NCBI RefSeq assembly: GCF_000315625.1
Contig: NW_005434575.1
Coordinates: 173,236-237,235, forward strand
Length of the DNA: 64,000 bases
Reading direction: 5' to 3'
Origin: Guillardia theta CCMP2712
Taxonomy: Eukaryota; Protista; Cryptophyta
Part shown: piece by piece, positions 1-64,000 of the stretch
How positions within the stretch are numbered: position 1 is the stretch's first letter
Layout: each line of letters starts with the position of its first letter
Position numbers and translations under genes: made by a program
Notes under the pieces: model-generated
The model's database searches: none
Told to the model about the DNA's origin: nothing
Seen by the model: the letters and a program-made list of their open reading frames with translations, nothing else

Positions 1-915
1 TCTCTCCTCTCTATCTCGCCTAACTCCCCCCTCCCATCTCACTCTCCTCCTCCTCCTCCTCCTCCTCCTCCTCCTCCTCCTCCTCCTCCTTTACTTCGAG
101 ATCGCCTTTGGCTACAGCGAGCACTCGTAGATGAAACTTGCGATTCTGGTAACTTTTCCTTTCCCCGTCAGCAGTGCGATGGAAGGAGGGTGAAGGGATA
201 CAGCATTGGAGGGTCGATGCATCGCTGCTAGAAATGAGATTGTCTTGAAGCAGCAGCACTCAGAAAACCTGAAGCAGCCAGACGTTTGACTGACTTGTTT
301 GCAAAATCTCCATCATCTTTGTCTTGGCGATCTCCTCCAAGGAGAAAAGATGCACATCTTGACCTTTGAGAACAACGAAACCTCAGTCTCCCTCAAGAAC
401 AAGAAAACGGAGTCCGTGCCCAGTCTCTCACCTCGGTTGGAGTCGCTTGCCTTCAATACCCATAGGTCTCCATCCTTCTTCAATTCCTCCTTCAGCTGCT
501 CCAAGTATTCCGTCACATCCTCCTCGTCTTCTCTCAGCTCCACGAGATCCACGACGTGAGTGGTGGGGATCGCAGACATAAGTCGGGATCCAGGGAACTT
601 TCTCGCATGCTTCTCGATCATCCTGTGCATGTCAGCCTTACGGTTGATGCACGTCTTGAGGTAGTAGAGGTTCGATCCGATCTTCCCCTCCAGTACATGA
701 TGCCATGGCACGTCCCGCCCGCTGCACCAAGTCAAGTCGACGGCCGGGTCAGCGCTGTCAAGAACAGAACTGTCCTGTGAGAGCACAGAGCTTCAGGAGG
801 AGGGAGGAGAGCGTCTCCTACTCACCTCTGTGACCTCCCATCCTCTCTTCTCAAACTGATCTCTTAGCAACTTCCTCGCCTTCCACCATGTCGGCAGCAA
901 AATTACCCTCGGCAT
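1..915 (-). CDS. Tubulin-tyrosine ligase (TTL/ATP-grasp) family protein, 5' part; continues beyond the window start
   Basis: Spliced by eye: MPRVILLPTWWKARKLLRDQFEKRGWEVTE | intron | DSSVLD...NLYYLKTCINRKAD...IPTTHVV...DLWVLKASDSNRGERL. The W-V-L-K-x-S-x-x-N-R-G motif is typical of TTL/TTLL proteins. Confidence 0.65.
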
Positions 916-1247
916 TCTCCCCGACCGCCTGGCCAAGGCGCTACCCCTACCCCCCGAAATTATCTAACACCCGTGATAAGTCAGTGTATTGCACCGGTGA
1001 CTTAGTACCCTCTACCCCTGTAGAATCCCTGGTCTGTGCCTGGTGCCGAAAAATGCTTTCCTGTCGCAAGTAGCTCCAACCGAGTCTGGCAAGAAGAGAG
1101 ACGATGAGAAGAAGTTGAGCCGATATGAACAGTATGATGCCGTCGACACACGATGGTGACCAAACATTTCATTGAAAGATTTAGATATACACGTGCTTTA
1201 CAAAAGAATAAATGAGTGAACAAGCCTTTCCCAACAGCCCAGTTTCT

Positions 1248-2550
1248 CTAACCGGCCTTGCAAATTTTCTGCAAATTGAGAGAATGTGGCATGGAGAAAC
1301 AAAGCTTCATAGCGGAATGATCGGAGAGATCATCCTCCAAAATCTGTGCAATCCGAGGTCAGATCTCTTTTCCACACCCAACATCAGTCACCTTGTACTC
1401 GTCGACTTGCAAGTCCGTGAAGACATGATCAAGATTGACATTGTACTCCACGTCACGCCATCCAGGGGGGGTCAGGAAGGAGTGGGTCGAATAAGTGCCA
1501 CGGAATTCAGGCGCACAGACGCTCTCTCGCCCGATGAGCTTCACGGCATCGTTATATTCGTCGGATCCGCCTTCGATGTTGAAATCTCCTCCGAGAATGT
1601 AGTGCTCGCCATCCTTCACCTACATTAGGATCAGCACATAAGCAAGGTGCTCCCGCATGCTTCGTACCACTGAGTCCAGAAAGTTCTTCACTTCGACGAT
1701 CTGCCCATGGCGGATTCTGGTAGCCCCCTCTATGCCGTCGTCTGTGGCTGCAAGAAATCGAACAACTTCGCTTCCCATGTCGTGTTGATCTCCTTTTTCA
1801 GTAGATTTCTCAAGCATGGAAGTAGTAGGAGCCGAAGTACATTGCATGTGCCTGAATCTTTCCTGTTAGCGACAAAAAGAAATACTGTTGGTTGTACTCA
1901 CGTCGAAAGGAGATGAAGCTTCGAGTTGGAATTCACCGAAACTTCTGCACTGAGAACACCATTGGGTACAAGACTCTGCCAACCAGAGCAGTTCTGGAAG
2001 ACGATGGATTTTGCATCCTTGATCGGGAACCTACGAACCAACGTCAGCTCATCTGCCTTCGCCAACATGAATGATGTACCGACTCAAGATGACGTTACCA
2101 GTATCCATCAACATCCCAACCTGTTCATAGAGGATCAGCACAGGAGGAGAAGTCGTCTGCGAGAACTACCGGTGTGAAACAGACGTAGAACCCTTTCTTC
2201 CTTGCTTCTTCGTAGAAGTATGTATGGTGCGAAGACCACCAGCATCCCCACAGCTCGTTGATCAGCAGCACGTCATATGAATGCAGCATGTCCAGAAGCA
2301 TGTTGATTCGTTCGCGCTTCTTATCCTTTCCATCAAATAGCCAGCCCCCGGAGAATGATAGGCCGCCTGGCAGCAAGCAGAAGTTCAAGACCATGGCTCG
2401 AATCCTTTGGTTGCTGATTCTGCTTTCCGAAGCAACCTTCTCGTCTTCAGGAGCAAGAACAACGGGCTTTTGGCTTCTTTTCGTTCTGAGGTAAAGATAC
2501 GTCGCAAACACCGCAAGCGGAGATGTGAGAAAGATCCATGACGACATCAT
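1248..2550 (-). CDS. Endonuclease/exonuclease/phosphatase (EEP) family, sphingomyelinase/ISC1-like, N-terminal membrane anchor; multi-exon
   Basis: N-terminal TM (WIFLTSPLAVFATYLYL), MVLNFCLLP, YDVLLINELW, YILGGDFNI, NLDHVFT and terminal LSDH: the DNase I-like fold motifs in order. Confidence 0.8.
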
Positions 2551-2789
2551 CGCTCAGATACAGATTCCCGCCAATCGAATCCTGCGGGTAGCGAGGGCTC
2601 TTGCTATGCACGGCTCAAGACAGAGCCTTGCACCGATGAGGAAGAAGTCTTGGGGAGGGATACGAAATCGGACAGAGAGCAGGGCTCGTCGAGAGGAGCA
2701 ACTCAAGACTGGTGTGAAGGCACCGGAGGGACGAGGATTGAAGTTGTGCCGGCAAGATGGGATCAAAGGAGGCATGCAAGAGGTATAAG

Positions 2790-3300
2790 ACAAAATAAGG
2801 GGTAGTGGTACTCCTGGGATTCAGGGTGATAATGAGTAGAGGGTAGGGTACTCCAATGATATACAACACCCCATCTTTGCGATCTGTATTTCACGGGTGA
2901 TCTTCAAATAGATATTTTTCAAAGGGGTACTAGCCCACATGGGTAGTATTTTCAAGGGGTACACCATTTTCGAGGTGGGTGGGGCGAATTGGGGTAGGGC
3001 TTCAGGGGAGGAAACAGGCGTAGGTTAGATTGAGTGATTCTTAAAATGGTTTTAAAAACATTTTCGAATAAACGCGAAAGTTAAAAATTTATGAATCTGT
3101 ATATTTCAAGTTTTAATCAATCATTTTAAATTTAATAGAATACTTGTTTTTCATAAAACATTTTATTCTTTACACCCTCTCCACCCTCTTTAGTGAACTA
3201 ATTGTCCAGTAAATACGAACAATAAGTCCAGTAAATAGTCCACTGAAACCAGTCAGCCGGGGCCCGTGAGGCCCGGCCGGGCCAGTGAACTGAAATTTGA
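2790..3300. repeat. GGGTA (TACCC on minus)-rich tract, AT-rich spacer, then short GC micro-palindrome island
   Basis: Repeated GGGGTA/GGGTA at 2798-3000, AT-rich 3040-3240, GCCGGGGCCCGTGAGGCCCGGCCGGGCC at about 3256-3283. Confidence 0.5.
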
Positions 3301-3899
3301 TGGAGCCTTCAAGGGGTAGGTGGTAATTGAGGATATTCGAGGGGTGATCACCATCTTCGCTCTAAAAGGAGCGATGGTAATGCAGAGATGCGATGGTGTT
3401 TGTGTGGGCTTATGGGCATGGCAGTTCCATACTATCAGACAGACTGTCGAACTTCTGAGCAATGAGAATGGCGAGATGCTGGCTGCTCAGTTCTTCATCG
3501 AAAAGTCTCCTCCAGACGTCACTGTAAGAGTGAGTACATGCGTTGAGCCGAACTGGCAAAGATTGATCACTGTTGTCAAACAGGGTGCTGGCCTTGATGT
3601 TGGGGCATGGTTCTGCTCTGATGCAAAGACGGAAGAGGTTGATTGAAAAACAATAATCGAATTGTTCTGAATTGAAGATATAGGAATGCAAGCAGATTGC
3701 CACTGAGGCTAACAATTGGAGGTACACGGCTTGAACGCCACGGCATTGGCCGTATGCGCTCTTCCATGTGGTTGGTTTTGGTACCTTTCTGCTCTAGGTG
3801 TATCTATACTTTTTTATGGATGGCGTTGCCTTTTGTAGGTATTCACGCAACATCATCCATAAGCTTAAAATAAAGGTTCGGGTCATGTACATCAATGGA

Positions 3900-5976
3900 A
3901 TTTAATCCTTCAAAAAATTATATCAGTTCAACAAGCTGAATAGCCTATCATATCTGTTAACACGTCAGAAGGCAATCAAATTCTCGAACAAAAATGAGGA
4001 GCAACCTTGCACAAACTTGCTTCAAATGAATTTCGATCTCTGGGTCACCAGCATCTGTTGATTAGCATCGTGAGTGTTCTGCAGGGAGTGACAGCAGAGG
4101 CAAAGTTTCATCCACATGTATCAGAATAGTCCAAGAAGGAATTTGAAAATGATTGCGATCCAGTGGCTGGGAAAATGTCAGCTTTCTACTTCAGTGTAGA
4201 ACAGATCTTGCCGTAGTCAGCTGAGAGCGTTGTCCTGTTTGGACTTCTCGATGCAGGGAAACTCGTTTGAGACTTCTAGAATGAACAAACTCAGTATTGA
4301 TATTATCTTCTTACCAAAGTATTAACCTGATCCTGAAAAGAAAGCGAATGTTGAAGTTTGATGTTTTCCAGTCTCATCTCGTGCTTTCATTTCGGAAAGT
4401 TTGTGTCAGGACAGGTCGTGTTTTGTGTCACAGTGCACTTCGGTTTACAGCAACATACCTGCTTTCTGTTTTGATGGGAAATCTTCTGTTCTGCAATATG
4501 CAACTTGGATTCCAAGTTCTGTAGCTAACAACTAAAAGTTCAAAATGCAACCCTGCAAAGAGTGTACCATCAAACCTGTACTTTGAGGCTTGAATTTTCT
4601 GCACTTTGCTGAATCATTCCATATTCATGCTCCTTGACTTTCCTACAGCATTGGTATGAGTATAAAGTCAAGAGAGAATTTGGCATACCTGCTGAGTATC
4701 AGATTCTCTTCCTGGAGTAATGACACCTTCGATTGCTCGGAGAAATACTTCTCCGTCATGCTCTTCAACTCGGTACGCGTGTTAAGATGCTCAATCTTTT
4801 CAAGGTCGAGAATATTTTGCAAGCTCAAAACTTTTGCAGACAATGCGGAAGGTGACTCTGTCTGCGCTCTCGTTTCTACTCCCCGCAAGCATGATACATC
4901 TATGGTTTCTGCTTGGGTTAGATTTCAACAAGGTGAAAGATGTCAAGGTCTACCTGTTGGAGCCCTCTCCATATGTGCAAATTTGGACGTGTTTACAATG
5001 GGTGAAGTGTAGCTTTGTTGCCTGGGAACGATAGATTCCTGAATTTCTCGTTCATACAAGTGTGGGGAGCTTTTTGTCATGGCAGCAGGGCTTGTTTGAG
5101 ATTTTTCAACTGCAGGAACAGATCTTGCTCCGGCAACATAAGAATGAGACTTTTCGAGCATCGGAGAATATTTGTTCTCGCTAGTGTTAGAATCGCTCGG
5201 CTTCTTGACAAGGTAAATGCACAAACTGAATGTTAACGAAAGAGCAAAACCATGCAACAGTCAGATTACTTGATGATCGTAAGCCGCTACTCTTCTGAGT
5301 TGTTCGATCTCATGTCTTATTCTCTCCATATCATGCCTCCTGTCATGTCGCAAATTTCAGCCTTGTCAGTTCATGTTTCTCTTGGGGCAGAGACTCATCA
5401 GTGTTCCAAGTTCTGGGGCAAGCACGCACCTCAGGTCCGACTCATCAGGACTGATCTTGCTTGTGTCGGAGACTGAGATTTCACCATGTCCTTTTGTTGG
5501 CTTCGAGACATGTCTGTTCTTCAGCCGGCAAAGTTGATCCTCAATTGCAGCCTAGCCCATCAAACCCAACTGAGACCAACGGCAGACCCAACAAGCAACT
5601 TGCCTCCTTGTCTTTGAACGCGTCGTAGATCTCACGGAGGTTCTCTGCCGCGCGCGGATCAAGCCTCATCCTCTGCCTCGAGTGCTGATCTCCGTCCTCT
5701 TCTCTCCTACTGCCTCCTCTCTCTCTCGATCCAAACCGCCTGGTTGCTCGTCCCCGACCTCCCTATCGCGCCATGTGAACAACGGTAGGGATCGGATCAA
5801 AGTTGTGCCGAGTCGAGAATACAAGCCCGCCTCACCGGAGTGAGGACAGCAGCACAAGGGTCCTCCTGTGCTATGCTGTGGTAGAACAGCTCCAAGGCAC
5901 CGCCTCGCCTCCTCCTCGCCTCCTCCTCCACCATCGCGGCTCCTCCACACGCCTCTGCCCCTCCCTTCATTGCCAT
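3900..5976 (-). CDS. Hypothetical multi-exon coiled-coil protein (3' end uncertain)
   Basis: In-frame exon chain MAMKGGAEAC...VLTP | GGRGR...MRLDPRAAENLREIYDAFKDKE | GC-AG | AAIEDQLCRLK...; coiled-coil exon LSAKVLSLQNILDLEKIEHLNTRTELKSM. Confidence 0.45.
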
Positions 5977-6079
5977 CTCGAGCTGCCTGACGCTGCTAGA
6001 AGGTGTCTGATCTGATCCTCGTCCTACTCAACGCTCGTTGCCCGTCCTCCTACCTCCCTCGACTCTTTTCGCTAGAATC

Positions 6080-6719
6080 ATGTCAAAGGCGTTCAGCTTT
6101 CCGTCTCATTACAATTTCCCTCCTTTCTTCACCAAACAGCCGAACAGAGAAACAAACAGCACGCGAGTTCAACTGTGGAAGGACCTTATTCTCAACTACT
6201 GCCGGCATCACCGGATTTTCGTCATCGACGTACGAGAATCGCTGGCAACGAGCCCACTTTTCTGCAACGAGAAGATCTCGAGGAAGCTCAGGCAAGACGA
6301 TGCAAATGAGATCTTTCACTACATGGCTTCCGGTGGGTACGCGGAATGGTATCACCAGGATGGAAACAAGCTCCTGATCTACTGGAAGAAACCGTCTGAG
6401 TGGGCGACCTTAATGTACAACTGGGCGAGAGACACGGGGCATCTCAATGCCGTCTTGACCTTTTACGAGATACAGGAAGGAGACATTTCCATCGGGACAG
6501 GTGATGAGTCCCACATACCCATCCTGATGCTTGCTATGCCAATCTCCCCCCATGTTGTAACAAGGATGCTCAGTTCTGATTTTCTTCCTTTCAGATCTGC
6601 ACGGAATCGATCCGCTAATCTTAGAAAAATCTGCCAGAGTCCTGGAGCAGCAGGGCAAGGTGATAATATTCTCTACGGAGGGTGGAGAAACAAGTGGTAT
6701 CAAATTCTTAGAATCGTAA
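6080..6719 (+). CDS. VPS25: ESCRT-II subunit VPS25 (2 exons, intron 6501-6594)
   Basis: FSFPSHYNFPPFFTKQPN, QLWKDLILNYCR, LFCNEKISRKL, IYWKKPSEWA, VLTFYEI; exon 2 DLHGIDPLILEKSARVLEQQGK...GIKFLES*. Confidence 0.95.
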
Positions 6720-6763
6720 TGCATTCTTTTGTTCACATTTACCATCGTTTGCCGCAAGGTCGG

Positions 6764-8095
6764 TCAATATTCAATCTTGTGCTGCATGACTTCGGTCGCC
6801 TTTCGATCCAAAGTCTCCTTGTCTTTGATCCCTTCGAATATCCGCGGTACATCTGGCCAGAATCTTTCAACATTCTCATCGAGAGAATCCCATTGACAGT
6901 TCCTGAGATCAAGTTAGTTCCCTTCCTCCCAGAGCCATGGCTGCTTACAAGATCAAGTCCTGGCGAGTTTGAATGTCTTCAAGAGTATTGCCTTGCTGGT
7001 GTGCGACGGGAACAATCCTGTCAGTCCACTCGTACGTGACTTCCTTGGTAGCATCCCATCGTATCCAGCTTCCGCCTCCAGGGTAGCAGACGTAGTTGGT
7101 GATCTTCTGACCGGGGAGGTACTTCAATCCTGTCTGTATCTTGAAATCTTTGCTCGTGTTGATGATGACTCCGCTACAAGCGTCTCTTGCTGCGTCCAAC
7201 GGCACTCCCTGCTGGTTCAGCTGCTCCACTCCTGTCTTGTCGCCCAGCTTGTAAGTCCTGCGACGTTGAAGTGATATTTCGTCCAACGTCTGTCAATGTT
7301 GCCGAAATCATCAGCAGGCCAGCTGCGATCACATAACATGTCTTACCACTCGCTGACCTACTCGCAGATCCTTTCTACTTGGCCCTCGTTCACTCTGAAG
7401 GTCAACATACCCATTCGCCTGCCCGTCGCCGACATATCGGACTTCATCGAACACCTTCTTCGGGTTCTTCACGATGGCAGTCAGTCCCCCACCAAGGGAG
7501 ACGTTCACATGCTTTCTAGCCTGATCAGTTGGAGCTTCTCAGTGTTCTCACCCGGGCAGAGGACGCGTCCTCCCTGTCTCACCTTCTCAACCCACGTCCC
7601 CTGCACTTTTCGCTTCATGATCACATCCTCGAGCTCGTCTTGTCGGGGAACTTGGTCAGGAGTCCATCTGGGATGAAGGAAACGCCAGAGGTCAACGTAA
7701 CAGGAGGAGGTGGCAGTGGCGCTACCTGTGCATGACAGGACCGCCATGCACGTTTTGATGCTGGTTTTCTGTCAGCCCATGTTGGAACCTGCGGAGCACA
7801 GCCGCTTCTGCTGCCGCTGCAGCAATCGACTTGTCCCTGACAAAGATTTCTTTCATGTAGCATTTTTGAGCAACGCCGTCAACGATCTGATTGATCTGCA
7901 ATGGGAACAGTCACGAGCAAACAAATGGTCTGAGCAATCACTCACCAAGGAAAGACACATAGTTTCTGTCTTCTTCTTCGCCTCCTTGAGCAACTTTTCT
8001 CTCCGCCTCTGGATCAACAGTTCTCGTTCTAACCTTTCTCTCCTATCTTCCGCTGTTTCCATCCATTCGGGAATCACATTCCCCGCATGCGACAT
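6764..8095 (-). CDS. Hypothetical multi-exon protein
   Basis: ORFs 7853-8095, 7505-7747 and 6945-7286 can be joined by short introns; last exon NCQWDSLDENVERFWPDVPRIF...KIEY*. No family recognised. Confidence 0.5.
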
Positions 8096-8346
8096 CCTGT
8101 GTTGCGGTACTAATTCGTTGGATCAATCAAACTTCAGTCTTCTTAGCCTTAGCAGTCTCCCTTCCTCGTGAAGGGCTTCAACGTCTCTCTCACGCTTCTT
8201 GTATTGCCTGTCTTCTCACTGTACAGCCGTGAACATCAAGTATGATGGCGAGAGGCACATCATTGGCGACTCACGCTTTCAGCCATGGAGTTTAGCCTCA
8301 CCCGATCCGATTAGGAGCTTGTACGATACGCAAGCAGCAGGAGGCG

Positions 8347-8545
8347 TCTTGTTGCTCCTCCTCTCCTGCCCTTGTTGCTCCTACCTCCTCAGGCTGCTCT
8401 TGTTGCTCCTACCCTCCTGCTCTTGTTGCTCCTACCCTCCTGCTCTTGTTGCTCCTACCCTCCTGCTCTGGTTGCTCCCCGGCCCGGTAGTACCCTCCTG
8501 CTCTTGTTGCTCCTACCCTCCTGCTCTTGTTGCTCCTACTCTTGT
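8347..8545. repeat. 23-bp minisatellite (CTGCTCTTGTTGCTCCTACCCTC)n, about 7 imperfect units
   Basis: Direct tandem repeats visible; one unit carries a 12-nt insertion at 8479-8490. Confidence 0.85.
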
Positions 8546-8791
8546 GCCTGAAGCGACTGAGGTCCTTCCATCGGAACGGCTAGTAAGTGCCGGCGGCCCT
8601 AACTAAAAATATGTGCGACCCGCCTCAGTTGAGGGGGAGAGAAGAACCCTGGGCATTTTTATCATTGCCTTCAAATTTTGAACCTATATTTTGCTGTCCT
8701 AGAAATAAGAGAGGAAGATTCTGAGGCGGATCAGTTCCAGCAGGCGCATCCTAGTCGGGCATGATCAACAGGAGTGGCAGCAAGGACTGTC

Positions 8792-8830
<39 letters not shown>

Positions 8831-8843
8831 TGATGACGACGAC
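8792..8843. repeat. (GACGAT)/(GAT)n microsatellite
   Basis: Direct reading. Confidence 0.9.
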
Positions 8844-8921
8844 ACGTTCAAGATAGGATGGAAATGATGGAGATGGTTAAAGTGACAATCAAGATCATAA
8901 GTTGGAACGGATGATGAAAGA

Positions 8922-10407
8922 ATGGCGGATTGCGCGAAGAAGATTGAATTACTTGAACAATTTCGCGGTCGCTGTTTTCGATCTCCTCGCAGCTTGTTGG
9001 TTGTGATCTTCTCCTTCGTTGTTGTTCCTTCAAACTCCAACAAAGATCCGTATCCGCTCCGATGCATTCAACTCCGAGGAGGAAGGTGGGGAGGAGGAAA
9101 GGAGGAATGGAGGGTCTTTCGAAAATGTACGAGGATGTTCTATCCCTACGATGAGCTTCGATCCGTCATGTCCAACGACTACGACTCTTCAGATGACGAG
9201 TCAGATGACTATAAAGCGAAGCTCGTGCGAAGAAAGCATGCAGAAGAAAAAGCCAAGCAAGGTCAGAAATTCTTGGAGCAACCTCAGGCATTCAAGATCA
9301 GAACTAGGTATCTGAACCAATCGGCATATCAGGTGTGGTGGAGGCCTGGAATCGTCAACAAGATGTTATGGGCAGCGTGTGAGACTGGGGACAACTACGA
9401 GATAGACTTTCTTGTCAAGTTTGCGCATGCCGATATCAATGCGGTGGATTTCAACATGAAGCACCTCACCGCGCTAATGAGATCAGTGATGAACGGCCGG
9501 AAGGAAACAGTGAAGCTTTTGATCGGCCATGGCGTAAACGTGAACGCAACAGACAGCCACGGCTCCACCGCCCTTCACTACGGTGAGAAGAGCAGCTGGA
9601 TCCCTGATGCCTGATCTGCGTGTTTGACAGCTGCAATCTTTGGCTGGCCGAGAATCGTAGAGATGTTACTGGAAGCAAAAATCGACAGGTGGAAACAGAA
9701 TCAAGACAACAAGACAGCACTGGACAGTGCTCTTGAGTTTGTATGCACCATGGTGGAGGTTGAGTGTTGTTTGATACCAGATGTCCAGGTGGTGCCATAT
9801 GACGCGGACAGAACGCCTGAGGAGGACGATTTCATCGATCCAAGGAGAGTGTTGCGGTTGAAAGGGAATCAAGTCGTCATAGCAGGTGACCTGAGAATCT
9901 AACAGCAGGTTCTCACCATACTCTCATGCTCTTAGGTAGCAACTGGGAGACGGTGGGCGTGTTGCGAGCCGCCATGGGTCTCCCACCTGCCGACATGCTA
10001 CACCTGACGGGCGACATCGAAAATTTTGACTGGCTGGAGGAGAAGGTTGAAACCTACACGAGTCATGTAGGAACAGCACCTGTCTTGTCCTCCATGGCAT
10101 GAGATTGATCATGTCTCAGCTCAGAGCTCATCCTCAAACAGTCGTCGACATGCCTCCTGTTCTTCCTGACGGTGATGACTGTTTGTACAATCCTTCTGCT
10201 CATCATACCTTGTTTCTGTTCAGGTTCAGCCTGGCATGAAGGACTGATCTTGGACAATCTCCCTAGGAAGCGAAGCTCTCCTTTCTGGAAACCGTACGAG
10301 GTTCTTTTGATGGATATTCTTCTGATTGTGGCGAGAGAAGACTCGATGATGATTGTGATGGTGGTGATGGTGTCGACTGTTCCTAGGGCATTGATTTATG
10401 AAGAAGG

Positions 10408-10444
<37 letters not shown>

Positions 10445-10988
10445 TGATAAAGTTGTGGTTGTAGTTAGAGTGAAAGTGATGGGTATCGTGGTCATGATTA
10501 TGATGATGATAATGGTATCCTGATGGTGATTATCATGATGATGTCATGTATCTTTGAGAGCTACTGATGGCAGGTTCAAGAAGCTGTTTGGCCTGCTGGT
10601 TTTCCTGCAGCGAACAAGAGGGCTGGGGAGTTCGGTAGGACGCGCCTTCCTGCCCGTCGAGCTGAAAACGTGTCAGGTTTTCCCATCCCTGAGTTACCAG
10701 AGTTGAACAAGAAGGACTTTGATCGATGGAACACTCCATGGAGGTTCCCAGTGACCTACGGGGACGGCAGTAGAGGAGAACAAGGACGGGAGCACTGGCA
10801 AGGCGAGGAGGGGAGCGGGTAAGATGACTGTACATTGTTTCTTGCACTGATTCTTCTCGCATACAACTAGTGTACAGGGCAGGAGAGCAAATGCCTTTGT
10901 GGAACAGGAATCGTCTGCTCCTTCTCCTCCTCGTGCTCCTCCCCCGCCCAAGGCTCCGCCGCCTCCTCGGGCGCCTCCTCCAAGATAG
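8922..10988 (+). CDS. Ankyrin-repeat protein, multi-exon, Pro-rich C-terminus
   Basis: LWAACETGD...ADINAVD...TALMRSVMNGRKETVKLLIGHGVNVNATDSHGSTALHY | AAIFGWPRIVEMLLEAKID...KTALD; exons join in frame to ...APPPPKAPPPPRAPPPR* at 10988. Confidence 0.75.
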
Positions 10989-11115
10989 CATGTCATGGCT
11001 TCTGACAGAACCTCTTGCTGTCGTTACGTTTGATAACCCTCCCCTCTTCCTCTGGTATCCTTTCTTCCTCATCTCCTGCTACAACCTGTCACTTGCTGCT
11101 ACTTCTTTCTTGCTG

Positions 11116-14100
11116 CTACTGCTTCATGTTGTAAATGTAACAGGACGGGCATTCGTCGCTTGCTGGCTCCTCCTGCGGCTCTAGTGTATGAAAGCTTTCT
11201 ATCGCAAGTCGCCATGTCTCTTTCAACTTCTCGTCCTCGTAGCAGCTGCCGTCCGCTTCAGCAAACCAGTGTCGCCATCTCTTGGCTCTGTTCATCTTCC
11301 CTCTAATGCCCACGATGAAGTTGTTGTTCACCACATACGGCACTCTCCCGCACTCGTGGCATTTCTCCCGGAGCTCTGCTCCATCCCCCCCTATCCCTCC
11401 GTCGTACCATATCCCACTCACGTAATCGCACTCCTCGAGCGTGAAGAGACGGATCTCATCAGTCGCCCTCATCTCCCCCAGCACATGGTTCAGCAGGTCC
11501 ATCTCGTTCGCTACTGGGCCCAGGTACTTGTCAAGACGACCGTCTTGCTGCGTCTGAATGATCTCGTCGTATCTTCTGTCCATCTCCTTCCACAACTTCA
11601 CAGTCGCCCGAGTCGCCCGCAGCAAAGTCCATCCGAACCCGATCTTTCCTGTGTTCCAGAAACCAATGACGTCAGCATCTGCAGCCCATCGTCAGTTACA
11701 AGTCGACCCGTCTCAGTCCCTCACCGGAGTACATCAGGTTCACGTCATAGAGCGGGTTCCGCAACCAGATCGCGTCGGCCTCGAACAGCAGCATGTCGAT
11801 CCCTGCGACGATGAGCCGCTCCATCAGCCGATTCCTGTGCTGGGTGAGGAGGAAGAAGCCGAGAGACTGAAACTCGAAGGCGGAGGGCAGCTCCTCCCCA
11901 TCCACTTTGAGGACGCTCCTCACGATAGTGGCGTTGTGAGACGATCGCCTGAGCTGCTGGTAAGCATCGTCGTCGGAGGCGATGATCAAGGTTCTGGAGT
12001 GTACCCCATCCATCTTGGCGGTATTGCACAGCCAGGACTGAAAGAAAGGAACGTACTCTCTGTTACCGAAGGCCACCAGCAAGAACTGCTCCTGGGCCGG
12101 AAAATTCCAGAGCCTCTGATGTACCCTCAGCGCGATCTCTATTAGGTCTTCCTCTTCTGAAGCAGCTCCTGGACTGCCATCAGGAGGCCATGCGGCATCG
12201 AAGTATGGCAGTTGGAGGCGATCGCTGCAGATGTTGGACCCAGCCTTGCGGCAGTTGGCCATAGCAGAGCTGTCAGTGTCAACGCGCAGCTCCCGAGCCA
12301 TGCCGGAGGAGAAGAGTATCGTGCTATCCTGAGCCGACGAGTCGCAGGTAGTCAGTTGCAAGCTCGAGAAGTAGCAGCCTCGTTCAAGCATCGCCTCTGC
12401 TGCGAAGGAAACATCAGTTTCAGGCGTGGAGATGGAGATTTTTTCCATGTCATGCAACAAGGAGCCGACCGAGATGAGCATGTTGACACAAGTCACAGCT
12501 GGGCACCGCGAGGTGATTCGAATATCAAAAGGAAACACGGCAATGTCTCCCTCCCGATAGCGGAAATCTGCCGAGAAGTCGCAACTTTCAAGCTGATCGT
12601 AAGTCTCCATCCGCGACATGCTAGTTCGATCTGTCTTGTTCAGAACCCTGTTATAGCAGGATGCAAAATTCGTTTCTTCCTGCTCCAGGCACCACCACAT
12701 CTTGTGCGACGAGTCCTCGAACCGGCCATCCACCACCGCAACGTACCTCGCCCCTCTCAAGCACCCCTCCTCCCCTCCCTCTCCCCCTACCTCATGTATC
12801 GATAGCGTGTGCATCCCCCCCTCGTACCACCCCGACCCCTTCACCGGCCCCGCATGCCCCTCCCCCGTCTCCTCCCACTCCAGCTCCTCCCGCGTCAGTC
12901 GCTTCATCGCTCTGCTCGTGACGTACGACTCCCCCCCCTCCCCCGCGTGCGTCTGATGGAAGGCCCTCAGCCCGCCTCCCCCCGCCTCCTTCCACATCCG
13001 CCCCGCCATCCTGTAGCTCCCCCGGCATGACTTGGGATGCTCCCGGTACTCCCCGTCTACCGCCTCCGCGTACATCACACGCTCGCAGTTCACCCCCGAG
13101 TCCAGGAAGAACAAGAACCACGCCCTCTCCTCCTCCGAGTAGTACAGCACCGGGTCAAGCGCGTACCCCCGCACCTGCTCGTCCCGTAGCAGCGCTTGCT
13201 TCCTCCTCCAGCCCCGCGGCCACTCCTCCGTCGACGACTCGTACAGCCATAGCACCGGCTTCGTCGGCCCGTTGGTCGCGCACGTGATCATCAGCCGCCG
13301 CCTCCCCCCTGCCCCCTCCGCCTCGATCACGAAAGGCCAGCTCAGGTGCCAGCTCTCTCTCAGCACCACCCCCTCGTACTCGAAGCTGCACAGCCCGTCC
13401 CGGCTCACCGCCAGCCCGATCTCGCCTCGCTGGCAGTCGTTGTTGAGCACCTCCATGAACAGGTACCACTCCCTCCCGTCCCCCTTCACCAGGAACGGAT
13501 CCGCCAGGTACAAGCCCCGCACGTCCTTGACGTCGCCTGAGGTGAGGATGGGGGGGGCGTGGGAGGCGCTGGCGATGGCGTCTTGCATGGAGTCACCCAG
13601 CCCGATCCCAATGGACCAGATCATATTCAGATGAACAGGGTTGGAGGCTGTTGGAGCCGAAAGTCTCTCGTCCTCTTGTTGGCTGTCGTCCTCCGCTGCC
13701 TCAAGAAGTAGGAAGGATTCACTAGATTTCTTCCTCATGATCACAATGTACCCGCCGTCGTAGAAGTCATGGATGAAGACTTCATCGATGAAGGGGAGGA
13801 ACAGCCATTCTTTCCAATACCTGTGGCTCATGCCTGTCCTATCTTCGATGATAATCCAGCCTCCCGGCTTTGCTATCCGGATGTTCTCATGGATAGTGAC
13901 TTCTCGCTCTCTATCGTCCAAGTGCGCGATCACTGCAAGGCACAGTACGATGTCGAAGGATTCCGACGGGATCCAACCCAACTTGGAGCAATCGCTCGCG
14001 CAGAAATGACCTTGCGGCATGAGCCGTTGGATCACGTCGATGCAAGGATGCTGGATGTCAGAACCTGCCAACTTCAGGCCCGGAAACCACAGAGCAACAA

Positions 14101-15760
14101 TCTCCAGCGTGGTTCCCACTCCACAAGCGTTCTCGAACAGCAGCTCGTCTCCTGCCACGGGTATAAAGTCGAGCATCTTGTAGGTTCGATCTGCCCAGTA
14201 ACGCCATGGCAACGAGACTGTCGGCACTTGACCTGGCGGTCCTCCTCTCCAGCTGAGCCAAAGAGGATCCAATTTCGAGAAGTCAGCACCGTCATATTGA
14301 TTGTCTGGTCGACGATACTGGCAATCGTAGTTCTTGCTGTTATTACGGCACCAATCCTCCTTGTGTTGGAAACAACTCATATGCTCGAATAAAGATGAAT
14401 CCGGCCTGACTTCCGGTGCAACTTGGTCAGTCCCAAGAACAATGCTGACCTTCAAATCCGCCTGTCTCAACATGGACAAGTGTAAAACAATAGGTTCGTT
14501 GTCAAATAATTGAAGGAGATTGCAAGCAAGCCTCTGATGTATGCTAGCAAGATCACATTCCATCTTCAAGTAATCTGCAAATCCTCCATGATAACTGATG
14601 GAGAAGCTATCGATCGAGAGATTGTCTATGACAGAAACAATGAGCTCCTTGCTGCCATGCATCGAGCTGTTGCTTTGAATGTAAAGTATGCTGCCTTGAA
14701 GTTTGAAATCTAGATCCAACATCCACGCATTAGATGACGAGACTGTGCTGAAAGATTTGGTGAGCGCTTTGTAAGGACCAAAGGGATTGTTCGAATGATA
14801 CAACTTTGAGGAACAAACTCCACTCTCATTGATACATGATAAAACAGTGAGGAACCAGTTGCCATTGGACTTGAAGATGTTTGGATTTCGGAACAACGAT
14901 CCCTGCAGTAAGGTTCCACTTTTCCTCCAACCAAACGGAAAGTTTTGGGCGGCATACAACTTGATGGACTTTAGAGTGGGAGAAGATACCAGCATGTACC
15001 AACTATCTTCACTCCTGAAAATGTGAGGGTCGGACATCTGATGAGCTTCCGACAGAACAATCTTATGCATTGACCAACTGACCAGGTCCCTGCTGATGAT
15101 CACACCGATGCTACCCTGATCCGGCGACTTGAAGGCAGCCATCTTGTGAAAAAGGTAGTAGAGTGGAGGAGAGAGTCCGTCCGTGACCAGACAAGGATCC
15201 TCGAGCTGGTCCACCTGACCTAGACCTCTGTACAAGAGTGGGGAGACCATGGCCTGAGGGCACGTCTGAGACGGCGAGAGGTCTTCGATCCGTGACAAGA
15301 CTTTTAGAGCCCGTTGGCCGGCAGACCCCGGGAGCCTCGTGACCTTTCCGCAGTATCGAAGCGTGCAAGAGCTGAACCTTTGACTGCTGCAGTCTGATAC
15401 CATCCAGAGGAAGGTCGAAGAAAGATTCTCGCTGGGTAATGGATACTCGAGGCTGAAAGAACATCGAGAAGAATTCTTGTCGGGGATGTACCAGCACACC
15501 TCGCTCAGCTTCTGTTTGGAGGTGACATGGCTATCACATCCTATAAACGAATCTGAGAGGCAGACAGAAACATGTCCCAGCAACATCTCCTCGGTTGCTC
15601 CGTGCTCTATTGAGAAATGCAGCCAGGGGACGTTGTCAGGCTTGTGGAACAAGTTGACATCTCCGCTGCATTCCACATCCGCATCATCAGCGCAGGAGCA
15701 ACAAGACAAGAAGGAAGAGATGAGGAGGGCCAAGAGGACGAGAGAGGATAGAGCCTTCAT
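11116..15760 (-). CDS. Secretory-pathway multidomain glyco-enzyme: signal peptide, GH43/GINT1-N-like propeller, class I SAM methyltransferase, second propeller, GT77 nucleotide-diphospho-sugar transferase (one intron 11679-11724)
   Basis: Signal MKALSSLVLLALLISSFLSCCSCA; EDPCLV..GSIGVIISRD..MSDPHIF; ENACGVG..SFDIVL..RIAKPGG; LADPFLV..YLFMEV..GEIGLAVSRDG..WHLSWPFV; SWLCN..LLFEADAIWLRNP..VVNNNFIVG..KMNRAKRWRHWF. Confidence 0.8.
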
Positions 15761-15979
15761 CGGTCTGCCAGCACGAGGAAGACTACAGCCCCTTCACATC
15801 CTCCTCCTCCCTCCCCACTCATACTCTATCCCATCACTCCATCGCATTCCAGGATATCACTCATCAATAAGATCACTTCGATTAAAACCTTAGAGCAGTT
15901 TTTTCGCTGCCTTTTTACTTTTCTAGTTTTATGTTGAGGCGGACTTGTTAGTTTACCCTTTATATCTGTCGGACCTTGT

Positions 15980-17645
15980 GGCATACTGGCAGTAAAGTCA
16001 TTGGCTACCTCGCTGCTAGACGACGTGAGCTCGCCTGCCCTCCCTCTCAACTTCTTCCCCTTCCTTGAGCCAGCCCATCCACCTAGGCGTGATGGCTCCT
16101 CCGAGTGCAGGACTTTCCGCGGGCCCTTCCCCGTACGGTCACTCCCCGCCGCCGGGAGTCCCCCGGTCGGAGTGCCTACCGTACCCCTCTCTCCGAGGCC
16201 GCCTTCGACCTCTACTTCGGCGGAGAGGAACCGAGAATAACTTGCCCCAGGAGGCAGAGCAAGTGGAGGCAGAAACCGCAACAATCTCCGCAGTGGGTAA
16301 AACTTCGCTTGATCCGGACCCCTGGCAAGCCTGGGTGGGGGACCCGTCGGAGCCCGGCTCGGTACTACCGTAGTACCGTCCCGGCCGGATCACACAGCGG
16401 GCCCATCCGAATAGACGCGACGGTTTCGGAGTCACCGTTGCCAGCGCTTGGGCCACGTGACTCCTTCAAGTTTCTTTTTTTTCCTTCAAGACCGTCTGAC
16501 ACAGCGGCGGTCCGACGGTCCGATCCGGCCGGCCGGGTGGCTCCGCATATCTAGCAATGAGCAACTTAACTCTGAGTAAAAAGAAGCAACGGAGTCATAA
16601 TGCGAGCCTTACGAATAACCTCGCCGCTCCCGGACCCTGAGGGCCCGGCTCGGAGTCTCACAGAGGCTCGGAGTTGCCTTGAAGGCACTGAATGATGACC
16701 GTTCGACATCGGGACATTGAGGTCCTCGTGATAGTCAAACATTGCTGACAGCTAAAAAGTCGTAGTCTATATCTTTAAAAGTCTAGTCACACGGTAGTTT
16801 GCCATGATAGCTAACCGTTTCGAGTTGTGCACCTCAGCGGCATGCTGGCAGTAAAGTCATTGGCTACCTCGCTGCTAGACGACGTGAGCTCGCCTGCCCG
16901 GCCCTTCCTCTCAACTTCTTCCCCTTCCTTGAGCCAGCCCATCCACCTAGGCGTGATGGCTCCTCCGAGTGCAGGACTTTCCCGGCGCGGGCCCTTCCCC
17001 GTCACCCCCGGAGTCCCCCGGTCGGAGTGCCTACCCCTCTCTCCGAGGCCGCCTTCGACCTCTACTTCGGCGGAGAGGAACCGAGAATAACTTGCCCCAG
17101 GAGGCCGGGCAGAGCAAGTGGAGGCAGAAACCGCAACAATCTCCGCAGTGGGTAAAACTTCGCTTGATCCGGACCCCTCCAAGCCTGGGTGGGGGACCGA
17201 GCCTCGGTACTACCGTCCCGGCCGGATCACACAGCGGGCCCATCCGAATAGACGCGACGGTTTCGGAGTCACCGTTGCCAGCGCTTGGGCCACGTGACTC
17301 CTTCAAGTTTCTTTTTTTTCCTTCAAGACCGTCTGACAGAGCGGTCCGACGGTCCGATCCGGCCGGCCGGGTGGCTCCGCATATCTAGCAATGAGCAACT
17401 TAACTCTGAGTAAAAAGAAGCAACGGAGTCATAATGCGAGCCTTACGTCTCTCATAACCTCGCCGCTCCCGGACCCTGAGGGCCCGGCTCGGAGTCTCAC
17501 AGAGGCTCGGAGTTGCCTTGAAGGCACTGAATGATGACATCGGGACATTGAGGTCCTCGTGATAGTCAAACATTGCTGACAGCTAAAAAGTCGTAGTCTA
17601 TATCTTTAAAAGTCTAGTCACACGGTAGTTTGATAGCTAACCGTT
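15980..17645 (+). repeat. Tandem duplication of an about 830-bp GC-rich unit (15980-16819 and 16839-17645)
   Basis: Both copies begin GGCA(T)(A/G)CTGGCAGTAAAGTCATTGGCTACC and end GATAGCTAACCGTT; long stretches are identical. Confidence 0.95.
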
Positions 17646-17955
17646 ACCTGCTGACGGCCGCCTCACGTCGTATTCGACCTTCTTATACGCCTTGAATCAA
17701 GGGTCCTCTAGTACTCACTTTTCTCGAGTCTGGGCCTATGTAAAATAGCTGAGGTTTCCACCCAAACCCTTTTTGACCTTCCCCTTGGGACGAAATATAG
17801 TGCTTCCCTCGTTTCGCTTCTTCTTCACCCCCTCTCGCCGACTGCTACATCGCCCTCCCTCCCACGCTCTCACGCCTCGATCTCTCTGAGGTCTCGCCTG
17901 CCCTTCCTCTCAACTTCTTCCCCTTCCTTGAGCCAGCCCATCCACCTACGTTCTC

Positions 17956-18318
17956 ATGGCTCCTCTGCACGACTCTCCCTCCCCCGTCCTCCCTCTCCTC
18001 CCTACCCCTCTCTCCGCCTTCGACCTCTACTTCGGCTCTGGCTCCCTCGCTGCCTGCCCGCCCTCCGACCCCTCATGCCTCTTCCTTGACTGGAGCACAG
18101 TGGGCTTGGACCAAGGGAGCCGGGAGGCGTGGATGGAGGCCTGGGAGGGGCCGGGCCTTCCAATAGAGAAGGAGGATACAGATTTGTTGGAATGGAGTGA
18201 TACAGAGGACGTAGAAGACGACAGCAAGCGAGAGAGCAGACAGCGAAGGGCAGATACATACAGTAAGCGATTTATGATGGCAAAAAGAAGCAGACCAGTA
18301 AGATTTGGGACTATGTGA
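17956..18318 (+). CDS. Small repeat-associated ORF (MAPLHDSP family), copy 1
   Basis: 120-aa ORF; first 53 aa nearly identical to ORF 19893-20258; both tails contain SDTED. Confidence 0.4.
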   Translation: MAPLHDSPSPVLPLLPTPLSAFDLYFGSGSLAACPPSDPSCLFLDWSTVGLDQGSREAWMEAWEGPGLPIEKEDTDLLEWSDTEDVEDDSKRESRQRRADTYSKRFMMAKRSRPVRFGTM

Positions 18319-18765
18319 TCTGAGGGAGACAGAAGGAAGAAATGGATACAGCTTTGTACATATTGAGTAAACGATTCGCAAACTTTCAGTTCCTTTCGCA
18401 GAGTTTGTCAACGAATTCCGGAAGAAGGGTCCAACATCTTGGTCATCTTGACCTCCTGTCAAGCGGTGGAGGAGAAGACCTCCTCACTTTCCTCTTAGCT
18501 AACCTTCTTGCTTGTGGCAATTTCCAGAAAAATTGCGCACAGCACTAAGAGGGCAGGGCGGGTAACTTCAGGCAGGCTACTGAACGGTAAATCATGCAGA
18601 CTCTTCAGACCCAGTGATGAGCGCCTACGATTCTGTCCCGGCCAGCTCGGGTTCCAACGGTCACGGTCCGTGTTGCAGATGACGGCAGCCAGCCGTCGGA
18701 GTAACGGGCCGGCCGAGCGTGCCCGGCATAATTGACAGGGCGGATTGCCTCTGACAGCCGGGCGT

Positions 18766-18933
18766 GTGGTAGTACTTGTGTAGTACTTGTGGTACGGTAG
18801 TACTTGTCACTCCGGTAGTACTTGTGGTAGTGCTTGTTGTAGTACTTGTTGTCACTCCGGTAGTACTTGTGGTAGTACTTGTGTTAAGTTAGTACTTGTT
18901 GTCACTCCGGTAGTACTTGTGGTAGTACTTGTG
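18766..18933. repeat. Minisatellite of GTAGTACTTGT(G/T) units interspersed with GTCACTCCG
   Basis: About a dozen AGTACT-containing units read directly. Confidence 0.9.
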
Positions 18934-19249
18934 ATAGAGCTACAGAGTGACCGGCCGATGATCTCCGAGCCGACTTGACTGGTCTTACTTGTATCCACTT
19001 ACGGTTGATGATGTCTGATCCATACAGGTCCTTTAACCCTAGTGTAGTCTCCTTTTCTGTAACACCCGCCATTGCCCCCTGCCTCCTCCCCCCTTCTTGC
19101 TCCCTCCCCTCCCTACCCCTCTCTCCGTCTTCGACTCCTCTGCTTCGGCTCTCGCTCCCTCGCTGCCTGCCCGCCCTCCGACCCCTCATGCCTCTCAGGC
19201 CCGCCGGTAAAGCAGCTGAAACCCTCTCTTCATTCAAAGTTAAGTCACC

Positions 19250-19680
19250 TGCCCAAAAATCAGTCACTGAGTACGAGTATAGTACCCAGTGACCGTGCGG
19301 TCCGATCACCGGACCGCCCCGGGCCCGCGCTCTCGGCCAGGCCGCGGGGGCCGTCCGAACTCCGAGGCTCAGCACTGGCGGGGATCTGCCCGCGGCCGGG
19401 CACTGAGACTCGGCCCCGGAGTGGGCCCGGGAGCCGGCCCGGGCTGCGTCCGATACCGTACGGTCACAGTGACGGTGCCCTGCCAGTATCCAAGTTTCAA
19501 AAGTTTGGACTGTCGAAGTTGGTCACCGTGGCTGAGTCCGGTCAGGTTTGGATATTCGAAGAGACTCCGAGGCTTCACTGCCGCCAAGCGAGTGACTTGT
19601 AAGCAAGACCGTCAGCAGATCATCGGATATGCGGCACCAGCGGGTAGGCGTAATGGCGTAGGTCGGATCATGCAATGAAT
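19250..19680. repeat. GC-rich micro-palindrome island
   Basis: Dense CCCGGGCCC, CCGTACGG, GGTCCGATCACCGGACC, TCAGTCACTGA hairpins around an AAGTTTCAAAAGTTT core. Confidence 0.7.
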
Positions 19681-19892
19681 CGACGCGTTCTGAAACCTAC
19701 GGCACGGTCTTTACTCGTATCTTCACTCGTATCCATAACTTATTAGCCTCCCGGGACCAAGCCCAAAATTCACCCCCTTCCCGAGAGTCACCCTCCTCCT
19801 CACTTCTACTCCTTGTTGCTCGCTACTTGTCCTTACTTCTCCCTTCTCCTCTTGCCACCTGAGTTTCTGTTCGTACCCTTCCGACAGATACC

Positions 19893-20258
19893 ATGGCTCC
19901 TCTGCACGACTCTCCCGTCCCCGTCCTCCCTCCCCTCCCTACCCCTCTCTCCGTCTTCGACCTCTACTTCGGCTCTCGCTCCCTCGCTTCCTGCCCGCCC
20001 TCCGACCCCTCATGCCTCTTCCTTGACTGGAGCACAGTGGGCTTGGACCAAGAGAGCAGTGGCGGCAGAGCGTCAGACGAGGAGGATGAAGTTACGCAGC
20101 AGGAGAGTGATACAGAAGACATGGATGGAGACTGCAGGCACGAGTGCAGGGCGATATGGGTGGCTGCATACGGTAAGCATGGTCACGATAGGGATCAGCA
20201 AGAGACGGCGATGATAAAACAGATGCAGAGGAGCAAAGCATGTCTAGGGAGACAGTGA
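19893..20258 (+). CDS. Small repeat-associated ORF (MAPLHDSP family), copy 2
   Basis: 121-aa ORF paralogous to 17956-18318. Confidence 0.4.
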   Translation: MAPLHDSPVPVLPPLPTPLSVFDLYFGSRSLASCPPSDPSCLFLDWSTVGLDQESSGGRASDEEDEVTQQESDTEDMDGDCRHECRAIWVAAYGKHGHDRDQQETAMIKQMQRSKACLGRQ

Positions 20259-20413
20259 AGGCAGAGAAGATAAAGGGAGGAGGAAGGGGGGGCTCGGCTT
20301 CTCTTCTCCTTCCCTGCTTGACAGGAGGGTGAGCTGAAGAAGATCCACACGAGAGGAGGAGCAACACCAGCGAGTTCGAGCTGTCGATCGTGACCAGCAT
20401 ATCTTGTATGGTA

Positions 20414-23400
20414 TCAATCTCGTGAGAGCTCATCAGGTCTTACTGGCATCATCGGTCGATATCTGCTTGAGGGGACCGGTTTAGTACTCTTGGCCTTTAG
20501 TTGCTATATCAACTTGTATTATCTCCTTGAATGATCTCCACTCACATGGCCGCTATCACCTCCGAGCATGCCAGCACCCGCCATCTCTCCTCTCGTACCT
20601 CACGCCAGCTCACGGCGGAGGAGCTTGCAAGTAGGTCACGGCTTCTTCCGACTGGCTTCCTTGAAACTCCCAGTCCCACTCCAGCGGCGCTCGCCACTTC
20701 CCGCTCGACACGGGGCACGCGTACATCCAACGGTCGTAGAGAGGATTTCCCAGCTGCGCACTCGTGACTCGACCAGTCGCGGTGCACTCGCGGGTAGGGT
20801 TGCCATTGACGCGCATCCTCGTGAGGACATCGAGAGCTCGCCGCTTGCCCGGGTTGGCGTCGCTCGATCCTGCTGGCGGTGATCAGAGGAGAAGCGAGGG
20901 AGGGGAGGGGAGGGGGGCAACTGACAGCCGAGGGGGAGGCGGCGAGTAAGCAAGTGGACAGTGAGGGAGGAAGGAAAACAGTAAGAAGGGAATGAACGGG
21001 AAGGGAGGGAGAGAGGAGGGCGAGCAAGAGGCATATAAGCCTAGTACCTCCCGTGAGCTCCTCTGCCGTGTATTCATCGAAGGTTCTCTTCTTCTCGAGG
21101 GGCTTGAACGGAAGTCCGTGGGTTTGAACTGTGTCATCCTAGGTGGAATCAGCGCGAACCTGGTCGACCAGTCGAGTACCTGTCGGTCGATCAAGTCCAT
21201 CTTGTAATATCCACAAGCTTTCGAAAGGAATCCTGAAGAATTCCAAACGCCTCACTCTAGAGCACAGGTCAAACTGCTCATGGACAATTACCTGGTTGCG
21301 GCATCGCCAGGCACAAGAAATTCTGAAGGGACTGCAGCAGTATCAGCCCCGATTCCGGCGATCTTCAAGCTCACCTCCTGATCAAACCCTGGCTTCGAGA
21401 AACGCGCGTTCAACTTCTCTGGAAGGCCGATCTCGGGGTCAACCTGGCAGACGGGGCACATTCAGCGCACTAGTGAGATCAGGGTAGAACGGACCTTGTT
21501 CTGAGCCAGGATCTCCTTGAACATCCTGTGCTTGTCCGCTACCGTCTACGAGCATCCCGTCAGCACCTCGACCACTAGGAAGATCCAGAGAGACCTGAGG
21601 GTTCTGCTCGGTACCGCTCGCATTCCTCGGGACTTTGTGAGCATTCAAAATGTTCTCGATGATCTTTCAAAGGGGGGGAGACAGAAGTCAGAGAGCAGGG
21701 GAAGGAGAAACAAGCAGACCTCGATCAGATACTTGATGTCAGACTCGTCATATGGGAGGGACGTAGTTTGAATGTCCGAGTCCAAGATCATGGTCGACGT
21801 CCCCATGTCGGTTCCCATGGGGTCCATGACGACGTCCATGCCTTTGGAAACTCATCAGTGAAAGAAGACCAGGAGCTTCAGTCGGATACTTGATAGGTCG
21901 TCAACAGGAGGGGGAGCGTGGACGGTGGGGGTAGGAGGTGGAGGAGGAGCAGCGACTGTGTTTCCAGAGTTGTCAGCTCCACTTGCGCTTGTGTCCTGAA
22001 AATCAAACAATCAAAGGGTCGAGTCATAGCTGCACCATCCCTTTGCCTCCTTCACCTTCGGCTCCTTCGGTTGGCTGTCCCTCAGCTGCATCAAAGATCA
22101 GCTGTGCATCGGATTGAGACAGAGAGACTGGCAGACCTTCTTCAGGTAGTAGCTCAACAAGTCTCGAGTGAAGGTCAGGGCCTCGGGATCCAGCAGGAAA
22201 TATTTCCCAAACAGCATGCGAGAGGCAGCGCTGGTGTCGGCCCCACCCGCCTGCTGCGCTTGTCTCGACTTCTCACTCTTGATGATGTTGGTAGTGGCAT
22301 GCCTGGGACCCATCAGGTCAGAAGACATGCAGCGACTGGCTGGTGAGTACTTGAGATTCCAGACCGTCAACCCTACGATGCTTTCCCCCATGGTCAACAT
22401 CATGTCGCTGCACAACGCCTGGGAGCCGATCAGAGATCCGACGGCCACTGGGCGACTTGCGGTCACCTTGAGCCTGCTGGTAGATGCTGGCGAGACTCCA
22501 GCGTTCGCTGAAGAGAGAAGTCCGTGAGCAGGAGCAGAGCTGAGAGCGAGGAACATCCAGCACCTCGTTGGGCTGCCTGATCGCCTCGGGGCATGACCGG
22601 CAGTGCGAACCGGAAGCAGTCGAGGAGGTAGAAGAGGAGCAACCTTGCTTCTGAGGACGTGCACAAGAACTTGACAAGGTGTCAAAGCTTGAAAACGTCG
22701 CAAGAGTGAGAGCAGTGCTTTCCCACCTGGTGCTCAGCTGACATGGAGTGAATCTTGATCGTCATGATCTCGTAAGCATGACGGTAAAATCTTCGTTGCT
22801 GAAAGAGAAGTGGCATCAGTTCCGATGAGAAATCTCCTCTTCTCCCCTCCATTCCCCTCCCCTACATTATCTGGCATCTGCTTGTTGTTTTCACGAAGAA
22901 GCTTTACCACATTCTGAGAAATCATCAGCATCCTGTCGGCCGCATGCTCGGCTTAGATGCGGCAAGATAGGTTCCCACCTCCATGATAGAGAAAGCCATC
23001 GGGTGCGAGGTCATGATGCCGCCAAGAGCAATCAGCGCGTCCCAGGCTTCGCTCAACTTCGCCAAGCTCACTTCAAGCTGATGGACCTGGCGGGTACGAA
23101 CAGTCACGGTCTACCTCTAAGAGCAGGTGTAAGCACAATGTGAGAAGCAATCGACTGAGGCGTTGCGGTCTTGTCGAGGGCCCATGGGTGCGCCATCTCC
23201 ACCACCTGCTTGCAGGCATGAGCCGACAATTTCAAGTCTCTTGCTTCTCTGCCTTGGCTCGTCCTGCGCTGTCCAAGAGGAGAGCGCAGTTGCCTGTTGG
23301 TGAGCTGCAGCCGTTGACGATACTTCCGAACACAGTCACGTGCGGATCATAAGGCGCTTGCTGATCAGAGATGTACAGTTAGAATCATCTTGACAAAGAT

Positions 23401-24223
23401 GAGATTGACCTGTAGGGAATCCAAAAATCGTGACTCGACTGATCCATCACTGTATCCGATGATGATATATTGACTGTCGAATGTGATGGTTATGTTGATA
23501 GGAGTCGTCCCAGCCGTGCACGCCAGATCTACACTGGTCTCCTTGCTCCATATCATAGCGTCCAACTTCATCATTCCAGTCAAATAATGAGTTTCTCACA
23601 GCAACGTACAGCATACCTCAACCATGCTCGCGTTTGCTTGATTCACATTGGCAGACTTGCTGCGGTGCGACAGCTTCAATCGCTCTAGTCTGATGATGTC
23701 TTGCGAGCCAAACTCCGACGAGTTCCTTCCACCACCAGACACCGTCTGATAGATCAAGTACAACTCATCCGACTACATCAAGCTCCCAAGTCAGCAGTTC
23801 GTCAAACCTCGCGACCTCATTTGAGCACCTTGGTGGGATTGAAGCTCATCAAAAGGAGCTGAGGAGCTGCCCACTGCCCCTTTGACAAAGGGAATAATCG
23901 GATATCGGACTTGAGCTGCGTCCTGGTGTGGGGAAAGGAAGTGACCTGGGGAGAGGATCAGATGAAAGTCATTCTCTGCCGTCCACGACCTTGAGAGGAT
24001 GAAAACGGCACTTGATGTAAAAGATGACAATTTGACTCTCGTCTGCAACTGCAATCATGAGAGCCTGAGGAATGAATCAAGTCAGAAATTCGTATCAGGG
24101 CTACTGGGAAATCTCAACCTTGTCTCGGATGATGGCAGTAGCCGACTGCACAAACAAGACCGCCTGGGAACAAATTTCAATCAAATGGCGCATGATCATC
24201 ATTGACATCATCATCATCATTGA

Positions 24224-24268
<45 letters not shown>

Positions 24269-25178
24269 GGACATGAAGAGCAATAACTACTACAAGTACA
24301 AGATAACATCCATCCTCAGACCTGATTAGAAGTTGCTTCTGCGGAGCTTGACGAGCTAGTCGACCTCGCACTAGTCCTCACGAGACTTTCCGGCAACTCC
24401 AGTGTGGAGAGCTGCGTCGACGCAGAGGCCCATTCGGTTCCATGGAGACTGTTGGACAGCTCCAGAAAGACTCGTGCCTCACCATATCGGCTCAGGGCAA
24501 AGAAGCACAGGCAGCCTGGAGGCGTCTTGAACACAAACTCGCTGGATTTGGACTGGGCGTTCGCCTGCCCTTGCGGCGTCGGAGCATCCCTACGAGCAAC
24601 GTCTCGTCGATACTTGCCGTCATACCCCTTGGTGTTCTGGCTGGCTGACTGCGTCTGCTGTGCGGCAGTTGCTGGGTTGCCGCTGGAGAAAGGTGGCGGA
24701 AGGGAGTAGACGGGGCCAGTGTTGAGCCAGTGCACGAGTTGAGTCGAAGAGAAACTGAGACGATGGTGCAGGACCCATCTGTTGATCAACCCCTGCGAGC
24801 AGGTCAGGCATCGTCCGTTGGAGCATCACCTCCTACCTTCACAGGCTTCCACACGCATATGCAGCTTCGACTGTCCGCCGACATCAGCACCAGACCCATC
24901 TGAGCTGGAGCCCAAGACAGATGAGAGATGTCATGCTCGTGTCCTCCGCAGAGCATGCTATGCCTCTCAGGCCTATCAACATGCAAGACATAGATAGAGG
25001 GCGAAGACGTGTATCCGAGCTTGCCTCTGTAACCCTGTGGCTTGTTTGAATTCATGGCGAAAGCGAGCAGCCCGTCATCACTCCAACAGCAGGCACTGAC
25101 AACTTGTTTAGGGTCCATGAAAGGGCCATCGGGTGGAGGTCCAGGAAGATTGAGAGAATAAATTTCACGCATCGGCAT
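20414..25178 (-). CDS. MED16: Mediator subunit 16 (Sin4/SFR6-like), many exons; 3' end approximate
   Basis: N-terminal WD40 VSACCWSDDGLLAFAM...IYVLHVDRPERH...HEHDISHLSW...LMSADSRSCICVWK..INRW, and C-terminal RECTATGRVT...DRWMYACPVSSGKWR, both resembling MED16 termini. Confidence 0.8.
24193..24268. repeat. (CAT)n microsatellite in a MED16 intron
   Basis: Direct reading. Confidence 0.9.
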
Positions 25179-25539
25179 CGTGAGTGGCGACTTGCTTAAC
25201 GAGTTCTGATTTCCTTCAGATGCCCTTGTCACCTTCACCCCACCTCACAGCAGTTCCCCTGCTCTTGACTTGTTTAGCAATTCAGCTTGGTTCAGTTCGG
25301 TCAGTATCTCTCCCTGCTAGTTTCTGCCATCCTGTCCTCTCTCTGTCTCTCCTCTCCTCTCCGCTCTCTTCCATCATTTCCTCTCCTCTCCCCCATGAAT
25401 TCTCCAATCCCCGCTCCTCTGATCACCCCTTCTACCACCACCCCCACCATTTCCAAGCCAGGAAACCAAGCCAAAAGTACCCGTGAACTTCGACGCTTGT
25501 CACCTACCCCACCCCCCCGAATGTCGCCCGTCTGGTCTC

Positions 25540-25622
25540 GGATACTCACGGATACTCGTGGATACTTTGAGTTTTCCTTCACGGATACTTTTTGGGATAC
25601 TTTCGGATACCTTACGGATACT
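25540..25622 (+). promoter_or_regulatory. Cluster of seven GGATAC motifs between divergent MED16 and collagen-like genes
   Basis: GGATAC repeated 7 times in about 85 bp immediately upstream of ATG 25637. Confidence 0.35.
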
Positions 25623-25636
25623 GTCTCTTCGCTGCC

Positions 25637-27289
25637 ATGCATGCAAGAAACCCGCTGATGGGTGGAGAGGCAGGAGGGGAGGATGGCAGACACAGCGATG
25701 GTGGGAGAAGGACCAGGAGATCGCTGGTGGCACTCGCCATAGTGGGAGCAGTTGCTCTCACAGCGCTCATGGCTCTGACCTGGTCACCCTCCAAGTCAAA
25801 TGTAGTTGTCCTCGACGATGCGGAAGCCGAGGAAGCTGATGGTGGCGATGGCGGCGATGGCGGCGAGTACGGGGTCTCAGCCACCTTGCAGCCTCGTGTG
25901 CTGGGCATCAAGCACTATCCTGATCCTCAGGGTATGCCGGATGCAGGACTTATCAAGAAGACAGTGGACATGGACGCGCAGTCTCTCTTCAGACTGAAGC
26001 TCTTTGCTAGGAAGCTGCACTCCCTCCGCCTGGAGTCAGATGATTACTCTAGGAAGTGGAAACGGCTGCTCACTCAGGCACGGGAGCTGGGTGTAGACAC
26101 AACCTCGATGAAGATGGCCGTCAGTACCCTCCACCGCCCCATGGGATTGCCAGGGCGGCGAGGAGTACCTGGACCGCAGGGACTGCGAGGGTTGGAAGGA
26201 CCTCCAGGACGAAACCTAGTTGGACCAAGAGGTGAAGAGAATCGTCTGCGCTATGTCCGCTGAGAGAGTCTCTCCAGGGCCCATCGGATTCCCAGGCCTT
26301 CCTGGGGAGATGGTAAACAGTGCTTTTCTTCGCCATGATTGTTCCCTGTGGGCAACGAACCGCTGCGTGCGCTGACAAGAGTCTCAGGGAAAGCAGGGAC
26401 GATCTGGAATGCCTGGACCAGCAGGGTACCCTGGACCTCAAGGGGTGGCTGGCAAGAATGGACAACCGGTTCATGTGCTACTTTCATAGACTGGTTGACT
26501 TATGGAGGAGCAGGGAACGCCGGGTGCAAGTGGTATGCCAGGGAAACCCGGCCCTGTAGGAGATACCGGGATAGCAGGTAGGCTGATGGAGTTGTTGTTG
26601 GTTCCCTGTGTTGACTCTGATCTTCCCTTCAGGACCACCAGGCAGGCCTGGTACGTGGAAGCTGTCAAGCAGTGTTGTAGTATGTTGAAGAAGCGCAGGC
26701 GTTGCGGGCCCTCCAGGTCCAGCTGGAGCCAACGGGGTCAACGGGGTCCCGGGTGTGCATGGTGAGAAAGATCCAGATAGGTTTCTTTAGAGCTAGTGTG
26801 ATACTCAACCGGGCAACAGGTCCTCCGGGCCCGAAAGGGACCCCGGGAGTGACAGGCCTGCCGGGCCCGCAGGGCTTTCGTGGCGTGCGAGGCGTTCGTG
26901 GACCTCCTGGACCTCCGGGCCAAGCGGTATGGAGGTGTAGAGCTTGCATGCTGATGGCTGAACACAAATGCAGGGACCCGAAGGCTTGAAGGGGTTGAGG
27001 TAGAACCGTCCTTGTCAATCTGAGTTGGTCTTCTAAACTTGTTGTTTCTCTTGGATTGTGCGAGCAGAGGTCCGCTAGGATTTTCAGGTCTGGAACATTC
27101 TCGCATGCTGCTCTCACCATCTGAAGTCTTCTTGTCAGGAGCTGCCGGCCCCCCAGGCCCGCCTGGTCCACAAGGTTGTCGATCCCTTAAGACCCTTCTG
27201 GCCAACTGAACGAATGTTATGCAGGGCCTAAAGGGATGAGCGGAATTCCAGGCATACCAGGCACACAAGGAATTGCAAAATTTGTTTAG
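25637..27289 (+). CDS. Type II membrane collagen-like protein (TM, coiled coil, Gly-X-Y), about 11 exons
   Basis: [23 protein letters not shown]; helical neck [30 protein letters not shown]; spliced Gly-X-Y run ending [21 protein letters not shown]. Confidence 0.85.
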
Positions 27290-27449
27290 ACAAGCCTGCC
27301 TTCGCGAAGTGATAACACTTCTGTACAATTCTTGCGATAACCACTCAATACGGTCGTCGTCTCTTCTATTTTTTGTGGTGCGGATGAAGAATAAATTTTC
27401 GAAGCAACTAAGTTATGGCCCAAGTTGACCTGCTAATTTCAAGCTCATG

Positions 27450-28875
27450 TTTCAAATAACCGCCAATCATCAGCCGCCGTGATTAAAATCTTTAGTGAAT
27501 CAATTTTAACCATCTCCCGAAATCACAGAAGCATTGTCCCTTGAACGGGCTTCGATTCCATGTCCTCTGACATCGTACCATCGCCTTCTTGCGTTGAACC
27601 TAGCATATTTACATTTGCTTTTCGACCTTCACCGTCCGAGTCGTTCCTGAACTGCATGCGATACGAATCTGACAGAGAATAGCTGCAAGAGCAAAGTCAA
27701 CGGACGTGCTGAAGCAAACAAATCAATCATGTACCCGTTGCGGAAAGGAATCGGAAAGTTCGAGCTGCTTTCCAAATCATTGTCATTCATCATCATCTCA
27801 GCGCATATCTGTCAAATGGCCAGACCTCGTTTCCAGCCTCTGTGAGCTGCTCTCCTCGCTCAGTCTGGCAGTGTCTGGCCGAATCCGAATGTTGACTTGG
27901 AGCATCATGGCATCAAGGGACTACCCTCCAAGTCAACACATGTCCATCTTCTTACAAGTCAGCAGACCTGGCTTTTGAGCTCCCTCACTATGGAAGCTGC
28001 TTCATCTGGTGATGAGGATTTGACTTGAAACCTGCGCGTCAGGGTGGAATCAACCGGCTGGGAGACGACATGAAAGTAGAAGTACGTAATTTCGGTGGCA
28101 GTCGAAAGCAAACGTCGACCACACTTTTCTCGCAGAGAAAGAATGCAAACGTCAGAGAGATCAACCTGATGGTGCGCATTCAGTCGAATAGTTCTCAAAG
28201 GTAAGTTCGAGGTACATTGCAAGTTGCAGCAATGGCTTCTATAAACAGATCTTGTTTCGCTTGAGTCCATGATGTTATGTTCATGTCTGATGAGCCCAAG
28301 GGTGGTCAACTCAACTTCATGATTGTAGGAGATCAGTCACCTGATATCGTCACAGTACTTTGTATCCATCCATCTTTTGAAGTGGTGTAATTCCTTGGGG
28401 AGTCTTGCCAAATTTCTCGTTTCGGGCCCCTCCCGCTCAACCTGGGGCTGAACGGCACCTTGGACGAAGAGGTCGAACGTGGACTGGGGATGGGGTCCTA
28501 GAAAATGTGTAAGGAGGCGAGGGGTGCGGGAGGATCCTGTCATGGGGAGGACCTCAGAAGGCAGTCTGAATCTTGGTGTGTGTGGCATATTGCGCAATTC
28601 CGCTGAGGACGGGTGTATCTTGGAGAAGAGCTCCCGTGGGGTACTGTTGTCAGGGTATCCGGCACTACGTGGGGTGTCAAGGTTCTTCATGGCTCCCATA
28701 CTTCTTGGGGTTAAGATAGGCTTGAAATCTTGTGCCAAAGTGTCCGACGCCTTGCTCGTGGCGGAGGAAGGCTAGCGACTACGTGTCACCCCGCGGTCAA
28801 CACATGACAAGGTTTGCCTACCGGAACGTGCACAACATTCCGTGGAGTCGCTGGCTCGATTTGAATATCTACCAT
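27450..28875 (-). CDS. Hypothetical multi-exon protein, TPR-tripeptide-rich N-terminus, possible PH-like domain; limits uncertain
   Basis: MVDIQIEPATPRNVVHVP | PSSATSK...LTPR...DTPR...STPR...HTPR; later YFYFHVV...RRFQVKSSSPDEAASIVRELK resembles a PH C-terminal helix. Confidence 0.4.
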
Positions 28876-29519
28876 TGAACGAGTCAGAGGTTCATGTGGC
28901 ATCACTGTGCAACAATACTGCTAGCTGTCTTGTTCTTCGTCCAGCTCGATCGATTGTAATTAGAGCCAGCTTGCATGCCTGCAAAACTTTTCCTGCTTGA
29001 CAAACAGGAACCAAAAGCTTCATCATTTTCTTCCTCGTTACACATGCACACCCCTGAGCAACGGGCGAATCACCCAAACAAGCGCAAGGTGGGAAAGTTC
29101 ACTTTACCCCAATTCGGCTCGCTGCTTTGGATCGCCCCCATCTGACCGATTGAACTGTCGTCAACGCTTACAAGGACCTCTGTTCTCACTCGCAGTCGTG
29201 TCCGAGCTGCTGCTTCGTCAATCAAGCCCTGGACTTGAAAGACTTCTGGCGCTCCATGACATGCTAGAGATGTGTTGCTCTCTGGTGTATAAGGCTACGA
29301 GCTTCCAAAGAGTCCCAAGGGTTCACCTTCAACTTTTTGAAACTTCACTGTTTGCTTAACTCAGCTTGGAGATCGCAGAAGAGAAGTCCCATGCAGCGCA
29401 ATCACTATCTCTGATCGCCTCTCATCGCCTACTGCTTCTTGTCAGACGCATTCTTCTGCATGGTCCTGACGGTTGCCCCAGCCCCACTCCGCCGGCTGCT
29501 CATGTCGCCTGTGGATGTT

Positions 29520-30400
29520 TCCCGCCCACCCCTGGTTCAACCACCTACCCCCCCCCCCCACTCAGCCATTACCATGTCACCCCATCTTTTCCCCACAACA
29601 TATAATTGAACCCCCCACCCTCAAAGTGACTTGGTTGACCGAGTACCCCACCCTTTACATCCACCCAGCAGCATCCGGTGCTCCTTTACACCCCTTTCTT
29701 TCTCTCGGCCATCAAGAGACCCTATCGACTACCCCCTCCCAACCCCACCATAAACACCGAGGGGACCCCGCCCCTGCTCGTCGACGTGTGCCGACAGTAG
29801 GGGAGGGTAGTCCCTCGCACCCCCACCCCCCCAGCCTCCTTGACGGATCGGCGCGATGCTCTATTGTATGTCGGACCCCTACCCCCCTAGTCCTGCTAGT
29901 AGAGCCGCCCGATCAGCCGGGTTAAAAGCGACTGGTAACTTTCACCCGACACCACCCGACTCCTCAGTGCCAGCTCAGTCACTGGCCATCGCGGCCGCCG
30001 GGTCGCCCGGCGGGACCCGGAGCCTGAGACCGCCGAAGCCCCGCCGGCCGGGCGGCAGTAGGCTTGAACTTACTACGGTCCGACCGGCAGCGCCGGGCTG
30101 GCCGCCCCCGCCGAGTCGGATACTAGGGCCCGGCCGTGTGACAGTGGCCCGGGATGGCACCGAGGCGAGTGCAAGATCGTCCGACGGCCAGTGATGCACG
30201 ATGGTCACTGTTACGGTAGGCTGAGGCGGCGGGTGATCGGACTCCAAGGCCCGCCGGAAGTCACCGTGTGCTCCAGTGCTGGCCCGGGAACCCGGATTCA
30301 TGGATCATAGGCGAGTGATTCAACTGGAAACTTTCAAGCATCCCCCACAGCCTCGCCGGGAGGCCATACTTGTCGGCGGCGGAAGGGGCCGGCTGGCCAT
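29520..30400. repeat. C-rich/TACCC tract (29520-29900) followed by GC micro-palindrome island (29900-30400)
   Basis: Repeated TACCCC/CACCCC, then CAGTCACTG, GCGGCCGC, GGTCCGACC, CCGGCCGG and a TTCAACTGGAAACTTTCAA core. Confidence 0.7.
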
Positions 30401-30448
30401 GTATATAGTAGTACAGGAATTATCATAGTATTGCAACCCTGATCGCCT

Positions 30449-32416
30449 CTACATTACAATGCAACGAGAACCCGAAACTTTCGACCCGGGTTTTTTCGTC
30501 TTCATGCCCAGGACCGGATAGAACTCAGAATTCAGAGGCTCCAGCATAGCGTTCCCCGAGCTCATCCAGCCCTGGATCGACGACTTTGAAAAGGCCTTGC
30601 GCAATTTCTTCATGGCCTCCCTCATCACATCATCGTTCGCAGGAAGCGGCAAGAATATCAGCGCGAACATGTAATCGTCTTCCGGCTTGAATGTCTTGTC
30701 AGGGTACAAAAGAGAGTAGAAATGATTCCTCTTGTAACAGCGTACATCAAAGCTCTCCGAACCCTCAAAGATTGCCGCAAAGTTTTGATTTTGAAGGAAC
30801 TTTTTGATCTTCTGTTCCAGATCACCTTCGCTGCATTCCATGCATTCCGTTCGATTGATCTGTTTGTCCATGGGAGCAACCCAGATGATATGCTGAGATT
30901 TCTCTTGACTGTGCTTCATTCGCTTGTTTTGCAAAGGTTTTATCTCAGTTTCTGGCAAAGCAGAACGCAATTTCTGAAACCAGACTCCCATGGCATAGCC
31001 AACGAAAATCAGCATGCCTGCAATGTAGATGCATATGATTATCAAGATTCCTGGCAACTCAGCATCTGGCTCAACGCTCCACAACGTTGCCACAACATTC
31101 TCTATGATTACCAAGATCATATTTCCGAAGCAGAAGAGGATGTACCAGTCGAGAATCGTCAGGTAGTTGATGGGAGGCAAGGCGCTGGACACCATGTTCT
31201 TGTAGGCAACCATAGTGAGTAGCATGACGAGGGTGACGCTGCAGCGATCTGCCAGTGCCGAAGGTTCGATCGCGAATGCCGCCCAACCGACGGTGGAACA
31301 AGTCGTGAGGGGCAGGGCAATATTCATCATCCACAGTGTAACTTTCCTTCGCAAGCTGATGGAAACAAGCAGCAATGAATATTGATGACGCGATATGGAT
31401 TGCTCCTCAGTGGTTGACGACTCCTCAAACAACATCTCACTGCCGACCGCATACTCAGCCCTCTGGATGAAGTTGTTGGTCTTCAGGCTCGAAGGATAAC
31501 GGTTGTTCTTGTTCTTGACAAGCTTTACCTTGGTTGAATTTGATTGCACGTCGAAGATGTGAATCCTGTACCCTTCAGGCATCATCTCATTCACTTCTCT
31601 TTCGATCTTCTCATTCCAATCCTGCAAGTGGGGAGCTGGACTGGAAACCTCCGGGTTGGGGATGATGATCCTCATGCTGAGAACAGTCGATTGGGAGCCT
31701 TTCTCCACCTGCTGCTTGTTGGTGATCAGCACACCAACACACTTCTGTGCGCACTCTATCGCAGTGCGGAGCAGAGAGAAGACGCGATGACAGATATCTT
31801 GAATGTTGGTTCCAAGACCATCAGGGAAATCTATCCTCACCTTAATGTCCCTGAACATGCAGTCCATCGGCCACAGGCTGTGAAGACGGATAGTCAACAG
31901 CTGGTTGTCAAAGGGAAAGTTTGCCAACTCCATTTCTTCTTGAAGTGTGCATGTCAATCTCCATCTCATGCTGATGATGATAGGAGATGAAGAATCTCCC
32001 GGACTATCATCAAAACAGTGATACCAGATCTCGCTCTCGTTAATCGCCATGGCGTTGTCGATCACGAGACGTGGAGCAAAAAATGCAGTGTTGGTGTCAT
32101 CCTCCTTCAAGTACAGCTTGCCTTTCAACTGATTGGAATCCTCCGAGACATTGATGTCAAACAGCTCCTTCTTGACCTTTAACTCTTTCATCTTGTAGTC
32201 AGCCCATGATGCCTCGATGACCATGCATACGGTGAAGGATTGGTTCAACAAGGAGACCTCTACAAGCTTCTCGACGACTAGTCGTACCCTTACTTCGTGA
32301 ATGATATCTTCAGTTGAATTCTTGCTTCGCTTCTCGTCAACTGGCTGATCTGCAAGCTTTGTCTCGGAGGTAGTTGGGGTGTTCTCGATCATTGAAGAGT
32401 CTGATATCTTGTTCAT
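30449..32416 (-). CDS. Cys-less (Pro-loop) pentameric ligand-gated ion channel, intronless, 655 aa
   Basis: QSFTVCMVIEASWAD, FAPRLVIDNA, MELANFPFDNQLLTIRL, ISLRRK, M1 WMMNIALP, M2 DRCSVTLVMLLTMVAY, LPPINYLTILDWY M3, short M3-M4 linker. Confidence 0.92.
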   Translation of the reverse strand: MNKISDSSMIENTPTTSETKLADQPVDEKRSKNSTEDIIHEVRVRLVVEKLVEVSLLNQSFTVCMVIEASWADYKMKELKVKKELFDINVSEDSNQLKGKLYLKEDDTNTAFFAPRLVIDNAMAINESEIWYHCFDDSPGDSSSPIIISMRWRLTCTLQEEMELANFPFDNQLLTIRLHSLWPMDCMFRDIKVRIDFPDGLGTNIQDICHRVFSLLRTAIECAQKCVGVLITNKQQVEKGSQSTVLSMRIIIPNPEVSSPAPHLQDWNEKIEREVNEMMPEGYRIHIFDVQSNSTKVKLVKNKNNRYPSSLKTNNFIQRAEYAVGSEMLFEESSTTEEQSISRHQYSLLLVSISLRRKVTLWMMNIALPLTTCSTVGWAAFAIEPSALADRCSVTLVMLLTMVAYKNMVSSALPPINYLTILDWYILFCFGNMILVIIENVVATLWSVEPDAELPGILIIICIYIAGMLIFVGYAMGVWFQKLRSALPETEIKPLQNKRMKHSQEKSQHIIWVAPMDKQINRTECMECSEGDLEQKIKKFLQNQNFAAIFEGSESFDVRCYKRNHFYSLLYPDKTFKPEDDYMFALIFLPLPANDDVMREAMKKLRKAFSKSSIQGWMSSGNAMLEPLNSEFYPVLGMKTKKPGSKVSGSRCIVM

Positions 32417-32895
32417 GCCTCCTGGTTTCCTCTCTCTCCCACTATCCTCTTCCTCCCCTCTATCTCCTGTCTCCCTCTATCCTCTGTCTCCCTCTCTCTG
32501 CCCTCACTCGCTCTCTCCCACAAGTCGGACTGCGACTAGCTACAGTCTCTGTCCATGCATGATGTTCCACCCAGCCGATAAGTTTACTGCGGTTTTTTTT
32601 GATGAGTAGTTTATAACGGCTTCGTAACGGTTGTTATTTCCGGAGACCACCTTCATGGGCGGAGTGGGTGCGAAGTAGAAAGAGGGGAGGGAGGATAACG
32701 ACCGAGGAGGAGGAGGAGGAGGTTCAAGAGCGCATCAAGATCTAGAGGTGAGTCAGACCTGCAATGTTGGTCGCTTTCTTACCATTTCATGCTGAAAATT
32801 TCTCCAGGTTTGTGCAATTCTTCAAACACAGCGAGTCCGGACTGAATGGAAATTGATTGATAGGATTGCTTGACTAGTTTCAAACTTCTCTAGTG

Positions 32896-35325
32896 ATGTC
32901 TCACAACAAGGCTGTCGTATTAATCACAGGCATTGCCCTGACATTTGCAGCGCTCTGTGTCATCTTGGCAGTGAGGGAACCTGGGCCACGTTCGATCACA
33001 ACATTGATTCGTGGGATCAACCATCTTCCGAAGAGCGCATTGCCGCCGTCATGGCTCTCAAAAGATGACATCAAGATGTCGCCCATGCTTCATGACAAGT
33101 CTGCATCCGTGATTATGACCTTCTCCCGCCATCAGCCGAAGAGGTCTGTGCAAGTGAAATCCATAGCTCCACTGTCCAAGGGCTCACAAGAGGAGCTATC
33201 GGCAAAGCCGATGAAGGTTGAACAGCACGCTGTTGTCAAGACTGTTGTCAATGCTTCCAAACATCACGAGAGCACCCCTGCTTCTCATACCTCTCGCAAC
33301 AGCGTCGAAGCCATGCCAACTAAGTCTGAATGGAAAAGAATTGTGAAGAATGCTGAGAAAGAGGCAGAGAAGTTGGCCCAGAAGCATCCTCGATCCGTCC
33401 TTGGAGCTCACTGGCGAGACAGCGTAACACCCAAGGAGGACTATCAATCCCAGCTGCGACAGGACAGTGATGACGCAACTCGTGCAAACACCGATGCTCA
33501 GAGTGAGTCCCTGGCCTTGGAAGACGCTCACATGAAGCACGTCGGTATCTACCAGAAAGCTGCATGTGAGAAGAAGAGCGGCTGTGGTCAGGCACGTGGG
33601 GAACCTCACGTGAGGCCTTCTGGTACTGGAGGGAAGGTACAGTCGTCTTCCAAGAAACTTGCCCCTGCCAGGTACCCCGCCGTGTCTTTCTACGCCCAAC
33701 TTCGAGAGGAGGATCCGCAATACAGGAAAGACGATAGTGGGGCAAAGCAGGGCAATGAAGATGAGGAGGAGCACCGAAAGCGCATGGCTCGTCTACGTCT
33801 GGAAACCAAACATTCTTTGCGGAGGTCGGATTCAAGGAGCGAGGCCCATAAGCCTGAGAGCTTCCAGGACTACATGTTTCGATTGTTCACAGGCAAGTCC
33901 AGTTTGTCGAAGGATTTTCACGATCACGCCAGATCTTCACAATTGTACAATGTTCCACGGGATGCATACTCTGAGGGTTTGCGACCTGATGGCAGTGAGC
34001 ATGTCGTCCAGAATGCGCAAGAACGACTTGCAAGGAAGTGGCTGGACATGATGAGGAACCCTCCTCCCGTGACTAAGAACACTCGCCCCGACATGCTGGA
34101 TCCCCGATCACTGGTGAGGGATCGTTGACGACCTGTCGCGTTAAGATCTTGCCTGCACCTTCGCCCTGACCTTCGATGTTCCACTGCAGGTCCTCCCTCG
34201 TTCAGATTTCAAGAAGAAACGAAAGGAGCTGTTGGATTTCAAGCACGCGATCCAGGCGTATGAGAACGACCCCCAATTCAACCCTGTCATCTTGATGCAG
34301 GTAACTTCGCCCTAACTGACGCTCCTCTTCTGTCTGTGTTGGTTTCACGTGTTTCATGCCAAGTCGACCTCACATGCGTCTGAAGCTGTCCCCTGCAGGC
34401 TCACAATCTCGTCAAGTACGGCATTCTCCCTCCCGAATCCGACAGGCCGAGCGTGTGGCGAGCATGGTACATGGAGATTACCGACAAGTACAGGCTGCTG
34501 AGTCAGGAGGTGGCAATGCTCGCGACGCCGCATGTCTCTCGGGACATGTGGGATCATGGAGATGCCGGTGACTGGTGTGGGACGGGAGGATGCAGGACAC
34601 TGCAGAGGAGGGAGAGGGAAGGAACTCGACGCCACAGACCAGATCAGTTCGCCGCGCACTTGGCGGATGACTACGAGCGGATGCAGGCGGAGGGCGAGAA
34701 GGTGCCGCAAGGAGTAGTTGTGTCAGAGGTGAAGCGGGGGGAGGTGCCGTACAACTTTCCTGAGTCAGAGGAGGAGGCGGCAGGTGAGAACGGTAGGTCG
34801 GAGGGGGATGTGGCGAGGGAGTCGGACCATGAGGAGAGGGAGGGCCCTCGAGGGGAGGATGGCGAGACATGGGACTCCTTCCGGAGATCGTTCGCGGACC
34901 AGGAGCCCAACGAGGCGGAGGACGGGGGCATGAACGTGCATCGCGATGCTTCGGAGGGAAACAGCAGCAAGAGCGACCTGCAGCACAAGGTCGACAAGTT
35001 GAGCGAGGAGGTGCAAGACCTGTTGAAGGTCATTCACAAGGAGCCGCACGGCGAGCAAGGGGAGGCGAGCAAGGAGGAGGCAAAGGAACGTTCCTCGCAG
35101 GCTCGCGTGCGGTTGCAGGAGCAGAGGGGGCTGTCGTCCCTTGCTGCGAGAGGGAGCGTTAGCGATGCTGTTGCACGAGATCTGCAGCGTCTGCGGGTGG
35201 ACGAGGAGAAGGTTTCGAGGGACAGGATGCGGCGGGAGCGCGGGGGGGAGGAGCACGCGGGCCGGCATGTGATGGACTGGTTGAGAGGGGCGTTGAGGGC
35301 GGCTGAGGGATACAGATCAAAGTAG
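32896..35325 (+). CDS. Hypothetical type II membrane/secreted protein, 3 exons (32896-34113, 34190-34300, 34399-35325)
   Basis: N-terminal TM VVLITGIALTFAALCVILAV; long ORFs join in frame over GT-AG introns; mostly charged or low-complexity. Confidence 0.7.
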
Positions 35326-35934
35326 AGGAGGAGGCTTGGTTTTTCACATTATTGTTTGATCCTTGTGAATGAAAATTTCCTTACTGTTGGCACTTGTTGT
35401 TATTGTTCCATATCACTCACATGCTGGTGATAGTGATTCGCAATCTCAGTGGTGAACTGTACTCTTGGCGCAAAGAGGAGGAGGAGGGAACTGTGGAGAG
35501 GGAGGGAGAGAGCGTGAGAGGGAGAGGGAGAGAAGGAATGAGGTGAAGGAGGGAGAGGACGAGGACGAGGACGAGGACGAGGAAGAGGGATGGCTGGTGA
35601 GGTGGAGGCTGGCCGAAGCGGGCGGCCGGGGGTCTGAAGGGAGCAGAGAGGGCGGAGGGGTTGGAAGGGAAAAGACTTGGGGCAGGGGGGCAAAAGGGGA
35701 GTGCAGGGAAAAGCAGGGGGTGAGGGGAGGGAGAGCGGGAGAGCGGGAGAGCGGGAGAGCGGGCGAGCGGGCGAGCGGGCGAGCGGGAGAGCGGGAGAGA
35801 GGAGGGAGAAGGAGAGTGGAGGAAGAGGGAGAGGTGCGTTGGTAGTCGGATTCGAGCAGGAAGGGAGGAGGGAGGAGAGGAGGGAGGAGAGGAGGGAGGA
35901 GAGGAGGGTGGAGGGGAAGGCAAGGGCTCAAACC

Positions 35935-36558
35935 ATGCCCCACTGGGGAAAGCTGTCCTTCAGCAAGAACGGAGTCCGACCAGTGAACAGNNNNNNNNNN
36001 NNNNNNNNNNNNNNNNNNNNNNNNNNNNNNNNNNNNNNNNNNNNNNNNNNNNNNNNNNNNNNNNNNNNNNNNNNNNNNNNNNNNNNNNNNCCATCACCTC
36101 CTTTCCTTCTCTCCCTCCCTCCTCTCCCACCATGACGCAAGGAGCAGGCTCCAGCAGACACCTCTGTCTTCCTCACCGTCCGTCCAGCGCTGAAGGAGCG
36201 AGGAGACTGTCGAGTCTCTTCATTCGGATACATCGGCAGCTACATCAATGTGAGCAACCTTTCGCCCGTGCTCCTTCAGCTGACTGATCTTCCGAAGGAG
36301 CTGAAGTCGATCCTCGACTTGTGGAAGCAGAAGGATGTGGGGGACGTCGTCAGGTCCATCCTCTGCCCCCGCAAGGACTTCCTCGGCGACTACGTCCTCC
36401 AGCCCCTCATACCGAAAGTTCCCGTCAACAGCTGCCAGAAAGTCGTGGTCATGTCGCTCAAACATGCTCTAGAGAAGGTTCAGGGCCCTCCAGGTGCTGC
36501 CCAGCTCACATTTCGACATGCTTTCACTCTCCTTCTACCCTCCTTCTCCCTCTGCTCT

Positions 36559-36630
<72 letters not shown>

Positions 36631-37367
36631 TCCTGCTCCTGCTCCTGCCCTTGTCGCTTCCCCTTCTCCTACCCATACATTATTTTGTCGCTGCTCGACC
36701 GCCCTCATCGTGTTTCCTGCGTCGTCCTTGTACTCACAGCTGCTGAGCAGGCACTGGGAAGTCAACGACGATCTTCCACATCATCTCTTCAAGGCTTTCT
36801 CCCTCCTCCCGCGTGCTCGTAACGTGCTCCCGCAACGTCGCCATCGAGTCGCTCGTACAGAAGCTCGAGTCGCACTTCAGCTCTTCCATGCTCGTCTTCG
36901 GCAACGTCACGCGCATTGGGGAGACGGCCTGTAAGTACCTCCTTGATGCCCGAGCCGAGAACGACCCCATCCTCGCCCAGCTAGTGTCCAGCACTGAGAC
37001 GCTCCGGTACTTCTGCTCTGTGATCCAGACGGAGTTTGCGGGCAAGGTGGCGATCAGTAGGCGTGCGCCCCTGCGATGGCAGCGAGCGTGGAGGAGGCAC
37101 ATGGAGAGGAGATACGAGAGGGAGCTGCTCTTCTTCGAGTGGGGCATGCGAATCATGTCGCTGTTCGAGACGTTCCAGTCGCTGAGGGGGAGGGAGAGCA
37201 GGAGGGAGCTGCTGCGGTCCAACAGGATCTTCCTCTGCACCGTTGCCAGCACTGGGTCGATGATCCGGGTGTGGGATGAGTTTGTCAGCGAGGCTCTCGA
37301 TGTCCACACGGTGAGAATTTGTCTTCCTTCCTCTTCGTTTGCTCCTGCTCACACTGTCGGCTCATCG

Positions 37368-37398
<31 letters not shown>

Positions 37399-40300
37399 TA
37401 TTCCCCCCTCCTTCCTCCCGGTTCCCCCTCCCCTCCTCTTCTCCCGCCGTCTCTGTGTCTTGCTCCAGCTCGCCTCCCAACTGTCACCAGCTGCCTCCTC
37501 CTCTTGACCTCCTGCCTCAATCAGGTTATCGTGGACGAGTGCGGCTGCACCCCTGAGTCCAGCGTCGCCCTCCTGCTTCGTTTCTCCCCCAAGAACCTCA
37601 TCCTCATTGGCGACCACAAGCAGCTTCCTCCTACCTCCATGATCTCTCCGCAGGTGAGGAGGAGGAGGAGGAGGAGGAGGAGCAGGGCAGGCGGCGGGAG
37701 GGGGGAAGGGGGGAAGAAGAGGAGGAAGAGGAGGCCCTCTCCTGCTCTTCCGTGACTTGCAGGAGCAGGAGAGTCACGGTACAGGGCATGTTCGGTCCCT
37801 CCTTGAGCGCTGCATCCTCTCCAGTGGCTCCTACCACAAGTTGAAGGAACAGGCAAGCGATTTGCCTTTCTTCTCTCCCCATCCACCGTCTCCTTCTTCT
37901 GCTACTTCTCCCGCTCCTGCTTCCGCTCCCATCACAGATGCTCTCTACTATCTTCCCATCCTCTCTCTTCCTTCGCCCTCCTCTTCTCATCCTTCTACTT
38001 GCCGCCTCCTCACCCGTAAGGTTCTTATCGGCTCCTTCAGTATCGGATGCATGATAAGATCTGCGATGTTGTATCCGAGAGATTTTACAACGGCAGTTTG
38101 ATCACCAACAAAGAAATCAGCCGCATCAGGAGGCAGACTTCTGCCCATCCCTTGGTACTTCTTGTTTCTCTTCTGCTCCTGCTGCTGCTTTTCTCTTCCC
38201 CTTTTAGCTTTTTCAACCTTGTCCTCCTTCTCTCCTGCCTTGTCTTCTTCTCCCCTCTTCCCTCCCTCCAACTCTTACCTGGTCGTCTCCTCTGCTCCTC
38301 CTCGGTCTCCTCGCTGTTATCCACCCTTCTTATCGGACTCAATCTCCTCCTCATCATCGATATCCCTCCCTCTTCCTCCTCTCCGAGCTCATGGGCGCGC
38401 AGGTTTGGGTCTCAACCTTTGGAGCAGAGGATGTGAGCGAGCGGTCAAAGTCCTACTACAATCAGGAGGAGGTGGACGCCTGCGTCAGGGTTGCCAAGAG
38501 CCTGCGAGGAAAGGATCCTTTCTCCTCCATCGCCATCCTCGCCTTTTACAGGGGGCAGGTGCAGGAGGTGGCGAAGAGGGTCGGGGAGGAGGAGCGAGTG
38601 GAGGTGATGACGGTGGACTCGTGTCAAGGGAGCGAGTTCGAGCATGTAGTCCTGTCCCTCGTCCGATCCAACAGGATGGGCAAGTTGGGGTTCGTGAAGG
38701 ACAAGCAAAGAATCAATGTCGCCATCTCTCGCGCCAAGAAGTCGCTGGTCATAGTCGGCAACGAGAGGATGGCATCTTCCGATGAGGACTGGGCTGCCGT
38801 GTGCCGAGCTTGCGAATCGCTTCCCCTTGACAGCTTCGACCTCTCCTCCTTCCCTCCTCCTCCTCCTCCTCTTGTCAAGAAAGACGTCCCCCGTGCCCCC
38901 CCGATGGAAGGAGGAGCGCGCTTGCCGGTCTACTCGTTGCCGCCACTTCTAGCCGGGGCAGACGAGGAGGAGGAGGAGGAGGAGGAGGAGGAGAACTTGT
39001 ACGATGCCTACTCAAGGGACAGCAGCAGCAGGAGTGGGAGGATGAGAATAGATACGGCAGCAGCCGCTCGATTCATCACGCACGCGATAGGAAGGAGCGG
39101 AGTTCTCCCTCCTCTCCCCTCCAAGCCCGAGCCTCGTGCCTCCTCCTGGGCCAAGGCGATCAAGATGGGTGGTGGCGGCGGCAAGAGCGGCAACAGGGTG
39201 ACTGGCGGGGGAGGAAGGAGCAACGGAGGAGGAAAGAGCGTCGGAGAAAGTTGTGGCGTTAAAGGGAAAAGGAACGAAGAGGGGAGGAGAAAGCAGGAGG
39301 AGACGTGCGCTGAGTGTGGGATCCGAGGAGACGGCCTGGAGCAGGACGAAGACAACCCTGGCACCTATTACTGCCTGGACTGCTGGTTCTCGTGGCAGGA
39401 GGAGGAGGAGAGGAAGGAGCAGGGGCTGTTGGGGATCCGTGAGGAGAGGAGGGAGGAGAGGAGGGAGGAGAGGAGGGAGGAGAGAATTGAAGGGCTGACT
39501 GAGGAGTCACTAGTTGACATCTTCGGGAACAGGAGGGAGGTGGAGGAGGTGCTGCGGAACTTTGCGGGGTTGGAGGACCGGCTGGAGAGGACCTTCACCG
39601 TGCTACTAGAGCGAAATTCTGCCAAAGACTTCTTCGCGGAGGAGGAGGGAGAGGATGTGGAGCTTGAATGGGACTACTTCCATGTGGACGAGGGAGAGGA
39701 GGAGGAGGGAGAGGAGGAGGAGGAGGAAGAGGAGGAGGAGGAGGAGGAGGAGGAAATCTTGAGTGTAAAGTCAGGGCATCGCACTGGAGCTGAACAGAAT
39801 TCCACGAGAAATTCTCGACCCGGAGCAGGAGCGGGAGCAGAAGTGGGAAAACGACCAGGGAAACAAGAGGGGCAAGGAAGTGGAGAAGTGAAGGGGAAAG
39901 GAGCAGAAAAAGGAGCAGGGAGATTGGAGAGGCAAGCATCGGGAAACGGGAAAGGAAAGGGGACTGGGAAAGGGGAGAAAACGGGAGCGGGAGGGGAAAG
40001 GCAGGGGGACGAAGCAGGAGGAAAAGGACCGGGAGTGAAGAAGGGAACTGGAAGAGAAGTGCATGGGAGAGCGGTAACCAAGGGGGCAAAGGGAGCAGCG
40101 TCGGCGGAAGTGGACACAGCAGCAGCAACCACAACAAGAGCAGCAGGTGCAGGTGCAGGTGCAGGTACAGGTGCAGGTGCAGGTGCAGGTGCAGGAGCAG
40201 GAGCAGGAGGAGCAGCAAGCGAGGAGAAGCTGTGTCAGGAGTGCGAAAAGATTGGGATGGGTGCCGTTGACCCGGAAGATGAGCTCTTCTACTGCGACGC

Positions 40301-40616
40301 CTGCTGGAGTCTCTACCTTGAAGACGACAAGGAGGAGGAGGAGGAGGAGGAGGAGAAGAAAGTGGAGGAGGAGGAGGAGGAGGAGGAGGAGGAGGAGGAC
40401 GACGAGGAGGAGGACAGCAAGAATCCTACTCGCCTCCAGCTGATTTCAGAGCTGAGGAGGTTGCTGGCAAGAGATGAGGACTGGAGGAGTCTTGACGAAG
40501 AAGTGATGGCGGCGGCGATGCTGTCGGCTGGGACGGAGGAGGAGTGGAAGGAACTGCTGCGAAATAGCATGGGGAGGATGCGGAAAGTTGATCAGTTCTC
40601 ACGGCGATCATGGTAG
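35935..40616 (+). CDS. UPF1/SEN1-like superfamily 1 helicase with acidic C-terminal tail and two C4 zinc-finger-like motifs (start crosses a gap)
   Basis: VQGPPG|TGKST, IFLCTVAS, VIVDECG, LIGDHKQLPP, SLLER, EQ|YRMH..IC..VSERFY, FYRGQV, TVDSCQGSE, RINVAISRAK. Confidence 0.9.
35991..36090. other. Assembly gap
   Basis: Run of N. Confidence 1.
36560..36646. repeat. (CTGCTC)n intronic microsatellite
   Basis: Direct reading. Confidence 0.9.
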
Positions 40617-40725
40617 GAGGAGGCGGGGAGGGAGGGGAGAGAGAGACGAGACGAGGAGAGGGAATAGGTGGGCAGAGGAGGGGAGGGGATGGGAGGAAAG
40701 CAGTTTGGAGGGAAGAGCTGAACCA

Positions 40726-41510
40726 NNNNNNNNNNNNNNNNNNNNNNNNNNNNNNNNNNNNNNNNNNNNNNNNNNNNNNNNNNNNNNNNNNNNNNNNNNN
40801 NNNNNNNNNNNNNNNNNNNNNNNNNNNNNNNNNNNNNNNNNNNNNNNNNNNNNNNNNNNNNNNNNNNNNNNNNNNNNNNNNNNNNNNNNNNNNNNNNNNN
40901 NNNNNNNNNNNNNNNNNNNNNNNNNNNNNNNNNNNNNNNNNNNNNNNNNNNNNNNNNNNNNNNNNNNNNNNNNNNNNNNNNNNNNNNNNNNNNNNNNNNN
41001 NNNNNNNNNNNNNNNNNNNNNNNNNNNNNNNNNNNNNNNNNNNNNNNNNNNNNNNNNNNNNNNNNNNNNNNNNNNNNNNNNNNNNNNNNNNNNNNNNNNN
41101 NNNNNNNNNNNNNNNNNNNNNNNNNNNNNNNNNNNNNNNNNNNNNNNNNNNNNNNNNNNNNNNNNNNNNNNNNNNNNNNNNNNNNNNNNNNNNNNNNNNN
41201 NNNNNNNNNNNNNNNNNNNNNNNNNNNNNNNNNNNNNNNNNNNNNNNNNNNNNNNNNNNNNNNNNNNNNNNNNNNNNNNNNNNNNNNNNNNNNNNNNNNN
41301 NNNNNNNNNNNNNNNNNNNNNNNNNNNNNNNNNNNNNNNNNNNNNNNNNNNNNNNNNNNNNNNNNNNNNNNNNNNNNNNNNNNNNNNNNNNNNNNNNNNN
41401 NNNNNNNNNNNNNNNNNNNNNNNNNNNNNNNNNNNNNNNNNNNNNNNNNNNNNNNNNNNNNNNNNNNNNNNNNNNNNNNNNNNNNNNNNNNNNNNNNNNN
41501 NNNNNNNNNN
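40726..41510. other. Assembly gap
   Basis: Run of N. Confidence 1.
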
Positions 41511-41701
41511 TGGAAGAAGGAGGAGGTGAAGGTGGAGGAAGGAGAAAGGAGAAAGAGGAGGAGAAGGAGGAGGAGAAGGAAAGAGAGGAAGAGGAGAAGG
41601 AGGAGAAGGAGGATGTGGGAGAGGAAGGAGAGGAAATCCATCACAAACGCAGATGATCACAAACGCAGGAGGACGAGGCGACAGGGGAAGACGGTCAAGG
41701 T

Positions 41702-44684
41702 TCAGACCCTCACCGATCGCATACTAGTCGCCATCCTCGAGACTGCTGGGGCCGAGCTCGCCGCCTGCTGGGCGAGTCATGAGGAGGGGGGGGGTAGACC
41801 CCAGCAGAGCAGACGCACCTCCTCCCCTCCACCGTTTTGAAGAGTTTGACCAGTTTGCGGCTTGTCCGCCTGCGAGCAAGGAGCGTTACGGGAGAACGGC
41901 TGGCAGGTGCACACCAGCTGGGCGTGTTTGACAAGGTCGTTGAGGGACATGGCGGGTCGGGTGTAGGGAGCTGGGGGCAGCCCGCAGATGTCGAAGTCGT
42001 CGTTGCTGAGGATGTGGAATCCTCTGAAAGGAAAGTGAGTGAGTGAAGCAGGGAGGGAGGAGGTCAGGGGGAGGAGAAAGGCGGGAGAGGAGGAGGAGGA
42101 GGAGGAACAGAAGCAGGCGGGGCGGGACCTTGAAGGTGGTGGTGGTGGAGGAGGAGGAGGAGAAGGTGGTGGTAGTGGTGGTGGAGGTGGAGGTGGTAGT
42201 GGTGGTGGAGGAGGAGAAGGTAGTGGTGGTGATGGTGGAGAAGTCTCACCTGTCCGTGACGTCTTTATATCGCTGGTGAGAGATTCGATTCAACTTGCGC
42301 GTCATCTCCAGGTCGCTCATCTTGTACTATCAAGACAATCTCAGGGGGGATGGGACGAAGAAGGGCCAGGAGGAGGAGGAGGAAGAGGAGGAGGAGCCAG
42401 AGAGTGGAGGAGGAGGAGGCGGAGACAAGTGTCCTCACTTGGTATGCCCGATTATCTTCCTCTCGCTCTGTTATCAACTGCGCATGAAGCAATCATCTCA
42501 AGATCAAGATCAGAAGTTTGTCGCACCTTCGCTTTCATCTCACTCTGAGCGGCTTCATGTGCCTTCAGCGCCTGCAAGCCTCGAATGAGAAGGAGGGAGG
42601 GAGAGCGGATCGAAGTGAACCAGGCACACGGTTGGAGAGAGGGGCAAGTGGAGCCAAGGAGTCAGATAAGGAGGAGAGGAAGGGAGGAGCGATTAGAGGA
42701 GGGAAGACGGGAGACGAGGTGCAAGAATAGATGCGAGGGGCGACAAGACTGGAGCAGGAGCATACGTTGAGACGGTCTTCATCTTTGACTAGATGCGACG
42801 TGATGTTAAACATCGTGGATTCACTTTGCTGGCACGTCATCATCAGGCAGTTCCCCTCGAGCAAGACAAGCTTCGGCCCACCTGATAGGTCGGAGGCAAT
42901 TTCTTGATCCAATCCTTCCCCCTGATCCCAGAGATCTCAGCACAGGTGAGATGGAAAGGAAGCGAAGAACAAGGGAACCTCCGCAGCAAGTTCTCCTTCA
43001 TGGTGGACTGGAAAGCCTCTTCCTTTTCTTCATCGGTGTACCTCACTTTGATCGCATCAAACTCGCGCCTGCGAGTGGGCAGTGTGACGGTCAGGAGCCA
43101 ACATTTCCCAGCTCCCATGTCAAAGTACCCTTTCCAGAACCTCTTCATGACATCCTGTCGTTCCTTGTCCGCCTCGAACCTCATCCTCTCTCCGTGATGC
43201 TCCTTGTACGTGTTGCTGATGATATCGAACTCTCTCGGTCGGTTCACGTTGGTCAGGAAGGGTTGCTTCCGAGGAGGCGAAGGGATACGAGGAGGCCGGA
43301 GAGCGGGAGGTGCCTTGCGAATGAGCCTTCAGAAGCTTTGTTTGCAAGGAGGGAGCTTTTCTTCACTCACCCAGTGATGGTCGGCGTATTTGAGTGTGGA
43401 GATGATGTTGTAGTCGGTGTGGTTTGCGACCACCTATTCCAAGTCATTGTCTCCTGCACAACAGCGACAACTCTTGCCAGAGAGGGGGGTTTGGTCCGTG
43501 GAACAAACTTCACTTCATGGATATGTCCTCTCTTGGGCTGGTGGGTGATGATGTCAAACTTCTGTTCCAGCTGGACCTGGACACCTTGACTCAGACCTCA
43601 CTTTCTTCACCTCCACTGCCAGCTACCTGCCGATCCCAGGCGTCGTTGAGCATGTGCTTTTGATTCTGCAGCTCCATGGTTGAGATCATGTCCTCAGTCG
43701 CCTGATCCCGGAACCGTTGCAAGATAGGATCAACTACAACAAAGAGTCATCCCGACAAATCCTTGACATCCTCGTTCAGTCGCTTGCCTATAATTTCCTC
43801 TCGTTTCTTGTAGTAGTTGGTGACATAGTGCGGTTTCTCGACTTCCCCAGCACTTGGCGGAGCATTCTTCGCCGCCTTGTAGGCCTTGATCCCCTCCTCC
43901 CTGTATCAACGAACGTTCAACACATCACGCAGCACTGACTCATGGCTCAGATAGTGTGGAGGTAGTGCCGGGTGTTGAGGGCGGGAGGAGGAGCAGGCGC
44001 GAGATGCGAGTGAGGACCGTGAGGGAGTGAGGTGGGGGATGAGGCGAAGAGGGGACAGTGAGGAAAGAGAAAAAGGAGGGAGGAGGAGGGAGGGGAGGGG
44101 AAGGGAAGGGGAAAAGGAGAAAAGGGGGAAGGGGCGAAAAAGGGAAGGGAGGAAAAAAGGAAGGGGAGGGAAGGGAGGGAAGGGGAGGGAGAAGGGAGGA
44201 GAAAGGAGGGNNNNNNNNNNNNNNNNNNNNNNNNNNNNNNNNNNNNNNNNNNNNNNNNNNNNNNNNNNNNNNNNNNNNNNNNNNNNNNNNNNNNNNNNNN
44301 NNNNNNNNNNTACACCTCAATTATGCCCTGGTACAACAGTAATTTGTACGGGTGTCATATAAGACTACCCGTATAATTTATACCCCACCCCTTTAAATTG
44401 ACAACCCAAGAATCAAAGCGACAAAGCTTTCCCGGGTGAGATGCGGAGGGAACAAGAAGGACAGAAGAGAGAAGGAAGGGAGAGAGGAGGGAGAAGAGAC
44501 GGGAAGAGAAGGGAGAAGGAAGAAGATGAGGGTGGAGAAAAGGAGAGGAGGTAGATGGAGGAGATCGTAGCGGGAGGGAGGGAGGGAGGGAGGGAGGGAG
44601 GGAGGGAGGGAGGGAGGGAGGGAGGGAGGGAGGGCACCAGCTCGCGGCGTCGTGCATGACCGTCATGTCTTTCAACGAGCTCAT
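41702..44684 (-). CDS. Hypothetical protein with repeated [FY]x(I)[IL][ST][NH] motifs, possibly axonemal; first exon tentative across a gap
   Basis: Exons give VDPILQRFRD, QKFDIITH, DYNIISTLKYADHHW, REFDIISNTYKEHH..KRFWK, MFNITSH, GFHILSN. Confidence 0.55.
44211..44310. other. Assembly gap
   Basis: Run of N. Confidence 1.
44572..44634. repeat. (GGGA)n microsatellite
   Basis: Direct reading. Confidence 0.9.
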
Positions 44685-46007
44685 GTTGACTGCTCTGCTC
44701 CTGCTACCACCCCCCTCCCCATTCACCCCTATAAAATCCCGTCAAAAGTACGGGTGGACATCGATGTCAATCTTTTTTTTCTGCAGTCCGTTGGTCGCCG
44801 TTGGGAAAAGAATGTCAGTTGTAACGGCTTTTGACTCGTTTGACAGTATCCGTTACAAAGGTGAGCAGACCGTTACGCGGTGGTGAAAAAAGACGGTTAC
44901 AAAACGGTTGATGAGGGCGAACGCACGGACCGTCAGCTGCTGACAGCACAAGACCATTCGAGCGCGATAAGAGATACAACGAGGGTGGTTGAAAACTGGT
45001 CGGAAGTAGGGGTACTCCAAAAGTGGTCTCCTTCAGATATGCGTATCTCGAAATTGCCTAGAATCATTTCAAGTTTGAACAGAGCATTTGATTGCTTCGG
45101 GAAACTAGCGGAACCCTTCCATGTCGTCAGCGGTTGTCCTACAAACAGGGCTGTCTGTAAGTCTCATTCCGACCTTTGTAATCGAAATAAGAAGCTTTCG
45201 ATGTAGATTTAAACGAGATCGAGTTCCTTAGCGAAACCACTCGAGTTCATCTAGTCAGTGATTCCTTGAAGTAAGCTGTTTTTGATGCTTTCTCCGAGCA
45301 GCTATAATCAATTTTAAGTTTTGCTACACCCCTAGCGACCCTAAGACCAATGACTTGTCCCTAAGACTAAAATATCAAAGTAATATTGCCCCTATGACCT
45401 GTCTAGCACTCGTCATAGGCGGAAGTTAGGATTCCTAGAACCAATGATTGAAACACCCCTCCCAATCAGAAACGGTCATAGGGTCTGCCTATGTCAACCA
45501 AGGGTACTGGAAAATTCCTATGGTGATAGCTAAGACCGGGTCTTAGGAAGAAGAGAGGAATAGTTTGGGGGAGAGGATGCCGAGGAATGGAAGAATGGGA
45601 GGGAAGGGGCGCGCGTGTTATGGCGGCAGGAGGGAATGGCAGGAGAACGACAGGTGTCAGATGAATGGCGGGAGCAGGGAGCGAAGAGGAAAGTCCTGTT
45701 GTTGGTCTCCAGTCTGATGGAAGACATTCTGAAGATGTCCTGAAAAGAAGCATTTTGCTAAGAATGTACTGATTTGTCACTTGATCTAGTTGTTGAGATG
45801 TGACGAGTGAGCTCTGTCAGTGAGATGTTTGTAGCTGAAAGAAACGAGGGAGCCATATTTGCAAATGCAATGTTGTAGAGCGGTTCAATGCATGTGGGTA
45901 CATGGCACTGGCGGCCCGTGACTGCGATGACTGCAAAGGCAATGACTCGGTTTTGCAGGGATTGTTTGAGGAAGTTGTTCTTGCACCTTAGCCGCTCTTG
46001 ACGCAGG

Positions 46008-49000
46008 ATGGGGGCGGTGCCATCGCGCGTGGCCGCCTTGAAGAAGGGGTCGGTCTGCACCTGCCATGGCGTCCCAGTTGCAAAGTTGAAGGGAAGTCAC
46101 TTCGTCTCTTGCGCTTCAGGGGATGGCACCATGATCAGTGGAAACTTTGACCCCGCAGGATGCCTGAATGGCAACGGCGAATGGAGCTCGCCTGATGGCA
46201 GCCAGTACCTCGGTAGTTTCAAGGATGGATATTTCTATGGAGCCGGGAGATTTTCGTGGCCGGATGGGTCAGAGTTTGACGGAAACTTTGATACAGATTG
46301 TCCTCAAAAAGGAATTTTTATCGATGTAGAAGGAGACAAGTACAATGTCACCTACGACGGGATAACCTCTGTCTTCGATCCGAACTTGCAGCCTCTTTCT
46401 TACGAGTATATGAAGCCAGAGATCAGAGCAACGAACACAAGAAGTCTGACAAGACAAACTTCATTCGATCCTTCTGCCCCTCCAAGGGATTCAAAGATTG
46501 TGACTAGGAGGAGGAGGATGAGTACATCTGACACGAAAGCTGCTACGAATAGTTTCCTCCAAGAAATCACACAGTTGAGAAGCGAACATACATCTCGCCG
46601 CAAGACGGTCATGAGCGATGAAGGCGAAGATGATGCAAGAAGCAGCACGAGTGCAGACCTTGAGAACGCTCAAGTAGACTTGCGTCACTCAGACTTTGAT
46701 GATGATGGCGGACATTCCAGCGACGATGAACAAGAGCGACCAAAGGCTCTGAGAAAATATGCGCATAGCTCCGCAAGTTACGAGTTGTTTGACAGCATGA
46801 GCGATCATAGTCGAGTTGCATGTTTCTCAAAGATGCGCCTGAGAACCTTCAAAGATGGTGAAGTGATCATTCATAAAGGCTCTGTCGGAACAACAATGTA
46901 CTTCATCGACGAAGGGGCTGTCAAGGCGATGGTCGAAAATGACATCGCACAAACATTGTGCAGCGGTGATCTCTTTGGAGAAATCGCTTTCCTTGCTACA
47001 TGTAAGAAGTTTATCAAGGACAAGAACGGCAAACCTTCGGGCGGAAAAGATCAGCTTCGAGTATGCGATGTTGTCGCCTCGGGTAATTGCAAGTGCTGGG
47101 AACTGTCAGTCATGGACTTTGTGAGTGTTGTAAATGAGGATCTTGCAGGAAATGCAAGAGTCATGGAAATTTTGTCCAAGAATGTTGAGGAAAGGATCGA
47201 CAGAGTAGATTCCTTGTCACCCAAACCAAGGTTTGAATCTGGATTCCCGGTTCCTGCTCTTGGAGGTGGAAAGTTGAGCAGCGATTTGCCACCTGACATG
47301 AAATCTAGCAAATGCAAATGTCATGGTATTCCTATTCAAATGCTGTCTGGATGGCATCGCGTAGAAGATGACAGGGACGAATCGTACGAAGGAGACTGGC
47401 AAGGTGGCAAGCTGACTGGCTACGGTGAGTGGTTCAGCCCGTCCCGGGGGTCGTATGCGGGCGAGTGGTCCGAGCACCTGTACCATGGGAAGGGCAAGTT
47501 TCGGTTCGCCTCGGGCGAGTGCTATGAGGGAGAGTTCGTGCGAGGCTGCCCCACCATCGGCATCCTCAACAGCGCAGGAGGGGCCCGGATTCAGGTACAG
47601 TTCAACGGCAAGCAGAGCATGCTAGACCCGAGCCTGGCCCCGATCTCCATGCAGCCTGTCACCAATTCAAGTGCGAATTCAAGCTTGAACAACACTCCAG
47701 CACCAAAGGCTCCAAAATCAGAAGGATCAGTTTGCACATGTCATGGGATGCCAGTCATGCAGCTGTCAGGGTGGCATCGCGTGGAGGAGCGGGACGAATC
47801 GTTCGAAGGAGACTGGCAAGGTGGCAAGCTGACTGGCTACGGCGAGTGGTTCAGCCCGTCCCGGGGGTCGTATGCGGGCGAGTGGTCCGAGCACCTGTAC
47901 CATGGGAAGGGCAAGTTTCGGTTCGCCTCGGGCGAGTGCTATGAGGGAGAGTTCGTGCGAGGCTGCCCCACCATCGGCATCCTCAACAGCGCAGGAGGGG
48001 CCCGGATTCAGGTACAGTTCAACGGCAAGCAGAGCATGCTAGACCCGAGCCTGGCCCCGATCTCCATGCAGCCTATCTCTGCAAGTAGCACTCCTTCTCC
48101 AGGATCAAATCAATCGGCAAATGCCATGAGAGGACCAGTTTGCACATGTCATGGGATGCCAGTCATGCAGCTGTCAGGGTGGCATCGCGTGGAGGAACGG
48201 GACGAATCGTTCGAAGGAGACTGGCAAGGTGGCAAGCTGACTGGCTACGGCGAGTGGTTCAGCCCGTCCCGAGGGTCGTATGCGGGCGAGTGGTCCGAGC
48301 AACTGTACCATGGGAAGGGCAAATTCACATTTCCGAGCGGTGAAAAGTTCCAAGGCGAGTTCAACAAGGGATGCCCATTGTTTGGCACTCTTATCAACAC
48401 CGCTGGTTCTGTGCTGCAAGTACAGTTCAATGGGCAGCAGAACATGCTAGACCCGAACCTGGCCCCGATCTCCATGCAGCCCCTCAGGAACCAAGACGAT
48501 AGAAGTCTCGTTGCAATTCCACATGGCCCGCCTGAAGATACTGATGCACGATGTGACTGTCATGGATTGTCGCGTGGTATGTTGGACGGCTTTCACACTG
48601 TGCAGGTGTTTCTAATAGTGTTGGATTGTGGTGATTGATGTTGCGTTGTGCCGATGCGTGCTGTCTCTCTTTGTGTGAACCTTACTGCCTTGATTCTCTC
48701 TTGACCCGGACGTTATTTCTTGCTGCAATTGCTTGATTGTGGACCATTTGCGATCTGAAGTCTCTGACCCTCGTGTGGAACAGACTAACGACTGTACATA
48801 CTACGCTGGAGAATGGGAGAAAGGACAACGACACGGGAATGGCAAGTGGGTCAGCAAGGATTACGGGATCTACAGGGGATACTGGAGCCATGGCAACATG
48901 CACGGTGACGGGGCGTTCACATGGCCAGAGGGACATCAGTTCGAAGGGAACTTTGTCGAAGGCTGCCCACAGAAAGGGATCATCACAACATCCACAGGCA

Positions 49001-49895
49001 GGCTGCTGTCCGTTGAGTTCGAGGGCAAGCTTCCCCTCCTCAGCCCAGGGCTGCAGCCAGTGAAGCACAAGTTCATCGACAACGAGGAAGAGGTGGATGA
49101 GCCGCACACGGGTAGCGAAGATGCGGACTCTCCCTTTGATGAGGAGGCGGGGGAGCACGACTCCGAGGAGCGGGCCTCTCGCCAGCAGAAGGACGTCCGC
49201 TGGTCGCAGGTCAGGAACCGGGACAGCAAGTATGAGAAGTGTACCTGCCATGGACTTGCAATCGAGGAGCTTGAAGGAAACCACGAGGTTCTCTACTCCA
49301 ACGGCAGGTTGTACATCGGTGGATGGAAGGATGGGTTGTGGAGCGGCAGGGGCATGTGGAGGCTGAGGACTGGGAAGCAGTACATAGGATACTGGTCGGG
49401 AGGGCTCTTCACGGCGATCATGTCCTTCGAAGGGACGGAGGATGAGACGTCTGAGAAGGCCAAGGGCAAGGTCGAGTGGCGCGACGGCAGCTACTTTGAA
49501 GGATCGTTCAGCTACGGCTGCCCACAGTCGGGCTTTCTGTGGGAGGAGTCGGAGGAGGGAGAGACCTGTTACGAGGTACTGACAAGCGTCCTTGCGGTCG
49601 AGGTGACTGACTGTTGGCTCAGGTTGAGTTCGAGGTTGAACCGAGCTTCTTGGATACCCTCAGGCTCGGCTCCCTGGTGACCCTGAAGAAGAACCGGATT
49701 GCCGGAGATTCCAGGCCGGCCCGGTCCAAGTCGCCGACCCAGACCATTCGAACATCTCCCAGCGCGTCGTTGAGGAGCAACAGCTCGACAGTCAACGACG
49801 CGGAGCACTACGACTCGATCCTAGAGAACCTAGCGAACCAGATGAAGCATGCGGGGCCCCTCTTCTCCGCATCCAAAGACAAGCTGAAGCGATGA
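46008..49895 (+). CDS. MORN-repeat protein with six CxCHG-capped modules and a cyclic-nucleotide-binding domain (3 or more exons; may extend 5')
   Basis: MORN YEGDWQGGKLTGYG / YAGEWSEHLYHGKGKF; CNB FKDGEVIIHKGSVGTTMYFIDEGAV...GDLFGEIAFL...RVCDVVA; introns about 48607-48783 and 49577-49622. Confidence 0.85.
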
Positions 49896-49904
49896 ACCTC
49901 TCCT

Positions 49905-52100
49905 TCATATCTCACTAAGACTGAAGGAGCGATCTTGTAGCATAGGATGAACGATGATGACGTCCAGAATCGTTCTCGGCAGCTTCCCCCTGTTGATAAA
50001 AGATTAAACTCAGAAGCATTTCGCCTCTCTCTTTCCTCCTCCTCCGTCCCCAACAAGATCCACAACCCCACATCAACCTCGTCTCCTCATGCTACTCCCC
50101 TCCACAACCCAACATCAACCTCGTCTCCTCATGCTACTCCCCTCCTCCCAAACTCTCCTGTGCACGACGCTGTGCTCGTAGGAATCGTCGAAGAGCAACA
50201 GCTCTCCCTCCTTCCATCCCCGCGACTCTCCCGCTACGTTGAGGTAGCAGCTCGTCGGCTCCGGAACTGAAATCCCAAGATGGACGTCCCAGCATCGGTT
50301 GCTCGGCCCGCAGTGCGGGCGGATGTTGCATCCTGGATAGATGGTGGAGACTCCCGCGCCAACGACCCTCAGCTTGGTCTAGCAACAACAAGTTAGCTCC
50401 TCCTTCTCGTCCTCGTCCTCGTCCTCCTGCCCGTGCCCCTACATTCCTTGTGTGACGCCATCCCCTCCCTCACTCATTTTCTGCTCAATTGCTTTCAGCT
50501 CGTCCTCCCTAAGTGATCCACTTATTCTATCTGCCTCTCACCTGCTTTTGCAGTCGCAGCAAGAATCTCCGAACCGAAGGAAAGTTCACCTCAAAAAGAC
50601 CTGCCCGTAGATATGAACTCAGGACAAAATCTCCTCCCTCCTCTCCTCCTCTCCTGCTCCTCCTCCTTCCCTCAAAGTTCAATTCCCCGTCCTCCTCCTC
50701 TCCTCTTCTCCTCCTCCACTAAAAAACCACTTTCCCGGCCTCCTCCCCTCGCTCCTGCTCCTTCCCTGAAATTCCACCTCTCTCTCCAGCTCCCCCTCTC
50801 TCCCCCTCCTCCTCCCTCACCCTCTCCTTATCAACCCACCAGTCGTGTTGACTTTAGTGTAAGTCCACAGCCCTCCCCCCGGATCCTGTAGGCCTTCGGC
50901 GGCCTCAGTGTGGGCCTTGCAGAGGAAGACGTCTGTCTGCATCTCCTCCAGCAGCTGCTCACCCATGCTCTGCATCACCTGCAGCCCCTCCTGCACCTCG
51001 GGAAACTTGGAGGCGTCGGGGAAGGGAGCAGACTCGAGCTCGGGGAAGAACTTGAGCGGCCTCTGCATCCTGACAAGAGGAGGTGAGGGCTGGTGAGGGT
51101 AGCGAAGAGGAACGTACGCATGCTTCCAGACTCCCCGTGACACGGCGTTGGCGATGGCTTGTTCGGCCTTGTCCCTCCTGTCGAGCCAGATCTTCCCTTC
51201 TCTCATCAGCAGGGAGAACAGTGAGGCATCGGCTCTCACCAAGGATGTGCAAAGCATGCTCTGCGCTTGAGGGTCCAAAGCAAACTTCTCTTGGGAGGAC
51301 AGCCTGCGCGCCTGTTGGACAATGGAGGAGGGAGGAGGGAGGAGGGAGGAGGGAGGAGGGAGGAGGGAGGAGGGAGGAGGGGAGATATAGACTCACTCGG
51401 ACAGGATCTTGACACATGTTTCAAGGTCGTTGATCTTCATCGCATGCTGAGCATCCTCAATCGAGTGCGAGCATGGGACGCTGCTCGTTCCGAGGCTGCG
51501 CTGGGGAGGAGGGCAGGAGAACTTTCTTATTGCAAGGGGGCTGAGAGGGTCCGCTAGCCTTTGACGGCTATACAGCTTCTGACTTGGATCCTGGGAGGAG
51601 GAGAGGAGAGAGGATCGTCGAGGAGGGTGCGGACAGACGCTACTACACCTTGCCATCGCACGTTGTAGCAGAGAGCTGGTACAGCGCATACCGTTTCTCA
51701 TGCTGTCCTCAGCTTTTCCTGCAAGACTAACCGCTCTGCATACACAAAAGGTTTGATGTCAGTTTTGTCACCACACCATGGATGTTATCTGAATCCTTCT
51801 TCGTTCTTGGTGTCTACCAACAACTTGCATCTTTCCTACGGCCATCTTGTCTCACCAATTGTCAAACGAGATCGCTTTTGTTGCTGTATCCAGTAGCGGT
51901 GAACTCAATCGTTTCTCGTTCTCCCTCCCGTCCGCCCGCCTTCTCTCTCTCCCTACCTCGCCCGCATCACAATTTTCTTCTGTCCCCTCCTCTCACGCAC
52001 TGACTCCCATCCTCTCTCCCCGCCCCTGCTCCCTCTGCGATGCGACCACTCCTTCAGAGCATCGATTTCCTCGTACTTGAAATACTTCCATGAACTCATG
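49905..52100 (-). CDS. Aspartyl/asparaginyl beta-hydroxylase (AspH)-like 2OG-Fe(II) oxygenase; 5' end uncertain
   Basis: QRPLKFFPELESAPF, EGLQDPGGGLW, IRPHCGPSNRCWDVHLGISVP...VAGESRGWKEGELLLFDDSYEHSVVH..PRTILDVIIVHPML. Confidence 0.85.
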
Positions 52101-52449
52101 CTTCAGAGGACTACAATACCCGTGCATGCCATGTCAAATGCACATCCTTCTTCAAGATCCTCTTCCCTGCTGTTGCATGCTCCTGCCGGATTCTTGCTCC
52201 CTCCCTTCAATCCCCTCCATTAGCTACCGCTAGCTTCTTACGTCTCTTTGCCTCCTACCCAGTCCTCCTGGCACTTTCAGACCATGTCTCCATCACCTCA
52301 CATCCTCGCATCATTCTCTTTTCCTTCCTTTCCCGTCTGGTCCCTCAAGCTGCTGCTTCCTCCTCTCCCCTTCTCGCCATCGCCGCATCTGCCTCCACGT
52401 CTCGCTACCCTGCACCATGGAATACGAAGTCAACGACGAACGGGTACTG

Positions 52450-53810
52450 AAATAAAAAGGGGGGTGGGGGGGTGAATTCAGTCAGACCTCGGGGTAATTT
52501 GACGGAAGGGGAGGGGTCATCGACCGCTGGGTGCTCTACACATGGGGGTAGTGGGGTGGGAACAGAAATGTTTTTCTGCTCCCGAGTAGGGTTATTTTGA
52601 TGTGATTGAGGGGGGTACGTTTCCGTAAGGTTTGTGGGTGTTATGGTGTACACTACCCCTACCCCAATCGTTCCCCACCCCCACCCGTGCATAAAACACA
52701 CACCACCCTATCATGTAAGCCCCGACTGTCTAAGGACCCCTCCCCCATATCGTTTTTCTCCCCTTTCCGAGAGTGGCCCCCTACAAGTCTCGGCCCGCCG
52801 CCGTACGGTACGGTACGGTAGCCGCGCCTCAGTGCCCGGCCCGGGCCCGATCGGATTACCGATGGCAGTGCCATCATCATGACAGTGTGTGATGCCATGA
52901 CTCTCAGAGTCGGATGGGCGGGCCAGGCGGCCCGGCCGCCGAGTCAGCGGCCGCCACGCCCGCCGGGCCGGGCCGGTCTCAGCCACGGTACGCCGTTGCC
53001 AAGTTCCGACGGGCCTGAATGGGCCCGCCGTCGGACGCGGCGGGGGGCCGCCGGGCCGCTCGATGGCTGTGAGGTGATCGAATGAGTCGGATGGGGAGAC
53101 TCTGAAACTTGCCTCACTGCCGTTTCACAGAGCCTCCGAGTCCGACGTGACGTTCCGAAGTTCCGAGCCAGTGTCCGATCACTGGCCGCGCAGCCTCACG
53201 GACGCCGCGGCCTCAACGGTCAGTGCCAGTGACCGTCCAGGGCGGGATCGGACTACCCGGACCGCCGCCGTCCGTGCGTGGCACGGATCGGACTCCGGGA
53301 CGGTGGCACGCGGCCGCGGCCCGGGTGTGGCAGGCCGCAGTGAGCAAACTTTGAAACTTGAAACCGGGCCGGGGGAGTCACGGCGTCACGTACGATCATA
53401 CTACGTGAGAGTGATGTACGGTCACAGTCAGAGGCAATCATCATGACTTGAATGCTGAACTTGAATCCAGGCGCGGCCCGAGCCTCGGAGATCTAGTGAG
53501 CCTGCCTCGGAGCTCTAGTGAGCCTGCCTCGGAGCTCTAGTACCGGAGCCGGGCTATAGGAGCACTGAGAAGTTACCCCGCGTGTTAACTTCCGAGGTTC
53601 TGCCGCTACACCCACCTCCAGCCCGAGACCTACCCCTCGTCAGAACACCCCCACCCACAGATATTACCCTAAATGGACCCCGTATGACCTTCATCAAGAG
53701 TACCCTCTACGCAGGGTATCACATACCCCACCCATGTCTGCACCCCCCTTTCTTCACCCTACGACGAATGACTACCCCCTACCCCCCTACCCTCCCCGAA
53801 ATCAGTAGTA
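52450..53810. repeat. GC micro-palindrome island (52790-53560) flanked on both sides by TACCC/GGGTA tracts
   Basis: GATGGCA-G-TGCCATC (52861-52875), GACTCT-C-AGAGTC (52899-52911), CCGTACGGTACGGTACGG, AAACTTTGAAACTTGAAA core, 22-bp tandem CTAGTGAGCCTGCCTCGGAGCT. Confidence 0.75.
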
Positions 53811-53817
53811 CCATACC

Positions 53818-55563
53818 ATGTCTACAGGCAAGACAAGGTGCAGCATGGCGAGGAGGCGGAATCGCGGAGGGGAGGGAGGGGAGGGAGGGGAGGGAGGGGA
53901 GGGAGGGGAGGGAGGGGAGGGAGGAGCAGATGGAGGAGAAGTGAGAGGAGAAGCATCCTGGAGTGATGAGGCATGTCAAAGATCTCAGACTGCGGTAGCT
54001 TCAGCTATCCGCTGCTCGCATTCCGAAGCCGGAGAGCCTGAGCAAGCACACATGTTCCCTGCTCATCGTTCTGAGGAGATACAGGAGATGGGGGAGGACA
54101 AGGCAGTCAGCATGAAGTCTTGGAGGCGAGACGATCTAAGGATTGGTGGGTCTTTGTGCCAGTATGAAGGAAATTTTGAAGCCGGGGAGCCATCGGGGTT
54201 TGGTCGAGCTTACTGGAAGGATAGCAATCGTACGTATATGGGACAATTCAAGCAAGGAGACCTTCATGGAGCGGGAACTTTCATAGAGGAGGATGGAAGT
54301 AGGATAAGGGGAACCTTTCGTAGAGGTGCTCTAAAGGAAGAGGGGGTAAGGACCACGAGGGAGGGGAAGAGGGAGATGGTTGTGGCTCAAGATTCGAAAC
54401 ATGTTCTCTGCTCCGCGGGCTTCCGAGTCGTTGGACAAGCGCCCAACGAAGTTATAGGGGAGGAGAGGAGGTTGACAGCAGCAGCGGTCATGAAGGTAGA
54501 CTCCGAGCATGAAGGGAACAGCTTCGGGCACATCCGCACGATGGACGGAAAGGTCAAGTTCGCGGTGCCCTACAGGGCACACCGTCCTCTGACGAACCTA
54601 GAGCTGTGTCAGGGAAAGATCGTCGTCGTGCAGCGAGGAGGATGCACCATTGCAGAGAAGCTGAAGCACGTGCAGAGCGCTGGAGCCGCAGCGATGATCC
54701 TTGTAGGGGTGGACAACCAGGACAAGTTCTCCGAGATCATGCAGATCAGGGAGAAGCCCGAGGAAGGGTTCCTGGCTTGTATCCCCGTGGTATACGTGCT
54801 GGGCAAGGACGAGGGGCAGATCAGTGAAGGCATGATCTGCCGTATGGTGTTCCTCCCTAGGACTCCCCGCACTCCCGTCACTTGGAGCCTGGGCCATATC
54901 GTGATCCCTCCGCAGTCCTGCTACCCCGATGGCTCGCAGGGGAACCAGGAGGAGCTGCTGGCCGAATTTATCGAAATGAGGAAGGCTGACATGGAGGAGA
55001 TGAACAGGAGGCTGGTCCTGTTGAACGAGCCACCTCCTCCTGCAGCTGTCTGCGCCAAGGACCTGACAGGGAGCAGGTCAGCTTCCCTTAGGACTGCCCC
55101 TCGGCATGACGATGCCCGTTGAGCAGGCCCGATGGAGCTGCCACCATTTGGGAGACTTTGAGAGCGTCCATGTGCGTGACGTCGACAGCAAGGGGGCGAG
55201 CGTGCTGAGTTACAGTTTGCCGTGCAGGGAGCGGATGCGGCACATCGTGACTGACTTCTGGTGGGTGAAGGAGCTGTCAGCAGGTAGTCCGGAGGGAGGA
55301 GGAGGAGGAGGAGGAGGAGGAGGAGGTAACGGTTGTGGTTCAGGACTGAGCGGCGGGATGACATTCTCGGGCACGCACACGATCGTTTCCGGGTATCCGT
55401 TACCTGTAACAGCCGAGGAATGAAGCGAGGAGGACAGGAAGGACGGAAGGAGATAGTAGCTGAAGAGAAGGCGATAGAGGAGAGGTTCATCGGCCAGACG
55501 CAGGGACGGCTCCTGCTGTGTATTATCCAATTTATTCATTCGCTAACGATAAACAAACATTGA
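53818..55563 (+). CDS. MORN-repeat + PA (protease-associated) domain protein, multi-exon
   Basis: YEGNFEAGEPSGFG, YMGQFKQGDLHGAG; PA motif QGKIVVVQRGGCTIAEKLKHVQSAGAAAMILV...IPVVYV. Confidence 0.75.
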
Positions 55564-55689
55564 AAAAACGTGAGCATACCATGTCAACACTCCCCTCACG
55601 GCCAATGCTCAGAATGTTCAGATCGCCTTGTCAGGTCAACAGTTATCAACAGGCTGCACTTCCTTATGGGTGAGTGCACGATCAAATCC

Positions 55690-57095
55690 TCACTTGAGTG
55701 CAGGCTCCTTCTCCTCCACCGGGGCAGCCTTGGCCTTGGGCCCGTAGGGAAGGCCGTTGCGCTCGAAACCGACCTCAGGCTTCCAGTTGTCCCAAGGCTC
55801 TCCCTGCTGCTTGTCAAGATACTCAGCGAAGCAGGAGGAGTCCACGGCCAGGCCCATAGCATGCATTCCGTTGTCCACGTACTGGCAGGTGCCGGTAATG
55901 GCGCCGCCGAGCTCTGAGCACAGGGCAAGGGCAGCGCGTCCGACGTCGTCAGCGTTGAGAGGATCGGGGAGGGGAGTGTTGGCGATGTTGTAGTCGATGC
56001 AGTAGTCGATGAAGTTGCGCTCTCCGGGCCCTCCCTTCTTGATAGCCACAGCTGCCCTGGAGGCAAGGGGCCCAGCAGAGATGGTGTTGACGCGAATGCC
56101 CCACTTCCTGCCCGCCTCCCATGCGAGCACCTTGGTGTCGCTCTCCAGCTGCGCCTTGGCTGAGGACATGCCTCCACCGTACCCGGGCACCACCCTCTCC
56201 GAGGCGATGAAGGTCAAGGACAGGATCGACCCTCCGGGGTTCATGATCTCCCCAAAGTGCTTCGTCATGGACACGAGGGAGTAGGCGGAGGCGGAGGAGG
56301 CGGCCAAGTAGCCCGCGCGGGAAGTCTCCAGCAGCGGCTTCGTCACCTCAGGGCCGTTGGCCAGGGAGTGAACGAGGATGTCGATCTTGCCGTAATCCTT
56401 CGCCACCGCCTCGGCGCAGGACCTGATGTCGTAGCCTGTGATGCCAGCGTATCGCTTGTTGCTCTTCGTCTCCTCTGGAATCTCTTCAGGAGTGGAGAAC
56501 ATGGCTGCAAGCCCAAGTCATCCTCCAGGACAACAGCAACCTTCGCCTCACTCACCGTCAAGAGGATATACTTTCTCCACCTTCATCATTGAGCCGTCCT
56601 TCAGCTTAGAATCTTCACCGAATCCCTTCTTCAGGCCCCTCTCAAACAGTGAGAGCACAGGAGGCCAAGTTCCGACAATGATGGTAGCTCCTGCCTCCGC
56701 GAGCTGCTTCGCGATGGCCCAGCCATACCCCGTGGAGTCCGCAACGCCTGCGATGAAGGCAACCTACGATCGTACGTAAGGCACAGGAATCCTCTGATTG
56801 CACCGCAAGATCTCAAACATTTCATCAACATCACGAAAATCTATCCTTACGAGCTCACCTTTCCTGTCATGTCGATCTCGTAACCCTTCATGGACGCCCC
56901 TGCAACACCTTGTCTGGCACTTCGCAAGGGACGAGGAGCCTCTTTGCCGACGACGACACCAGGAGCCTCTCTCTGAGAGATGGAGGATCTGTGAGCTGAA
57001 GAGAAAGAGGAGGAGACAGGGGATGTAGGCAGGAAGCCCATGGCTCCTGACGCGGCGCTCGCCGCCAGCGCCATCGTAAGCGCCGCTCGCAGCAT
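55690..57095 (-). CDS. fabI: Plastid enoyl-ACP reductase (plant/Chlamydia-type FabI) with bipartite targeting peptide
   Basis: [79 protein letters not shown]; leader [21 protein letters not shown]. Confidence 0.95.
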
Positions 57096-57109
57096 AGCAA
57101 GGACCTTCG

Positions 57110-58330
57110 ATTGCTTTCCACTACTACCCCACCCTCTAAAAATCCTTCTGCCCCACCCCACGATACCTACACACTACCCTCTGCTACCCCCTATCACTCC
57201 AAGGAAGGTACTTACTCTACCACCACCCATACTTTTCCCTTCAAGTACCCCTCTGAAATTTGCTCCACCCCCAACCCCCCACCCCTATACTTCTTTTCAT
57301 TCCTCCCACTCCCACAATGATCCGATTCATCACCCCTACCCCCTTTCTAAGTATCCTTCGGTGAGGATGACCCCTCTGAAGGGAGTACCCCTTGCCAGAG
57401 ACCCACTGCCTCTTTATACCACCCCTTGACACATCAAGGTATACCCCCAGCTTTTCCCTTTGCATTGCATCGGTTTACAGAGGTACCCTACCCCACTCTC
57501 CGTGACGACAAAGAGCTTGATGGGGTATACTACCCCACCCTAAGGGGCCCGTCCCCTACTTGTCCACCCTTGTCTACTTGTCCAAGGTTTGTACCCTACC
57601 CATGCACTCCCTTTATATATTTGGGCAGCAATTGCCCCTTGTTGGACCTACCCCCTACCCCTACCCTCTTCGTTTCAGCAAAATGATCACAGAACCACCC
57701 CGTTATCATGGATGTACCCCCTTTTATTATTAAAAACCTCCCCCCGACGCTTCGAGAGGTCATTGGTACCCCTACCCACATTCCACTGACTACCCCTACA
57801 TTTTCCCAAATATCTCAACTACCGGTGGTCAACAATGATTTAAACGGGGAGATCAGTCCCTTCGCACAAGTACCCACCCCCTATTACTACCCCACCCTAA
57901 GAAGGTCCGGACTTGATGAATCATTTCAATTCATCACCCCCCATTTACTCGAAAAAATAACCCTACCCTATAGTTTGCATACACTGTACTACCTGAACCC
58001 ACCCTATCACCCCACCCCTCTGCACACGTACCGCATAAATAGAAGGAAACACTTCGATTCCAATGACCCCCTTGCAAGATTTCGATCCTACCCCTCATTT
58101 CTTCTTTGCACTACCCAACCGAAAAACTTCACAAAAAGTACCCCTATTTCATTCATGACGTACCCCGTGACCTCCCAACATTTGGAGGTGCTGATGTACC
58201 CATTACCCAGCTTTTTCGGAGATCAGCTTTGACCACCCGTACTCTGTCTACCCCCACCCACCTAAAACAGAGGGACCTTTTCCCCCACATTCTGATGAAC
58301 CATACGGACACAACCCAAAGGCTGTACGGG
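57110..58330. repeat. 1.2-kb TACCC-rich non-coding tract
   Basis: More than 25 TACCC occurrences, almost all on the plus strand, aperiodic. Confidence 0.75.
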
Positions 58331-58454
58331 CATACGTAACCGTAACGGTTGTAACCGTTCCTAAAGCAACTTCCCAGCTGCGGGCCTTACACTCGTCTCT
58401 CGGCGCGGTCTCTCCACTCCCCTCAGCAGGTGAAGCAGCAGGTGGACGGTCGAG

Positions 58455-58677
58455 GGAGGAAGGAGGAGAGGAGAGAGGAGGAGAGGAGAGGGGAGAGAGG
58501 AAGCAGAGTGGGGAGAGCCTCCCGGCGGAGAGAGGAGAAGAGGAGAAGAGGAGGAGAAGAGGAGAGAGAAGAGGAGAGAGGAGGGGAGGAGAGAGGAGAA
58601 GAGGAGAGAGGAGAAGAGGAGAAGAGGAGAAGAGGAGAAGAGGAGAAGAGGAGAAGAGGAGAAGAGGAGAGAGAAGA
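58455..58677. repeat. Purine-rich (GAGAAGAG)n low-complexity repeat
   Basis: Direct reading. Confidence 0.85.
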
Positions 58678-58869
58678 GTGAATGATGACGATCAATTTCA
58701 ACCCTGGCTTGAGTCTGGAAGAAATCGTAAAACAAACATAGCAAACCATTGAGAACTAGAAAGATTCCGAGATTCCTGTAGCAGTATGGCCAGGGTTTGA
58801 GTATTCTTCCCCGATCTGCAAGTCTCCGGAGCTGAAGGGTATCGTGATCCGTGTGGGAGGGGTATCGTG

Positions 58870-59417
58870 ATGTCGGAGCATGCTCCCGTAGGAGTCACGG
58901 ATCTGAGATTTGCTGACGACCTCAGGGCTCAAGACGCACCTGTTGAGGACTGTTCCCAGGATCCAGAGAGCTCTGCGTCCAGTCATGCCGCACCTCCTGG
59001 TCTCACGTGTTGAGAAGGCTTTCACATGTTGGTCAGAGGTGCGGTCCGGGAGCCATCCTACAGCATCTCCGAGATACATGAATGCTCCCATCCCCTCGTC
59101 CTCGCTGCTCTCGTCCTCGCTCGTGCATCATCATGTCCTCTCCTCTCCCAGGTCTCTCGCAGCCCGGCCCTCACCTCTGCTCTTTGTCGGAGTCCTCCTC
59201 CTCGCGTCCTCCGTCAGTCTTCCCTGAGCTCTCTGCTTCCAAGACCCTCCAGCTCGCCCGCCTCCGCGCCGCCATCGCCTACATCCAGCGCCTCCAGCAC
59301 CTCTGCGGCGGCAGCGTCGACGGGGAGCTGCTACCATGCTTGGCTCGGCAGGAGGTCCGGGTAGACGAGGAGGAGGCAGGAGGCGGGGAGGCGGGCGGTA
59401 GAGGTCTACATGAGTAA
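58870..59417 (+). CDS. Hypothetical small protein; last exon has a bHLH-helix-2-like segment
   Basis: SKTLQLARLRAAIAYIQRLQ; no basic region or helix 1 found. Confidence 0.3.
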
Positions 59418-60149
59418 ATGGATCGCACAAAGGTGTAGTCTAGTATCGATGTGAGGGCTGTCTGACTAGCCGCACCCTCACTCCACCGGGAGATCGTGGG
59501 AGGCGCACAAGGCAAGGGGAGGGGAGGGCAGACCGCCTGAGGGACCTGTTGTGGACCCCCCCTTGGTAGCCGAGGGGAGCCTCCATGGGCGGGGGGCGGG
59601 GGGCTCCCCTTGTGCTCGCTACGGGCAAGACCAGCCGTGCCTTGCAGACTCTCCCAGCGGTGGCTGTGCTTGCAGATGCTGTGGAAGGCGACAGCTTCTC
59701 TCGCTGTCTACTGGTGATGAGGAGCAGACTTGGTCCTGCAGAGGCTCGAGCTCGCCCTCACCAGCCATGGGCACTGAAGGCCGGATGAGGCCTTGCTCCG
59801 TGAGCAAGGCGACAGGCGCAGCCTCCCATACGCGCCCGCACCACCCATGGCTTCATGGTCAAGTCTCATGATTCCGGGACATCGCCACGGCGGCATGATC
59901 TGCTGCTCGCCCATGAGCTGCTGAGCTCTCTCTCCGTCTCTTCGTCTCTTGCGACTCCTCCCTCAGTTCCCTCACTCCTCCCATCTGCCTGGCTTCGAGT
60001 CCGGGGCTCTGCGTCCTCCCCGCGGTAACGCACACGTCACAGTGTCAGCACAGCAACGTGACCGCACGAGCTCTACGTGGCGGCTTCCGCACCCCAACCT
60101 CGATCAGGCCGGGGGGCCTTTGCGGCTTCTCTCTCGGCGTGAGCTACCT

Positions 60150-60500
60150 CGGCGAGACTTGCAGAGCGTCTCAGTCTCACCGTCTCGAGTCACGGCGGCG
60201 ATACTGAAGCCTGGCAGGGACTCCTGCCAGTGAGTCGCCCGACGGATCGTACTACCGGACGGTACAGTTCACGCCGGGCACGGTTCGTGGCCCGGGCTGA
60301 GTTCCGTGACTTTGACCCCCCCCTCCCCCCCCCGATGACTGTCGGATCTGCCCGGCGGGCCCCGCCGCGCCGGGCCCGGGGCGCTGGGACTCAGTTGAAA
60401 AAAAGCCTTAAGTTCCATCCCGGCGAGAACTTGAGGAAGCGGCCGGGCCCCCGGGGCCGGGCCTGGCCATCTGAGGTTTGTCCAGGGTTTGTCACTCAAT
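60150..60500. repeat. GC micro-palindrome island
   Basis: CTGGCAGG-GACT-CCTGCCAG, CCGGGCCCGG, GGCCCCCGGGGCC and a TTGAAAAAAAGCCTTAAGTT core. Confidence 0.65.
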
Positions 60501-60907
60501 TAGCAAGGTGAGGGGACGAGGGGCCAAGCGCCATGCTGCAAGGTGAAGTGGTTGGGGCACCAGGAGGGAGCGTGAGAAGAGGAGAGGAGACGCAAGGAAA
60601 AGGAGACGCAAGGAGAGGAGATAAGGGGTAGAAGAAGGGGGTGTAGACGCCCGGAAGAGGAGAGGACAACTTCGCCGCACACATCGACGCACCTGCTCCC
60701 TGTGCTCTGGTTGGGCCGCCACGTAGGGTCCAGCTGGAAGGGCCCAGTTCTGAGCCACCCGCAACCGCGGCCGTTTGTTTGCGGACTCTTGCTGCCTCCA
60801 TCACTGTGTGAGGAGAGTCGGGACTGTTTCCCGCCTCTCGAGTCATACTTGGAGCTTGACGCCGGCAGCCCCCTGGTCAACCAGCCTGGCGAGGCAGAAG
60901 ATAGAGG

Positions 60908-61996
60908 ATGAATCTCGGTTCATGGGCGAAGGCGCTCGAAAAGGCCGTGGACAAGAGTCTCGGCATCGACACCTCGCAGGCAGACTCCGCGCTAGGTAAG
61001 CCTGTGCCCTCACTTGCGCTCCCCTGCCCCACTGACAGGAAGAAACCTTTTGCAGCTGCCTCAAGCAGGGAGGAGGGGTCGTTTGTGGACACGGCCTTTG
61101 GGAAGGAGAACGCGCAGAAGCTGAAAGGAACGTCACAGAAGTGGGTGGATAAGGTGGTGACAACGGCAGCCAAAGGGCAGCCGAAGATTCCGATCCCTGA
61201 TGATTTCCTTGGAGACCTTGGCTTCCTCAACGCCAAGACTGGGCCCAAGAAGGGGAGGGAGGGAGGGGAGGACAAGGAGGAGAACGGAGGAGAGAAGGGT
61301 GAGCATCATGGCTCTGAGGTGTCCAGGCAGGCAAGGAGCTCAGCAGGAGGCAGGTCGACGCGGCTCCAAGCTGACAAGGTTAGAATGGACATCGACGAGG
61401 ATTTCTTCAAGCTGTTGAATGCGCCGAAACAAAGAGATTCGGCTTCCGAGGACGCGGTCAAGCAAGGAGCAGTGCCTGCGGGGGAGGAGGCGAAGTCAAC
61501 GACACGTGGGGGAGCGATGAGCATGGGGAGGGGGGCAGTCCCAGTGGAGACCGTCGATGACGGGGGTTGGAAGGATGTGCCCCTGTTGGATGGGAAGGAT
61601 CAGGATCGGGCTCCATCGGGAGCGACGGATAGCAAGCAGATTGAAGCTCCTGCGACAAGCCCGCTGACGTCCTCCTTCCCTCCACATGACTCGGACACTT
61701 CTGTCGTGCCAAGGGGCAACACTGAGGTGGAGGTGGAGCAGGAGGCGCACGGGGGGGAAGGGGAGGGAGGAGGGAATGAGGAGGAGACAGAGGGATTGAT
61801 GGAAGAAGTTCAGACTCAGTCAGCCACTCGCCAAGAGGACTCGCTGGTGAGCTCGGACTTGGAGGCTGTCAGCGGTCGTCAGGAGGAGAGGGAGGAGGAT
61901 GAAGCGCAACAAGCGCAGCAGTCAGGAGGTTTCGACTCGCCGAAAGTTGAAGAGCCCCAGGAGAATTGTGCGACCGCACGAATTCAGGAGAACAAT

Positions 61997-62058
<62 letters not shown>

Positions 62059-62118
62059 CGAGCATCAGGAGCAGCAGCATGAGCGGCAGCAGCAACAGGA
62101 GCAGCAGCAGCAGCAGCA

Positions 62119-62150
<32 letters not shown>

Positions 62151-63723
62151 AGCGACGTCTACAAGGTTGTAGTCCCTTGGTTTGACATGTCCGCGAGAAG
62201 CTGAAACCTTGTGACAGTTGACAAGCCAGCTGGAAAGGAGCAGGAGCAGCAACCAGCTCGGGAGCTGCCGCCGAGCAATCAGCCAGCAGCTGACAAGGCT
62301 GCAGAGGCAGTAGCCGAGGTCAGCTCGCCCCCAGCTCAGGTGCAAGTCAGGGGGCAAGTTGACAAGGGGCCTGGTGAGGGCTTGATCGAGCAAGAGAGGG
62401 TCGACCAGCTGGTGGCTCTGCTGGACTCGAAGGAGACTGAGGTGATCCCCAGCTCGCCTCCTGCTGGGCGTGGCTGAAGTTTGACCTGCAGATGAACCGG
62501 GTCAAGAAGGAGTCAGCCGACTCAAGGTCAGGCTGCTCTCCCTCCTCCTCCCTTGCAGTGTCTGCCCTCCTTCCCTCCCCTCCCCTCTCCTCCCCTCCCA
62601 TATCCACTCTTCCGCCCCTCTCCCTCCCCCTCCTCACCTCTCCTCCCTCCCTTCTCAGCTCCTCTCAGGTGCAGGTGGAACAGCTCAAGGTGGCTCTGTC
62701 CAAGAGCGGGAGAGTCTTGCAGGAGATCACGCTCGAGGCGGAGGACAAGCAGCAGGAGNNNNNNNNNNNNNNNNNNNNNNNNNNNNNNNNNNNNNNNNNN
62801 NNNNNNNNNNNNNNNNNNNNNNNNNNNNNNNNNNNNNNNNNNNNNNNNNNNNNNNNNNNNNNNNNNNNNNNNNNNNNNNNNNNNNNNNNNNNNNNNNNNN
62901 NNNNNNNNNNNNNNNNNNNNNNNNNNNNNNNNNNNNNNNNNNNNNNNNNNNNNNNNNNNNNNNNNNNNNNNNNNNNNNNNNNNNNNNNNNNNNNNNNNNN
63001 NNNNNNNNNNNNNNNNNNNNNNNNNNNNNNNNNNNNNNNNNNNNNNNNNNNNNNNNNNNNNNNNNNNNNNNNNNNNNNNNNNNNNNNNNNNNNNNNNNNN
63101 NNNNNNNNNNNNNNNNNNNNNNNNNNNNNNNNNNNNNNNNNNNNNGTAAAAGCCTTCGGCATACGATTCATATTGTGATCCTGCTCATTATTCAAGGTGG
63201 TAAGGATTTCATCCGAACAGTCTGCCGCGGTTCAGGCTCCAAGTCGATAGTGGGTGGCGTATCCTAGAGGCACCAGATCCAAGTGGAGAACGATTTTCCG
63301 ATGGTGGAGGTGGAGGTGGTGGTGGAGGAGGAGGAGGAGGATATGACGCACAAGAGAGGCGGCAGGGAGGGGCGGGAAGAGGAGAAACGGAGGGAAGGGG
63401 AAGAGGAGGGAGGGAGCAAAAGGGGGAAGGGAGACAGGAAGCTGTGGAGAGTCAGGAGGGACTGACTGGGTTCCTTGAAGGCTGAGGAAGCAGCTGAAGG
63501 AGAAGGACGACGAGATCAACAAACAGCGAGAAGCTCGTGCCAACGATCAGGCGAAGATGAGAGAGTACGAGGAGAGGATTGCAGCCGCCGGTATGCTGAT
63601 GGCGGAAGAGCAAGAGGGGAGGAGAGGAGAATGGAAAGAGGGTGCGGGGGTTAGAGGAGAAAATGAGGCAGGTCGAGACGAGGGAGATGGAGAGATCGGT
63701 TGAGATTTGGGAGTGTAGAGGAT

Positions 63724-63762
<39 letters not shown>

Positions 63763-63838
63763 ATGCCTTCTTAACTTGACTGCAGGTATGTCGAATGAAA
63801 AGACTGAAGAGAATCTTGCACAAATCCGTTCATTTAGG
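60908..63838 (+). CDS. Golgin-like coiled-coil protein (TMF1/GC5-like), 5' part; continues beyond the window
   Basis: N-terminal NLGSWAKALEKAVDKSLGID resembles the TMF capture motif; then a long acidic disordered region and coiled-coil exons (LRKQLKEKDDEINKQRE). Confidence 0.5.
62759..63145. other. Assembly gap
   Basis: Run of N. Confidence 1.
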
Positions 63839-63848
63839 TACTCATTCA

Positions 63849-63998
63849 TCTCCTCTCCTCTCCTCTCCTCTCCTCTCCTCTCCTCTCCTCTCCTCTCCTC
63901 TCCTCTCCTCTCCTCTCCTCTCTTCTTCTCTCCTCTCCTCTCCTCTCCTCTCCTCTCCTCTCCTCTCTTCTTCTCTCCTCTCCTCTCCTCTCCTCTCC
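63849..63998. repeat. (TCTCC)n microsatellite
   Basis: Direct reading. Confidence 0.95.
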
Positions 63999-64000
63999 AC

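Follow-up and report, generated by a model that had tools for sequence, protein, structure and literature searches.

Within the window, the 64,000-nucleotide stretch of Guillardia theta CCMP2712 nuclear DNA that was analysed (contig NW_005434575.1, positions 173,236 to 237,235), two tandem copies of a unit lie on the plus strand, copy A at 15975-16835 (861 nt) and copy B at 16836-17650 (815 nt), much as the initial annotation, which gave about 830 bp for each, had described. Copy A is intergenic, being situated between a minus-strand ORF of 1354 aa, whose start codon is at 15760 and for which a homologue search gave no hits, and a plus-strand small ORF at 17956. The 5′ leader and first codons of the small-ORF family next to it have a degraded homologue in copy A at 16030-16222 (plus strand), and each unit is a decayed 5′ fragment of the neighbouring small-ORF gene followed by a GC-rich island. 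A and B are the only full copies of the unit in the 87-Mb genome, in which no further copies were found beyond the 5′ ends of neighbouring genes. One of these 5′ ends, at 17883-18045 (plus strand), takes in the start of the small ORF 17956-18318 together with its 5′ region; this third copy is without the insertions described below and serves as an outgroup for their polarity. No transcription of the A/B copies was seen, and for this reason, and because each contains a decayed gene fragment, selection on them is unlikely. A search for known structured RNAs within the unit found none, exact-pattern scans of metagenomes gave no match to orthologous A/B sequence, and no contigs from other assemblies, sought via the encoded proteins, are on record.

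Is the duplication real, or has one locus been assembled twice, two haplotypes been placed in tandem, or the GC-rich hairpins given rise to compression errors? In contigs from two other runs, single copy-B sites do carry what copy A has, with +GCG at 17340 in X2 and -5 nt at 17103 in X1. However, when two near-identical copies share a k=31 graph, bubble-popping would be expected to give discrepancies of this type. Raw 38-nt DNA reads are available from an independent run of 2026 (X11); they span 15300-20700 at an identity of at least 99%, with no listed differences and with every position of both copies matched. Their depth, with reads fitting both copies placed once, is 11.1 in A+B and 9.6 in the flanks, whereas a false duplication would halve it. 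As both copies are evenly covered at flank depth and without differences, A and B are a true tandem duplication; misassembly, which had been named at the outset as what might undo the whole observation, is already largely refuted, and an artefact of any of these types is extremely unlikely.

What distinguishes the pair is the manner in which its members have diverged. Their global alignment has 786 matches, 8 mismatches and 15 internal indels (with BLAST, 5 mismatches, 15 gap openings and 71 gap bases), and the indels comprise seven of 5 nt, two of 4 nt, two of 8 nt, one of 7 nt, one of 3 nt and two of 1 nt. Thus 13 of the 15 are of 3-8 nt, which bears out an earlier hand alignment with its roughly 13 such indels and handful of substitutions, and the eight insertions that were then bracketed as examples all correspond to real indels, validly placed. 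As roughly half of the mismatches adjoin an indel, indel events outnumber isolated substitutions by some 4-5:1. Ten of the 13 events of at least 3 nt are clean insertions that leave every ancestral base in place and unaltered; those at 16504 and 17448 have one adjacent substitution each, and the 7-nt insert at 16148 sits 4 nt from a 1-nt indel. The inserted or differing bases have a G+C content of 75%, and 11 of the 15 events lie in the GC-richest part of the unit, which at P 0.10 is a trend only. Most have an X-mid-X structure, with direct repeats of 1-6 nt on either side and 2-7 equivalent placements. Other duplicates have between 0 and 0.3 gaps per mismatch: the pair 19892-20057 and 17955-18120 has 7 mismatches and no gaps, a duplicate at another locus (L008) has 66-69 mismatches and 20 gaps, and the coding repeat at 47313-48481, with which a comparison had been suggested, has 85 mismatches and 13 gaps, an ordinary ratio unlike that of A and B.

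Polarity can be read from an outgroup for the two A-vs-B events that are alignable to coding paralogs. The paralogs, at 17883-18045, 19820-19982 and 19000-19157, are without both the GCCCG of B at 16896 and the TACCG of A at 16177, and so both events are insertions, one gained by each copy. To this extent the claim of the initial annotation that the third copy lacks the insertions, and that both tandem copies gained them independently, holds; for the other 11 of the 13 events, which have no outgroup, the polarity is taken from the pattern. Might the long alleles instead be ancestral, the DNA having been rich in palindromes beforehand and having lost bases by replication slippage between short direct repeats on either side of small hairpins? 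The 11 events just mentioned leave room for this, and X-mid-X structures with flanking direct repeats of 1-6 nt are the classic substrate for slippage deletion. Nevertheless both of the polarisable events are insertions, and at least two inserts common to A and B, CGAG at 16102 and CCGAGG at 16193, are missing from the three coding paralogs. In addition, a derived GC-rich insert of like kind, 12 nt at 8479-8490 (plus strand), is present in one unit of a 23-nt minisatellite, the other units of which give its polarity; it forms CCGG.C.CCGG and GGTA.G.TACC, the latter with the right flank as one arm. Deletion also leaves unexplained both the origin of palindrome-rich islands and the 75% G+C of the differing bases, and it is a quite unlikely account of the pair.

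The individual events, all given on the plus strand and with dots setting off a central base, have a recurrent form. In copy B the insertion GCCCG at 16896-16900, equivalent to CGGCC after GCC, makes GCC.C.GGC and is the one in this copy whose direction the outgroup supplies; CCGG (or CGGC) at 16982-16985 makes CC.C.GG; and GGCCG at 17103-17107 gives, when read on the minus strand, the same 10-mer product as the 16896 insertion. In copy A, GTACG (or ACGGT) at 16133-16137 makes CCGTACGG and fits AC.C.GT+AC on the minus strand, TACCG (or CGTAC) at 16177-16181, an insertion by outgroup, makes TAC.C.GTA, and TGCCA at 16800-16804 makes TG.C.CA, then TG. The CCGG at 16354-16357 entered the centre of a pre-existing palindrome, converting GAG.C.CTC to GAGCC.C.GGCTC, and the 8 nt at 16366-16373 are a clear inverted duplication, GTAGTACC being the reverse complement of GGTACTAC, that yields an odd palindrome with a 9-bp stem at 16360-16378. 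Stems grow in the course of such events, from 3 to 5 at 16354 (8 on the copy-B background) and from 5 to 9 at 16366, and separate events give identical products, GTACGGT from 16133 and 16177 and CCCGGC from 16982 and 16354. The 3-nt tandem duplication GCG at 16504-16506 can also be explained by ordinary slippage.

A rule covering most of these comprises one C/G pivot, an inverted copy of the preceding 2-8 nt and then 0-2 nt recopied. It fits 9 of the 13 events, the null means being 1.0-2.6 and the maximum 7 in 3000 trials, though it was derived from the same 13 events that it scores and such post hoc P values are optimistic. Of the seven 5-nt events, five have the form xy -> xy C y′x′ xy, and when each is oriented by its recopied dinucleotide the pivot is C in all five; that the pivot is strand-specific, C and never G, was nevertheless rejected, such an asymmetry being absent genome-wide (165 vs 134). 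Four events are outside the rule: the 7-nt GCCGCCG (or CCGCCGG) at 16148-16154, where the insert is itself CCG.C.CGG and cannot be derived from the flank by the rule; CGTCG at 16345-16349, itself CG.T.CG, for which the flank was not the template; the 8 nt at 16697-16704, at the centre of a pre-existing palindrome GATG.A.CATC; and the complex change at 17448-17452, TCTCT plus an adjacent substitution. The content of the inserted string appears to be largely dictated by adjacent bases. Odd palindromes with a 1-nt centre across the inserts have stems that sum to 44, where four different nulls have means of 24-33 (P 0.0002-0.017), and even palindromes show no enrichment over nulls. The notion that the insertions make hairpins from adjacent bases consequently survives in part: inverted repeats are created or lengthened, as the odd palindromes and the growth of stems at 16354 and 16366 attest, but plain inverted copies of flank account for 4 of the 13 and even palindromes for 3. 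In its stricter form, that inserts are more reverse-complementary to their flanks than chance allows, it fails, since whole inserts match the reverse complement of nearby flank in 4 of 13 cases with about 3 expected (P about 0.2-0.4). In hand analysis most events were at odds with each of three simple chemical rules: a centre complementary to the flank, as with hAT, a break at G and a C placed opposite, and the filling-in of staggered cuts of 4 or 5 nt.

An independent test, from which the A/B locus was excluded, drew on 20 other loci and the remainder of the window, taking their non-ORF tiles of at least 65% GC. There, C/G-centred odd palindromes exceed their frequency in shuffles 3-8-fold: 221 with stems of at least 3 were found and 69.6 expected (z 16), and for stems of at least 4, 5 and 6 the figures are 85 vs 19.6, 32 vs 5.8 and 13 vs 1.7. 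All four C/G-centred classes of central triplet are enriched 2-3-fold and no A/T-centred class is, A/T-centred palindromes in these tiles showing no excess; even palindromes have a weak excess at stems 4-5 (e.g., 19 vs 8.0), and GC-rich ORF tiles have almost no palindrome excess. The 7-mer product xy S y′x′ xy occurs 304 times with 96 expected (z 18). C/G-centred palindromes with stems of at least 4 number 144, of which 96 are distinct in sequence, and come from 15 of the 21 sampled sources. The process, which the initial annotation had supposed to be locally intense, is accordingly not local, its signature being enriched to this extent at unrelated loci. Elsewhere in the window, a GC island at 52780-53070 is dense in C/G-centred odd palindromes and looks like the end state of the insertion process seen in A and B. 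It has no other copy in the genome, no interspersed repeats were found in the 264 kb of genome sampled, and the islands, being single-copy, have not spread as elements. For like reasons a mobile palindromic element of the GC-cluster, REP or MITE-like type was rejected, as the unit and the second island are each at a single locus and 96 of the 144 palindromes are distinct. Distant islands do have words in common, such as TCCGATC and GGCCCGG.

We think it somewhat probable, though far from assured, that A and B are a recent duplication in silent intergenic DNA that diverged mainly by GC-rich insertions of a genome-wide type arising through short-range strand switches. The process would add 3-8 nt, most often 5 and GC-rich, to non-coding DNA while retaining the ancestral bases, its commonest product being ancestral bases, a C/G pivot, the reverse complement of the preceding 2-8 nt and 0-2 recopied bases. 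Each event would make or enlarge a palindrome with a single C/G centre, and repetition would lead to the islands of C/G-centred palindromes in GC-rich non-coding DNA throughout the genome. At a nick, break or stalled fork the 3′ end under extension may turn round, copy a few bases of the strand just made or displaced and then resume on the original template. No consistent microhomology is visible at the return points, and true self-priming is not easily envisaged with a 1-nt turn and a copy of just 2-3 nt. In a variant, copy-back would proceed along a short displaced 5′ flap and be followed by ligation to the flap, from which insert lengths of 2f+1 follow, and the 5-nt class is reproduced exactly. 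That complementarity reaches the single central base, of which a functional hairpin has no need, argues for copying rather than for selection for structure. The process is genome-wide and insertion-biased, and, as it has no duplication trigger, it is not RIP-like. A bolder proposition, which is possible though held tentatively, is that this nuclear genome has a dedicated or strongly favoured 1-nt C/G-pivot insertion which keeps adding small palindromes to non-coding DNA, outpaces substitution there and creates GC-rich intergenic (promoter-side) islands de novo. If true, it would be a composition-shaping mutational drive of a kind that no nuclear genome has been described to have, and a polymerase or nuclease activity so far unrecognised might underlie it.

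Could the inserts be footprints of a cut-and-paste transposon that forms hairpins, hAT-, Transib- or RAG-like, with the remains of target-site duplications and P-nucleotides left behind on excision? RAG and Transib prefer GC-rich or hairpin targets and make 5-bp duplications; the insert lengths here are quantised (5 nt seven times, 4 and 8 nt twice each), the junctions are palindromic, the events at 16354, 16366 and 16697 are centred on pre-existing palindromes, and a 5-bp duplication with one complementary base added and one base taken away would describe each of those at 16896 and 16177. However, there is no constant duplication frame, the flanking direct repeats varying from 0 to 6 nt, the even model appropriate to P-nucleotides accounts for 3 of the 13 events (1.8 under the shuffle null, P 0.26), and the replaced base is not exchanged for its complement, as 16896 would need T -> G. 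Moreover, to leave 15 footprints within 0.8 kb while divergence is about 1%, transposons would have to move at an enormous rate, and yet the 264 kb of sampled genome show no interspersed repeats. The genome gave no match to the hAT dimerisation domain or the RAG1 core (PF05699, PF12940), a weak negative in that control genomes gave none either. Such footprints are unlikely to be the source of the insertions. Pol-theta-mediated end joining is characterised by microhomology at junctions and loss of flanking bases; in the version with templated insertion it was not supported, as no consistent microhomology is visible at the return points and 10 of the 13 events lose or change no ancestral base.

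Nor is it probable that short patches were copied from other GC islands, or that protein-binding words of promoter islands were selected. This would accommodate identical products of independent events, for example the 10-mer common to 16896 and the reverse complement of 17103, and also the vocabulary common to islands elsewhere. But the common words are all of the form xy S y′x′ xy, as a local rule predicts, the insert is dictated by its own flank in 9 of the 13 events, and a tract of 4-5 nt is too short for conversion. A repeat-induced defence similar to RIP or MIP, which would recognise the duplication and mutate it, had been suggested by the initial annotation, and both copies are indeed duplicated and heavily altered. 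The hallmark of RIP and MIP, though, is dense C-to-T (G-to-A) transition confined to duplicated DNA, whereas the 794 aligned bases have only 8 mismatches and no transition bias to speak of. Other duplicates are untouched by such insertions, among them an inverted repeat of 641 bp that is perfect and tandem repeats with an identity of 98-99%, and single-copy islands show the same palindrome signature. The single-copy islands already contradict the suggestion, which is very unlikely.

How does short-range strand switching, the reading preferred here, relate to what has been described in other systems? In the short-range template switch (the quasipalindrome correction of Ripley and the four-point model of Loytynoja and Goldman) the new bases are the reverse complement of adjacent sequence, as in part they may be here, and common to both are the creation or perfecting of inverted repeats, a local range of tens of nucleotides and no need for a mobile element. 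Template-switch mutations are, however, mostly length-neutral mutation clusters (PMC7954356, PMC9435742), whereas here there are pure insertions of a preferred length of 5 nt, with a fixed 1-nt C/G pivot and 2-8 nt copied, in several-fold excess over substitutions, confined to GC-rich non-coding DNA and dominating its composition. Fold-back inverted insertions of ~5-34 bp at double-strand breaks in yeast (Yu et al. 2024, PMC11724301) are also very short templated inverted duplications beside a lesion, and of a size similar to the 3-8 nt here. They use microhomology, were seen at an induced break and are rare, being raised only in RPA or Rad27 mutants (PMC11724301); in the present case the turn shows no visible microhomology, the ancestral bases are retained, and the process seems to be constitutive and to shape the genome. 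The footprints of hAT, Transib and RAG resemble the present events in their palindromic junction bases, liking for GC-rich or hairpin DNA and lengths near that of the target-site duplication, but P-nucleotides are even and abut the flank while the palindromes here are odd with a C/G centre, and no constant duplication frame, element copies or transposase were detected (the profile negative being weak). GC clusters and palindromic repeats of organelles are known from yeast mitochondria and from volvocine and other green-algal organelles (PMC3017802, PMC4524435), and they too are GC-rich palindromic DNA present only in non-coding regions, which they inflate. The organelle elements are discrete, measure tens of nucleotides and recur with a recognisable consensus, in contrast to the 3-8-nt increments, with each island unique in sequence, of this nuclear genome. 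A limited literature search found general work on template switching and on organelle palindromes, and no prior description of the nuclear phenomenon.

If the preferred reading is correct, one insertion-type process would give a whole class of non-coding DNA its sequence, GC content and palindromic texture, with substitution, selection and mobile elements playing little part in it. The genome would then be a natural system with short-range template switching, which in other organisms is rare and hard to study, as its dominant mutation class; the A/B pair provides dated, polarisable examples, and the rule gives quantitative predictions for new mutations. It would also call for caution in annotation, as a GC island or ‘palindromic motif’ close to a gene may in this genome be without function. 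Relevant to repeats of another type, the possibility that 5-nt microsatellites mostly have palindromic units was rejected, as just 5 of 71 arrays do; (ACGGT)3 is present genome-wide at far above chance frequency.

Between a minus-strand ORF of 1354 aa (11696-15760), whose start faces it, and a small plus-strand ORF on its other side (17956-18318) lies a head-to-tail pair of units, copy A (15975-16835) and copy B (16836-17650). A search of the nuclear eukaryotic genome (87.1 Mb, 669 contigs) gave these as the sole full copies. The first ~200 nt of each is the decayed leader and first codons of a local small gene family (17956-18318, 19893-20258 and a fragment near 19086-19195), and the rest is ~600 nt of unique GC-rich DNA and then an AT-richer tail. 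The unit matched no known RNA family, and one RNA-seq run placed zero reads on it. The family itself (17956-18318, 19893-20258, 19072-19602; ~120 aa, N-terminus MAPLHDSP...) had neither a Pfam match nor reads in the run examined. Is the pair one locus assembled twice, which the initial annotation named as an outcome that would refute it? An independent 2026 run supplied raw DNA reads of 38 nt, which covered 15300-20700 at ≥99% identity with no base or length differences listed; their mean depth was 11.1 over A+B versus 9.6 in the flanks. The read totals show single placement of any read that fits both copies, so a locus assembled twice would give about half the flank depth; the pair is not an assembly or sequencing artefact. 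In assembled contigs from two other runs single copy B sites differ, one giving copy B the state of copy A at 17339-17340 (G>C plus GCG) and the other being without copy B's GGCCG insert at 17103-17107. This is as expected from bubble-popping of near-identical copies, though it may be real polymorphism or conversion between copies.

Global alignment of A and B has 786 matches, 8 mismatches and 15 internal indels, so that indels do outweigh substitutions as had been claimed from hand alignment, and all eight insertions then picked out are valid placements. Roughly one mismatch in two adjoins an indel, which leaves very few substitutions standing alone. Thirteen indels are of 3-8 nt, seven being of exactly 5 nt; the longer allele is in copy A at 11 sites and in copy B at 4, and G+C makes up 75% of what was inserted but 58% of the whole unit. 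Other duplicates, from the window and 200 kb sampled from 20 other contigs, have a normal indel to mismatch pattern: mismatches and gaps number 85 and 13 in the coding repeat at 47313-48481, a comparison proposed earlier, 7 and 0 in the gene pair 19892/17955, and 66-69 and 20 in an inverted repeat on another contig (L008). A perfect 641-bp inverted repeat elsewhere (locus L013, 488-1128/1848-2488, from 100001 of contig C9; 100% identity, spacer ~720 bp) is without any micro-insertions.

The direction of change is readable where the unit can be aligned to the coding paralogs, which is only its first ~200 nt. In that part both GCCCG in B (16896) and TACCG in A (16177) are insertions, because each is missing from all three paralogs, and the claim that both copies gained insertions independently is upheld by one polarised event each. 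Inserts common to A and B and not in the paralogs include CGAG (making CTC.C.GAG) and CCGAGG. The same process is seen, polarised, within a regular repeat: one unit of a 23-nt minisatellite at 8385-8540 has a derived 12-nt GC-rich palindromic insert (8479-8490) that forms CCGG.C.CCGG and GGTA.G.TACC, the flank being one arm of the latter.

What do the inserts owe to their flanks? The initial annotation had them as hairpin copies of adjacent bases, and this holds only in part. Taken whole, just 4 of 13 inserts are reverse complements of ancestral sequence lying at most 40 nt away (chance ~3), the only unmistakable inverted duplication being the 8-nt insert at 16366, and even palindromes, of P-nucleotide type, are not enriched across inserts (an even rule with no pivot fits 3 of 13; chance 0.4-1.8). 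Odd palindromes are, with a summed stem length of 44 versus 24-33 by chance (P 0.0002-0.017 under four nulls, which shuffled the inserts, permuted them among sites, drew local k-mers at random or drew positions at random). A pivot rule, in which ancestral sequence is followed by a single pivot base, then by the k preceding bases in reverse complement (k≥2) and last by a second copy of the final r bases (0-4), fits 9 of 13 (chance 1.0-2.6, maximum 7 in 3000 trials), a significance that is optimistic as the rule is post hoc, derived from the same events. The material is small, with only 13 A versus B events of ≥3 nt and a handful of others to draw on. A single form, xy -> xy C y'x' xy, describes five of the seven inserts of 5 nt, and three inserts overall lie in the middle of an odd palindrome that was there before them. 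The same product arose at separate sites: a 10-mer at 16896 and 17103, a 7-mer at 16133 and 16177, and a 6-mer at 16982 and 16354.

Elsewhere in the genome the same signature is present with the A/B locus excluded, and so the locally intense activity first envisaged is not borne out. In non-ORF 100-nt tiles of GC ≥65% from a 264-kb sample ('non-ORF' being a crude mask that removes any open frame of ≥150 codons), C/G-centred odd palindromes with stems of at least 3, 4, 5 and 6 numbered 221, 85, 32 and 13, against 69.6 (z 16), 19.6, 5.8 and 1.7 expected from dinucleotide shuffles. A/T-centred ones showed zero excess there and even palindromes a weak one; ORF tiles of equal GC had almost no C/G-centred excess, and AT-richer non-coding tiles none. 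The 7-mer xy S y'x' xy, the product of 5-nt events (S being C or G), occurs 304 times versus 96 expected (z 18), and words common to the islands (TCCGATC, GGCCCGG, ACCGTAC and similar) have this form. The signal is not one repeated word, as the 144 palindromes with stems ≥4, from 15 of 21 sources, comprise 96 distinct sequences, and all four classes of C/G-centred central triplet are enriched 2-3 times. The islands are single-copy, and the 264-kb sample held no interspersed repeats.

We interpret the A/B pair as recording a process, at work genome-wide and biased to insertion, by which C/G-centred palindromes are written into non-coding DNA; its single steps are still visible because the copies have had little time to diverge (~1% by substitution) and are not under selection. 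Excision footprints of transposons would account for quantised lengths and for the preference for palindrome centres, but do not pass the tests for a duplication of constant length and for even palindromes, and the searches made turned up neither an element nor a transposase in their support. Slippage deletion of ancestral palindromes is contradicted where polarity is known, the polarised events all being insertions. The RIP-like defence that had been suggested is excluded by the near absence of substitutions, the untouched duplicates elsewhere and the same signature in single-copy islands. Ectopic patch copying, or selection for binding words, is less economical than a rule that acts locally, and improbable in a duplicate that is silent and decayed.

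Complementarity reaches the single central base of the palindromes, which a functional hairpin or cruciform does not need, and this points to a copying mechanism that turns round. Our preferred reading is that strands switch over a short range while DNA is being synthesised at nicks, breaks or stalled forks, though mechanism and the reason for the C/G pivot are here inferences rather than findings. In one variant, synthesis from a nick would displace f bases, and the polymerase, after adding one base, would use the displaced 5' flap as template for copying backwards. Ligation of the product to that flap would follow. Predicted inserts are of 2f+1, and f = 2 reproduces the 5-nt class exactly, but the r = 0 events (16354, 16366 and the CGAG common to A and B) are not accounted for. 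The closest relatives are the short template-switch mutations of primates and yeast (PMC7954356, PMC9435742, PMC8604942) and fold-back inverted insertions at yeast breaks (PMC11724301), while GC-rich palindromic repeats that inflate organelle genomes are alike at the level of outcome. None of these brings together events that are pure insertions with a modal length of 5 nt and a fixed C/G pivot, that dominate over substitutions and that are confined to non-coding GC islands of a nuclear genome, and a full-text literature search, of incomplete coverage, found no prior description of such a process.

Several other features deserve mention. A single-copy intergenic island at 52600-53100, for which no second copy was found in the genome, has a TACCCC-rich zone (~52650-52760) and then a GC core that packs at least 5 odd palindromes, centred on C/G or A, into 140 nt, along with an (ACGGT)3 run. 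That run occurs 81 times genome-wide, its backwards control (TGGCA)3 41 times (chance ~0.2), both units being odd palindromes with a G centre; one site, on contig C70 (5220-5279), is an array of 12 units. A purine-rich GAGAA/GAGGA array is broken at 58517-58530 by a GC-rich insert of 14 nt, with CGGC between the arms CTCC and GGAG, that may be the seed of a new island. Minisatellites at 18768-18937 (units of 12 and 50 nt based on GGTAGTACTTGT) and in locus L007 on another contig (4654-5102; 26-nt unit, 16.5 copies) vary mostly by small indels (TAC triplets, one TCAGGC insert) that are not palindromic. The uninterrupted 1354-aa ORF has GINT1_N, class-I methyltransferase and nucleotide-diphospho-sugar transferase domains, and a word-based protein search gave it no homologues. 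The stretch 40000-42000 is rich in AT (its GC falls to 0.29) and very strongly skewed in both GC and AT, and long ORFs overlap on both strands at 40588-41660, which suggests low-complexity or repetitive sequence.
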